Part shown: positions 1 through 64,000 of the stretch, one piece after another
Layout of the letters: every line of letters begins with the position of its first letter
Numbering within the stretch: the stretch's first letter is position 1
Assembly: GCA_051294905.1 (NCBI GenBank)
Contig: CM119372.1
Coordinates: 7,628,001 to 7,692,000, forward strand
Source: Botryllus schlosseri
Taxonomy: Eukaryota
Direction: 5' to 3'
DNA: 64,000 nucleotides
Made by a program: the position numbers and the translations under genes
The notes under the pieces: model-generated
Seen by the model: the letters and a program-made list of their open reading frames with translations, nothing else
Database searches by the model: none
Told to the model about the DNA's origin: nothing

Positions 1-1025
1 TTGATTGATCAAAGAGAATAGCAGACATGCCGACGCCCATATGACAACGCAGTTTTCAAATACACATTGTCTTCCTGATCTACGGCGCGAAATGAACTGC
101 CTGTAGACGTAGAATTCACAATTACAAACTCGAATTACAAACAACGCCATAGCTATCCACGTTCTTGATTGCTAAGTAGCTCTGTAGTATCGGCGATAAA
201 ATGTAGGCGAGATATCGCAACGCTATGTGTTACCGCCGAATACTTTGAGAATTGAAAAGTCGATCAGTATTTAGATTTTTGGAATCGTTAAAGCTACACT
301 CGATTAATATCAGTTATAACAAATTCTAAACTATTTACGATGAATTGCGTTATCAATGATGACTTGGCCCGTCTGTGCCTTAGCTGTCGTTTCGCGCTTT
401 AATTTCGAATAATAAATATGCAAATTGTGTCATTTCGGGAGAAAAATGTTCAAAATCTTGTCGTTCATGAACATCGATAGAAAATACCAATAGTAATTGA
501 AGGTTTCACAATTTTCGTTCACTCATCATCCTGACGAACGCGGAGGTACTGCACTGCCTTACTTGCCTTCCCTGATCCGACGTCACTGATGTATCATAGC
601 TTAGAGTAGGTAGGTAATTAGCCATATATACTGCTGTAGTGACCATGCTCGACTCCACGTATGCATGTGATCACTGGTTTTCGCGTTTAAAAGGTTCATC
701 ACCACGAACCTACGTTCTCGTAACTCAGGTTTCGCGTGCTTAAATAAGGCAACCAGCATGATTAGAACGAGTTTTTAAAGAGACGTGGTGCACACGACGA
801 ATCCAATGTAATGAGTTCGAATTACTGCTATCGCGACGTCACGAATTGTCGATTGTGACGTAACAGGTGATTGACATGTATGGCTCTTTGAGAGTTAAAA
901 GGTAAAAAATAAGGCCGATATGGCTCTGCGGACAAAAAAGGTTCCCGACCCCTGATATATACTATAGTTACTATATACGCACCCGTAGGTTGTGCAGTGT
1001 ACATGCGCTGTGCACTCCGCCTAGA

Positions 1026-1240
1026 CCAGGGGCTCTCAAACAGTGGGCTCTGGCCCACTGGTGAGCCACAGAGCTGTTTCGAAAATTGTAGATTTAGTGA
1101 AAATTTAGTTATATTTGTTATGTTATTCGCTCAATACATACATTCATATTATCGAATTATACGTAGCATACGTCAAGCTTTTCAACCGACTCTCATAAGA
1201 CTTTTAAACTGTTCGTCATGCGTTTCCAAATCCTAATTCT
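1026..1240 (+). mobile_element. Left end fragment of a non-autonomous hAT-type MITE (CAGGGG terminus)
   Basis: Starts CAGGGGCTCTCAAAC...GAGCCACAGAGCTGTTTCGAAAATTG and is similar to the left part of the TSD-flanked element at 21069-22307. No matching right end was found, so boundaries are approximate. Confidence 0.55.
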
Positions 1241-1434
1241 TGAAATAATGCAATCAGCGCACGTGATTAGCGGTTATCCTCACCTCACAAACGATGTTAT
1301 GTCAATAAGCAATGAAAGATATGGTCGAAGGCCGTCATTTCAACAAGATTTGGAGCACCAAATATTTGCTTACTGAAGTCAGCCGTGAACCGGTCTTTTT
1401 AGTTTATGGTGAGTACCGAGCAAGGAGTATATAA

Positions 1435-4032
1435 TAGGGTGGAGTGAAAAATGAAAATTTTGAATTTCAATAAAGGGTCTTGATATGTGGTGCCAAATGG
1501 TAAACAAATAAATTCTATCATAATTTTGGGTTCGTACACCCTCTAGTGGTCGTGCAATTTCACTGAACGAGCCAAAAACAACTAATTTCGCCATATCTTG
1601 ATCATCACTTACACTAGAAAGTCAGTTTTGGGCTTAAAAGATGCAGAAGCAAAATGTTCCTATCTCACTTCCATAGAACTTGCTCTTAAAAATGAACAGA
1701 AAAAAAGTTACAAGCAAATTTCTGATTTTATAGGTAAAATTAAGCACTGAAGCAGTGGGTAGGATGTCAAAAGCGTGTAGTGATTGATCTTATGACTGAG
1801 CAACATACCCTATCAATTAGAACTACTTTTCAAAGCTTGCTGAAACAAATGAAACCCCCTACAAGCATAAATAGGGCTCGGGCATCGAATAGAGACTGCA
1901 AAAACTGTATTTAAAACAGCGTACATTGGTAGTGCAGCGTCGCGATATCGGTAAGTTTATAACAACGGCCCTCATGAGATTTCTTACCAAAATGCTGTCG
2001 TAGGGTTTGTATCATATTTGTCACAAAGCTCCTGAATGAAAGCACAAAAATTAAAAATACACATTCAAAACAAAAACATCAATTCTATACTGGAAACAGA
2101 AGATTTTTGTAGCAGTATCACATGAGTATCAGTGTGCACGAACATTAAAATCATGTTTAGTATTGAAAGATTTCATCTGCTTTCAAGACTTCAGTTTTTG
2201 TCTGATGAGGCTATCGCTACGTTCAAATCCTGACATATGGGTACGGGGTAGATGCTTCAGTAACCACGTTTTAATGTATTTCCACTGCCTGGTTGTGGCA
2301 AGGATGACTGAGCCGTAAAGGTGATGATCTTAGGTTTTCCACCTCGACATCTGACAAGGTCGAAATTGCATGCGTCTGTTCAATATCTTTGTGGTTTAAG
2401 TTGACAATTTGGTGGAAAGATTAAGCCTTGATGTTGATAACTGGAATTTGGAAGAAACTGATGCTCAATGTCGCTGTTTTTAGGTTTAATGTCATTTATA
2501 TATATCTTCCTTCAAATTCATAATTGGAATTTGGTACGGCGTGGCTGTTCTGCGCATAGCAGTAATCTTGTTAACTGTAAATCTTCGGACGTTTCCCTCC
2601 TCGTCACCAAAGCATTCCCAGCAAAACATTTTCTGGATGTTCTAAATGAGCATTTCTTCGTAGCAAAGATAGTGCAAGATAGTGAATTCGGGTATCAGTC
2701 AGCTTTGTGACACGGGAAACTATATTGTGGAAATTTTTAGCACCATCAACAATGGATTTGTGCATTTTTATTTGAAACCATGACGGAAAATAGACCTCCA
2801 TGCAGAATTGAGCAAGACAGCTCGGATTTCTCGATGGACGAATCTGGCCCACATGGTACTTTGAAATTTGAGACGTGAGAGTCAACCATATTGAATGAAC
2901 GATGGGCCCAGCCTCTACATATTTCAGATCTGGTTCCAATTGACGACTTTGAAGGAGGGTATATAAATGAAACCAAACCCTAAAGCAGAAACATTGACAC
3001 CAGCATCAGATTCTTCCAAATTCCAGTTATTAGCATGAAGGCTTAATCTTTCCACCAAATTGTCAACTTAAACCTCAAAAATATTGAACAGCCGCCTGCA
3101 TCGCAATCAAGACCTTGTCTGATCACGAGCTGGGAAACCTATGATCATCGCCATTAAGGCTCAGTTATCCTTGCCACAACCAGGCAGTGGATAGACATAT
3201 GACAGTGGTGACATAAGCATCTGCTCGATGTTTCAGGATTTAAACGTAGAGATGGCCTCATCAGACAAAAACTGAAGTCTTGAAAGCAGATGAAATATTT
3301 CGATACTAAACATGACTTTATTGTTTGTGCACACTGATACTCATGTGATACTGCTACCAAAAATTTCTGTTTCCAGTATAGAATTGATGTTTGTGTTTTG
3401 AATGTGTATTTTCAATGTTTGTGCTTTCATTCAGGAGCTTTGTGACAAATATGTTACAAACCCTACCACAGCATTTTGGTAAGAAATCTCATGAGGGCCG
3501 TTGTTACAAACTTACCGATATCGTGACGCTGCACTACCAATGGACGCTGTTTTAAATACAGTTTTAGCAGTCTCTATTCGATGCCCGAGACCTATTTATG
3601 CTTGGAGGGGGTTTCATTCGTTTGAGCAAGCTTTGAAAAGTAGTTCTAATTGATAGGGTATGTTGCTAAGTCATAAGATCAATCACTACACGCTTTTGAC
3701 ATCCTACCCACTGCTTCAGTGCTTAATTTTACCTATAAAATCAGAAATTTGCTTGTAACTTTTTTTCTGTTCATTTTTAAGGGTAAGTTCTATGGAAGTG
3801 AGATAGAAACATGTTGCTTCTGCATCTTTTAAGCCCAAAACTGACTTTCTATTGTAAGTGATGATCCAGATATGCCGAAATTAGCTGTTTTTGGCTCGTT
3901 CGGTGAAATTGCACGACCACTAGAGGGTGTACGAACCCAAAATTATGATATAATTTATTTGTTTACTATTTGGCACCACATATCAAGACCCTTTTTTGAA
4001 ATTCAAAAATTTTTATTTTTCACTCCACCCTA
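1435..4032. mobile_element. Foldback hAT (hATm-like) element built from two inverted transposon 3' ends, with a decayed transposase C-terminus
   Basis: Termini TAGGGTGGAGTG...CACTCCACCCTA, with exact 8-bp TSD GTATATAA (1427-1434 and 4033-4040). The ~1 kb arms (about 1435-2465 and 3000-4032) are reverse complements. The minus strand encodes transposase-like residues (GPIVHSIWLT, EVYFPSWFQIK, HPENVLLGML), and the arms carry PCHNQAV.RH...RDGLIRQKLKS with stops. The hATm assignment rests on recalled TAGGGTG termini and motifs. Confidence 0.85.
2150..2976 (-). pseudogene. Degenerate DNA-transposase C-terminal fragment (hAT/hATm-like)
   Basis: ORF 2604-2939 (…GPIVHSIWLT…CMEVYFPSWFQIK…RRNAHLEHPENVLLGML) continues through frameshifts and stops into the left arm (…PCHNQAVE…RDSLIRQKLKS). 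It lies inside the TIR/TSD-bounded element. Confidence 0.7.
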
Positions 4033-4226
4033 GTATATAATTTGAGGCTAAGGGTGAAAGATCATGCGGTGAATACACATATTCTCCCGATACGTACCTG
4101 CTAGCGAAGCTACCAAAACAACAAGACTATTTTACCAAGCCACACAGGGCTAGGGACACAGCCTAATATTAACGTACCCTCTCAGCAACATATGTGTTAG
4201 TTAACAATGTAAAATAGGGTCTATAG

Positions 4227-5361
4227 CAGGGCCGGCCAACCCGTGGCCCGCGAGAAGGTTCTGAGTGGCCCGCGACGTAATTTCCGAAATTAGTAATATT
4301 ATCAAAACTGGATTACACAAATTGTGAACTTGCAAGGTCAACCAAAAATTTGATTAGTCTGGCCGCAACACTTCAGATGTGATGACAAAAGTATCAGTTC
4401 CGACGCATTGGCAGATCCATGAGCCAGTCACATGTTGGTAGATCTTCGCACACTACAATAAAGTAGAATAATTTGCGATAGATTTATCAAAAGTAAAAAT
4501 TTTCTGCACGCTTCGCGCAACATTTTATCACTCAATTTCTTGCTTTTATATTGTTACCCCTTTCTGAAAATGAAAGAACGCCTGATGTATCAGATTGAGT
4601 CTAACTATCAGATTGAGTCGAACTATATTCGCGATTACGAGACGAAGTGTCGTTCAACATATACGACCTTGCGACTATGCGACTATGAAACATAGGTACA
4701 AAATGATTGACGCATGTTGGTCGAAGCTTTTGATATCGATATGTCCAGGTGCGCCGAATAGTCCATTCTTTGCAAACTGAGCCCAGCGATATACAGCAGG
4801 CTCGCAATATAGTCAAGTGACAATATTATTGACCTATGAACTTCCAAAAATTTTCGCGCTTCGCGCGGCTAGTGGCCCGCCCAATAGTTCGTCAATAAAA
4901 TGTGGCCCTTTGGCTTAAAAGGTTGGCTACCCCTGGTCTACACGCTTCGCGCAACATGTTGTCACTCGATTTCTTGCTTTTAATATTCTTGCCCCTTTGT
5001 GAAAATGAAAGAACGCCTGTATCAGATTGAATCTAACTATATTCGCGATTACGAGACAGAGTGTCGTTTAACATATGCGACTTTGCGTTTGCACTCGCAG
5101 AAAGACCCTCGACTATGAAACCTAGGCACAAAATGAGTGACGCATGTTGGTCGAAACTTTCGATATCGATATGTCCAGACGCCAATAGCCCAGTCCTTGC
5201 AAACTGAGCCCAGCGATACTCAGCAGTCCGGGATATAGTCAGGTGACAATATAATTGACCTGTGAACTTCAAAAAATTTTCGCGCTTCGCGCGGCTAGTG
5301 GCCCGCGCAACAGTTCGCCAATCGAATGTGGCCCTTTGGCTGAGAAGGTTGGCCAGCCCTG
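4227..5361 (+). mobile_element. hAT (Buster/Charlie-type) MITE with internally duplicated right half
   Basis: TIRs CAGGGCCGGCCAACC / GGTTGGCCAGCCCTG and exact TSD GTCTATAG (4219-4226, 5362-5369). Segment ~4507-4935 is repeated at ~4941-5361, and there is a second right TIR ending at 4935. Confidence 0.85.
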
Positions 5362-6169
5362 GTCTATAGTTTTTGTCTCGGCCCTCCAACGTAATATTTT
5401 CTGCTTCACATTTGGCCTGTCAGGAAAAATAATTATACGCATCCCTGATTTAAAGTGTGAATGAAGTTATGGGTCGTGGCGATTACTCCATATGTATGAG
5501 CGCTAAAAATACTATGTAGGTACCGGAGAGTTGCTGAAAGTAGTCATCGTCGATACTGACGTCGTAAATTTCTAGTCAGATATACCAGTAGAGATTTTCA
5601 ATTGAGAAAAATCTAAGTATTGAAGGTCAGTCTATTTGAAGCGCGCTACTTCGTTAGCCTACTGACTGTGACCGCCTCTGGCGGCAGTGAAGGTATTCGA
5701 AGGTGACCGAACTCGCACTATCGTTCTGGGTTTGCGCAATGCGAACCGTACCGAGCCAGCGTTCACTCCCGACCACGGTATAGAATTGATTACAATATTT
5801 TATACAAGGATATATATAATATATATATAAGATATCTGTACGCATAATTTTACAAATGCACAAAGCAAATGCCAGTACTAGCGAACTCATTACGTTTCTC
5901 GTGTATCATTGGCATTTATCATGTGTGTACCAAATGTCGCGATCACAATTGTGTAAAGTAGGCCTATCCAATCCAGTCCCCGCAATAAATAGTGCTCAGT
6001 CGGCTTGTCAAGAGAGGGAAGACAACTGAACATGTTGCAATCGTTCGTGTTACATTCCGACTACACATATCATTTCATATTGAGCGAAAGTCTCTAAAAC
6101 CATATTTGTAATTTGTGATTTGATTTTCGTTAACGCAACACTTCACGAAGAAATGCAGTCAATAAGCGG

Positions 6170-9100
6170 CTACTCGGTGAGGATGCTTGCGCGAGGAATT
6201 CCCGATATGTGCAGTTTCACTTTGACGCACGCCATTGGCGTCGATATTAGTGAAGCTCCCCGTATCCTGCGAATCTTGCGACTCCATTGATTGTTTTGGC
6301 TGTTCAAGACAAAAACGTCATGGATTTCCCGGGATTCGAACCGCCCACTAGAAGACCTGCAATGAGAAATATCAGCTCAGCTCATTATGAAGTTTTTATC
6401 TAATCAATACACCACAAGATTGCGATGCAATAGAAAGATAGGAAGGCAAATGGCACCAAGGACTTTCGTATTATCGATTTCTATAGTCTTTGCGCCTTCT
6501 GCTGTTCTAATTTCAATACATGATGCTAATCACAGTCAAAGCCACAAAGTTGAGTGGTGTCGAGAAAAGAAAAAAAATTGATGAAAATAAAATTAGAGTC
6601 ACTGTATAGTCCTGGTCAAGGTATAGGTCTATAAACTCTGTACCGATGCTCCGATTACAAAGATATTCGAACAAAGTCCTGCCTTATATCCTGCCTACCT
6701 TTCAGTAATGTATCCACCGATGGCGTGGATTTCTCCATTAAATTCTGTTGCATGCTGCGCACATCTATTTCCCGGAAAACTCTCTCCGTAAATCCATCTT
6801 TCACTGTCCATGTCCAGACGAAATTCTTCAACGCTGTCAAGGATACCAATGTCGCCGGAGCCGCCGAGAACGAATATTCTATTTCTCGTGGAATCCGGCG
6901 TGGCGGCATGCAAAAATCGCGGTGTAGCCAGAGGGGCGACTTCAATCCATGTATCGGTAGAACAGTCCAAACAAAATACGTTTCCCACGAGATTCTTACA
7001 GCAAAATATAAAATTTAATTTCGACGTGTGCGCTACGACGTCTGATGGTGGTAGGGACGTGTTAGGAGAGAGAGATATGGTATTCTTTTTCGCCTGCACC
7101 ATCGAGATGCTTTGACGACGGAGATGCGATACGGCCTTTATAGTAAGGTCATCTAGTCTAGAGTACCCCCGTTTTTTTCTCCTCCATGCTATCCGTGACT
7201 GCTGAGCGCCTAACAGGATAGATGCGGATACCAGTTTTTGAGTCTTTGGTCTGACCCGGTCGGTGATCGAACCCACGACCTACCGATCGGCGAGAAGCCG
7301 GACGCACAACCATTACACTATCTCGCTCGGTATAATCGGATATAATCAATGTAACTATATTTGGATATCCTGCTGGTATAAGTTGTGGAATTTGGGATGA
7401 GCATTGCTCGATTATATCCTTTATTCTACACCATATATATATATTTATGAGTTTATAGTCAATTTATACCATTACACTGCGACGTCTGATTCAATCGATG
7501 TCATATTATGCTATTACGGTTTCAAATGTCATTCCAATCAAATCAGTTGTTGATGTGGAAAAGAAATGTGCCCTACTTTTTGAGCTGTTTTTCCTCCTGT
7601 TGAGTATATCATATCTTTATAAGATGCTGTAGCGTGTCCATAAACTGCCATAGGCATGGGTGTGGCCTCACACCAACTGTTATCGTCGATTTCGTACTTA
7701 TAGACGCTACTCACTACCTCCCCATCGGCTAACGTTTTCCCTCCTAGATTAAAAGAATAAACAACCGATGTTAAATATATCGTAACTATGCACTGGCCTA
7801 TGCTTAACTACAACCATGCGAAAGCCATGTCGTCGATATAGGCCTACTGCTATCCATATGGGAATGCGAGAACAGAATGCTGACTTAAGTCATTCGGACT
7901 CTCGAAGAGGCATCTTCAAATGTGCAATCTATCGCAAATATACTGAAAGTTCTTAGACAACTAAATTGCAAGACTTGAGTATGAGTATTCAGTAGCCTAC
8001 ACTTACAAAATTAATCCAATATAATTTGAGAGAAGTTGTTCTACCAGTCAACTAGCTTTCTATAGAAACTCTATTCTAGCCGAGAACTATAGCGTATTCG
8101 TTTCATATTCCACATAGACATAAGTGTCAATATCGTTCACGAACCCATAACGTAGAGATAGCCGCATCCGTCTCCGCAAGCCGCCATACATCGTGGCGTG
8201 GGCATTGATGCACAAGACAGCCATGTAAGCGTGCCGATTTCCAAACGGAACAGCTTGGTTCTCACCTTCAGCGGTGTAGATCTCTCTATTTCCAGGCCTA
8301 TGGGTGTATAATATTATTTGGATGGTTGTACTAGAACACGGATGAAATTTTATATTACAACCTCCCAGCAGAAAGACAGACCCGTCCTCGGTGGCGTGAG
8401 CTTCTGGATTCTTCATCATCGGAATATCTGGCGACCATCCGAACCGGCAAGTCTGCCCGTCTTTCACTTGGGCTTCTGGTCTTTCAACTAAACAACCGTA
8501 ATATTCGGATCTTCCGTCCGGGTTCAAGGCAAAAGTTCTTCGTCCGTTCGAGAATAGCAACAACTCTCTTGTATTCATCCCAGCTCGCGGTGTAATATTG
8601 AGGGGAATTTTCACAGCCTTCTCAACCCCCTGGATGGGCAGCAGATAAAAAGGAATACCGCTGCTGGTCTCGCTGTCGCCATCCAATCTCTTCGTGCCTC
8701 CTTCATTGATCTTTTTGGACATTATGTAGGACTTTGCACCATCGATTTGTATTCGCACAAGAGGATGCTCCAACACCATACCTTCCTGCATATTGCAGAG
8801 AGAATCCATAACAATTTTACAGATATAGAATTATACATGATAAAAGATACACACTAACAAAATTGTTCTCGCACCTCTAGAATGCATTTATCAATAAATT
8901 CCTCCTTGATAAGGGCAAAGCGAATGTGTGAGAGAACTTCTGCGGTGAATTTACTTCTGCCATTGAGATCGGATACTAGCCATGATAGTGCGGCTTCGTA
9001 CACGATTTCTTCACTTGTTATCTACATTAGTAAAAAGTAAACGTGTGATAATGAAATCTAATAAGAACAAAATGCATTTCCTCGTCCCTATCCCAAATGT

Positions 9101-12100
9101 CCATTACAGGTAGCATGTGTAGAGCTGATGAGCACAAACACTTGGCTGCTAGAATCCCAATCGAATACTGATTTAAAATATGACTCTACTACTGTGAGTT
9201 GCACTCAGGAGACTATAGATATTATTTCACAAACCAGTCCTATTGTTTTATGGCCTATAGCACCAACGAAATTGTGCAACCTCGATATGCTATATGTATG
9301 TGCGTCTGCGTACAAAACACACAATACGTTGCACGCTGTGACACTGGGTCAGGTGGGTATAGTTTAGGGTTACCATACGTTCTCTTTGTCCTATTTTTTG
9401 ACTTTTTTGAAAGTGACCTCAGAGGACGCCCTAATGTCCTCTTTTTTGAGAATTTTGTATAAATATAGGGTAAAATTGGAGCGGGATACAGCAAATCAGC
9501 ACTGAAGTAACGCTGCGGCGGGTATTTCTGGAGCGGGGACGTGAAGTTGACCTGTTTTTAGTCAACCAACCATTAAGTGGGAAATATTTGCCATTTTTCA
9601 GGATTTTCCTCCGTTTGTGCAAGTCTAAAACTTTTGAAAAAGTGTCCTCTTTTCAGACTTCCAAAATATGGTAACCCTTAGTATAGTTAAAAATGCGACC
9701 ACTTGAAAGATGGTGACTATAATGACACTTAGCATTGTTGAGCTTATATTCTCTTTGAAAATGTACCAAGTGCTTTTTAACATAAAAAATACCTTACGGT
9801 TCTGAGATTAGAATCTGAAATGTTTGGTGTGCATGTCGCTTTGGGGGATTGTGGCGTAAGCCACGAGAGAAACTCAAATACTTGGATTGGACTCAAATCA
9901 GTCTGGTATTATAATTTCTATCACACGTATCACCCGTATCCCCAGGCCCAGTAGGGTATAATTAAGGAACTTCGTCTGCCACCGTGCTTTCTCTAAATTA
10001 TTGAGACAGGAATAACTTTCTCTAAGTCACCCATAAATCGTCCAATCCAATGATATCAATCAGCTCGTGTTTGCTCATTTTCAACCAATCATCTGTCGCC
10101 GAAACATCCCGAAACCGTTTACTGATGAACCTTAAAGCTTCGCTTTGAAGCCTGACGCAGCATATACTTCGCGCCAGCTGATACATCGAAACACAGTTGT
10201 TGACGTCAACCCGCGTGATCATGTACTCTCTGCTGGTATTGTAAAGACTTGTCATCTGAAAAAATATATCTGTACCACTCAGGGTTGTAATGAGTCGAAT
10301 CATGACTGGACGCGAGTCCCGATTTTCTGATGAATCGACTTGACTCGAGTCATTTTCTCAAAATACGGAAATGACTCGTCCCGACTCAAGTCATTGCGCA
10401 TGACTCGAACCAAGTCATATGACTCGAGACTTAGACGGCCAAGGCCGACGTTTCATTGTAATTTCGAAGAATAGTAAAGTAAACCGTATTGGGAGTTCAT
10501 CTATTGGTATTGGTACTTGAAACGCGACCGGAAACTATTAAAAGTGAGGAAAATTAGTATATTATAAATGCGAACCATTCCATATTACCAAACAGAGTTA
10601 TAGCATCAGTGGGTTTAACTAGACTTTATCTGGAAACTGAGCAGACTCGGACTCGAACTTCTGCACGATGACTTGGACTCGGACTTGACTCGGTGGCGAA
10701 TTGACTTGACTGGAGCCAAAACTACAGAAGTGAGATTGACTTGTGACTCGGAGCCTTGTGACTTGGTTACAACCGCCTGCGTACCAATGAGAGAAATATA
10801 TACACTGCACTCAACTATACCCACAGTTTGAGTGTTGACATGACCTGACCATGACCATGACCAATGAGGCTGTTACTAAAAATAGAAGTTACAGACTACA
10901 GAAGTTATCAAGTTTTTCACGTAGGCGAACCTTGACACACTTAATTTTTTTCTGCATGCACAATTTTTTAATTCTAAAAAAGGTTGATTCAGTTGGCAAC
11001 TAAAACGTTTTATTGTGGAGTCAGAGTTCTGTGAAGTAAATATTGGAAGTCGGAGATGAAGTCGATGTGTTTAAAGTTTCCGGAGTCGCAGTCGGCGGTA
11101 CAGTGAGCAGCAGACTGGTTTTGATAGCTTTTATTCGTCTTCACGAAGCCTACTAAAGTTAAACTTTGACATTTCAATGCTACGAAAGCTACGGTGTAGC
11201 AAAGCAGCATGTGCCACCCGAATTGTTGGAATTTTTGTATATTAATCGCTATTCGTGCTGTATCGACTATATATAGATTATAAAGCAGCAAACTTATGCC
11301 CCATGCTGGATTTGACTGTTTGCTGGTTTTGCTGCCGCCTAGAAAATTCGGTAATATGGTAGGCAGTGGTTCTCAAACTTATTTAGACACGCACCCTTTA
11401 TGATAGTGAAAAATTTCGCGCCCCCTTATCAAGATATCACAAAATGCAAACAGAATGCTAGCAAGGATAGTTTGATTACATGGAAGGTTATGACTGTTGA
11501 TGAGGGAATTCTCAAATATGACATTCGGACTGTACACAGAGTTCAGTTGACCGCGGCTTCGCGCCCCCGGTCAAATGCTTTCACGCCCCCCCCCCCCAAG
11601 TATATGAGAACCACTGTGCTAGAGGTTTTGAAGTGGTCGATGACCCTAAAATATGTTACTATCAGAATGGGGGCATGAATGTGCAGTGAAATTCGTGCGA
11701 TATCCACACCAGAGAGAGAGAGAGAGAATCTTTATTCGTATACATTACATATCAACATAACACTACAAAAATGTCACAGTGAAATGCGACATGCAAGGTA
11801 GACGGGAGGCTCGATATGACAAAGTCTTCAGAGCCGAGCCACCCGGGGCAGGAGCAATTTTCACAGTCGATAACTAATGAAAAAAAAAATTAAAATAAAC
11901 TAACGAACGAAAGGGAAAATAAGACACAGTATCATGGACCAATTTGAAATACAACGCAAATACAATTTAGCGTAGTTAGAGATAAGAGATTGAAAACATT
12001 GTTTTTTAAAAGCACAAGAGTCTAAATTGCGGAGATTAGGTGGCAGCTTATTCCAAACATTGACACCAATAAAACTGATTGAATTTTGCACTAGACTGGT

Positions 12101-12957
12101 AGAGTGGTGTTGCTCAGACAGAGACAAGTTAGAAGAAAATCTGGTATGATGTTGGTGGGTATCTGAAGGTATCTTGAACAGATTATCAAAATATAGTGGC
12201 AGTTCACCAGTATTGTCCTACGTAATACACACTCGATTCTCTATTCCGGTAATTATAGGAGCATGACAGTGCCAAGTAGTATAGATTTGCTTTTACGTAT
12301 AATAAATCATTGTTGCCAACACTCAATAACTCAAACACATTGAATATTGCCAATATGAGTTCTAAATATTCAAGGTCACCAAACGAAATGAAACAAAGGT
12401 TATGATGTTCAAGTAATCAGTCTACCTGAAGAAGACTGCATGACGTCAATAAAGACTGTGCGTTGTCATCCGTCAGGGCGATTCTGCCCGTATATATATA
12501 GTCAATAATTGCTTCCAGAGACGGCCGATCAACTCCAGATATTTCGATCTCCCCCTTGCTCTGCTCAATCATACCATGTGAAAACATTGCTCGAAAGTAG
12601 GGCGAACTGGATGCCAACATGAACCTGTCACATATGTTAAAGACGACTCGGACTGGTTCGTGGTAAACAGACTTTAATTTCTAAATTAGTAAATTCTATT
12701 ACACTGCACAGTGGATTGCACAGTGTATAGGCCTACTATATGATTGTACGAACCCCTCGAGTAAACTGTTTGCCACATAGGCTACATACTTATAACAATG
12801 AGACAGAATAAAATCAAGTAACAAACTTGTGACAAGGCTCGAGACGTTGTCCATCCACAATAAGAACCACGTCAACAAGAATTTTATCTGAGCGAAGCGC
12901 ATTTGCATTCGCCATCCCGATCAACTTTCCGTCGTACTGATTCGTTGAACGATCCAT
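6170..12957 (-). CDS. KLHL40/41-like: BTB-BACK-Kelch protein, KLHL40/KLHL41 (KBTBD5/10)-like, ~642 aa, 9 coding exons
   Basis: Exons (minus): 12957-12827, 12624-12426, 10255-10031, 9021-8875, 8785-8362, 8297-8145, 7743-7577, 6994-6699, 6356-6170. All are GT-AG with consistent phases (1929 nt). BTB: LVDVVLIVDGQRLEPCHKFMLASSSPYFRAMF. BACK: VNNCVSMYQLA...SEEIVYEAALSWL...HIRFALI. Kelch repeats: WLSCASMPTPRC...YVMGGK, PMPMAVYGHATASYKDMIYSTGGKT. The PRAGM linker and the C-terminal EIHDVFVL...IRGAS resemble vertebrate KLHL41 as recalled. Confidence 0.9.
7045..7331 (-). mobile_element. tRNA-derived SINE in a Kelch intron
   Basis: The minus strand has A-box-like TAGTGTAATGG and B-box GGTTCGATC, followed by GTCAGACCAAAGACT...GGCGCTCAGCA, which resembles the conserved core of Meta-type SINEs (from memory). 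Its 3' part resembles ~30700-30770. Confidence 0.65.
9365..9680 (+). mobile_element. ~300-bp hAT MITE family with TAGGGTTACC termini (copy 1)
   Basis: TAGGGTTACCATACGT...ATATGGTAACCCTTA with exact TSD GTATAGTT (9357-9364, 9681-9688). Homologous copies occur at 14432, 15999 and 36217. Confidence 0.85.
10280..10779. mobile_element. MITE with GACTC/GAGTC-rich subterminal repeats
   Basis: Imperfect TIR CAGGGTTGTAA / TTACAACCGCCTG and many GACTCG/GACTTG motifs. It sits ~25 bp upstream of the acceptor of Kelch exon 3. The TSD is imperfect. Confidence 0.6.
11364..11616 (+). mobile_element. Short hAT MITE (CAGTGGTTCTCA termini)
   Basis: CAGTGGTTCTCAAAC ... TGAGAACCACTG with CGCCCCC subterminal motifs. 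The TSD is degenerate. Confidence 0.65.
11711..12215 (-). mobile_element. 5'-truncated LINE 3' end (CR1/L2/Crack-type ORF2 C-terminus plus tail)
   Basis: The minus strand encodes LPLYFDNLF...THQHHTRFSSNL...SISFIGVNVWNKLPPNLR...AFKKQC, a typical CR1/L2-group ORF2 end. It is followed by AATAAA and a (CT)n microsatellite tail at ~11711-11735. Confidence 0.75.
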
Positions 12958-13409
12958 CACGGTAAAGTTTACGAAATCGACATATAATAGGTCCAGTTCA
13001 CGAAATTAATGGGTCCCTCAATCTGCAGTCGCTTTTACTCTACTACAGTACAAATATTTATCGCAGTGTCTGAAGCGTTGCATCGTTTGCCTAAACAACA
13101 CTTCGTAATTTTGCAGCTGTTGCAGATGAGTATGCGAACTGTACATTCGTGTGATAATGATAATGCTTTCTGAAGCTGAGCTATCCCATGTGATTAGCGA
13201 GATTACGCGGGTGAATTTTGATAGCAATCCATCAAAAGAATTGAACTTGAAAGTGATTAATTTATTGATTTGTGGTTTGTATATGTCCACCAATCATTTA
13301 GCGAATCCAGCTCAACCTGAGCCATTATATTCAGCTTGCATCATACAGTTGTAGTGTGGGCTATGGCCTAATTGCATTCTTCCATATATTATTTCATCTT
13401 TATTTAATG

Positions 13410-14820
13410 CAGGGGTGGCCAGCCTTTCTGATATTCGCGGCCGCATTTCGATTACTCATTCAGCGCATCCCACGGCCGAATTCCCGGGTATAGTCGTAAT
13501 GAACTAACTGGACGCCAAATACCCATGTTAAACTATCCGTGTCCATTTTCCGATGAACTCGGGAATAATCTATTTATTCATATCGGCTTACAATACGCAC
13601 CGAAATCATGAGTGGTCCGGTTATGAATCGTTACTAGGAATCGATATATTCGCGCTAAGCGCGAAAAATAGTTAAGATTCACGAATGAATTTCGCCATTA
13701 AAAGTAGTAAACATTTATCTTTTCTCAGCCAATGTGCTCAGATTCACCGGTAGATTTGATGGAAGGGGTGCTTTCAAAAATTTAGGGAAAGTTATAAATT
13801 ATGATGGATCTTCAGGTCGGGCAATTCTTAGTAGTCACTTTGTTGCATGCTGTTATTTACATCGAAGAAGAACTGTGGCATCGGGCACAAGGTCGAGATG
13901 GATGCCATGCAGTTTATGAGACCGCAACTGCATGGTCGTTCGACATCCTCCTATCTGTTTATTGCATCGAATTGTGTAGGCCTATTATGCATTGTACATA
14001 GTGTGTGTCTCGTTCAGATGAAAATATCACCTGACGATTATATCGATTATTATTTATCGACATCCCATCAGTATTATCGGAATGTCGGTATAGTGAAAAG
14101 ATAATGGAATCACCCAAACGGAGCAGAAGCAAATTTCTTTCGATTCCAAGTTGATATTTCTATATGGGGCGCATCATTTTCCTCTGCTATTCATATATAT
14201 GTACTGTAGGGCTCAGATTGCAAATGCCATTATTATATTAAAATCGTAAAACGATGTCGTATTGAATCGCGCGCAGCGCGAATAAAATTTCAAGATTAAT
14301 TAAAATCTTTCGAAAATTCGGGAGTCAATTCGTAAATTCAATGTGCATGTCGACGGCCGCCAGAATTACCTGTCGACGGCCGCACAAATTCCCTTCTGCG
14401 GCCGCATGTGGTCGTACGACTGCAGGTTGCCTAGGGTTACCATACGTCCTCTTTTTTGACTTTTTTTTTTAAAGTGTCCTTGGAGGGCGCCTAAATGTCC
14501 TCTATTTTAAGAATTTATCCACTTTTTTGAAAATTTTGGTCCAATATAGGTGAAAATAAATCAACTGAGATGTAGGAAATCAGCACTCAAGTAACGTTCC
14601 GGCGGGTATTTCGAAGTCGAGCCGGAAATTTGACCTTTTTTTTAGTCAACCTACGGAAAAACTGATCGAAAACCGGTAAATAGGGCTTTTTTAGTCAACC
14701 GACAGCAAAATCGGGAGAAATTTACGATTTTTTCCGGATTTTACTCAAGTATTGTTACTCTGAAAATTTTGAAAAAGCGTCCTCTTTTCACATTTCCAAA
14801 ATAGGGGTCGCCCACTCTTG
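13410..14820 (+). mobile_element. hAT MITE with a nested TAGGGTTACC MITE (14432-~14805) in its right end
   Basis: Starts CAGGGGTGGCCAGCC, with exact TSD ATTTAATG (13402-13409, 14821-14828). GCGGCCGCATGTGG subterminal motifs are interrupted at 14432 by TAGGGTTACCATACGTCC. Confidence 0.75.
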
Positions 14821-14969
14821 ATTTAATGCAACGGGAGAGTGTCGGTGATTGCAGATTAAATTAAACCTTCTGGACATTCGATGTTGCGATCGCAATACAA
14901 AATTTATGTAGGCAGGTCTCCCACAAGCGCTGGCAAATCTGACGTAACCCGTTGTAGTTGTATATATAA

Positions 14970-15849
14970 CAGGGGCGGGCAACATACGGCCCGCAGGCCG
15001 GATCCGGCCCGAGGAGGGATTTTGTCCGGCCCGCGGACAGTTTTCCGTCTTATATGACAATGTGACCCGCGGCTGCCGAGATTACCCGCTACTTGCTCAC
15101 TACGTCAAATTTTAGTGACTGTATGTTATTATATACATGTATGCGCACTGCGCAGCGTGTGAGAGTGGAGCTTACGCATAAGTTCGTCGAAGCGGGAAGA
15201 CTTGCATTATCGGCATTTATGATGTACTCAACCCTTATATCGTTTGTGGTAATCATGGTGTTTGTCGACTACAATGGTCATTTACACCAGGCCGATATTT
15301 CTTATTTTTCTTTCCGTAGCCGCTGACTTGTAGCACGGCAGACTTCTAGGCTTTTGTAAGACACCGCTTATGCCAGGGGTCGCCACCTCAAAACGGGTCG
15401 CGGGCCACTTTTCAAATGTCGTAGAAGCAGTGGTCCGCATGAATTCAAAATCGAGATAAAATAGGCCGCACAGTTGAACAACGACGCTATCTCGTCACCT
15501 ACTCAGCCCTAATGAATGGATATCCTGGTAAATTTATTGTCCCGAATGGTTATCGAACGCATTCACATCTTAATTAGTGATTGCACCTTGTGGTGATTGA
15601 TCAGAGAGAAGCAGACATGGCGGCGCCTGTATGACAATGCTGTTCTCAAATCCACATTGTCTTTGTCATTATCGGCGAGAAATGGCTTTGAAGTGACATT
15701 GCTGTCGTTAAAATACATTCATTAAATACGATTTACACCTTGTATATGTTGATAAATGGGCGAATAATGTATCGATTCAGCAGTCCGGCCCGCCAAGTAT
15801 TTAATTTTCCTATATCCGGCCCGCCGACTGGAGAAGTTGCCCGCCCCTG
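14970..15849 (+). mobile_element. hAT (Buster/Charlie-type) MITE
   Basis: TIRs CAGGGGCGGGCAAC / GTTGCCCGCCCCTG with GGCCCGC subterminal repeats. It is inserted in a (TA)n run, and there is a second left-end fragment at ~15374. Confidence 0.8.
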
Positions 15850-15998
15850 ATATATATAACGTCGCTTCAACTCATTTGCACGAGTCCATGATTCGATAAT
15901 AATATCCGATATTGAACAACATCCAATATGTGAATATGCAAGGTACGAAAGCACAGTGGGCCTATAATCGATGGTGTAATCACAAAATGAATTTAGTG

Positions 15999-16281
15999 TA
16001 GAGTTACCATACGTCCTTTTTTAAGAGGATTTGTCCTCTTTTTTGAGAATTTTGGTTAAATGCACGTGGGGAAATTGGACTGAGATGTAGGAAATCAGCG
16101 GCCAAGTAACGGTCCGACGGGTTTCTCTGGACTTGAGCCAGAAAAATGATTTTTTTTTAGTCAACCGACCACAAAGTCGGCGGGAAAAATTTACGATTTT
16201 TTCGGGATTTTACCCCAGTATTGCAAGTCTCAAAATTTTGAAAAGTGGCCTTTTCCAGATTCCCAAAATATGGTAACCCTA
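15999..16281 (+). mobile_element. TAGGGTTACC-family hAT MITE
   Basis: Homologous to 9365-9680, with exact TSD ATTTAGTG (15991-15998, 16282-16289). Confidence 0.85.
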
Positions 16282-16949
16282 ATTTAGTGTAACACTTTGA
16301 GTAATTAGCTGTTGCACAAATATAATGTCATGCAATATATCTCCTCTAACGTACGGGCTCTCTCTACCATTTAACTATATTTAGCTATTCCGAAGAGCAG
16401 TTCTGATTTAGCCAGATCGTTTGGACACACTTCTAAGTATGTGATGCAGTATGCCCATTGTAAAGCTATACTTGACGATACACAATATAGCATCAACTAA
16501 TTCTTGGAAAGGGTCGAATCTATATGAGAGAATACAGCGAAAGCTTATAGCATAAACCACATATCTTAACGTGACGCAAGGGTTACACACTTCCGTGCTG
16601 CGGATGTTGAGTTTCGATCACAGCTTTTGCTAATCACGGTGTTCCAACATCTAGGCTTTTGCGGAAGAGTAATCAGGACCAGCAATACCATCGTTTCGAT
16701 GAAGTTAGTCGGAGTCTCCTACCTTCATTTGACCTCACAGTAAAGTTTATCTTATGAGGACATCTCCAGAGCAGGGCACCATTTACATAACGTCTCGCTA
16801 AGATATATTGCAAGAACCCTCGGGGTTCGCGGAAACATAAGTAGATACATCAATCGGTGGGAGCTCAATATATTAAAGCAAGATAGAAATCAGAGCATAG
16901 CGAAATTGCGCACCGTATTCGATCGTATCGATCAATTGAGGTTTACTAT

Positions 16950-18200
16950 CGTCCAGTATCAGTATCAGTTTATTACTATTTTCATCATTTCGCCTAGCTA
17001 GGCGAAGTAGAGTAGCGGCATGCACACTGAATGAAAAGTAAAGCAGAGGATATAAAAGGCAAGCGACAAAATGAGGTGGCATGTGGCGGAAGGCGAGATC
17101 GATATGTTAGGTCGTGGTCCGGTAATCCTGCAGGCTGACAAGTATTCATTTAGAACAGGGGTGTCAAACATCCGGCCCGCGGGCCGCATCTGGCCCGCCA
17201 GACAACTTCATCCGGCCCGCGAGGTCATTCTGAGTAAATTGAAAAAGTATCGTATTATCCAGCACATTTCTAACAGAAGTTGAGGTTTTTAGTAATAAAT
17301 ACTTTGACGTAAATAATTATAATCCCTCAAGACAGTAAATGTCGAACATGTTCATAGGCCATTATTCCATCTCTCAGCTGTGTCGAGTTATCACACAAGT
17401 AAACATCAGGAACAAGTCGGTGACATTGACACTACATTCTGTGAAGGAAAAAAGTGCATTCTCAGCTCGGGCCTTTTTGGAAAAATTGATCAAATAATAG
17501 TTATCCACAGAGGCGGAAACGACAATCCGAAATCGTTGTATGTAAAATACAAGGAGAGTATGATAGCTACACGAAGAATATAATTCAAATATATTTGCTC
17601 GCACTGCTGTTTACCTTACTCAGACCCAAAAAGCCCCAGCCCCTATCTCCATAGAAACTCGATTGGTGAGTCGTTGATATAAAAATAATGAGGCGCGCGT
17701 CAAGATTAAAATAAGGGGGGCATAGAAATATTCCAGCTTGTATCGTCGTCGGACCACTGTTTTAATGATAGGCTATAGAACTGTATTCAATCGGCGTATC
17801 ATCGTATTTGTGCCAATTCCATTGTGTGCGAATAACGGTGTTGCTCGAATAGAGCCCTCATTATCCGTGATATAATGTTTAGTATAGCCTACTATTTTGC
17901 ATGGCGCTAATGGCATTCCTGTCAGAAGCAAAGGTATAGAATTGAACGTAATCTGTAATCATTAACTGATCCGGCCCGCGAACGATCAAAACTTTTGAAT
18001 CCAGCCCGCGACCCAAGTTGAGTTTGACACCCCTGATTCAGAAGAAATTGCTTGTATTTCGACTTGAATGCGGACATGCTCGACGACTGTCGGATAGCCG
18101 GCGAGATGCTGTTCCACAATTGAGGTCCGGCATACTTGATAAAGCAATAATGCGTTTTCTTGTATTCCGTCCTGATCATGGTAGTTCATAGTGGAATATG
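16950..18200 (-). mobile_element. LINE 3' remnant (CR1/L2 group) interrupted by a hAT MITE
   Basis: Removing 17156-18035 joins ...THYCFIKYAGPQLWNSISPAIRQSSSMSAFKSKYKQFLLN to EYLSACRITGPR.... The tail is AATAAA(CTGATA)n near 16955-16975. A second copy lies at ~62290-63830. Confidence 0.75.
17156..18035 (+). mobile_element. hAT (Buster/Charlie-type) MITE
   Basis: TIRs CAGGGGTGTCAAAC / GTTTGACACCCCTG, TSD ATTTAGAA/ATTCAGAA (1 mismatch) and GGCCCGC subterminal repeats. An inverted left-end fragment of the family lies at ~28790-28936. Confidence 0.85.
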
Positions 18201-18556
18201 GTATCGAAATCATAATTCTGGTTCATAAATTAACCCCAAGTGGCAAGGAATGTATATGTTCAGTATTTCAGTACAAGGAATCATCTTTGACTACTCGACT
18301 GGAATCATAAGAATCAATATTCGATTCACATTCGAGTACTCGAATCGTCAAGCCTAGCTGTACTCCTGATCTGGGCGTTGATCGCTGCGGAAGTGGCCGA
18401 CTGGCCGTGTCATCAAGCAATTATTGCTTGCGAGTGCGCTACACTGAATCATAATTAGCCTTAATACGATTCATGGACAGTGGACACTGAACAGAGTGAC
18501 TGAATGGTTTTTTCAACACAGGTCCAACACTACTACCGAGTCAGCACAGTCGAAAC

Positions 18557-21500
18557 ATGTTCAAGGGAAAGACAGCAGTAGTAACTGGGGCTTCTAGTGG
18601 CATTGGCCGAGCGATCGCGCTGCATTTTGCCAGTGAAGGAGCATCTCTGTTGGTCACCGGGAGAAACGAAGATAGGCTTGCGGACGTTGCATCGGAATGC
18701 ACGGACAAGGGCGCGGCCGAGGTAAAACGCTCTATTGATAGAGTTGCTCTGTTGTTTGTGGTGTTCATGGTATTTGAAGACTCCTATGGTCAAGGTCACT
18801 TGAGTTGCTCTGTGAAGTAATGTTGGTGAACTTTAGGGAAACATTACTTCCTCCTCCATGCCCAATTGCCCATATTGCATATGTAATCATCCGCATATTG
18901 CACTGCGTATTTGCGGAGTGAACAGATTTATGTAATGATAGTTTATCTTATGAAGGTTTGTTTCAGGTCGTGCAAGTTATCGCTGATCTCTCGAAAACTG
19001 AAGATGTCGGAAAGCTTGGAAAAACTGCCCTGGAAGCTTTCAGTGAAATTGATATTCTTGTGAATAACGCAGGTTCCGCCGTCGTGTGTACTTTCCAAGA
19101 GGTAATTTGAATAGGTGCTATTCCTGAACTGAGTATACTGCAAGTTTAGTAGTTCGCATGCAGTGCACTGTGCAGTGTGCAATCACGCTAAGCGAGGTAC
19201 TTATATTTAGACAACAGTTGAAGAATTCGAAAGAATCTTGAATGTTAACGCACGTGCCCCATTTCTACTGTGTCAAGTCATGCTTCCTGCACTAGAAAAG
19301 TCTGAAGGTACGGGTCCGAGGGCATATCTTCTAGTCTTGGAAGCCTACTGAATCAATTTTTTTTCAGGCTGCATCGTCAACGTATCCAGTCTTACTGCAT
19401 CGCAGATATTTCCCAAGGGACTAGCGTACGGCATGAGCAAGGCGGCTTTAAATCACTTTACTGAAGCTCTGGCGTTTGGTAAACAATCCATCTTGCTTGT
19501 ACTTAACAAACTTCGGAAGGGTGTGATCATGACGAAGGCTAAAACCCCGTTTGAATTTCAGCTGTTTATTATTTTTGAAGTAACACAAGATTCGCAATCA
19601 TAGCGAATGTGATAAAGCAGCTAGCAAGAAGGCGACACGGGCAGACAAGAGTCGCGCTTGTCAATATTGATTAGTGAAGTCTGAAATTGAAACATTGACC
19701 TCGGCACGTGAAAATTTAGATCCAGATTCCAAAACTGTCGCTACCGCTTAATATCACATGAGCCTTGAGTCTCCCTTTTGCGGTATCTCCTTCCCTCTGA
19801 CCCTGTAATTGCCTTTGTAATGCTATACATCGGACTATAACCCATACCAGTGGTTCTCGGGCGTTTTAATTGACGGTCCTATGTCAATTTTTTTCAACAT
19901 ATCGGATCAACTACTTTCCTTTCCAATTGGAGTGCATTTTATAACAGCTTTGGTAGGGCTTACTCCGTGCGATGGCGGATACTTCTTGTTCTATATGTCA
20001 TGAATTTCGCATAGGACACTGGTTTAGGTGAAAATTAACCTTCCAGGCTGAATTAACGTTATGATATATTCTACCTTGCTCTACAAAAGAGCTCAAATGA
20101 TCGGAAGACTCGTGCCGCACATTTTTCAACATATGTCTAGTCGCGGGCAGAAAGCGTCGGATATTCTAGTAAATATTTATCATGGCTGCGGCTATGTTCA
20201 ACATCTTGATGTTTCGACAGAGTGTTCGAAAAAAGGTGTGCGGGTGAACGGCGTCAGGTGAATATATAAGTCTTCTCGCTAATTCTTATTTGCCACAAAT
20301 GGTTGTACATGTTTTCCAGTCCAGGAACAGTGAAAACAAGACAGCTCGCTGGGGAGGGCGGCGAGAACAAGTTATCTCAAGAGGAAGTCGATGCGGTAAT
20401 TGGTTTTTCTTTCAACTGTCTTTCTATTGTCATTATTGTATGTCTACGACTGGTCTGAGCGTACGCCAATAGGACCGTGATGATTCTGATCCCAAGATTT
20501 GTAATCCAATCTAGCAGATTGAGGAGAGCCTGTCATAGGCTACATCGGTGCTTTTACATCTGTGGGATGGTACACACTTGTCGAGGTGAAAATCATATAA
20601 TTGTTACTTTTTTCTGACGTGGAATATTTCAAATGAACTTGATAGGAATTTCAAGTGCAGTGGCTCCCCAACCTTTGTTGCTGTGGCGATATCGTACCCC
20701 AACTTCTGTCGCCGTGGCGCAATCGTAATTGTAATTGTCTCGCCCCAGCTCTGGTGAACTATTTGCGCACTATCAAAAGTACGGCTCGAAAGCGAGTGTA
20801 GTGGAAGGCATACAGTATGCATCGTCATGTCGTAACCAGTGGCACGCGGGAAATGACGTCGAATTAACTCCTGCTTTCTTTCTCCGAACAATCATCATAT
20901 TTTCGTAACAACGGCTCGATTAGCACGGGGCGCAAGGCAGTAGCAATACATACCATCATTACTGACTCGCATTCTGCGAGCAAGCATTTTTCACTCGTGG
21001 AAAACCCGCTGTATTTTAAAAAACAGTGCTGGGTGGTTCTCGAAGACCTGACAAACCAAGCACTAGACCAGGGGGTCTTGAAGGTGGGCCACAGGAGTAA
21101 TTTGAGGTGGGCCACAGAGCTATTTGGAAAATTGAAAAAATAGTGGAAGTTCAGTTACATTTTCATATTCATATATTCGTAAATATTTATTCATATTATC
21201 GAATTATACGTATAGGCTAAACTTGAAACTTTTCATCCGACTCTGATGAGATGTATACAGTGGCACGTATGGAGTCGCAATGTGCAAATCGAAAATGGGA
21301 GGGGAAAGGCGGGGCTGTTGTTCCCCGCCTATGACAACCTGCGTCCGACAGCAACGACAATAATTTCGATTATATAATAACTGGAAGTTAATGCTGAAGT
21401 AACCAAGGATTCCCGCAGTGACATTCGTCGTATGCCCTTGAAATGGTACTCTGACTGAAATGTAGCTACTTGATGTAGATCTATGGTAGGCCCAATTCGT

Positions 21501-24500
21501 CAGTTCGTATTATTGTGACATTAAAATAGCCACAATTGCAATTGATTATCATTTATAAACTTCCTATGGAAATAGATACTGTACCACCGCAACGAATCAT
21601 AAAGGATTAAGAATTTAGTGCAGCACATTTTGTCTTTGAAGTCGGTCTAAAAATGTCCGGCCTTGAAGTCATTGTACATAATGTAAGAGGTGCATGAATG
21701 AATTGATTGTATCATTGGATTTATAGTTCTCACATCGTAACTTCAATAGGTAGGCCTACAAGACACACTATGTACATTGTACGTACATTCTAGCTAGCAC
21801 ATAAAATCTCTTTCTCAACTTCTCTGTTGCATCCCATTCACCAAAGGATTGTTTGAAGCGGGCCCAGAATGATAATAATATTCCCCACCGTAGTGAAACT
21901 AGGACCCCAATCGCACAGTGGATGGGGGTATTGGGTCTCACGACTTGAGTGGAACAGCGGAAGTTGGCCTACACAAAGAGTTATATACGTTCCTCGAGGG
22001 CCGTAACTGTCGCACCCTGAACCCCCCAATCAGGGGGAGCTCTAATGGGCTCAGAATTATTTCGTTGGTTGTTTGTTGGCGGATATTTATTCGACGTGGG
22101 AAATTTTCGTCGCGCGTAACTCGATTTTACGTCCCGTGGTAAGGCCTATATTAAATCTGATTATTAGGAGATGTGTAGATTTTAGAGAAACAAATATAGC
22201 GGCGGCACCGATAACCACACATTGCACAGGAATATGACTCTAGGGGAGCCACAGAGCATTTTAAACCCGAAAAGGGGCCATGGCCGAAATAAGGTTGAGA
22301 ACCCCTGCACTAGATGTTCCTGTACAAAACCGAAACACTTAGTGCCCTATAGTTGAAATCAAAACGAGGGGAAGATAGTTGATACACTTGATGGCCTAAA
22401 TCAGTAGACTACTTCTCACACGTATGAACGAAGTATTATCGAGGATCTTTTTTCCTTTTTGTATAACAATCTTCCGTTTGTTTGAGTGGGATGCCGAAAA
22501 GGTGGAAAAGCACTGGGCTACACGACAGGCCTGTGTGGAGTCAAGACGAGTCTAGCTAATTTTCGCCTGCTAATTTTCGCCTAATGGAGCGAGTTGTAGC
22601 ACGCCTCGAAATCGGAGTCGTGAATTCTATAGTGGATGGAGTCGGGGTCGTGGAAAATACTGACTGGAGTCGGAGTTCGTGAAAATGACCCTGACTCCGA
22701 CTCCAACTTAATTATGAAAACGAATGCTTTCAATTGCTTTCACAAAGGTATCTTTAGATTACGAATACTACCTAAAATAGGGTTTTCATGTAGCATCAAT
22801 CCAGTGTTAGGATAAATCAAGTCGTGACTTGACTCGAGGCACCTTTATCGTATGATTGGACTAGACTTGACTCGACGTTTGAAAATGCAGCTTGACACGT
22901 GAAGAACTCAAATTTACTAGTCAATTTCAGTCATCAAATATTTTGTGTCGATAAAACTCCGCCGTATCTTTCATACGTTCGGATTGCTCTCGATACGCTG
23001 GTGTAACCTGCGAGAGCGACCGCAATTTCATTCATTGAATGACTTCGCATTTTATTGGACCCACCATTTTTCTATCACAAATAAATTGACTGCAAACGAA
23101 GTTTGGAGCTTACAGCGTACGTTGTCGTTAGCTGCTAAGTATCCTTTAGGGCGGAGCGGATCGACAAATTCTCTGGTCCGACTCCGATCCGGTTTGTCAA
23201 TTCTCTTGTCCGGCTCCGGCCGTATCAGGAAAAAGTACTGATCCAGCTCCGGCCAAAATGAACCAAGTCCGGCCGGAAATCCGGCCCTACACGGTGCGAT
23301 GGTTCCGTGAATTTATAAATATGGTTCATTTTTATTTTCGCACTGGCTTGGCGGTTACTTGCGTGTGGTTGGTTGTTTTAAATGATTCTGGCCTTGTCAA
23401 AAAAGTACTGATTCGGCTCCGGCCGTATCAAAAAAGTACTGATCCGATCCGATCCGGCTCTGGCCAAAAATGAAAAAATCCGGTCGGATATCCAATCCGG
23501 CTCCGGTCCATGCTCCGCACTATAGTATCCATCTGTGTTCTGTCGACTGGTCGTTGGTGCCCGGTGCCCAACTTTCAAACCTCTTGTATGATTTAAATTG
23601 AATTCGAATTTAGTTCATTGCTAATCAATCATTAGCCTAGGCTTGTATTGTATCCCATGGATTTGTAGGCAAATTTAGTAGTGCATCAGATTACTTCGTT
23701 TCAACTATCTGTGGTTTCGCATTCTATTCTCTATTTTGACGGATAATTATAAATGTAGGGTATATACAGTTGCTTGCGTAGTTTACCAATTTGACGCATG
23801 CGTGTGAGCTGTACAACTCTTTTTTGTCATCAGTCTTTTTATTTCTATATTCGGTCATCGATTCAAAATCGATGGCAAATGCAATGACTCAATCATACCT
23901 CGTACTTCGAAAGACAAATTGAATCAAATTGCAACTTGACTCATGACTTGACCTGACTCGAGTCACCTCTAAAAATCGAGTGATTTTACTTGACTTGACT
24001 CGAGTCGAAATAAGCAATAATGCGAGATGACTTGTGACTCGAAGGTAGTGACGTGATCCCAACACTGCATCAATCATTGTTGTTGGTAGCGATATAGATG
24101 AAATTGTACATTATTTGTAAATTACAATTCAGTTCCATAGGGGAAGAAAATCGCAATATGCATCTTCGCGATACAGTCACAAATTGATGCAATTTTTGGA
24201 ATCATACCTTGGTACTGTGACGGAGTAAATGCATCATCTGGTTTTGTAAAATTGATGTAAATATAAGTAAAACGCTGATTCCCACTTGACAAAATTGAAA
24301 ATATGTGTAGTGTAGCTTAGCTGCTTCCGTCGAACAAATGATTGAGACTGCATGTCTTAGTCCTTGAATATTTGAGTAAGTGCATAGTAGGGATGGTGTG
24401 AACCTCTGAAAGGTTCGGGTTCGTGTGAACGCGAACCATTTTGAAAGGTTCTGTGTGAACACAAACGTGAACCTCGTGACGTCATATTGCTAATTCCAAC

Positions 24501-26124
24501 CGTATCTTTCCTATATTAATGTACACGATACCTAGCGAAGACTCGGGCCACATAATGTCACATTGCTGAAGTACATATTGGCGTTTTAAACGTCGCTAAA
24601 TGTATCAACCGCGGTTATCAAAGGATATAATAATCTCATAAAACCAATACATTCCGTCGCTTTGCCAACAATTTCGACGAGGACTTGCCAGGGAATATAA
24701 GCTTACGCCTTAACGGTCTTAGCCAGATTGGATAATGTGTTCGGAGTCTGAGTATTGCTACATTTATATTGAGCAGAGTGTAAAACGGGTTTCTATACTC
24801 GCTACCGATACCATAAACAACAAGTTATATAGCAGTAGCCAGCATCTTAATCGCACGGATTTGGTTTTAATGATACAGTGAAGATATGAAGTCAAGATTG
24901 ACCCCGTACGCCCGCTCGATTTTTTATATCAGAAAACGATATCAATGCCATTCATTAGTTGAATAAGCCCCATTCGCTGACTACGTATATCGCTCGTGAT
25001 GTTGTGTGATTGCGGGTCAAGCGCACAGCAGAGAGTCACTAAATATTCACAAACGGAAAGCTGGATATTTCGAGAAGTTTTTTGTAACAAAAAAGCAAGT
25101 AAAACTTCTAAGGTTGTCAAGGTGCATGCTCGTTTAGCGTTGATTTTTTATGCTGCACGCGCCATGCATAGAGTGACCCGCAGTTGAAATGCAATAAATT
25201 TGAACCAAAGATTTTATAATGAAGTGTAAATTACAATTTATTAAAAAGGTTCACAGTGCAGAACCTACCAAGGTTCTGTTGTGAACGCGAACCTCCAAAT
25301 TTCCGAGGTTCACACACAGAACGCGAACGTGAACCTCACGTTCACACCATCCCTAGTGCATAGACATATGCTATTTCACTACTTCCTATTTTATTAGTAG
25401 TGAGTGTGTGCCTGGAATCAATGAAGTGTGCAATAAGAAAATTAGTAAGTTACATCTCTGTATTAGTTACTGACTAATCTACATTTTAATTAGAGTATGA
25501 TTGGATACAGGATTGGATGTATGTCGTGTATGAATGATTCAAACAGATTAGGATATTAGAGAGTCCATGTTATAAAAACTTGAAATATGAACAAGGGAAG
25601 GGTATTTTGAGATGCACTATTTCCTGTTTAATTGCATAGTGAATAATTCGAGCTGTGCCACAGTGAAACAATTTTGCATGACATCGTTAATCATGTGTTG
25701 GCATGATTCATGGTTGTATGGCAGTCATTTAAACGTTACTATGGCTTGAAATTTTTACAGTAAATTGGTAATACTGTTGGAGTCGGTACTTTGAAGACTC
25801 GGGAGTCGGATTCGGTAGATTGAAAATGTGGTGATTCGGTATAATGAAAATATCGGGAGTCGGAGTTGAGAGTCCGTGGTAACATTTACCGACACAGCCC
25901 TGCTACATGATTAGTCGAACACGCGGGGTAAAAACGACTTTTGCCTCTTATTCCAGACCGTGAACTTCATGGCTACATGCCAGCCACTGGGCACGCTGAG
26001 CGGGCTCATCTCTGCAGACGACGTCGCAAAAGTCGTGTTATTTCTGGCTTCACCATCGGCAACCTGTATCACCGGGCAGACGATCGTTATCGATGCGGGA
26101 TATCACCCTTACCATGCAATCTAG
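18557..26124 (+). CDS. Classical short-chain dehydrogenase/reductase (FabG-like SDR), 262 aa, 7 coding exons
   Basis: Exons 18557-18721, 18967-19101, 19211-19307, 19368-19478, 20221-20257, 20320-20395, 25957-26124. All are GT-AG with consistent phases (789 nt). Motifs: TGASSGIG (cofactor), ILVNNAG, IVNVSS, YGMSK (catalytic YxxxK), VRVNGVSPGTVKT and FLASPSATCITGQTIVIDAG. AATAAA lies at ~26174. Confidence 0.92.
21069..22307 (+). mobile_element. hAT MITE in SDR intron 6
   Basis: CAGGGGGTC...GGTTGAGAACCCCTG with TSD CACTAGAC/CACTAGAT. Confidence 0.8.
22802..24067 (+). mobile_element. GACTTGACTC-rich hAT MITE nested in 22526-25902
   Basis: TIRs CAGTGTTAGGAT / ATCCCAACACTG with exact TSD CATCAATC (22794-22801, 24068-24075). 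Confidence 0.8.
23147..23522 (+). mobile_element. TCCGG-rich MITE nested in 22802-24067
   Basis: TAGGGCGGAGC...GCTCCGCACTA termini with many ATCCGG/CTCCGG repeats. The flanks GTATCCTT / GTATCCAT are similar. Confidence 0.65.
24388..25355 (+). mobile_element. GTGAAC-repeat hAT MITE nested in 22526-25902
   Basis: Perfect 16-bp TIR TAGGGATGGTGTGAAC / GTTCACACCATCCCTA with exact TSD GTGCATAG (24380-24387, 25356-25363). An inverted partial copy lies at ~29177-29545. Confidence 0.9.
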
Positions 26125-27387
26125 TTACTATCATAGAACCGGGATCAGCCGTTAATGCGACTCGACAAGCGAAAATAAACAAGTACTAAATGTTCATTGT
26201 CCAACGACACTGTTTTAACTTTTCGACGGTAACCGTGTCAATTTCAGAAGTTGACAATTTGCACAACTGGAACTGTTGCAAGACTTTTAATCGGTCAAGG
26301 ATTTGACCCGTCTCGCCGAGAGAGATAGGGTAATGATAGATAAGAGCGTCTGTGGGTCGTGTGTCCCATCCGCGGTCGGGTAAAACTGGCATCTGAGACT
26401 TTCCTGCTAGACATTCACCATGTCGGGTTCTATAGCATGTAGAAAACTGTTGGTGGTGCAGGTAGACTAGAACGCAGGTTGTATCATAAAGACCCGTGAT
26501 CGGCAGCCGCTGGTCCGCGGACCCGTGCTGGTTCGCGAGGAGCTCGTTGCTGGTCCGCGACAGGTTCGTACACTTTCTCCTAGCAGTCAAGATCACCAGG
26601 GAAAATTTAGGGAGATAAAAGTTACTCATTTTCATGTTCAATCGAGCAAAACATGTTTTTAAGTGTGCAGTTTGCTGCACCCTTTACTGGCCTTGAATTG
26701 TATGAGGGCCAATCAATTTTCAACGTTGAACATTTTGTGTTACGTGAAAGTGGCCATGCGCGCGTTGTAATAGTTTGGGGCAGGGGTTTTAAACTCAGAT
26801 GACGTCGGGATTGAAACCTTCAGATAGCTCGCGGGCTGCTCCAGTCAAATGATTCCAAGATGTTACCTCAAACTCATTCCAAAATGTTACCTCAAAATCA
26901 ATGTCCTTGTTTTTCATTTTAATACTTAGCCTAATCAATAGTATATTACATTATATTACGGATGATAGGGAATCAATTCTAGCAACACCTTTATTCGCAA
27001 ACAATGAAATTGGCAATGATGCGATGATTGGGCGGCTAAAATACAGTTCTAAACCGACAGAACAGTGGCTCCAACGGTGGTGTAAGTTGACATATTTCTA
27101 TACTGCCTTCGTTTTAGTCGTATAATGGCGTCGACCCTGCGTAAGCGTTGTAAGGCATCTCAAGGTTTCATAGCTGTAAATTCGAACGTTGGAAGCTTCA
27201 TTATTATTATATCGCGATTCGGGTGAATCAGAAGTGAAGCAGTAGCGCGACCACAGATATTTCAATTTATATTTCTGTGTAAATATATTATATCCTCTAT
27301 GTAACCTGCATGTAAGGGTTTCCCATTGGTGTTTTCGCTTGTGTGAATAACTCACCGCAGTGTGGCGGTTATAAAGTCACCTATGAA

Positions 27388-28746
27388 CAGGACTGTGGAG
27401 TCGGAGTCAGAGTTTGGGGAATTTCTCCGGAGTCGGATTCGTGAAAACTGTGGTGGCTGGAGTCGGAGTCGTGGAAAAAATACTGACTGGAGTCGGAGTT
27501 AGTGAAAATAACCCCGAATTCGACTCCGACTCCAACTTCTTTATCATGTAAACAATTGCTTTCAAATATATCTTTTAAATTACTTATAACTATAATAGGA
27601 TTTTTATGTTATCAATCAGTGTTATTAGTAACGATACAGATCAGGGGCAGCCAGACCGTGTCCCGCAGTCCAAATGTGACCAGCGAAAAGGTTTTGTGTG
27701 GCCTGCGAGGTAATTCTCGAAATTAGATATAACATCAGCGAGTTCGTCGGCGATGAAACATTTGCGCAAAATCACAGAGGCATGTTCACCGATACCGTCG
27801 ACATTGCTATGTCTAAAGCGCCAAATAATCCTGTCCTTGCCAAATGAGCCGATTTCTATGCAGCGGCAACCCCCAATATATGCAAGTAATATATTTATTG
27901 ATCGAATTCATTCATTACCTTTGAAAAATGTTCGTCCCACGCGCGACCAGGGCATGACTGCACTGCACACTGCACACTGTACAGTGTACAAGTACAGTTG
28001 CACACTGAGTTTTAATGACATAAATGTTATCAATTTTAAAGCGTAGTCATATAAGTCTTAATTGTTTTCAATGCTACCGAATTCGGTTCGTTCCTATCGG
28101 GCGACTAAAAAAAAAGGTTATCAACATTCAAGTAAATCCATAAATCTCATGTGGCCCTTTGGCCGAAAACGTTGGCAACCCCTGACATAAATAGAATTGA
28201 AAATTATCTGCAAAATACAATTAAGTTGCATAGAGGTCACAAATTGATGCACTTTTTAGAATTATACCATGATATTGTGACACAGCAAATTATCGTCTGG
28301 TTGTAAAATTGATGTAAATATAACCAAACGCCCCTTCCCACTTGACAACATGTCGTGTTTGAATGATTCATACATATTAGGTTATTAGAGAGTCCATGTT
28401 ATAAAAACTGATAAAATATGAAAAAGGAATGATATTTAGAAAGGCAATCTTTCATGCAGAGTGAATAATTCGAACTGTGCCACAATGAAACAATTTTGCA
28501 TGCCATCGCTAATCATATGTTTGCATATGTTTAATGGTTATATGATAGTCATTTAACCGTCACTGTGGCATATAATTTTCGAAGTAAATTGGTAATACTG
28601 TTGGAGTCGGGGTTGGAGTCAGAGTCGGTATTTGTGGAGACTCAGAGTCGGTATTTTTAAAGACTCAAGAGTCAGAGTCAGTCCATTGAAAATGTGTGGA
28701 GTCGGAGTTGGAGTCGGTGGTAAAATTTACCGACTCCACATCCCTG
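27388..28746 (+). mobile_element. GGAGTC-repeat hAT MITE with a nested CAGGGG MITE (~27642-28184)
   Basis: CAGGACTGTGGAGTCGG / CCGACTCCACATCCCTG with exact TSD CCTATGAA (27380-27387, 28747-28754). Confidence 0.85.
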
Positions 28747-30485
28747 CCTATGAACAATGAACATAGTATACTCGATATTTGCTGTCTTGAGAGATTATTT
28801 AATTGATGTATTTCATTGTAAAAATCTCAACGTTTGTTAGAAATGTGCTGAATAATACAGGCATTTTTCAATCTACTCGAAATTACTTCGCAGGCCGGAT
28901 GAAATCATCTGGCGGGCCGTATGTTTGACACCCCTGGTTTAGGGTTATTAATATTACCATTTTTTGTGGCTCAAATTCCGGACACTCTTTAGCGGCCACT
29001 AGCGGATTCCCAAATTACGTCTATATGACGTCACACTAGAAAAGTTTTGCATATAGTCCAGAGGTGGTCACGAATCACGATCCAGTTCAGGACATTTTCA
29101 ACCCCCTCCCGCCCAAATAAACACTGATCTTGAGCCCACCATAGGGTAATCGATGCAACTTTTGGGGGCTTGCTATTAGGGATGGTGTGAACGTGAGGTT
29201 CACGTTCGCGTTCTGTGTGTGAACAATGAACATCCGAAATTTAGAGGTTCGAGTTCACGAACAAACCTTGATAGGTTCTGCGCTGTGAACTTTTTTCATA
29301 CATTACAATTTTGACTTCATTATAACATCTGTGGTTGAAATTTCAACCGCGGGCCACTCTATGCATGGCGCTGGCAGCATAAAAAAATCAACATTTAAAC
29401 GAGCATGCACCTTGACAATCGTAAAATTTTTACTTGCTTTATTACTAAAGTTTGCTCGAAATATCCAGCTTTGCGTTTGTGAATATTTAGTGACTCTCTG
29501 CCGTGAGCTTGACCCGCAATCACACAACATCAAGAGCGAAATACACTACTATTGGTTCTTCCGTATACTACTATATGATATGATTTGATATTCTCTCCGT
29601 CCACATGATCAGGGTTAGCGGAAGAGCTGCTGGAGGATGACTTCGAAAATGCAGGGAGTGTGGGTCATGTTCATGACACACCGATAAGATTATTTATCAG
29701 CCTAATGCCGGTACGCACCACTGAGCTATATAAACACCACGCATCCCCCGTGGTTTCCAACCTTGCATGGTCGCGACTGCATTTCCAATTTCTAAATGTT
29801 CCATGGCCCAGCTCAAAATTTGATGAGCATGATTACTAAAAAAAGGTCAGCACCTTTGCCCAGACTTACTGGCGGCTTATTTAGGAAGCTGATTATACGT
29901 TCAACATCTTCGCGAACCCCAGAATAAAAGCAAACGACCCCGACCATTAGAACCACTATCTTTGAAAAAAAAAAGCATTTAAGCGTCCTTAACGGACTCT
30001 AGGAATATACCGGTCTCCTATAATTGCGATTACAATTAGAATTATTTCAATAAGTGAAGGTTATATTTATTTATTTTTGGTTGCAGTTTTTGCAAGGGTG
30101 GTAGTCCCCATGTTAAAATCAAGATGAGTGATCCTAAATCGCGCGCAGCGCGAAGAAAAATTTCATGTGGCATAAATCTTCACAAAAATAATGCCTTCAA
30201 AATTCCGGACATTTAGGCATATTTTTTCAATATCCTTCCGGACGCAGTTTGAACAGTGAAATTCCGGACATGTCCGGACGCATGGCAATTGGCAACCCTA
30301 GTATAGTTTCCTAATTGTTGAGTATCCGCTCCTTTGCAAAATCAAAATATGGGCCTAAATACAAATAGGCCTACGCATGATGTTCAGAATTGAATCAATA
30401 TTGAATTGAAACTGTATTCGTGTGTGCTGCCAGCGGTAGCGGGACCATTAGGCAGCAGCTTTTCGGCGATAAAAAGACACCAAGG

Positions 30486-30601
30486 CAGACTTGGACAACT
30501 AGAAAATGTTCAGCTTTTCCAAATTAGATTAGAATTAGATTACTGTCATCTCGATCTAATGTAGTGAAATTAGACAACTAGAATGATCTAGTCCAAGTCT
30601 G
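30486..30601. mobile_element. 116-bp minimal hAT-type MITE
   Basis: TIR CAGACTTGGAC / GTCCAAGTCTG with exact TSD CACCAAGG (30478-30485, 30602-30609). Confidence 0.75.
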
Positions 30602-32242
30602 CACCAAGGCAGATATGTTTTAGCCAACACTGAGAGATCGCCGGCGAAAACGAATCATTTTGAAGCCGGCACGCAGAGCAAGAAGATTGCCGACCTCTGG
30701 TTAAGTCCATCCTCAGAGCACCTCGATGGTGCAGACACAAATATCCGATCTATCTCCCTCGTACGAACATGACTGTACTCTTAGTTCTTGCTATGCCGAG
30801 TAGCTCACACACGCCAAGTATTCAATTCACCCACGCCCGCTCCCCTAATCCTCAGCTGTAACTAACCCAATCGCCGACAAAGCAAGACAACAGCATCCAA
30901 GGTGTCAATGGTACTGTATTCCAATACTAAACAAGACTACCGCACTCATCAATCGGCATTTCTTTACAAAGATGATGCACGTTTAAAACAAAACTCTTTT
31001 TACAATTAAAAGCTTTTTAAGGAAATACGTGAAAATGTAGTCCAAACACGCGACGAGATAGATAGACAGAGAGCCATGTCACGCAACGGATTGTACCAAG
31101 TTCGAAGTATCAAAGTCGGCCGAGTACTATTCGTAACGTCGAAAGGCCGTCGCGCGTACTACCCAAGAGGACGGGAGAGGCAAGGCAAAAAGAAATAGTG
31201 TTAATTAATCTCACGCGCGACCGCGAAACAACGGAATCGTCTACTGAAATGATGGTAATAATTAGGAATCGTGAATTATTGCACAGATGGTCGTCAGACT
31301 CGTGCGACCTCCTTGTCGCGCAACAATCAAATCGCTCGACCGCGAAGAACTATTAGGATCGCGGCCTTTCGTTCAGCAAGACACGGGGCGGGCTCCGCAA
31401 GTATAGGGCTACAGGCACAATGACTCGAGCAGTCGAAGCTGAATCGAGCATTTATTGCAACGATTAGGGTTGTGAGAGATATTTTGGAGTACTGAAAACC
31501 ACGCTCCTCGCCACAAAGAGTTAATTTATCAACGTGAACTATAGGATTAGAGTATTTTCCTCTGTGGAAGTCTTGATCGGTCGTGATGAAACACGCACTA
31601 CAAAAGCTACGCACGTTCGCGGAAATTACATTTTTGCGCAGTCGCGACCGTCCCGCAGCATTGCCACACAGTGCAGTGAAATGGTTGCGGTCGAAAAATA
31701 CCATCTTTGATGTGATGTAAAACTGACATCATGTTAGTGCAGGTCGCAAAAAGGGACATATTCAAACTATTCGCATAACTTCATACTCGATTCAGAATCT
31801 TACCACTAAGTACTAGATTTTGCCCGGTCCAGCCCTCGCACCATTTCATCAGCACGTGATAGCTGCTTCCCGCAAAAACAACAACAACCGACAGGCAATC
31901 GCCGACATGATAAGTACAGTACCGCGTAGTGCATAAAAAAGCGATCGTGTTTGGCGAAGCGCTGTCTGGTAAAAAGAGAGAGTCGAGATAGTGGCAGCGT
32001 TCCGGCCTGGTGTCGTCAAGCGATGTCCTCCGCGTCGGGCCAGCTGCGGTCAACACACGAGAGCGGTCACCGTGAGCGTCGCCACCAAGCAGCGCCAGCA
32101 GAATCGAAAGAAAAATAGGCCTGCGAGTAAACAAAAAAACGCGGCGGGCAAAAATCAGGCTTGCGCCAAACGAAGGAGCAAAGTATCGCAGAACGGGGAA
32201 AGAAAAGTCGAATCGTTTCCGTTCCGCGGCGGCATGTCTCGA

Positions 32243-35200
32243 CTACATGTGGCCTCGCAGCAACTCGTTGACGTCGATGCACGACTCGAATTGGTCCGGC
32301 ATCTCGTCGTAGTCCATGCTCGGGTTTACGTCGTTATGGGGGAAATTGCTGTTACTACCGGCCTCGGACGCTCTGTAACGGAGTGCAACGTGTTTTGTCT
32401 GGTGCGTCATCACGGCGGGCGCGCGTTTCGGTATATCGATTTAGTCGCCGGGAAAGTGAAAAAACGAAATAAAACCATGCTAGGCGCGAGAACTCGGAAA
32501 ACCGCGAATTTAATGCGGACGTGTTCAAAGTACCCTTCGTTGGTACTCGGGTAGAATCAGAGACTACCGAACAAGCAGAAGATTAAGTATTACGGACGTA
32601 GTTTTGCCTAGAAAACTGACAAGAAGTGGGTCTACTATTATTATTGTCCAGTAAGCACCGAAGTAGGCTAAACTACTGAGAGTATACGCACCATGTTACT
32701 GACAACCTCATGTAAATGCTTAACTATTTCTGTGAGAAAGCAGGGCTTTTGAAGAAGAACTTGTAGTCCGAAAAGGTGAGTAAGGCGTAAGCGAATCGAG
32801 AATTCACCTAGAAGCCATGCTCTATAAACAGGCCTATATCGAACTTATTGCTGCGAGCTGCTGCTAAGACTGGCGGCATTTGCAACAATAGTTTTATGTG
32901 AGATTAGCTTGTTATTTTCTATAAGTGCAAGGCAATTTGATCTGACCGTGTCGGAAATTCAGTACTGGCGTACTTTTGTTTCCTAAGCAAACATCCAAAC
33001 AGCAATGTCAATAACGGATCGTTAACGTTGCGAGGTTAGTAGTGTTACGAGAGCCAGTGTTATGTCTCTACGACGTACAGGCAGCATTTCACATGATATC
33101 GAGAATGCACGGGGCGTGTCGGCTGGCATCAAGGCTTACACATTGCAACGCGGAAGATTTTCTCAAATCCCTACATTGGGTTCAGAATTACAAGTGAAGT
33201 CTTCCCAGCTATAATATTCTCAAAGTGCCACAATGGGTTAGGATCAGAGTCCGGTTTATGGGTGTGGGATGGGTTTTTCTGGTCTTTAGTTTCTCAATCC
33301 ATCACATTGGGCTGGGAGTGGGTTCAAGTTTCCAAGATATAGGACAATATTTCAGTTTATTATTTGCTTAATGCATCACATTGGGTTGAGATCGGCTTCA
33401 GGCTTCAAGACAGGAAAAGTTATTCCGTTTACATTTTGTCCGGATATAATTTTCTCGAGGCACTGCAGCAAGTTTAGGATCCGGGTCTAGTGAAAGGGAA
33501 GTACCGCCAGAAAAAGAGTATGCGCGTGCCATCGGACTCGTACACGACAGCAATCGACCGTCATAAGCGACAAGTCAAATTAAACAAAGCATGCATGCAT
33601 TACTAGTAAGGCTCACCCGTCGCAAAATAAGAAGGCGGGCGGCGATCCGCTGGACGAGCGTGTAAGTATGCGGCAACAGTCAACGCATGCACATATGATT
33701 CCATGCAAAACAAAAAGGCAACGAGACGCAATTTAGTTTGCGAAATTGCAGCCCGATTATAACAAAACGTAGCGAGCGAGTCCAACTTAACAGAAAAACG
33801 AATGCATAGTCGAATGAAAATACTCACACGTCAAACGGAATCGGATTCCCAGAGTGCGAATTTGAAGGGGGCGGAGAATTGTGAGGCAGTATCGACGCTT
33901 CGTAGGTGCTTTGCGGCGTGCTGGGGGCGCTGTTATCGCTGAAAAAGCTTCCGAACTGGCTTCTGAACGCGACAAGTATGATGTTTGACGAGTGCTACGA
34001 CGCGATAAGTGTGCGCCGGAAATACTCACCCGGGATTCGACATTGACGGTATCTTCTGTATGAGATGTGTCTTGACATAGCCGTCTTGGGCTTGAACTGA
34101 AAAGAGATGCGTACACGATGTTCTTACGCCGGCAGATTTAGACAACGAAATTATTCTAGTTGCCTAAATAATGCGAAATGTCGGTAATCTTATCTACTCT
34201 AATTCGTGAAATGTCGCTATGTTGTAATTCTAATCTAATTTCGGGTAGGCCTATTCCTGGAAATTCTCCACGACGACTGTATACTGCAAAATGAGCCAAT
34301 CTCGGCACAGACCGTGGTAGACATTTGCCATTCTCGTGCTTATCGGGCATGAACTCTGATTTGATACGAACTGAACTTAATGTATGTTGAGTTCATTTGC
34401 GATTAAAATTTAATTCAGTAATCCTAATTCTAGCCCAATTGGGAATAAACTGTGTCTCGCTATAATTCTAATTCCAATTTTATTTGGAAAAGTAAAAAAT
34501 TTTCGAGCAGTCCAACTCTGTACGGCGGCGCCTTGAATGGATTTCAGCGCCAAAACGGTGCATGCACTGCATCCGTTATGTAGGCACAGAATTATCGGCA
34601 CTTGCATTTTCCCATGTTCCAAACCAAGTCTGCAACATCACTACCGATAAAACACTAGGGCTGGGGATGGAGATTCTCGAGTGGTTGCCCGACATATGAG
34701 CATGCGACACAATGGAAAACGACAGTTCAACATGGGACACTTCAGCATGTGACTTCATAGTCTAAAAGCTTTCCCTAACCCGAAACATAGCCCTGAAATT
34801 AACCCTTACATATATCCTAACCCCAAGCCTAACGCTAACCCAACCATATATCCAGCCCTAACCCACCCCTAACCTGTAATTTAACCCACATGCTCATACG
34901 TCCGCGGACCGATTCGAGTACCAATTTCCTATATATGTGTCGGAGTGGTGAAAGTCTATGATTTCAAGTACGTTCCTCATTATTTATTGATGGAAATTGT
35001 CGTTGCGGTATCGTATTGCCACTGTGAGAGCCTTAAACCCTCAACACGAGATGGCACATCACCCAATACATGCAGTAGTGAGCTACCAAGTTCATGGCAA
35101 CGAATTGAATCGTTATTACATGCTACTATCCTAATTTCAAGCAATTCATATAAGTAATTGTAGCTGGCGTTATTGACTTCGTGAACGCATATTAAGTATG

Positions 35201-38200
35201 TATTTGGCCGCTTTTAGTCGTTACGGTTGATGCATCATAATGCGGTAATGCGGGGTGCTGGAATACTCAAAGCTTCATAATTGATTCGTATCCAATATTT
35301 CACTGCGTCGGCCTTATTTATTAATCAGAAAAGCCAGGCTGCTGTCCACACTGACACTGAACAGGCCGCGAAAAACACGTCGAGACGGCAGACTCACTCG
35401 AACTGCTGTCCGACTTGTTATAGTATTGTCCGAAAGCCTCGTCTTTCATCTTTGTCGTGTCGTCTATCTTGCAGAGGTACATGAGCTGGTCCAGGTCCTT
35501 GATACGGTCGGGCAGCGAACGAATCGAATAGTCTCGCAGCGTTTGCGGCTGTAAATTCCAGACCTTCGCCACCCCTGCAAACATCATGGTCGTTTCCAGT
35601 TTAGACGACAATGTTTCACGACCGCTGCCGACTCGTTCTGGTTGACACCGGTTGTTATGATCCAGCAACAAAATATACATAATCAGATCTACGATACGGC
35701 GAAATCACACATTTGACAACAATATTTCACGGCTGTCAGCGAGTCTCGCAATTCTTCCTAATTGACGCCGATTGGTTCAACCCGTCTACGAATGGGGCAA
35801 CAAAATTTGCACATTCGAATCTACGTTATGTCAAGAATGCAGACTTGATGACGCGATATACAAAGATATCGTTTGCTGTTCAATCGACACCGACACAAAC
35901 GCATCAAAGTGGACACTAGGGTGGTCTAACAAACGAATTTTGTAAAGTTGTAGGTCTGACCCTGCCTAAATGCTCCTGTGACTGTTGTTTCTGCCTGTCT
36001 CACAGAGAACGAGGTGCGGCTGTAGATTGCATTTGGAGTTGTTGCTGACCTCCGCAAAATGTACCGTAAGACCCTGAAGCAGACCAAAATTATTATATTG
36101 GTCATCATAACACCCCAGCCAATGATCAGCTAACAACCAGACGAGGGAACCCAGGCTTTCGAGCATTGGCCCAATAGCAACTATTGAAGTGAGTATATGT
36201 GTTCTATACCTAATATTAGGGTTACCGGGTACCATATTTTGGAAATCTGAAAAGAGGACACTTTTTCAAAATTCCGAGTCTTGTAATACCGGAGGTAAAT
36301 CCTGAATTTTTTTTTCATATTTCGTGGTCGGCTGACCACAAAAAAAGAGAAACTTTCCAGCTCAACTCCCAAAATACGGTTTTTCTTTCACATAATCCGT
36401 TGGTTGACTGAAAAAAAGCTGCCGAAACAGCCGCCAAAGCGTTACTTCAGTGCCAATTTCGTGCATCTCATTCGAATTTCGCCCTATATTTGAGCGAAAT
36501 TCTCAAAAAAGAGGACAAATCCTCTTAAAAGAGGACGTATGGTAGCCCTACCTAATATGGGTAGAAATTCGGATTCATTGAGCGCTGAGCCCCCTGTAAA
36601 CATTAGTGAATAGGAATAAAATTGACACAGGATGTATTTTAACCAAAAGGAACATTCCAGCAGGATCAGACCAACGACTTTCCAAAATTCGTTTTCAAGG
36701 AACGCACTATCAAGATACTGAAGAATGTTTGATCGCATCAATCAAAACATACCATGATCCTCGGCGACCCAGGCGATGGTGAGACCGCCTATCTCGGAGT
36801 CGGAATATCGCAGGAGAAAGGTTCTGTTTGGCTTCGACAAGAGTTTATCCTGCGATTCGGCCTTACCGATAAATCCGATGATCGCTCTGAGAATCAAGAG
36901 TTGACCTGAGATTTTGAAACCAGACGAAGTCATACCGATCTCGGAGAGACGATTGATGGGATCGGTACCAGCTGGCAGACAAAAACACCCCAGATGAAAA
37001 TGAAAACGTGTGTATTACGGCTGTTCAAAAATAACTATTTTTTTCATATTTTTAGACTGCTTGATAAACTCCAATTCCAATTCCAAAACTGTAGAAGCGT
37101 AACTATAAGAGTAGTAGATTTTGGATATAAAAAAATGGTAATTACGGTGGGATATTCTATCATCAAGAATTATGGAATTACCTAGTGTAAATACTGTTTT
37201 TTTAAATTCCAAAATTTGCTACTATAACTTCGCTTTTATGGGTTGGAAATGCGCCAAATTTGTTACGTATCGTTTTTTAGACAAATTGACAATTTCTATT
37301 CGCTAGCAATTCTTGGAAATTTGTTTTTATTTTATCTAACAAATCTGAAATTTTCTACTCTCATAGTTAAGCTTCCGCAGGTTAGAATTGAACCTAATTT
37401 GATGTGCAGCGTTATTTTCGCCAACCTAACAATTTCATCAAACAGATAGACAAATTTGAATATAAGTTATTTTTAACAGTCCTAGTGTATATAAACAGTG
37501 GAGGCCTACCAGAGGTGGTCAAAGTAGTCAAGAAAGCTACTCAAGTAGAAGTAGAAGTAGCGACGAAAAAATCTACTCAAGTACAAGTAGAAGTACTTCT
37601 TCCATAAGCAACCTAAAACTACTTGAAGTAGAAGTAGAATTTACTGACTTGTACAGTACTCAAGTAAGTAAGTAGTGGTGAAAACGATCCTAATTCGTTC
37701 ACATTGATTGTAAAAAGGTGCAAATTGAGTTATGCGAAAGTTGTATAGGATACGGTGTGAACACTTTGCGTGATTAGTAAACGTTAATAAAAAATATGGT
37801 GGACCGTAAAAATGCCATATTGTGTAGCTTTATTGCCGGAAATTAAAGGCATTACTACACTTGCTTTTATAATTCAACATGTATGTTATCCAGACAAAAG
37901 AACTCATATTAATTAAAACTCAAAATATATGATACTGGGAATTAAAAGTGAAATATAAATACTACTTCTAAAAGTGGAGCATGTATTTCATGCCTTTAGT
38001 CCAGAAAGTTTTAAATGTGGTGTGCTAAAACAGCTCTAAAACTAAAAAAAAGTCAGAGTCCACATTTTCAGATTAGTACACGCCATGGACATGCTAGATT
38101 ACGATATGACAAGTAAATGCTAGATTACGAAACATCAGTTTCAAACGTTATGATGAGCCATATATACTGTGATGAATTATTTCATATGGGCGACAATGTG

Positions 38201-41200
38201 GTGTAAACGGAGCCACGCCAACCCGCGACCTAAATTATATTCACCGATACTTTCGTGAAATCATACTGGTCCCTCCGTATCCACTGCGCGAAGCTTTACT
38301 CAACTTTTGTAAAAATTAAATGTTGATACTCCGTGAAAACAGCCCCGAAATTTCTCAGGCTATCTTCCGGATTGGAAGATTGAACTACTTCTACTTGACA
38401 AACTGAAAATAGCGAAAAGTAAGCAAGTAGATCACAAAATATTACGAAATAGAGGTAGCGAAAATCAGATCTACTTGAGTAAGTACCAGAAGTAGAGGAA
38501 AACTACTCGAGTACTTTGAAAAAGTAGAAGTACTTCGTTACTGACCACCTCTGAGGCCTACACCCTTTTCGGTTTAATTGGGTGAAATAACGTACCCGTC
38601 ATTCCAGTGAACTTGAAGGTGTTTGCTTTTCGTAAGCTCCATCACGCCGTTAAACCACTGCCAAAATGTGAAGTTCCTCTTTGGTAGCGTTTCCCTGTTG
38701 AACTGCGCCCACGAAATGTTCTTCTCGGAATTTGGCATTACGGGTTGTTCTGCGGTACACAACGAGTAATTTCCCTTGGATCATCGCAAGACTTGGAATA
38801 GCGCAACGCGAGTATGAGCCACATAGTGAAAAGGATTCAAAATAGCCTTCATTCCTTTTCTATATATCGACTTGAGAGTATAATGCACAGTGGAAATTGA
38901 ATATTGAAGTTCTGTACCTCCAAGTTGGAAATTGAAAATTAAATAGGAAATGCAGTGTAGTAGTGTACCGCAGACAACGTCACGCTTGTCCTTAAGATAT
39001 TGTAAACATGACAGCAGAGGTGTCAACATTCAAATCGAAATACACGCAGGTTCTATTGGTTAAATACTAGTCAGAACTTGAGATTACCAGACCGCAATCT
39101 GATATATTGATGTCGCTTTTCGTTTTGTCTTTATGTTATATTCTAGTACTTTTCATTCAATGTGGAATGTGCATGCCTCCGCTTTACTGCGTCTATGCCA
39201 GGGTGGATGTCTGATTAAAAGACTTCTCCGACTTCTTTCGCCACCTTCCTATCTTTTCACTGTATAGCAATCTTGTGGTGTATTGATTGGATAAAATTAA
39301 TAACAAACTGAAGTGAAGGTGGTCAGTGACCAAGTACTTCTACTTTCTCGGAGTACGCAAGCAAGTTTTGCCTAGTTGACTCGTTTTTGGATTTTGTGAG
39401 GTAGAAAGTATTTTTGGACTATGTTTACATCTCTTTATGAGTGAAATTGTCATATGAACTTGGCAAAACAGCACTGTGTCGCAGTAACTACACATATTTT
39501 CGAAAATTGCGGCTCACGGCTTCTATCTCTAATTGAGTACCAGAGCTGACTACTGCAATCCCCTCTGCATGACTGCGTCATACACTACATATCTAAAATG
39601 TTGACCCGCATTTTGCCATGCTTCCATAGAGCGAGATACTCACTAAAAATTTTGTAGGCAAGATACTGTTTCGCTTGTGAAGTCAGTCCCCGGTCACTTC
39701 TGGTTTCGTGCTTCCATTTATGGTCGAGGGCCTCGATCAATTTCGCCCACGGTACTTTGTCCGGCACTTGAAACGGTATCCGCCCCTGACACAAAAGCGA
39801 CAGTGATTATGGAGACCAACCCGCTATCGCAACATTCTCAAAGCGCCAAAGTACACTGAAAGCCATCAAAAAAGTGCGTCATCTTTCCTTACAGATAGTA
39901 TCATAATAACGGATAACCTCTGTCGCCCGTGGTGCTATTTGGATGAAGTACAAAGAAAGAGAATCACTCTGACCAAAATTACAATACATTAAGGTGGACG
40001 ACTCAAGAATAACCTTGCAAAGTCTATCATTACATTGTCATTTGTGGCAAGTTGATCGTGACAGGGACAAAATACAAAATTACAGTGACCAACTCGTAAG
40101 ATATACTAAATCACTAGCGATATCGCGGCGTCAAGCTCGACGTCATACTAATGCGTAGTTTTCAACAACCCAAATACATTATCGTGATTGAGCATGCGGA
40201 CTTGAAACAAAATTACAAGGACGGCTCACACATTGAATTAGTTAACGCTCCTCAATTCCACCTGAACGTAAGTGAAATTCATAATTGACTGGTTCAGATT
40301 CGCAAAGGCTATAATTACACCATTTCAATGTCATGCAAGTAATCATAATTTTCTTCAGATTTGCCACGAGTTAACGCCACAAAATTACCCGTAACGATCG
40401 ACAAACATTTAAAATTGAGTTAGCAACCCCCGGCTATCAGTGAGAGGCTGCAAATTATAGCGTGTTTCCGTTTCCATGCCGGTACCTCGTTGGCAAAAGC
40501 ATTATCCCACAAGATGGTCGCTTTGGCATTGCATTCCTGGCTGACATTAACAATCGCAACAATGGGCAACGATATGGCCATAGGCTGAATGCAAAGAGAA
40601 ATAGCCGTTAGCACGATCTCGATGTGTTTACCTGTTCGGCAAATGCGTTGTCCCACAGTATACTGGCGGCTGCGTTCGCTTCTTGATTACCATGGACAAT
40701 CACGACCACAGGAAGAGATAAAGTCTGGTAGAAACACACGACAAAAACCTTTAGTTACGTAGGTGAAATGATGTCAGACAGAGTCCTTGGAATTGTTTAA
40801 TAAACAAAATTGGCATTACATTTTCGGCAGTCACAAGACCACACTTGAGCCTGGCTTCAGGCAAAATCGCTACCACTTTCGGTAGTAATCCGTAATTCCA
40901 ATAACAGCGTAGCTTGATTAACCATTCAACCGAGAATAGATCGAGCATTAATGTCTCGCCGCCTTGTCGTTCAATTACAATAGGGTACGTAGTTTCCTCA
41001 AGATATTACACTCGTGTTATATTGCTTCCTGCGAGCCATGAAAATATGGCAACTTCCTGCCTCAAAATGAACGCGCACGCGCCAGATCAAGCCTCTTACA
41101 AATCCGTATTTAATTAGGTACTATAAGCTAATCTGTATCGTGTAGGATTGAACAGTGTCTTCAACAACATGTAACTATGGACGAATGGTACCAACTCTAT

Positions 41201-44200
41201 CATCAAAGTAAAATGGTAGGATCAAGTTGTGATGTCATTCCTCGAGCACTTGAGAAGCCACTCGATATCAGGACGTTCTACAACAATGATTCTGTTATCA
41301 ACTGGTATCATTTAAGATGACATAATCAAACGGTCCTACTTGAAATTCACTCGGAAATTCAGAAATAAACGTAGGCCGATCGAGGCGCATTGTCAAAGAA
41401 TTGTTATTTACTATGACTCCTGACATTTGAAGTCTACGCATTCTACGCACGCACAATTGCAGATAACTAATGAGGTATCAAATCCATCCCGTCCAAGTCT
41501 TGACAAGGAAAAGGAAACAATCAGTATCTTGCGCATCAAACATATTGTTGATGGGACGCTACCAGTAGACTCGGTAAATGTATCTACTACAAGTGGTGTT
41601 CAATTCTACAATGCACAATCTCAAAACAAAACATTAACACCGGATTCCGTTATATCCGGTTGAAATTTAGATATAAAACGCGGTGGCAGCTAAAAATAAC
41701 AGTTGCATCCACCGGTTTGTCTTGGACAGGGCCTTACAAAATGATTAATACTGAGCGATTTGCGCAAATATTACCCAACAAACGTTTCAATTATCAACGC
41801 CCGAATGAGATGCACCGTTAAAAATAACACCAAGATAAACTTAATACGAATATCTTAATTTAGTTCGAAAAATTCCAGATACATAGTTTCCACATTCATT
41901 CATCCTTGGTTTCGTTCCGAAATTTAATATTACTAAATCCGCCACAGAGAAGCATGCTGTTATCAAACGTGAATATCTATAAATAACGCACATCATCATA
42001 AGGTACATCACAATGGCCCCACGGTGGAAATACATAATTTATTATTCCAAGGAATACCAATGGGAGCAGTTGGATGAGACTATCACACAATAGTAGACCG
42101 CTTTGGGAAAACAGTAGGCATTTACTGTAAAAGCGCCAACGTATGTCTACACTTGGACATCTGTTCTCGGCAAAACACAAATAAGCAGTAGTAATAACCT
42201 AAATAAACACCCCAGTGCGAAGATTCTGCTATTTCCTGTTTTGTAGAAGAGAAAATGATGAGACATTACGAATACTGAACAAATATAACTATAAACTATG
42301 CCCAGCGTGTTATGTTATTTGTGTGTAGGATTGTTATAAGTGTAGTTTCCATGAACTACCTGCATCATTGACTTGTTAATCATAGAGAAGCGCAGGAAAC
42401 TAATGTGACATTACGAATACCCAAAAATAGAACTACAAACTATGCATAGTCAGCCGAGTTACTTGTGTGCAGCATTGTTACAAGAATCGTTTTTCGTACT
42501 ACCTACCGATGTACAATAGCCAGAAACTATGTATCACAATGCATCACGACACGATTACCGACAATAGGAGAGCGCACCGAAACTTGTTCCCTTCATCCTT
42601 GGGTGAGGTTAAAGCCAGCGGCATAGTTAATAGATTTCGAGAGAAGAAAAACAATTTTCATGCAAAACCGAGACCCCGCGAGCCGCGATTACCTGCCAAT
42701 GAGCGTCTCATTGACAGCGTAGATCTAACACTGCGGCATTCAACGGGAAGCACACATCCTAAACAATACCGAGAATTCTTTATGGCAGCGTCCAATTACC
42801 GCGCTAAGACGAGGTTAGCATTCGCGTTGTAATTGTGGCACTAATCAAGCTCACCCGAACTTGAAACACCAGTTCGTTACCGCCCACGCTGAACTGCGAT
42901 TGAAACAAGACGGTGAACTTCTCTTCCGTCACCGACTCGGCGCCGCGCTTGTCGGAACGTTTTATCCTCCGCAGAGACTGCAACAGAACACGACGTAACA
43001 CACGCCGAAAGTCATTTCCTGAACATTAGCGCGACATACCATGTTCCTGAAATTGACGCTTAGAACGCCCGACTGGGGATGGTACTCCATCACGCTTTCG
43101 CGGTTCAGAATTTCGCCGCTCATTTCGCTCAGGCTGGAATTGTGAGGATCGGGATGTAAAGCAATGCACGCCATAATGGCTAGGGTTCAAAGTAGCAAGC
43201 CTATCGTAGACTGAAAACAAACATGCATTCATTCACATTTTATAAACAACATGGGGGCCGAAACGGTTCGTAGAGGTCACCGGCCAGCAGAAGAATAGTG
43301 GGTGCATTATGCAGGGTTGCCATTGGTATGGATAAAATACCAAGGCCAGACAAAAGTTCTCAAATGGTTAAATGTGAAATATGTAAACTGATCACAAAAT
43401 TAAAAATAGGTCAACTCCTTGGTTCAGCCAGTCCTAATATTATGCGTTCTCGGCCATTTTGCCGGGCTGATGGTTAAAATAGTTCATACTTTAGTACTTT
43501 TACGACCTCAGTGTCAACAATGAGGACAAATCTTGGAAGTGAGGACAATGTAGTTTTACAAGATATCTTCCTTCGAAATGAGGACGGTATGACATGACAA
43601 CCCTGGTGATAAGTTTGTGTTCTTGCCACGCAAAGCGTTTCTACAATGTCCACTGTTGTAAGATGACAAACTACAACACTTCTCAATATAGCACCATTGT
43701 ACGATTAGTAGTTCACAGCAGATCCTACTGACAAGCAGAAACTACTAAGGGAAAGCCATCGTTTATTTACTGCAGCCAGCACAACATAACCGGACCAATA
43801 GGATTTTGAGAAAGTGACAGGTTATGACCGTGTTACGACTGATATCTATTAGTCTACTCTACTAACACAGAATAGTCAGTGCAGTTGTCTGGCACTGGCG
43901 AAAACAAGAGTTAAGTTTCAGTATCGAAGATACTCGCACTGCTTACATATCGTCAGGTACACGGCTATTTATCATATAGATCAATGGATGGCAACTATGC
44001 GATTCCGACACATCCTTTATACCAAAGTCACAAACCGTCAACTTTATATCATAAATTTAGGAACATCTAACAGGAATAGTATTATGTCTTATAGTAAGAA
44101 TCCTGGTTATTACTCTCGTGGAAATTACCACAAAATCATGTCGGAAAGCGGCGTTTCTTACGAGCATTAGCACACGTATCAATAATTTATTCATAGAACA

Positions 44201-47200
44201 ATTAATAATGGGAAATGGTGCCGTGCAACATGAATCTTCGACGCATTCTAGCAATTGGAACGCAATTGCTGAATTGATGGCTACAGACCAAGGATCGCAA
44301 TATAATATCCAGTTCCATCAAAGAACACACAGAGGCATAGCAACCTTTGCAATAGCAGACTTGGCATTACTTCGGTATTCAAAATGCAGAAAAATACATA
44401 TTTGCTGAAGTCTACAAAGCCAATACCAACGTACAGCGACTTCTACTGTCCTAGGGGTGCTGATTTTAAAATAATGATGTAAATGCACAGAATGCTCCAC
44501 TAAAGAAAAACACTGACAGCCAAGGTCATAACAGCATAATAAGCCGCAGAGTGGTATACAGACAAATTAGAACGAGTTGACCTGCACCATTTAATAGAAA
44601 ACAGCTCATAAAGTACTATTCCTGTGGTACCGACATGATTGCACAGCAGGGGTGTGCATGCGTAGATTGTATGACATCGAGAACAGATGCCTATCTAATA
44701 ACCAGCCCAGTGGTTCTCAACCCTTTTGCCCTCATGGACCGTGATCCTTCAACAATCAAAATGAATCCCAATTTTCATTACGACCGATGCACGATACTCA
44801 AATGTATATTGTGATTTGTGAACTTCAGTTCTGTGCCCCCTTTTGCTAGCTCTTATTACACGACCTCCAACTTGATCGTGATTGTCCGGTAAAAGAAATG
44901 CGATGCATCTCGCTATAGAACTCCATCGTAGTGCTAGTGTCGTTTAATTGCACTGTCGGAATTTAACGAAGTTTGTTCAGAAGTCTCCGCAGTTTCCACA
45001 TATAAATTGTTCGAAAAGAGTCGTAGCCTACATTGAAACAGTTGCACCATTGTTACATACGCCCAAACTAGACTATAAACCCTCTAGTACGACATAACGT
45101 AGAAAATACATTGGCAGCTTATCAATCAATTTATAATTTGATGTTTCATTCCACTAATTAATGAAAAAGCGTCAGTCTTTTCGCATTTTGGAACTGAGAT
45201 ATAAAATTCTAGTACAGTTAGTCGACGGATAGGAAACTTGACACGGGCTGGCTGTTGAGAACCACTGAACCAACCTGTTTTTGAGCCAATTGCTAACTGA
45301 GCCTTTTTAAATATCAAGATCGTAAAGTCGTAGTAACGTTCCACCATTACAAATGAACTTCAAGAAGTACAAGACATCAGTGCAAGTCGCAGAGTCAGAT
45401 AATTGCGCAGGTGTATCATTTAGCATAAGAATGCGAACAACCCCGTTCCACAGTATAATAAGACTACACCGGCATGTTGAAAGCAGCAAATCCAGAGTTA
45501 ATTAAAAGCAACCAACCTCCTGCTTTCATTTTTTAATAATGCTTTGGCTTGCGCCTCGCTGATGATGCTGGCTTTTACCGTAGGCGGATTCATATGTATA
45601 TTGAGTTTGCCTCCCACCAGTAACCTGATGGTAGCTCCGAAACGTGTCTGCGTCTTCAGAACTTGCGGCGGCTGCTTCTCGATTATAAAAGTGCTAAACA
45701 AACACACGCAATCAATGACCTAATTCAATCCGCATTATGTTAACACGTCGTCGCGGCCTAGGGTACTTACACCGATTTGGCCTACTTCAAACCAATAAGA
45801 TACATGAAAATACGCCAGAAAATGACACCAGGAAATAGCCATGAAACAATCGACAGAATTTAGAGAGGCAAATGCATTCCTTACATAAGACAGACTATAA
45901 GCGATCAGCCGCATCACACTTGTTGGGATTTAGACATCGACGGTCGTCCATCCTTGACGGAAAATATCAAACAGTGACATCGACTGCAATTGGTAGTGGT
46001 AGCTTATATATTTTTCTTTGCTGATGGAATCATGGGTCATTGTATTGTGCCAACAACTTTAGTTGAGATAATTGGTAAAATGGTGCTAACTGTAGCACCA
46101 TAACTAATACCACTACCCAAAACAAAAACAGAAGATTATGGCAACGGCGGTGTCAACAGTTCACAAAACAATGCTGTTGACAAGCCAGCAACGGTACCAA
46201 CACATAGGCAGCTGAATGATACTTTTACGACGGATTGGTCCATTTCTACCCCAAAGCCGAGAATCGCTACCGAGATAAAACTACACAAGATCTCGACAAA
46301 ATTCACAGCACATGCCGTTATAAAAGCGATTATACATTAACCATCCAATTATTCGGATATTTCACCTCCACCCCACCTTCCACAGTAGACCTTCGAGAAT
46401 CGCCAATTTCAACTTTACACACTACTAATCATCTCTTAAGTATAGCTCACAGGGCAGATTTCAATTTCGACCAGGGAGTACCCTCACACATATTTATACA
46501 AAGGTCATGGAATCATTTAGTATCACTGAGCTACGATCAATCAGTATTCCATGATCGACAATAAAGGGGCACTGCACTATAAAAGCGATGTGGTCTCAAA
46601 TTGAAGGGTAAAACGAAAAAAAATATTTTGCCACAGCCATTTTCTTGAGAACACCACCGTCCAGCAGTCACACAGAGATCAAACTTTATAGTTGTTAGCC
46701 GAAGTTGTGAAGGAAATATGTCGTGCACGCCAAGGTGGTTTAGATACCGCGTTTAACGGAAGATGTTCAGTCAGGAGATTTATGTCAAAATCAGGCCTAG
46801 TGTATTCTATTTCTTTACGACAGAAATAGATCATGTCCTATTGTTATGTATAAAACACTGTTAGACATGATTTATTTCTGTCTTGAAGAAATAGAATACA
46901 CTATGCCCAATTTTGACATAGATCTCCTGATTGAACATCTTCCTTTGAATGCGGTATCTAAACCCCCTTGGCGCGCACCACATATTTCCTTCATAACATC
47001 GGCTAACAACTATATAACGTTTGATCTCTTCGTGACTGCTGGAGCGTGAAGTTTTTGTGGAAATTTCAATAAGTTACAGCTCGTTACGGTGGCGTTTTTT
47101 CCGTTTTGCCCTTCAATTTGAGACCAGGTCATTCTTAGAGTGCAGTGCCCCTTCAAGACACGGCCAAAAGAAAAGCTATCAGAACACCAGACTGGTCGTG

Positions 47201-50200
47201 TATGTCATGGAATTTTTAGCTGAGAATCCGAAGGGGACGAAAAAAATAATGACTGAACGTTCAAGTATATGGCTATGACGTTATCGCGCAGATCACCGGT
47301 ACCAATGTAATATTTCAGCAAGGCAGACACTATGACGCGCCTACATAGATTACGTCAAGGGCAACAGCACCATTCGAATAAAACCATCCGCACCTCGTGA
47401 CTAGAGTGGACAATAAAGCCGTGATAGTGGAATTCAATTCCGGAAGTAGATCCCGACCCGGATTGTTGATCGGTAGCTGTTGCCGTTGCAGTTCGACCTT
47501 CTTAATTTGCTGACGGTTCTGCCAGATGATTTCGGCTAGTCTTTCACACCTGCAAAACCAACAACGTCCTGTCGACGGCATATTTTGTACTCGCTCGCTG
47601 GCTTTCACACCCGACCGATCATCTCAAAATCGCAGTGAATTATACGTCACACTGGCGACATGATCAATGTCGTGGAACGTGCCAAAACAAGCTTGATACA
47701 CACACAACCTGTTACAGCCAGCGAGCTATACTCAATTTAATCATAGCTTGTCAAATTGTTTGAGCCAAGTCTACTCTACAAATCTACATAACGTTCATAT
47801 TATGCAGAGAGTTGACACATAACAGGCAAACCAAGTACGATTATTGAAGACAGCACTATGTAAACAGTCTTTGGTACCTACTAAAATAACTGAAAACAAA
47901 CAAAAGCATACACAACATCTCCTACGTAACGCCATACCATTGTTGCAGCTGATCAAGATTGTTTTCGTGCTGGACGCCATTGTAGGCGAGCGCCTGGGCC
48001 CGTTTCCACTGGATTAGTTCCTCCTCTAAAATTTGACTCTGAAGTTGCGACAGCAAAGAGAACGTTTCCTGATGCTTATCGGCAACACCCTGAATAAACA
48101 AGGGAATAAAACCACGTGAAACCACAGACGGAACAAGTCATGTATAATTTGTGGCTCGACCAGATAAGAAAAAACAAAGTATAACCCACGAAATGCAGTA
48201 TCCGTTCATCATTAGCTCGAGACTTGACATCAGCCAAAACGAAGACACAGCGGACCAATATTTAACCAACATACCTTCACTAAATTCAGATTAACCATAA
48301 CCATCAACTTAGTTGACCCTGCATGTTTCCACCACAGGAATTAGCACTTTCGACAACACAGAAGACATCACCACGCGCTCTACGCTCTATTTTCGATCGT
48401 AAAGAGACCACCTCGCCTAATCCAAGGCCACAGAATAACTCGGTAAACATACCATTCTCAGCTGAAGAAGTTTCTGCGCTTCCAACCTCAAGAGCGAGTC
48501 CACGTCGTGTTGTTTTCGGATTAGTTTCTGTTCCGCTTGGATTCTGTCTGGGTCGCTGGGGAGGAGCTGTTGCACCTGCTGCAAATGCGCTGCAAACAAA
48601 AAAACGCTGCTGTAGGGAGTTGTTATCAGATTCGAAACCATAGCTTGTCAACGACAATGGCCTCAAGGTGTATTTTTGACAGGAGTATTTAATGCAGCAG
48701 CCTGCACGTGCTGATTTTGCAATCAGTAGAATAGTGGGGATTACATACCTGAACTGGGATATTATTATGAAAGACAAGTACAAAATCAAAATCTGTACGG
48801 TAGTTCTAAATCAAACTGTGCTGTGCAATTCCACCGAAATCCTATTGGACCATATTACTAAAACCATATCACAGAATTCGAATCAGTACTTATCAAACTG
48901 TAGCGTGTAATTCGACAAAAAACATATTTGACCATATTACAAAATCCGAATCTGCAGTTGTCAATAAACTGTGCTGTGCAATTCGGCCAAAAACAAACCA
49001 ACAACACTATTCAAGCGACATTGGAAGCAGCAAAATGCATATAGATCAATTCATGTTTCTGCCTCTTATCCATTAGCCTCAAAATGACACGGCAGCACAT
49101 AGGCTACTAACAAAAGTTCCAGTTTATTGAAAATGAGAACAGACAGGATAGAAGGACATATGCTTCTACTTAACTATCATATTACAGAAGAAATCTAGGT
49201 AGTTATATTTATATACTAAATTATATAATATTGCATACGTGGGCCTGGTTGATTTAGTCTCCAAATAAAGGAGTTTGTATACATCTAAACTCCATGTTGC
49301 AATATTTAAAGTTGTGCAAGTCCAAATGAAAACTTAACTTTGAGTTCCTATCATCAAAATCCAGCTCTTTCAGCAAACTGACATGAACAAACGGGAAAAA
49401 AACATGTCTTATACATTTTTCAGATCAGATCATTTCAATGTGGTGACAACGACCTTCAGTAGTATATTCATTTCAAATTCAAGACTACATCACACATGTT
49501 AAAGAACACTATGCATGCAACACTCCTGCAACACACCCAGATGAAAAATCTGCACGCATCTAGTTCTTCAAAATTCCATAATACTAAACACTAAACAATA
49601 ATTAATCTCAGCTTCGCAAACAAAGTTCGGTATTTGCCCACCCGATTACCACGGATATCCAGGAGAAAATACCATCTCAACTCAAACACGTCATGTTGTC
49701 AAACAGAACTGGCAAATCAGAGAATAGTGGACTTCATGGAACCCATCGCAGGCAACAATCTTACCTCACTGGCAAAATACCGCAAGTTCAATTGAACATT
49801 ATCTCAATAACAATATCAACATCAGCAGAACATTAATACGCCATTAAAATTTTCTTCAAGAACCACTTTTTGCCAGAAACTGATTACAATTACAAACAGT
49901 GAGTCAGACATGTTGATAGCAATCGGCCTTGCCACAAAATCATATCAACGAGATCGTAGTTGCGGCAAGGTAAAAAACTTTGAATTTTAGAATGATTATA
50001 CCCAGCTTTGGTGCAGCTGGACAATATTGGCATATTGCTTTATCAAAATTCTTCAACTCAATATTTTAGGTATATATATTGTATTGAACTCATCAGAGGA
50101 CCTCATAATAACCTCCATGGCAATTATCAGCAATAACTTACTCCGAAATGAAAGTACTTCAAGCGACAAAATGTTAACAGCCCAGACCCCATTTATCAGA

Positions 50201-53200
50201 GCTAGGATAGACAAAGCCTCGCAATAATTGGCACAACGGAATCGTCATTACATTACAGGTACTATATTTCATGAGAAAAGCCTTTTTAACTTGGGACGCG
50301 CCATAACTGTTGGCAAAGGGTGCTGTGCGTTAGAGAGGCCTACACAAAAATAGCAAAATTGGCATGGACAACTGCAGTACACATTACCAAGCATAAGGAA
50401 ACGCCCATGTCACAAGTCTATTTATTTCCGACTTGGATACATACCAGTCTAATATTTGACAAGTGATCGACGTAACGTATCTGCACGCATCACTAGAGAC
50501 ACACTATCACAAAATAACTTAGTCGCATGCCAACGAGAATGTAATGTCGATAAATGACAATGCTATACTGTATCCATAGCCTAATGGAATAGATATTTCT
50601 GTCACCCGTCACACATTTCCACAAATATTGAATGTTAGCACAGAGCTTGTCAGATAACACAAAATGACAACCCTGTTTCTGTGCAAAACAATCAGAAAAT
50701 AGTCAATGGAGAAGCCCCAAGAATTCATACACACTTATATTTCCAAGTAAAACGCACACCCGCGAACAATCATACTTATATCCATATACTTACAACTGAT
50801 TTTAAGACTCTCTTGATAGTGAATAACGAAATATTCCTGTTTAGATTGTAGTTTCCTGAGGTCATTGTCGGTGTCACGAGTCATGTTTGCCAGTGTTTCG
50901 AGCTCCTGGTTTATCCGAAGCACCTTCTCGGTATGTTGCGAGAGATGCGTCAACGCACCGCCGTCTCCTAGCTGTTAAAACACACCGAGCGTTTGCACAG
51001 AGTGCATGAAAAACAACACAAAAGCTGCATCACTTACCGAGTTTGATTGATTGACAAAACTGGACTCAGTTGCTAAAATCTTTTTGGCGGTTCTGACCAA
51101 TTCCAATGGAGCTGGACCGTAAATATTCTGCAATGATGGAATATCGGGCTAAATTATAATTGCCGGTAACGGAATCTCAGACGTATGCTCATAGAGTCAA
51201 ACCGAAATGGCAATATGTATGCAGAATAACAAACCCGTCTCAAGTTATCATTTGCAGGGAAACTGAACTATGAATCATCATAACAGGATAGATTGACAGA
51301 TTTTATTTCATGTTACCGGAATATCAATAAAGCTCCAGTATGCACCGACGCAGGTGCCACCTGCACAAGTTCCCAGCGGCAATATTTGGCAAGAGGATAC
51401 AATAAATGTATAAACCATAAAGGTAGGTAACTGGAGTAAAAAATATTTGATAGAAATCTCTTTTACCATAGGATATCATCTCCGGCACGGAATTAGTGAA
51501 CCAATGCACTCAAAAATAGAACTACATCAGCGGAGAACACTGGTGTTCGAATCAACGCTAAATCATTATACCTAACTGCTTACACTTGAAGACAGATTAG
51601 CGCAAATCACAAATTACATGCAATGCGCCATCCAGCTGTTCATTATGATATCTGTTTTGATAAATTAGATTTAAAAAGTCATCGGGTTTCACCCTTCCAT
51701 TAATCTTCATATAGGTAACTGCACTGCAGACTTGATTTACGACGTCCCAGATAAAATATTTACAAAGCGCACCTTGAAATGGTTAGCGATCTCACTGAAA
51801 CGCAGTCTTTGAAGGAAATCCCGCGCCTCTGTGAGACTGTCGCATTGTCTTTCAATATCGGTCAAGAAGGTGTCCAAAATATGCCTCGCGTGAAGTTCAT
51901 CGTTGATATTATCCGGGTCTAATTGATCCCTGGTGGAAAAAGATAAGTCTTGGTGATCGAGTGGTGGGGAGCCAAAAAAGACATTGCACAGACCATCGCC
52001 TGCTTTCAATGAGATCGGCGAAATAATGACGGAATTCAATAGGAAAATTCGGACCGTACAGGTTCTGAAGTTGTTGCAATGCATCTCCTTCCAACTCCCG
52101 TACTTGGGCCCACAACGACATCCCAGAGCCTTGATTGTGGTCTAAAAAGCAGGAACAGGATGAAGCGGCAATTACAAACTGTAGTGTATAGCCTACATTT
52201 ATTAAGATATTGAAATTGCACATCTTGGAGGGGTCACGTCATGGTGATGCATATTTTATCAGCATAGACAGAGTTATCGAATTACCAACTATGGACCCTA
52301 CTCGCGATGATTTAGTTTATTGTAATTCCCCACAATGTATGTGGGTGCATGTTCAATATAACTGATAAAAAGTTGTGCTGATTGTGCAGAAGAATGGCAA
52401 ATCGCAAGTAGCGAGAAAAGATTTTGTCAAAAGACTCATGAGCATGAATATTGCTAAAATAGTTGAGCATATGCCTGTATTTATATTTTGACTGTATCTT
52501 AGCCTGATTTAAATTTCGTTGAAATGCCCAAGACCAAGCTAAAACTAAAACTAAAAAGCTAATCAAAAAAGTTACGATTATAAAATTTCAACTCAATAGC
52601 AATAACACCATTGAAAGAGTGATTAGATGTAGCCCATGAAACGGACGACTAGGAGATCCCCTATCTAGACTAAACCCCAAGGCACAATTTAATGAGAAGA
52701 ACCATAATCGGAATTGTGAAAAGAAAACCAAGGAAGTCAATAAGTATGAAATTGTAATAAAAATGTGATCGAAAATCACAAAAATTAGTAATACAAAGTT
52801 GTAAATAAATTACTAGAATCCTAGATCTGTTTTAGAAAATAAGAAAGGTTTGCGATTTTGTAAATCAAAACCAAGTGGGCTAACACTACACAGTTCTAAT
52901 TATCAACTCAAGCATAAAATCTTTTTGACCTTAAAATTGTGCTTGGTGTTAATTGCTTCATGCATGGGTGGACACCTCTTCCTGGGTAAATATTTCAATC
53001 CAACAAAAACCACCATTCCTCAACAAATTTTATAGTGCATTTCTATTGTATTATGTATTTTCTCAACTTGCTTCTCAGACGCTAGACGCTACACAAAGAT
53101 TACAAAGATGAAAGACTAATAATAATATACATACATACAGGGGTATGGTCGATACAGCTACTGTTATACACACATTAATGATGCCATACAAAGAATCAAT

Positions 53201-53606
53201 AACAAGCATTGTTATATAACATATAATTGTGGAAAAAAGAGACCAATTGCCATACGTTAGGAAGTAGGCCTACTTTGATATAAAAAGGATTATCCATAAT
53301 AAAGTTGCATAACAAAATAGCCTACTTGGAAGCCACCAGAGCGCAGAAAACTGATTACAGGCAGAATTTGACATGCACATTAACATAATAATGCAAATTG
53401 TGTGCGAGCTTATTGCAAATAGCGACAAGGAATGAAACCACATGACGTAATTCACAAAGTAAAAAAATTAACCTTAACGTCATCATCAACATTCCACATC
53501 CATGAAATTTTCGAACCGAATCTACCATAAAGAAAATACACACTTTACCTATCCCGGCCGGTTCCATCTTGATATTAGACATGCCATTTGGCCCATTTCG
53601 CTGCAT
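32243..53606 (-). CDS. STAT5-like: STAT transcription factor, STAT5-type, ~833 aa, 19 coding exons with one mutually exclusive pair
   Basis: Exons (minus): 53606-53549, 52141-51994, 51929-51773, 51127-51038, 50971-50794, 48589-48453, 48089-47938, 47549-47394, 45693-45517, 43133-43040, 42977-42855, [40724-40632 or 40584-40486], 39785-39644, 38749-38596, 36886-36753, 35574-35398, 34096-34030, 33962-33828, 32372-32243. All are GT-AG with consistent phases. Motifs: MSLWAQ...[14 protein letters not shown] (N-domain), [19 protein letters not shown] and [11 protein letters not shown] (DBD), FTFWQWF (linker), [13 protein letters not shown] (SH2), DGYVK (phosphotyrosine), DVNELLR (STAT5-like tail). 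Confidence 0.95.
34683..34910 (+). mobile_element. MITE with telomere-like internal repeats (degenerate copy)
   Basis: Same family as 56241-56536 (GGTTGCCCGACATATGAGCATGCGAC...CGGACC). It contains CCCTAACC-like repeats. Confidence 0.7.
36217..36550 (-). mobile_element. TAGGGTTACC-family hAT MITE (inverted)
   Basis: Reverse-complement homolog of 9365-9680, with exact TSD CCTAATAT (36209-36216, 36551-36558). Confidence 0.85.
37016..37484. mobile_element. AT-rich MITE related to 57866-58484
   Basis: TACGGCTGTTCAAAAATAAC / GTTATTTTTAACAGTCCTA termini with near-TSD GTGTGTAT/GTGTATAT. Confidence 0.6.
37510..38553 (+). mobile_element. AAGTA-repeat hAT MITE in a STAT intron
   Basis: TIR CAGAGGTGGTCA / TGACCACCTCTG, exact TSD AGGCCTAC (37502-37509, 38554-38561) and AGTAG/TACT subterminal arrays. 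Confidence 0.88.
40486..40584 (-). CDS. STAT5-like: STAT DBD exon variant B (STAT1-type NVSQ): [33 protein letters not shown]
   Basis: 99 nt, phase 0/0, acceptor tttctctttgcattcag preceded by a ctaac branch motif, donor gtaccg. It is an open paralog of variant A with 19/31 aligned residues identical. Confidence 0.82.
40632..40724 (-). CDS. STAT5-like: STAT DBD exon variant A (STAT5/6-type): [31 protein letters not shown]
   Basis: 93 nt, phase 0/0, acceptor tttctaccag, donor gtaaac. It matches the STAT5 segment [28 protein letters not shown]. Confidence 0.93.
44708..45267 (+). mobile_element. hAT MITE in a STAT intron
   Basis: CAGTGGTTCTCAAC / GTTGAGAACCACTG with TSD AACCAGCC/AACCAACC. Confidence 0.78.
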
Positions 53607-56240
53607 AATTCACAATTTCTAGCCTTCGGTAGAACTCAGCGGGAAAGAAAGCCAGGCAATTATCCCTGGCCGCTATGAAAAGATAGCAAATTATAGATAA
53701 AATTAAAGGATCAAATTGTACACTATCAGAACTTCAACACTAGTGATTAGAAAAATATGCACCTCGGACAGAAGGGACACGGGTCTTGGCAGCACGGTCA
53801 GCTATACTATACTATATCCAACATTGCTATAACTGGAAATAGGCACAGCGAGCCACAATTAAACCGTCTGAAAACTGAAACTGCTTAGTGCTATCACTAT
53901 TATTTACAAGGTACGGATGCGACGAGTCAGTTGCTAATGATAGCGCATTTCGGTTTTTATAAGCTAACAAATCATTGGCGTAACGAGAGATCGAAATAAC
54001 TAGGACGTAGCGAGCAAACAACAACTTCCGCCAACGCTGTAGGAAAATCCGAAGCGCTGATTACATCTCGCCGCGATGCTGCAGCGAGCCTTGCGGCGCC
54101 GACACTGCCGAGAGCGTGCCATTGTTCCAGCGCGCGATTTGAACTCAGTTTCCTGTATGCGAATGCACGATCCAATTAATTTTTACTTCTTTCAATAGTT
54201 CGCTACAAGCGGGTAACCTTCAGTTTCGATATTACCCTGTCTCGCGGCTAACAAACACGAATAGTTAAGTGGCACCGTCACAAGCCGACCGATTGCGTAC
54301 GGGCTGATATTTAACGTTCCTAGCTACATAATACAGCACGATAGCTACTATACGCAGGCTGATACGCAACGCATCGATCGATTTTTGGAAGCATGGAATA
54401 TGACGTTTTGCATATGCCGAGCGAATCTTTTGTTAATACGTCTTTTGTACTCGCCCAAAAATAGTCGGGAACGCGTCACGCCGATGCGTATGCCGAAATC
54501 CTAGCCTAGACTGACAGCGAATCCCGCGACGCTGATTTATAGCGTTTGTGATTAAGCCAAATAAGGCGTAAGATGGAGGCAAATCCGAAAATGTCATCGT
54601 TTTACGGTTGCTGTACAAGTGTACTGTACATGACTTTATAGAAGCCGAAAAGAAGCCTTGCAAAAGCAATTAATCGAGTCGAGCGCATTAGTCGCCCGAG
54701 GCTAGGGTGCCCAAGATTAAACAAGCTACCATCATTCTCCCCACTAAACTATTAATCGCCGTTGACTATTTAATGTGTAGTGTGTGCCGTACTTGGTACA
54801 CACTGACGTAGATCTGCACGAGAGCCTGCACCACCGCGACTAGTAAATATGCCTTTCCGTAGAAATGCGGACTGAGGTATAGCGGAGAAGTATGGAAATC
54901 TGCAAATAACAGCTCCATACTGACATCTCACTAATAGAAGCACGACCACTGCGAGATTCGCGGCGAAACTGATGCTTTAATAGCGTGGCAGAACCCGTAT
55001 GACATAAGGCTCAAGGCGAAATAACGCTAACGGAAAATTCGAAATGCACGCGAGACTATTACGACCTGTTTTGATTTAATAATACCAATTCGACACGAGA
55101 TTATGACGGGCGTAATATAAAAATAAACTGGCCGTGACTCTGCTGGTGAGGAGTCCAAAACGAATCGGAGGCGATGATTAATTACTCTAGCGAGGGCAAT
55201 CTTTCTTCGCAAACTTACCGCTTTAAATGGGAATCGGGAGGAAATAATATCCGCGCAGGCGCAACAATTGCAAATTTCCTCGTGTACGGGCACCAAGTTA
55301 TTCTTTCTAGCACAACAATTTAGCCATGTGAAATCGGATCTCGACTTCCGTCTTGAAGCATGATCATTATTATATAAGTTTATTAATTTTTTACTTATTA
55401 ATTCAACCATAACTTATTTTCCAGTTGTAGGCCTACTCAGGCTGCAGTTGACTTGACGATTTCGCATTACTTCACTGAGACACCTAATCGTTTTTGCACT
55501 ATTTTGATCAATTATTGTTTAGAGTGGACTGTTGCTATAACAAAATAAACTTGATTGATTTATTCTAGAAATTAGCCTTTTGAAGTACTGGCATGGCGTT
55601 GGTGGAATAAAGGTTAGAAGTAAAATAAGTAGTTAAGCTCAAATAAAACATTCGATCATGTGTGTGACGTAATTAAAAACAAGAATACGTTTATCGCAGA
55701 CCGATTCGTCGCAACAAAAGGTCAGGCATTGAAAACAGGGGTGCCCAACTTTTCCCAGATGGGCTGCGTAACTACGTCTGCATTACACTATTAGCTTACT
55801 CACAACCACCGAAGACCTTATCATCGCTCAAACTGTCAAGATTCTGCGCAGTGTATATTGAGGTGCTGCCCTTTAGCATTGGAAAGTCAGAGCTTGTACT
55901 GGCTTATTGTTTGGTGTATTACTGAGCAATGATTTAATATTTTAACATCCTTTTTATTAGGACAATAATCACCAAAGAACATTTGGTTGTAATCTGCCCG
56001 CGACATACATAATGGTTGGAAGAATATCCTTGCTACTTTTTGCTGATAGATGGTGAAAAAACCAACAAAGCTGACATGTTTGTTTATTATTACTATTATT
56101 TCCCAGGCAGGTTATGAGCACTTAAAAAAGTTTTAAATATTGGTTGCATAGGCACAGATTCTTATCTTTTTTAATCAAGTTTATGGTTGAATGTTTAAAT
56201 TATTTATTTACATCTATTGCCTAGACCAGGGGTTATTTAG

Positions 56241-56536
56241 GGTTGCCCGACATATGAGCATGCGACACAATGGAAAACGACAGTTCAGCATGGAACACAT
56301 CAGCATGCGTCACTTCAGCATGTGAGTGTATAACCCAATAACTTACCCTAACCCGAAACATAGCATAACCTAACCTAACCTAGCCTAACCTAACCTAAAC
56401 CCTAACCCAACCATAAACCTAACCTAACCTACCCCTAACCCGTAATTTAACCCACATGCTCATGTGACGCATGCCAAATTGTCGCATGCCGAAGTGTCGC
56501 ATGCTGCAATGTCGCATGCTCATATGTCCACGGACC
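56241..56536 (+). mobile_element. MITE with 9-bp TSD (Mutator-like) and internal AACCT/AACCCT repeats
   Basis: Exact 9-bp TSD GTTATTTAG (56232-56240, 56537-56545). Imperfect TIRs contain GACATATGAGCATGCGACA / TGTCGCATGCTCATATGTC. An (AACCT)n array lies at ~56345-56445. Confidence 0.8.
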
Positions 56537-56754
56537 GTTATTTAGATATGTATCAAGCTATAGGTCTTAAAAATGAGCTATGCTTGGAAATCCTAAACTA
56601 AACTAAAAAAGTTACCATGCGCAAATGCCAGCCATGCATGACATTCCACACCTGCAATCAACTACATAACCGCCAAAAAAACAAGGCTGAATAGCGGAGA
56701 CCACAAATACTTGAAATCAGAGCAGCTCAAATGAATAAGATTATCAGACTAGAT

Positions 56755-57152
56755 CAGTGGTTCCCAACGTGGGCGATATCGCCCCCCAGGGGGCGATTTG
56801 GCGGTCTAGGGGGCCGAAAACGACGAAGGGGGCGATAGGGGGGTGAAAATGGACAAAGGGGCGACAGGGGGCGAAAATAGCAAAGGGGCCGATAAGGGGG
56901 CGACACGTCGCGTTAAAACGGCTATATCGGAGTCAAGTCGGAGAAATGACCTTTTTATTTTTTTTTTTAGGTAACCCACGAAAAATTGGTTGCAAAAGAG
57001 TAAAACTCGGCATCGAGCCTCTTTTTTTTAGTCAACCCACCGGTGATATTACAGTTTGTATGCCCATTTTTCGGTTCACAGAATTTGGGGGGCGATGATC
57101 AGTGTTGAACTTGAAAAGGGGGCGATGGGTCAAAAAAGGTTGGGAACCACTG
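56755..57152 (+). mobile_element. hAT MITE with GGGGCGA repeats
   Basis: CAGTGGTTCCCAAC / GTTGGGAACCACTG with exact TSD GACTAGAT (56747-56754, 57153-57160). Confidence 0.88.
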
Positions 57153-57865
57153 GACTAGATGAATATAATTATATGTATTCCGCAGAATTAAATCCTCTCC
57201 CCCTCTCTCTACATAATTAAGTATAAACTGAATTATTGGGCAAAAGGAGTCGATGAGAAGGGTGCACACTGCACAGCTGCATGAAGATGTGGAATTTTCG
57301 GTAGTATGCTTTGATACAATAGTAAGTGTCGTTTTGAGACATTGGTCAATAAGCCCCACTCTCTTCTCTTTAGCAAAAAGCATACTAAAATAGTGTAGAA
57401 ATGGAAATTCTCGCATTTACCTGATTTCTTTTCAAATATACATCAAGATTATCAAACCGTCTTTAATAGAAGTGCTATATACCATTTTTGATGTTACACA
57501 CGTTGTACCATCACTAAATAAACCACCCATAATACTATACTACTTTTACTTGTTCTTCGACCAATGATGCACCGGTATTCAGAAAAATAGAAAGAATTTA
57601 TAGAATGATAATTTCAGGTTAACCCAGAAATATACTAAGGTAGCTTCCAGATTCTAGCACTGTTTGGATCAGGGTTCATTAAATACATGGCTTGAGACCA
57701 ATTGCTCAACACATATACTGCATGTCGCAGGAGCTTCAATAATATCTAGCAAAGTTTATTTCATATCATTTATTTAAATATGCATGATTACCTTTCTATA
57801 TCAGATTTCTGTCATTTCAAGTAAAAAATAATTATAATCTCAGGTAAATCATGTACACTGTACAG

Positions 57866-58484
57866 TAGGGCTGTTCAAAAATAACCTTTTTTCCTGAATC
57901 TTGCTGGTTACTTGATTAAATCGTTACGTTGCCTTAAAAAACGACGCACACCAAATTTGAATTCATTCCAACCAATATTCGCGAATTTCGTAGAGTTTGA
58001 AAATTTTGAATTTGCCTAAAAATGCCAAAAATTTTTTTTTTCAAATTTTCCTTCCAACCTTATGAAATTGTTGCGCTGTCTTCAAAAACAATGGAAAACA
58101 AATTTGACTCAATTCCAAGCAGCAGAAGCGGAGTTATTCAAGTTTTTTGATGAAAATTCTGGGATGATCCACCAATCAAGGATAATCCCAGAATTATCAA
58201 AGAAAAACTGAAATAACTCCACTTCTACGGCTTCGAATTGAGTCAAATTTGTTTTGCATCGTTTTTGAAGACAGCGCAACAATTTCATGGGGTTGGCAGA
58301 AAAATTTGAAAAAAAATTTTTTTTGCATTTTTTGGCAAATTCAAAATTTTCAAACTCTACGAAATCCGCGAATATTGGTTGGAATGAATTCAAATTTGGT
58401 GTGCGTCGTTTTTTAAGGCAACCTAACGATTTAATCAAGTAACCAGCAAGATTCAGAAAAAAAGGTTATTTTTGAACAGCCCTA
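57866..58484. mobile_element. Near-perfect palindromic (hairpin) hAT MITE
   Basis: TAGGGCTGTTCAAAAATAACC...GGTTATTTTTGAACAGCCCTA, with ~300-bp arms that are reverse complements almost to the centre. Exact TSD CTGTACAG (57858-57865, 58485-58492). Confidence 0.9.
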
Positions 58485-58795
58485 CTGTACAGCATGAAGG
58501 AAATATTGTTCTGAATCACTGTTCTTTTGAAAGTAGACTGTCACATAAACGTGATCAACTGAAGTGCAACAATTGTCTGTCAATAACAGACTTGGATACT
58601 TGATTATCAGATGACAAAAATTGATGTAACCTACCGTGTCAGTGCTGGTGAATTATACCCATTTGGTATTTGCCAAGTTACAAATATAAATATCCTATAC
58701 CTGGCAATCTTCTGTTGTGTACACTTACACACACATGCACAGAAATTGTGTCACGCCTAACGATGTTTATTTATAGTACGGTACATTAATTAGTA

Positions 58796-59731
58796 CAGTG
58801 GTTCCCAACCAGGGGGGGGGGGATTTTGAACTTTTTAGGAGGGAATCTGGCTTTGGCGTTGTATCGGAATATACTCTGGGTTCACATTGTATGGTGAGTA
58901 GCGTAGTGGTATAATCCACAGCTGCAACACCAATAGCTTGTGGGTTCGAGTCCGACCGAGGACAATTCCAGAATTCCTGCTTAAGTGTTTGGGGTTTATC
59001 TAGGCTCCTCCTTGCCATCTAATCCGTGTAAGCGGTGTCTCATAAAATCCTAGAATAGGGCCGTGCTATAAGTCGGCAGCTACGGTAAAAAAAAGAAGGA
59101 AATTGGAATGGTGTAAATGCCCATAGTAGTCAACACACACCATGCACACCTTAAAACAAACATACTGGGTTCACAAGGTTTTTAGATTTTATGGCAGAAC
59201 TCTCAAGTAGAAACTAGTTATTTACAATTGTATGTTTCTTTGGCGGATTTTAAGCTGGGTGTATGTTCAAATGCCTTCCGTGCATATTACACCCCCTGGT
59301 AAAGTGAGGCCCCCGAGACGATTTCGTCGGGCCCGCGACAGCCCCTCGACCTAATTGCTACTAAGCAGGAAAAAGTCCAGCCGAATTCAGCGCAAGGCCG
59401 CTACCTTTTCAAGCCAACATATGAGCTAACGTGAAAAACATCAAATTCATCGACACGACTCAAGGCCATAGCAAGCGGACTTGGTGATTTGTTTTTCGTC
59501 CGCGGCTACCCGACAGGTAAAAATGAACAAGTCAAATTTAGCTGTACTTTACCAAAGTGTAGTGCGGTCCGCATTCGACATAGTTCGGACATATCTGAAT
59601 ATGTTTGGCGAGTAATTGCTCAGTCAACAAATGGTTGAGCGCTAAAAAGCACCTTTTTCATAGGGGGGGGGGAATTTTAGCTCAAATATCGGCCAAGGGG
59701 GCCACGAGACGAAAAAGGTTGGGAACCACTG
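58796..59731 (+). mobile_element. hAT MITE carrying a tRNA-derived SINE-like insert
   Basis: CAGTGGTTCCCAACC / GGTTGGGAACCACTG with exact TSD AATTAGTA (58788-58795, 59732-59739). Confidence 0.85.
58893..59160 (+). mobile_element. tRNA-derived SINE-like sequence
   Basis: A-box TAGCGTAGTGG and B-box GGTTCGAGTCC at tRNA-like spacing, followed by a non-tRNA body. The 3' boundary is uncertain. Confidence 0.55.
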
Positions 59732-62289
59732 AATTAGTACATCATCAGTTGCGGTTAGTTCTGAAATTGCACAGACTGGGCATGCATGCTTTGCAACAAT
59801 ACTTCACTAAAATAAGTGAAAAACTTTCACCGAATGGCAGTTAGGGCATAAAGTCACTGATGCCTCAATTAATACATATAATATCAGTCACTTATATATA
59901 TTTCCTCACCTCGAACAATAAAATAACTTGACTATGGCCTCATCAAGATGTGGAACTAGCAATGGAAAGAGTTCGTCTGTTGAATAGAGGCAATAATCTT
60001 GAGCCTGTTGAGTATTAATTTTACTAGTTGCACGACAACGCTGTATAATACAATACATACATCAAACCCATTACCCATGTAATACAACACATGACCGAAA
60101 GATATTCTGGTTGCATATTCTGTTCCAGTTGCAAAATTTATCAGGTATAAGCGTATAACGTTGAACAGTTAACAGTGTCAACAGCAACAATACCACCGAA
60201 ACTTTCGAGAAATGAAGGTTGTGGATGAAATTTCTCTCTACCAAAATAATCGAACTTGGTCTGCACACCTCAACACCGCATTAAAGCAATATCATAGTAC
60301 AATGTCGTTATATAACTGACATTGGGCTGATTGTAAAACATCACTATAGGCCAAGATAAATTATTTTTCAGCAATGTAAGAGAGAATTGGATCCTAGGGA
60401 GCCAACCCGTAAGTCATAACCCAAACTTCATGATATTGCATGTCTGTGGCACAGATCTATACCAAATTCAGCATCCCTTGACATTGTTGTCAGATTCCAA
60501 TCATGAAAGTATGACAGCAACATCCCACAATAATGCCAAATGCCATTAAATAATGCCGAATTCGGAAATATTGAAGAATACTATCATATAGTGTGTATCG
60601 GAAAGACAGCGAAGATAGGTTGCAACTCTATAGAAGATTCGCTGTTTTCTTCGCAATGGATCATGGCATTTTGTAATCAACAGCCCTGAGCGACATTTTT
60701 ATATCCCTCAAGTAAGGACTTTCAGAGGTTTCAACATTTTAAGGTATTTACAATAGGATGTGCTATGAATTCTGTGTCATCAAGGGAAAATCATTCAGAT
60801 GAGAAATATAACAGCCAACACTTATCATATGAGTGATGACGATAGCTCCTTTTTGTTTACATCAATGATACTGGAATTACCTATGACAGGAATGTCGAAC
60901 AGACGATTTCATCCTGCCTGCAAGACATTGACTCAAGTTCACGTTCATGATAACTTGATTAGGCAGAATAGACTAGACCCGAATGGTGTCCAAGCGACAG
61001 AACACTGGTGCTTCAATCGGTATGGGTGGGGACATGCGAGCATGCGACGCGTGAGTATGTAGGTGAAAGTTAAGGTTTAGTTTTGTCACTTTTGTGATTA
61101 TAAAGTGGCATTCTCAAGTGTTGCATGCTCAAAATGTCGGACAACCGTTTAAATACATAGTACGCGGGTAGCATAGCAATAAAATACGCATGGAACTGAA
61201 TCACGAAATTACATGTAAATCTATGAGCCATAAAAGCCACGGTACCCAAGGACTCTTCCAGATACATTCAAGCATGTGCAATTGTACGTATCTTTAAGCA
61301 ATCACATAAATTTTGCCAATGGCACACTCTAATGCAGATCTGAGGGAACTCTGACATTCCTGGGCAGAGCTTTCTAAAGGTTGTTGTCGTCGTCTGCCCC
61401 CTACTGGTAGATAGTTCGTTGTAATCGTCTACTTGTGTGATTCTCAGCCGTATTCGTACCGGGTAGCGGGCAGTGATGAGAGGATAGTGTTTTTCGATAC
61501 TCCGAATCCCTCTGACAACTTTAGTCTCTGAGGAAAACTCCCTCCGACTCCGAAGAGCTCAATCCCAGACTCCGAAGAATCTCGTCAAGTATCCGAAACA
61601 TCCATATCAGTAGAGTTCGGCTATTCAATAACATTGTCGAAGAATCCCAAATGTACAGCTCCGCTGAGAACAGCTATGCACTAGGATATCACTAGTTGTA
61701 TCTCTGAAACAGAACGAGAGAAAAAATTAATTTAAGACTGTACGTGCAAGCATCAGGAAGGAACTAGCAAGGGTAGCACACACAGAGAACACCGTTAACT
61801 TGAAGCAGTGTAAATGAAGTTCATCTCCCTTAGGAGGTATTGCATCTAAGACCCAAAAATATCGGGGGAAAAAGTTACAAGACTCCGAAAATCTCCGAAA
61901 AAATATCTGTATTAAACTCCGACTCCGCTCCGAGTGTCACAAAATCGGCAAAACTCCGCTCCGAATCCATCACTCCGACTCCGCTCCAATGCTCATCACT
62001 GGTAGCGGGCAAACAATCGTATCACAAAATATGACGGATGGGCGCATTAGCAAATAAGTCGGCCCGGATCTTTTGAAATAAATACGGCCCACGAACTAAT
62101 CTTCCCCTGATTGATAATAACGCCATAGCCTTTATAAAGGCTATGATAACACTGTCGATTATAAAACACACCAACAAGGCAAAATTTAATGTAATTCTTC
62201 ACCACAGGGTGATCTAGGCCGGGTGCAACTACAGATATGTTAACACGGTAATTTTACTGAAAAAGAAATACATTTACCATAGTCGTTTA

Positions 62290-63830
62290 GTTCAAGTTCA
62301 AGTTTATTATTCACAAAATTTCATCATTTCAGAACATCACAAGACTACGATACAATGAAAGATAGGCAGGTGTCGAAACGACTTGGACGGGCCTAGGCGA
62401 TGTAAATAGGAGGCATGCACTGCGCACTGAATGAAAGTAAAAGAAGATAATATAAAATGATAAGTGACAAAATCAGGTGGCTTGTGACGGAAGGCGAGAT
62501 CGATATATCAGGTCGTGGTCCGGTACATGTTAAGGCAGGGGTTCTCAACTTCCCTCGTATAACGGGCCGCATTTTCACACTAAAAGGCGCCGCGGGCCGC
62601 AGAACATTATCACCATGTATTTGTGAACCACTATTAAATTTAGGCTACTGTAGCCTATTTACCAGTCTTATACGGGAATTTAGTACATTTTTATGCATTC
62701 TAAAGCATTAATGGAGAGCGTTCGTAAGTTTGCAGTTGCTGTTTTTTGTGAGGATATCTACAAGTGGCGCAAGTAAATCCCTTCATGGAGCGTACATTCT
62801 ATTCGTTTCCATGTTGGTATATGTACCCTTCAAACCTTTCCACCAGAGAACCGAACTCGCTGTTTCAATGCGTGAGCGAGCAAGTATAAAATTACGGTGA
62901 CATTTTCGTTACAGAGGTTATTATCACTTTGAGCTCTCAGTGATATGAGAAGAAGTCAGATTTTCGGGGACATTTGTGAGCAAACCAATCAAATCTTCTC
63001 CTTTCCTTCCATGGCTGGAGCCATACACCAGTAGTTACAGAAGCCAGCTTTTTCAAATTTATGTTTTTCACTGGTCCCCTTCCCACGTTTGCCACGTCAG
63101 CATTTCCTCTGGAAATATGTCTACTCTGATAAAACGCACCTGGATAATTTGCTATGCAATGTGTGTGCACTGTGTGCAGTCGATGAATTCGTCCAATGCT
63201 AGGCTAAAGTAGTCTATGCGTGGCAACGTACTATGTTTCAAAACATGCGATAAAAGATCGACTGAGATAGCTGGTACTCTTCTGGTGACTGTTGAATCAG
63301 ACAACTGTAGCCTCGAATTTTGACAGGTGATGTTAGACTCGCTGCTAAATTCCGGAAACAGCGAATATTTGCCCAGTACGTTAAATTGATATTGAAGTCA
63401 CACATTCTCTAGCAGACTCTTCGGTTTATCGATAATCCAAGCAATTTTGAACAATGCGTCCGTCACGTCGTCGGCAATTTTAAAAATGCCTCGAAAAATG
63501 GATTGCTGGGCTTGAAACCAAACTAACTCCTGATAAAACTATAGTGCTATCATTTCAAGCTTCTAGGCTTTGTTACAACAACTGTTCTTCCATAACAATA
63601 CTGGAAGAACATAACAATACTGTACCAGTAGTAATTGCGTTCATATTGAAAGATGTCGCGGGCCGCAAAGGAATCGTCTGCGGGCCGCATGCGGCCCGCG
63701 GGCCGCGGGTTGAGAACCCCTGTGTTAAGGGCTGACTAGCATTCATTCAGAAGAAATTGCTTGTATTTCGACTTGAATGTGGACACCGGACAAGTGGACA
63801 TGCTCGACGACTGTCGGATGACCGGCGACA
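62290..63830 (-). mobile_element. LINE 3' remnant (same family as 16950-18200) interrupted by a hAT MITE
   Basis: Shares GAAGGCGAGATCGATAT..GGTCGTGGTCCGGTA and CAGAAGAAATTGCTTGTATTTCGACTTGAATG with the first copy. The tail is AATAAA(CTTGAA)n. Confidence 0.72.
62536..63722 (+). mobile_element. hAT (Buster/Charlie-type) MITE
   Basis: TIRs CAGGGGTTCTCAAC / GTTGAGAACCCCTG, exact TSD TGTTAAGG (62528-62535, 63723-63730) and GCGGGCCGC subterminal repeats. Confidence 0.9.
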
Positions 63831-64000
63831 TACAGCTGTAAACGACTATGCAACTATGCATTTACTGCGTACCACCTGAAATGACCTCGCGTACATATAA
63901 TATATTATATACGTTGCAAGTTTCTGTGAGAGTCTACGCTGTTGCTAGAAGTGGAAGCAAAGTCGGTGACGAAAGACATATTTTCCACGTGATTTCTAAA

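Follow-up and report, generated by a model that had tools for sequence, protein, structure and literature searches.

Can a single STAT gene provide its product with either of two heads for reading DNA? STAT proteins make very few direct contacts with DNA, and one residue, histidine or asparagine, is in charge of base-specific hydrogen bonds. The passages that deal with it in PMC5737217 and PMC5359187 place this residue at N460 in STAT1, N466 in STAT3, H415 in STAT6 and H471 in STAT5, exactly the position that a preliminary description of the present locus had named; according to the former, this residue alone makes direct hydrogen bonds to bases. In vertebrates, His and Asn are found on separate genes. 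In the ascidian STAT5, by contrast, both states appear to sit in one gene, on alternative exons. The window considered here, a stretch of 64,000 nucleotides from Botryllus schlosseri, holds such a gene, with the following features.

32246..52121, minus strand: STAT5-type gene (orthologue of the ascidian 'STAT-b'), counted from the start codon at MSLW through the final coding exon (RNA contigs, Pfam, tblastn)
near 53424-53588: possible additional 5′ coding exon of this gene
42855..42977, minus strand: constitutive exon of the DNA-binding domain; its translation ends VFQVR and its 3′ boundary is in phase 0 (joints 40724>42855 and 42977>43040; Pfam STAT_bind positions 84-123)
40632..40724, minus strand: exon A, 93 nt encoding 31 aa, with HGNQ (His type) and its CAT codon for His at 40692-40694 (RNA joints, STAT5A/5B matches)
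40585..40631, minus strand: A-B intron, 47 nt (read from sequence)
40486..40584, minus strand: exon B, 99 nt encoding 33 aa, with NVSQ (Asn type) and its AAT codon for Asn at 40546-40548 (sequence, STAT5/6 matches, conservation)
39644..39785, minus strand: constitutive exon whose translation starts GRIPFQ and opens the linker domain; its 5′ boundary is in phase 0 (joints 38749>39644 and 39784>40631; Pfam STAT_linker)

The nature of the gene is well documented. Fourteen of its GT-AG introns are backed by spliced RNA contigs, and the spliced frame is open. The STAT5B-like protein P0082 of Styela clava places every exon down to 32246 (tblastn). The product is 89% identical to this protein over 697 aa, 77-80% identical to Phallusia STAT-b, Ciona STAT-b and a Clavelina STAT5B-like protein, and 59.5% identical to Callorhinchus STAT5A; identity to a STAT6-like fish protein is 34%. 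Judged by these identities, the gene is a STAT5 orthologue, nearest to STAT5 over its whole length. Wang and Levy, in the relevant part of their article, put Ciona STATb nearest STAT5 (PMC3670131). Exon translations match STAT_int, STAT_alpha, STAT_bind, STAT_linker and SH2 along the gene (PF02865, 53.5 bits; PF01017, 27.6 + 58.9; PF02864, 60.4 + 36; PF21354, 47.1 + 38.8; PF00017, 30.9), every family above its own cut-off, and the domains come in the order of the STAT family: N-terminal interaction, coiled coil, DNA-binding, linker, SH2. A candidate C-terminal tyrosine motif follows SH2, where the segment 34044-34100 aligns to the Styela clava protein (tblastn).

The tandem pair lies between the two constitutive exons. 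The borders of exon A are cag/ACT...CAG/gtaaac and those of exon B cag/CCT...GAG/gtaccg, and both reading frames are open. Exon B has an AG acceptor with a pyrimidine tract, and its donor, GTACCG, is weak. The length of each exon is divisible by three, and both stand between two phase-0 boundaries (phase 0/0). In an ungapped alignment they have 19/31 residues and 56/93 bases in common. Adjacent homologues of the same phase and of similar length, each with its own AG and GT sites, make up the anatomy of a tandem exon pair. Sequence and alignment thus bear out the preliminary description, which had presented A and B, at the positions listed above, as open, paralogous exons of phase 0/0 with their own splice sites; the flanking exon ends that it proposed, 42855 and 39785, are exactly the junctions supported by RNA.

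Exon A retrieves the solved chains of STAT5A, STAT5B and STAT6 with an E value of 2.8e-10 (177,635 sequences searched), while exon B retrieves the same segment of these chains with 3.1e-7. As alignments go, the match of A and B to each other and to STAT5/6 is far above chance. A search of the animal's own genome with exon B finds four copies of the DNA-reading exon only: B itself, A, and two on contig C8, both of the His type. That exon B might be a chance open frame or an artefact of annotation draws on nothing more than its short length. The idea is refuted by an E value of 3e-7 to solved STAT5/6 chains, by orthologues with conserved splice sites and by a codon-position pattern typical of coding sequence. 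Indeed, A and B are identical at 21/31 first, 25/31 second and 10/31 third positions (Fisher p 1.4e-4), with pS 0.94 and pN 0.24 between the two exons of the window.

Has exon B been kept by selection? A distant ascidian, known from metagenome contigs L001 and L002, offers a yardstick. Between the window and L001, pN is 0.014 and pS 0.87 for exon A, against 0.169 and 0.773 for exon B, which is the faster-evolving of the two. Exon B keeps 23/33 residues, its frame and both splice sites in this comparison; when the same 30 base differences were distributed as random substitutions, none of 20,000 replicates was both open and retained at least 23/33 residues. Because synonymous sites are saturated with respect to L001, there was ample time for B to decay, yet B is intact. 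This record of substitutions indicates that exon B is under purifying selection, and is not a relic.

Botryllus RNA gives a more one-sided picture. The contig sets X1, X3 and X5, from three studies and tagged 'RNA?', all have the exon A joints 39784>40631 (cut +1) and 40724>42855 (3/3 contig runs). Their contigs run exon A straight into the downstream exon, omitting B, and there is no exon B joint among the 15 joints listed of 48 in these runs, bearing in mind that contigs lose rare variants and cannot prove absence. Rough arithmetic on the depth of the bin 40229-40809 suggests that exon A alone approximately accounts for it, leaving little room for B in X1, X3 and X5; the raw-read RNA run X23 has zero depth over both exons (40229-40809) and is uninformative on either. 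Exon A would be the main form in this organism, and B a minor or conditional one. It might be argued that B, functional in other ascidians, is no longer spliced in this species and its near relatives, and survives as a well-preserved silent relic. The lack of a B joint among those listed, a bin depth close to that of exon A alone, the weak donor GTACCG and the four RefSeq isoforms in the Styela clava cluster, A-type in 4/4, go in this direction. A silent exon, however, would hardly have come through in the window with its frame open, its two splice sites in place and each of the 19 columns shared without exception by seven B-type exons, the stretch IVNVSQE included, when saturated synonymous sites tell of the time available for decay. 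Furthermore, the genomic read-through ORF P0002 holds an intact B, 94% identical to that of the window, and the RNA contigs are of a kind that cannot prove absence. Such a relic is improbable. We infer that B is spliced in this species too, and that it is a genuine alternative coding exon there is, to our mind, likely.

The preliminary description had staked exon B on its conservation in relatives, and, apart from the window, six ascidian-type sequences have B intact. The orthologous pair is present in L001/L002 – exon A, an intron of 53 nt, then exon B, with AG/GT kept – and the exons downstream of it are Phallusia-like. The amino acid sequence of exon A is identical in L001, in the genomic read-through ORF P0001, where the A-B intron is 84 nt long, and in the proteins of Styela clava, Ciona and Clavelina. 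The comparison extends to 27 tunicate STAT5-type proteins: A is found in 21, B in place of A in five, neither in one (the Ciona savignyi model P0222) and both in none. In the five, B is spliced exactly at A's place. They are variants X1 and X3 of Ciona intestinalis (XP_078482924.1, XP_078482935.1), X1 and X3 of Clavelina lepadiformis (XP_076824335.1, XP_076824338.1), and Phallusia mammillata STAT-b (CAB3266641.1). The XP_ proteins of RefSeq are predictions, and variant models of this kind require transcript support; the Phallusia record is presumably derived from mRNA. The proposal that transcripts include B is thereby sustained in Ciona, Clavelina and Phallusia, but in the present organism A stands alone among the joints listed. 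A profile search of short proteins (16-105 aa) returned no tunicate fragment with B joined to neighbour exons among 100 of 120 listed matches, the N-type ones being limited to two read-through ORFs (P0001, P0002) and two arthropod-like proteins (P0244, P0277). In longer proteins, a word-index search with exon B and four flanking intron codons gave no candidate, through an index that missed B proteins existing in databases. We consider that A and B are probably a true mutually exclusive pair, present throughout the ascidians.

How might one exon, and only one, be retained? We picture a tandem duplication of the small exon with the DNA-reading loop, older than the divergence of the ascidian orders, after which the two copies would have served as mutually exclusive alternatives, one per transcript. 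Exclusivity in Botryllus may owe much to the A-B intron. With its 47 nt, this intron is to be compared with 62, 64 and 66 nt for the shortest among the 14 RNA-supported introns of the gene. It contains a CTAAC branch-point-like motif at 40607-40611, whose branch A is separated from the 5′ splice site by 24 nt; with the predicted branch point so close (~24 nt), the joining of A to B should fail. Since the intron reaches 84 nt in the relative P0001, a steric block cannot be the general mechanism. Competing RNA structures were considered and rejected: the fold of 40440-40780 has z = +0.28, and 66/100 shuffles fold as well or better. Incompatibility between U12 and U2 sites is unlikely, because A and B both have ordinary GT-AG sites. 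Finally, nonsense-mediated decay cannot enforce exclusivity, as the frame survives both the inclusion and the skipping of the two exons together. The same fact could be turned into a plea for transcripts that commonly carry both exons in tandem, adding 33 aa, which decay would not remove. Against this, both exons occur together in 0/27 proteins, RNA contigs link A directly to the downstream exon, and the A-B intron, at 47 nt, is shorter than any of the 14 supported ones, which start at 62 nt, so that tandem inclusion is extremely improbable.

One exon per transcript, which we retain, is not without precedent. Mutually exclusive homologous exons are well known in E12/E47 of TCF3 and in exons 2/3 of alpha-tropomyosin. 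In the latter, a short intervening intron acts as a steric block and resembles the A-B intron, but with lengths of 47, 53 or 84 nt in three species the block is not assured here. Known STAT isoforms – STAT1-beta, STAT3-beta, C-terminally short STAT5 and N-terminally short Drosophila STAT92E – likewise diversify STAT output by alternative RNA processing. To our knowledge, they alter transactivation or N-terminal regions, not the DNA-reading loop, and we found no case of mutually exclusive DNA-binding-domain exons in any STAT in the literature searched. Substitutions by tandem exon duplication are treated as a general class in PMC9741552, PMC8373072 and PMC9013439. The ascidian pair shares with this class its adjacency, phase, ancient origin and, probably, use of one exon per transcript; it differs by belonging to a new gene family, and by a swap that toggles the sole base-contacting residue. 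The phenomenon is of a known kind, and new in STAT. The earlier opinion that the system was undescribed is right as regards papers, none having been found that describes B isoforms, but wrong as regards databases, where RefSeq and ENA records already contain them.

What would the exchange do to the reading of DNA? In the TTC half-site, the bases are hydrogen-bonded by a single residue. Exon A would make it His, the state of STAT5/6, and exon B would make it Asn, the state of STAT1/3, in a segment that for the rest resembles STAT5/6. The position is that which separates vertebrate STAT5A/5B/STAT6 from their paralogues STAT1/STAT3: A aligns over HG(S/N)Q, and B over the same columns. The counterpart in exon B of the STAT5/6 His is Asn13, which is invariant in 7/7 B exons. 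Exon B scores ~32 bits against STAT5/6 and 15.7-16.4 bits against STAT1/3. The pocket residue just before the base-contacting one is S459 in STAT1, S465 in STAT3 and V414 in STAT6, in the section of PMC5737217 concerned; in exon B it is Val, and the STAT1/3-type Ser is absent. The preliminary description had taken B for STAT1-like. This was correct for the Asn and N-V-S, whereas the whole is of the STAT5/6 type (~32 versus ~16 bits), with Val and not Ser. By these scores, and in contrast with the STAT1-type segment of vertebrates, exon B amounts to an Asn-bearing segment of STAT5/6 type, of which only the N-V-S part is STAT1-like.

The mutants STAT6 H415N and STAT1 N460H carry this His/Asn exchange at the position in question. 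They are, however, single laboratory mutations, while exon B is a natural, conserved isoform that alters 12/31 aligned residues and adds two. STAT5, which is of the His type, already prefers N3 sites. The role of the residue in site choice is disputed between PMC5737217 and PMC5359187, as far as their passages on it go. In STAT6 H415N, N4 binding goes down and N3 binding up (PMC5359187; the shift also appears in PMC5737217), and STAT1 N460H shows the reverse shift (PMC5359187); Spec-seq, on the other hand, found the logo, half-site and N3 spacing preference of STAT1 N460H unchanged (PMC5737217). By analogy with these mutants, we give even odds that A and B truly differ in the DNA sites they prefer. 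A large change is not assured, considering the unaltered behaviour of STAT1 N460H in Spec-seq and the preference of STAT5 for N3 sites. B might, indeed, be a real alternative whose His-to-Asn change leaves site choice as it was, and tunes affinity, kinetics, cooperativity or partner contacts, or makes a weak-binding or dominant-negative form. Somewhat less probable than a change in preference, this possibility is consistent with the wild-type logo and N3 preference of STAT1 N460H (PMC5737217), with the 11 other residues at which B differs from A, a conserved Lys or Arg among them, and with the faster evolution of B (pN 0.169 versus 0.014). It is at odds with the opposite shifts of STAT6 H415N and STAT1 N460H (PMC5359187), with the residue being alone in making direct hydrogen bonds to bases (PMC5737217), and with an N-V-S-Q that is exact in 7/7 B exons, a sign that selection acts on the reading head as such.

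If site preference does change, the B isoform, alone or in A/B heterodimers, might read a somewhat different set of GAS-like sites. It is a tentative and rather doubtful proposal that exon choice is a regulated switch, with B as the only Asn-type STAT head of ascidians, redirecting one STAT5, via B homodimers or A/B heterodimers, to other GAS-like sites. Were it true, splicing would achieve in ascidians what their sister group, the vertebrates, does by dividing His and Asn between STAT5/6 and STAT1-4 genes. A bolder version, in which the exon pair is older than the tunicate-vertebrate split and seeded the division between vertebrate paralogues, is very improbable. Be that as it may, ascidian STAT5 is a natural matched pair, one protein in two versions that differ in their reading head, preserved through the whole of ascidian history, so that the question of the residue is directly testable in its native context. 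The pair might also be a handle for Ciona genetics on the splitting of one JAK-STAT pathway into two transcriptional outputs. With it, STAT joins the few transcription factors in which mutually exclusive exons switch the DNA-binding surface, and does so in the lineage nearest to vertebrates.

Two further observations concern other lineages. The change from HGNQ to NVSQ is also seen in an arthropod-like STAT (P0244, P0277), and the DNA-reading exon has been duplicated in another lineage too (L004), so that the reading-head exon may be a recurrent site of STAT diversification.

A pan-ascidian pair of exons, probably mutually exclusive, toggles the base-contacting His/Asn residue of STAT5: form A is the one seen in Botryllus, and form B is kept by selection and used in relatives. 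The host gene is defined by 14 GT-AG introns (35574-51994) recovered from the spliced contigs of three RNA runs, X1, X3 and X5, from three studies. Joining the exons by coordinates leaves a single open frame, and their translations match, in gene order, the Pfam domains STAT_int, STAT_alpha, STAT_bind, STAT_linker and SH2. With the Styela clava protein as query, tblastn placed the rest of the 3' exons, as far as 32246; an ORF at 53424-53588 (minus) matches the N-terminal extension of a Styela clava isoform, hinting at an alternative first coding exon further upstream. Judged from its sequence, the gene is a STAT5-type 'STAT-b', and the identities below place the window in an ascidian near to, yet distinct from, Styela clava. 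In Ciona, which has two STATs, STATb is the one nearest STAT5 (Wang and Levy, PMC3670131, in the part available).

Identity to the window's STAT model, computed over 697 aa
Styela clava STAT5B-like: 89%
Ciona, Clavelina and Phallusia STAT-b: 77-80%
Oikopleura: 68%
Callorhinchus STAT5A: 59.5%

Between the constitutive exons ending in FQVR (42855) and starting with GRIPF (39785) lie two alternatives, of His type (HGNQ) and Asn type (NVSQ), respectively:
40724-40632, minus strand: exon A, 93 nt, 31 aa, cag/ACT...CAG/gtaaac
40584-40486, minus strand: exon B, 99 nt, 33 aa, cag/CCT...GAG/gtaccg

Coordinates and sequences of the preliminary description match the minus-strand reading exactly, and its two paralogous open exons, each with its own splice sites in a phase 0/0 slot, are borne out: translation is open through both, AG and GT flank each, and an ungapped alignment gives 19/31 identical residues and 56/93 identical bases. 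As the slot is bounded by two phase-0 boundaries, the frame is kept with A, B, both or neither. Among solved chains, both exons match the same segment of STAT5A, STAT5B and STAT6 (E 2.8e-10 for A, 3.1e-7 for B), with far lower scores for STAT1 and STAT3 (13-16 bits); the STAT5/6 His column holds His in A and Asn in B.

Identity between A and B is unevenly spread over codon positions (21/31 first, 25/31 second, 10/31 third; Fisher p 1.4e-4), with pS 0.94 and pN 0.24: the pattern is that of an ancient duplication, both copies of which remained coding. Searched against 1.84 billion representative proteins (E up to 0.001), exon B found 60 matches, 54 of His type, three without the motif and three with an Asn-type copy, namely P0001, a read-through ORF holding A, 84 nt and B in order, P0002, 94% identical to the window's exon B, and P0005. 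A scan of metagenome contigs gave 67 loci, and in two of these (L001 and L002) an A exon identical in amino-acid sequence to the window's precedes a 53-nt GT-AG intron and then a B exon. The exons further downstream in both resemble those of Phallusia, which assigns these contigs to an ascidian only distantly related to the window's; the expectation that relatives' genomes would keep the pair, with B intact and its splice sites in place, thus held there.

Window versus L001
Exon A: pN 0.014, pS 0.87; identical amino-acid sequence
Exon B: pN 0.169, pS 0.773; 23/33 residues and both splice sites kept

Flanking intron sequence is barely alignable between the two. When the 30 differences of the B comparison were placed by random substitution, 0 of 20,000 replicates were both open and retained at least 23 residues. 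Seven B-type exons have 19 invariant columns in common, the stretch IVNVSQE among them; the window's B conforms at all 19. Read at the codon level, exon B is old and maintained by purifying selection.

Use of B is visible in other ascidians. Named tunicate STATs were found with the upstream exon as query (90% clusters hold several isoforms), and 27 proteins were screened for the segment between FQVR and GR(I/V)PF: 21 carry A, five B in its place, one neither and none both.

Proteins with exon B instead of A
Ciona intestinalis X1, XP_078482924.1
Ciona intestinalis X3, XP_078482935.1
Clavelina lepadiformis X1, XP_076824335.1
Clavelina lepadiformis X3, XP_076824338.1
Phallusia mammillata STAT-b, CAB3266641.1

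Each B form exceeds its A partner by 2 aa (e.g. 851 vs 849 aa), as predicted by 33 vs 31 aa. The XP_ records are predicted proteins, variants that we take to rest on transcript evidence, and the Phallusia record presumably derives from mRNA. The four Styela clava isoforms all have A; in the Ciona savignyi model P0222 (UniRef100_H2ZMV3), FQVR is joined straight to GRIPF, both exons being skipped. In P0004 (860 aa), a fish-like STAT6-type model, a block of some 100 aa occurs twice, probably through an error of assembly or annotation.

In Botryllus itself, the junctions anticipated for A (42855 to 40724, 40632 to 39785) are present in all three contig runs, with B skipped, but none touching 40486 or 40584 appears among the 15 of 48 joints listed for these runs, whose contigs lose rare variants. 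Mean depth in the bin 40229-40809 is, by rough arithmetic, about that accounted for by exon A alone (in X3, 13.3 was observed, where A together with an intronic contig should give about 13.1); the raw-read run X23 has zero reads of any kind there. The preliminary interpretation is partly supported: the pair is conserved, probably exclusive, and toggles His/Asn, but only A is seen in Botryllus RNA, the use of B coming from relatives' records. Intronic repeats (36162-39066 and 46564-47153), including a foldback element at 46687-47014 with 151-nt arms 89% complementary, are covered by RNA contigs to a very great depth (up to about 16,700 in X1), with many loose ends, and probably represent copies of mobile elements that are transcribed.

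How might exclusivity work? The intron between A and B measures 47 nt, while the gene's shortest RNA-supported introns are 62, 64 and 66 nt, and its CTAAC motif places the probable branch A at 24 nt from the 5' splice site, with 23 nt left to the acceptor. A branch point so near the 5' splice site is known to block short-intron splicing, as in alpha-tropomyosin exons 2/3. Such crowding would prevent A-to-B splicing and force the choice of one exon. This steric block is weakened as an explanation because the spacing in P0001 is 84 nt and some tunicates tolerate small introns. U2/U12 incompatibility is made unlikely by the ordinary GT-AG sites of both exons, and policing by nonsense-mediated decay is ruled out by the fact that double inclusion and skipping both stay in frame; exclusion by RNA structure fits less well, no unusual structure being found in the A/B region (z = +0.28). 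The weak B donor (GTACCG) is consistent with A as the default.

What the swap does to DNA recognition is contested in the available parts of two papers. STAT6 H415N lowers binding to TTC-N4-GAA (N4) and raises that to TTC-N3-GAA (N3) sites, STAT1 N460H shifts the opposite way, and STAT5 has H471 (PMC5359187); contrary to this, N460H was found to alter neither logo nor spacing preference of STAT1 (PMC5737217). In the latter paper this residue alone hydrogen-bonds directly to the bases, and the neighbouring S459/Q463 (STAT1) or V414/Q418 (STAT6) form a thymine-methyl pocket. The V-H-G-N-Q of exon A comprises the STAT6 residues named there, and the V-N-V-S-Q of exon B joins a STAT6-type Val with a STAT1/3-type Asn. 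Given this mixture and the disagreeing mutant data, a shift in DNA-site preference is plausible, not proven. As a preference for N3 sites is already typical of STAT5-type proteins, it may lie in half-site or flank rather than spacing.

Mutually exclusive homologous exons are an already known kind of thing; their STAT DNA-binding case is undescribed in the literature found. In the openly available full-text literature searched, no STAT was described as having alternative exons for DNA binding, nor did such a description emerge from the available parts of PMC12865960, PMC7570057, PMC11728170 and Wang and Levy's article on Ciona STATs (PMC3670131). The claim of novelty survives for papers, but the B isoforms already sit in public sequence records.

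Elsewhere in the organism's genome (495.5 Mb), STAT_bind has four matches, two in the window gene and two on contig C8, one of the latter with two TAG stops inside, which may mark an intron or a broken copy. Among the best candidates, which alone were scored, the A/B exon occurs at least four times: as A and B themselves and twice on C8. Both C8 exons have ...VVISHGKQ..., hence His-type, and no Asn-type exon other than B was detected among these candidates. The two STAT-like loci of C8 (handles L070, L071, L074 and L075), G000:C8:24922940-24927315 (+) and G000:C8:25054647-25060046 (-), are separated by about 130 kb and point in opposite directions. An animal metagenome contig (L004:133-1522) bears two 31-aa His-type exons in tandem, about 1.1 kb apart, each with cag/.../gtaagt sites and differing in the pocket residue before His (VVVVSHGNQ vs VVVIVHGNQ), which may be independent mutually exclusive exons; P0003, a read-through ORF in a separate record, likewise has two His-type copies in tandem. 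Arthropod-like STAT fragments from Logan (P0244, P0277, P0321) contain ...VVVIVNVSQEPLSWAT... spliced to the next exon, and since they have NVSQ, the HGNQ-to-NVSQ change also occurs outside tunicates, be it in an alternative exon or in a paralogue.

Finally, among the neighbours, ORFs at 6698-12680 (minus) match BTB (61.8 bits), BACK and Kelch, suggesting that a BTB-BACK-Kelch gene lies there, and a short-chain dehydrogenase (adh_short, 45.7 bits) lies at 18500-19600 (plus).

What the first reader, a model, noticed from the sequence alone, without database searches (positions are those of the whole stretch)
40585..40631. 47-nt inter-exon spacer that would enforce mutual exclusivity sterically
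Seen: the sequence between exon A's donor and exon B's acceptor is gtaaacacatcgagatcgtgctaacggctatttctctttgcattcag (47 nt), with a ctaac branch motif whose A is only ~24 nt from the donor. The other short introns I mapped here are 60-66 nt (19308-19367, 20258-20319, 42978-43039, 8298-8361, 51930-51993, 50972-51037). Both exons are multiples of 3, so NMD could not remove an A+B product. Established: a donor too close to the next branch point blocks joining of tandem exons, as in alpha-tropomyosin exons 2/3. Inference: this geometry forces an either/or choice.
Basis: partly seen in the sequence, partly recalled or inferred. Interest (0 to 1): 0.72.

Follow-up and report, generated by a model that had tools for sequence, protein, structure and literature searches.

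The report
Either-or DNA-contact exons in sea-squirt STAT
A sea-squirt STAT transcription-factor gene carries two alternative versions of the exon that touches DNA, one resembling human STAT5/6 and one carrying the STAT1/3-type contact residue, set so close together that the cell probably cannot splice both in, which may let one gene make two factors with different DNA preferences.

Summary
The 47-nt spacer is real (minus strand, 40631-40585). It separates two homologous in-frame exons (A 93 nt, B 99 nt) of an ascidian STAT-b (STAT5/6-type) gene. A encodes His, B encodes Asn, at the one base-contacting position (STAT6 H415 / STAT1 N460). The pair is conserved: Ciona and Clavelina records hold A-only and B-only isoforms, Phallusia a B isoform; 0 of 24 tunicate proteins hold both. 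The spacer is shorter than all 140 introns mapped in this genome (shortest 53, mode 59), so a steric block is plausible. But the margin is 6 nt, the mammalian 50-nt rule does not apply here, and the spacer is 53 and 84 nt in two other tunicates. RNA here showed only A spliced (2 of 4 runs; the 2 raw runs barely covered it), so neither B use nor absence of A+B is shown in this species. The steric mechanism is a known kind. The interesting part is the conserved His/Asn exon switch in STAT, which I did not find in six literature searches; its effect on DNA binding is untested. The scan noted this exon pair before only on this same window.

The parts
32243..53606 (-). STAT-b gene (STAT5/6-type), 19 coding exons with the A or B choice, 18 introns
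   Evidence: tblastn and spliced alignment with Styela clava protein P0003; closest named proteins are ascidian STAT5B-like/STAT-b
42855..42977 (-). constitutive exon upstream of the pair (end of the DNA-binding domain), phase-0 donor
   Evidence: RNA contigs X1, X4 join 42855 to 40724
40632..40724 (-). exon A, 93 nt, 31 aa, His form (HGNQ); His codon 40694-40692 aligns to STAT1 N460 / STAT6 H415
   Evidence: spliced in contigs of 2 of 4 runs laid; aligns to STAT1 chain 1yvl 450-477; protein identical in Styela, Ciona, Clavelina and L012
40585..40631 (-). 47-nt spacer between the donor of A and the acceptor of B; retention puts a stop 7 codons after A
   Evidence: shorter than all 140 mapped introns
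40607..40611 (-). candidate branch motif of exon B (branch A at 40608, +24 from the donor of A); predicted, not mapped
   Evidence: only YTRAY in the spacer
40486..40584 (-). exon B, 99 nt, 33 aa, Asn form (NVSQ); Asn codon 40548-40546 aligns to STAT1 N460
   Evidence: 1yvl 451-477; orthologous 33-aa exon in Ciona, Clavelina and Phallusia proteins; pN 0.17 against pS 0.77 versus L012; not seen spliced in this species
39786..40485 (-). 700-nt intron downstream of B with three GCAUG motifs (one UGCAUG), possible Rbfox-type sites; weak and post hoc
   Evidence: 3 GCATG here and 3 in L012 against 0.59 expected per 700 nt
39644..39785 (-). constitutive exon downstream of the pair (start of the STAT linker domain)
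   Evidence: RNA contigs join 40632 to 39785; PF21354 match

Best explanation
An old tandem duplication of the exon that carries STAT's base-contacting residue made a mutually exclusive pair in ascidian STAT-b. A (His, STAT5/6-like) is the default; B (Asn, as in STAT1/3) is a minor or cell-restricted alternative. In this species double inclusion is prevented mainly by geometry: the 47-nt spacer is below the intron floor of about 53 nt and B's branch point sits about 24 nt from A's donor, so U1 and U2 cannot assemble productively across it, and retention of the spacer makes a stop. Which exon is chosen must be set by other factors. Shown: anatomy, conservation, A splicing, intron floor in a sample. 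Inferred: B splicing in this species, the branch position, the steric cause, and any change in DNA binding.
For: Same-species A-only and B-only isoforms in Ciona intestinalis (4 A, 2 B) and Clavelina (2 A, 2 B), a B form in Phallusia, 0 of 24 tunicate proteins with both. B is under purifying selection (pN 0.17, pS 0.77 against L012). A-B order and a short spacer are kept in L012/L014 (53 nt) and P0181 (84 nt) while the flanking introns are 650-2100 nt. Shortest of 122 myosin introns 53 nt, 49 of 122 at 53-69 nt; shortest of 18 STAT introns 62 nt. The aligner does find 37-46-nt introns where they exist (L016). Precedent: five C. elegans clusters of 3n exons with too-short intervening introns (PMC4165533).
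Against: B junctions were seen in 0 of 4 runs (2 contig runs show A only; the raw runs laid 13 and 5 reads), and all 4 Styela clava records are A. The margin to the shortest mapped intron is only 6 nt, from about 53 short introns; 565 of 687 candidate introns were dropped as weakly supported, 11 of them 43-52 nt long, each found by at most 2 of the queries. Predicted donor-to-branch distance is 24 or less in 3 of 49 ordinary short introns. The 53- and 84-nt spacers would be spliceable by this genome's yardstick.
Confidence: 0.6

Rival explanations
1. The pair is mutually exclusive, but the lock is mainly regulatory or branch-position based (a repressor of B or activators downstream of B; a branch point held near A's donor whatever the spacer length, as in OGDH 4a/4b). 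The 47 nt is then a by-product of deletion drift in an intron that is never spliced.
For: Spacer 53 and 84 nt in other tunicates. In the 84-nt spacer a Leu-Thr codon pair forces a YTNAC with its A at +25 from the donor (my reading of the P0181 translation), like +24 here and +26 to +29 in L012. GCAUG motifs downstream of B in both species. OGDH precedent (PMC7969005).
Against: Here the spacer is below all 140 mapped introns. No conserved intronic block between window and L012 above shuffles, and no unusual fold (z 0.28). The 84-nt spacer has other possible branch motifs further downstream.
Confidence: 0.27
2. B is functional in other ascidians but silent or nearly silent in this lineage, so there is nothing to exclude and A is in effect constitutive.
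For: Only A spliced in the runs laid; only A in 4 of 4 Styela records; B here differs from A-like consensus at two positions kept in other B exons.
Against: Intact frame, GT/AG ends and branch motif; pN far below pS; an unnamed relative's ORF is 94% identical to B (P0182); contigs drop rare variants and the raw runs barely covered the gene.
Confidence: 0.08
3. The 47-nt spacer is an ordinary very short intron that is sometimes removed, giving tandem cassette exons with some A+B product.
For: Canonical ends and a good branch motif at the usual distance from the acceptor; a related tunicate group splices 37-46-nt introns (L016); one sea-urchin record joins that lineage's two exon copies (P0176).
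Against: 0 of 24 tunicate proteins with both; no intron under 53 nt among 140; a doubled strand-helix segment in the DNA-binding core is unlikely to fold (inference).
Confidence: 0.05

Closest known systems
C. elegans mutually exclusive clusters with too-short intervening introns (egl-15 5B/5A, let-2 9/10, bet-2, gly-5, gly-6; PMC4165533, passages read)
   Same: Homologous tandem exons of 3n length, not guarded by NMD, separated by an intron under the species' minimum.
   Different: Those spacers are under 40 nt against a floor of about 40; here 47 against about 53, a thin margin, and the spacer exceeds that floor in a relative.
alpha-tropomyosin exons 2/3 and OGDH exons 4a/4b (PMC6692369, PMC7969005, passages read; the original tropomyosin paper not read)
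   Same: Branch point of the downstream exon close to the upstream donor (25-41 nt in human OGDH; about 24 nt predicted here).
   Different: Those use distant branch points inside longer introns against a vertebrate threshold of about 50 nt; here the branch point is at the normal distance from the acceptor and the whole intron is short.
FOXP1 exons 18/18b (PMC11701043, passages read) and TCF3 E12/E47 (search listing only)
   Same: Mutually exclusive exons swap residues in a transcription factor's DNA-binding domain.
   Different: A change of binding preference is shown for FOXP1; here it is untested, and the gene family is STAT.
Vertebrate STAT5/STAT6 (His) versus STAT1/STAT3 (Asn) (PMC5737217 passages, PMC5359187 main text)
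   Same: A and B reproduce the two states of the single base-contacting residue.
   Different: Vertebrates keep the two states in separate genes; here they are splice choices of one gene, and B is otherwise STAT5/6-like (32 bits against 16 for STAT1/3).

Membership tests
Homologous mutually exclusive exon pair | Tandem homologous exons of like length and phase | tested here: met
   61% protein identity, 93 and 99 nt, phase 0
Homologous mutually exclusive exon pair | Each exon is used alone in transcripts | tested here: inconclusive
   A alone in this species; B alone only in Ciona, Clavelina and Phallusia records
Homologous mutually exclusive exon pair | Double inclusion absent | tested here: inconclusive
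   0 of 24 tunicate proteins; no such joint in 4 runs, but with no power
Homologous mutually exclusive exon pair | Both exons under coding constraint | tested here: met
   A pN 0.01 / pS 0.87; B pN 0.17 / pS 0.77 against L012
Steric exclusion by a too-short intervening intron | Spacer below the species' minimum intron length | tested here: met
   47 nt against a shortest of 53 among 140 mapped introns; a sample, not genome-wide
Steric exclusion by a too-short intervening intron | Lengthening the spacer releases double inclusion | not testable with these tools
   needs a minigene
Tropomyosin/OGDH-type distant-branch exclusion | Branch point far from the acceptor and close to the upstream donor | tested here: not met
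   predicted branch A is 23 nt from the 3' end, the usual distance in this genome; could apply to the 84-nt spacer of P0181, not testable
STAT5/6 subfamily (ascidian STAT-b) | Closest named proteins are STAT-b / STAT5B-like, with full STAT domain set | tested here: met
DNA-specificity switch by alternative exons (FOXP1-type) | Isoforms differ in measured binding preference | not testable with these tools
   STAT6 H415N shifts N4 to N3 preference, but STAT1 N460H had almost no effect in one study and STAT5 (His) prefers N3 (PMC5737217, PMC5359187)

The most novel reading that the evidence does not exclude
The last common ancestor of tunicates and vertebrates had one STAT gene that made both a His (STAT5/6-type) and an Asn (STAT1-4-type) DNA-binding domain by exon choice; gene duplication then fixed one exon in each vertebrate subfamily, and ascidian STAT-b still shows the ancestral switch. 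For: the Asn at the exact contact position, followed by Val-Ser-Gln as I recall in STAT1 (recalled, not from a call), and B scores slightly higher than A on STAT1/3 (about 16 against 14 bits). Against: B is much closer to STAT5/6 overall; no Asn form turned up in lamprey, hemichordate, echinoderm or appendicularian records; convergence is simpler.
Probability: 0.13. Interest if true: 0.85.

Novelty: new member of a known kind. Interest (0 to 1): 0.58.

Why it matters
The His/Asn state of this residue separates the two vertebrate STAT subfamilies, and its role in reading N3 versus N4 sites is disputed (STAT6 H415N switches preference; STAT1 N460H did little in a second study). A natural pair of isoforms that differ only in this 31-33-residue segment, kept across three ascidian groups, is a ready test of what the segment does. 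It also means gene-level expression studies of ascidian STAT-b lump two possibly different factors. Sea urchins duplicated the same exon with a different change (Val to Ser just before the His), which points to repeated tuning of this DNA contact by exon duplication. The steric lock alone would be an ordinary new example.

Tried and rejected
Genome-wide counts of a strong donor and acceptor at set distances (58 matches at 25-39 nt, 49 at 40-54, 147 at 55-69) were uninformative, because the 55-69 excess is mostly one repeat family; not used as evidence. No RNA holder on record was listed; raw runs X23 and X21 laid only 13 and 5 reads. A protein search with exon B plus flank found no candidate. 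RNA structure over A-spacer-B is no better than shuffles, and no conserved intronic block between window and L012 was found, so a docking/selector mechanism has no support. An AlphaFold model of the Styela protein had pLDDT under 50 over the DNA-binding domain and was not used. No Asn-type STAT paralogue was found in this genome: the two C8 genes carry His and the third C8 hit is a single-exon fragment; these searches give lower bounds. The primary STAT6 structure paper was not held.

Full report
What is there. The spacer is as described: 47 nt on the minus strand, 40631-40585, GT to AG. It lies in a STAT gene that runs from about 53606 to 32243. A spliced alignment of the Styela clava protein P0003 gives 18 introns, and its junctions agree with the three RNA joints seen. 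The closest named relatives of a neighbouring exon are ascidian STAT5B-like / STAT-b proteins at 93-97% identity, so the host is an ascidian and the gene is STAT-b. Exon A (40724-40632, 93 nt) and exon B (40584-40486, 99 nt) are 61% identical as protein, both phase 0, and are the only two copies in the window.

What the exons encode. Against STAT1 chain 1yvl, A residues 1-28 match 450-477 and B residues 4-30 match 451-477. So His 11 of A and Asn 13 of B both fall on STAT1 N460. PMC5737217 (passages read) states that this is the only residue that hydrogen-bonds directly to the bases: Asn in STAT1 and STAT3, His in STAT6 (H415). PMC5359187 (main text read) adds that STAT5 also has His. Both exons score far better on STAT5/6 than on STAT1/3 (B: 32 against 16 bits), so B is best read as a duplicate of the STAT5-type exon that carries the Asn state.

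Is B real? In this species RNA shows only A. Contigs of runs X1 and X4 join 42855 to 40724 and 40632 to 39785; raw runs X23 and X21 laid 13 and 5 reads, with a few unspliced X21 reads over B and no joint at B. Evidence for B comes from relatives. Of 24 tunicate proteins aligned, 5 carry a 33-residue B exon in place of A (Ciona intestinalis X1 and X3, Clavelina X1 and X3, Phallusia), 18 carry A, 1 Ciona savignyi model skips both, and none has both. All 4 Styela and all 4 Oikopleura records are A. That the X-numbered records are predicted models, usually read-supported, and that the Phallusia record comes from a transcriptome, is recalled and not from a call. Genomic loci L012 and L014 (one ascidian-like organism, 2 of 70 metagenome loci) show A then B with a 53-nt spacer. 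An unnamed genomic ORF, P0181, reads through A, 28 codons (84 nt) and B. Between the window and L012, B shows pN 0.17 against pS 0.77, so it is kept as coding sequence.

Is 47 nt too short here? I mapped introns by spliced alignment with a minimum allowed length of 25. The 18 STAT introns have a shortest of 62. In 14 myosin-head regions, 122 introns passed the support filter (4 or more of 8-9 queries, flanks at least 42% identical); the shortest is 53, 49 of 122 are 53-69 nt, and the mode is 59. Leaving out the near-duplicate gene C14b gives 110 introns with none under 53. The filter dropped 565 of 687 candidates; 11 of those were 43-52 nt, each found by at most 2 queries. As a positive control the same aligner finds introns of 37-46 nt in appendicularian-like locus L016, where this exon has no flanking introns and no B copy. 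So 47 nt lies under the floor seen in this sample, by 6 nt.

The vertebrate rule of about 50 nt from donor to branch point (PMC6692369, passages) cannot apply to an animal that splices 53-60-nt introns. Predicted donor-to-branch distances in 49 ordinary short introns have a median of 39, and 3 of 49 are 24 or less (predictions only). The closer precedent is C. elegans, where five clusters of 3n exons are kept exclusive by introns under that species' minimum (PMC4165533, passages). The 53-nt spacer equals this genome's shortest introns and the 84-nt one exceeds them, so length is not the universal lock. A branch point held near A's donor could be: +24 here, +26 to +29 in L012, and a forced YTNAC at +25 in P0181 (my reading of its codons; other candidates lie further down). 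That would resemble OGDH 4a/4b (PMC7969005, passages). The point about NMD holds: A+B would be in frame, whereas retention of the spacer gives a stop after 7 codons. Geometry can only forbid A+B; it cannot choose between them. Three GCAUG motifs downstream of B in both species, against 0.59 expected, hint at Rbfox-type control, but this was noticed after the fact.

Function. The likely effect is a change in DNA reading, but the literature cuts both ways. STAT6 H415N moves preference from N4 to N3 sites; STAT1 N460H was reported to raise N4 binding in one study (as summarised in PMC5359187) and to have almost no effect in another (PMC5737217); STAT5 has His and prefers N3. B also changes the residues after the contact and adds two residues at its start. 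I put a measurable change in binding at about even odds.

Beyond ascidians. Strongylocentrotus and Diadema records hold two versions of the same exon, both with His, one with Ser in place of Val just before it, the position of STAT1 S459. Locus L026 shows such a pair 1096 nt apart with the Ser form first. The order, spacer and substitution differ from the ascidian pair, so an independent duplication is the simpler reading. Hemichordate, brittle-star, lamprey and one gastropod record showed one version only. A region search with the Ciona B exon scored only 12 candidates and found no Asn form outside ascidians; that search is narrow.

Novelty. Searches found no paper describing this exon pair. 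Two STAT-evolution papers (PMC3296744, PMC3670131; passages), a Ciona long-read isoform paper (PMC12865960; term search of text and its one held supplement, no STAT hits), a Ciona splicing paper (PMC10573349; term search of text and its one small held supplement) and a Ciona immune-cell preprint (10.1101/2025.05.20.655184; passages; supplements closed) do not mention it in what I saw. PMC7540406 (passages) gave no minimum intron length. The library lacks most subscription journals, and the isoforms already stand in public annotation as unnamed X forms.

Verdict. Observation confirmed; interpretation partly supported. A steric contribution in this species is likely but unproven and is a known kind of mechanism. 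The conserved His/Asn exon choice in ascidian STAT-b is the part worth following. Interest 0.58; new member of a known kind.

Noticed in passing
G000:C5:25264862-25264925 (+) and 25268200-25268263 (-), and dozens of similar places: A dispersed repeat family carries a 62-nt intron-like unit (strong donor, CTAAC near the AG) in inverted pairs 1-3.4 kb apart, probably within the terminal repeats of a DNA transposon; a second family of 56-58 nt occurs in pairs about 5.2 kb apart (C1:3174605 and 3179817). Such ends could let the element be spliced out or seed introns.
   Followed up: no
P0156/P0173, P0157/P0179, P0176; L026:235-327 and 1424-1516: Sea urchins have their own duplicated version of the same STAT exon (Ser or Val before the His), 1096 nt apart in L026.
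   Followed up: partly
G000:C8:24927229-24927318 (+), C8:25054644-25054730 (-), C8:24863366-24863542 (+): Two divergent STAT paralogues share intron positions with STAT-b and carry Ser-His-Gly-Lys at the contact; a third hit is a lone exon fragment.
   Followed up: partly
L016:325-1860: Appendicularian-like STAT gene with 37-46-nt introns, no introns flanking the contact exon and no B exon.
   Followed up: partly
P0191, P0235: Two unnamed STAT fragments have His-Val-Asn-Gln at the contact, a mixed state between the A and B motifs.
   Followed up: no
G000:C8:22962764-22964773 (+), L081/L111: An intronless myosin gene (1008-aa frame) among intron-rich paralogues; possibly a retrocopy.
   Followed up: no
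window 40696-42205: Contigs of runs X1 and X4 cover the 3' part of the intron upstream of exon A at about a tenth of exon depth, with none downstream of A; slow splicing of this intron is one reading, DNA carry-over another.
   Followed up: no
   Followed up: partly
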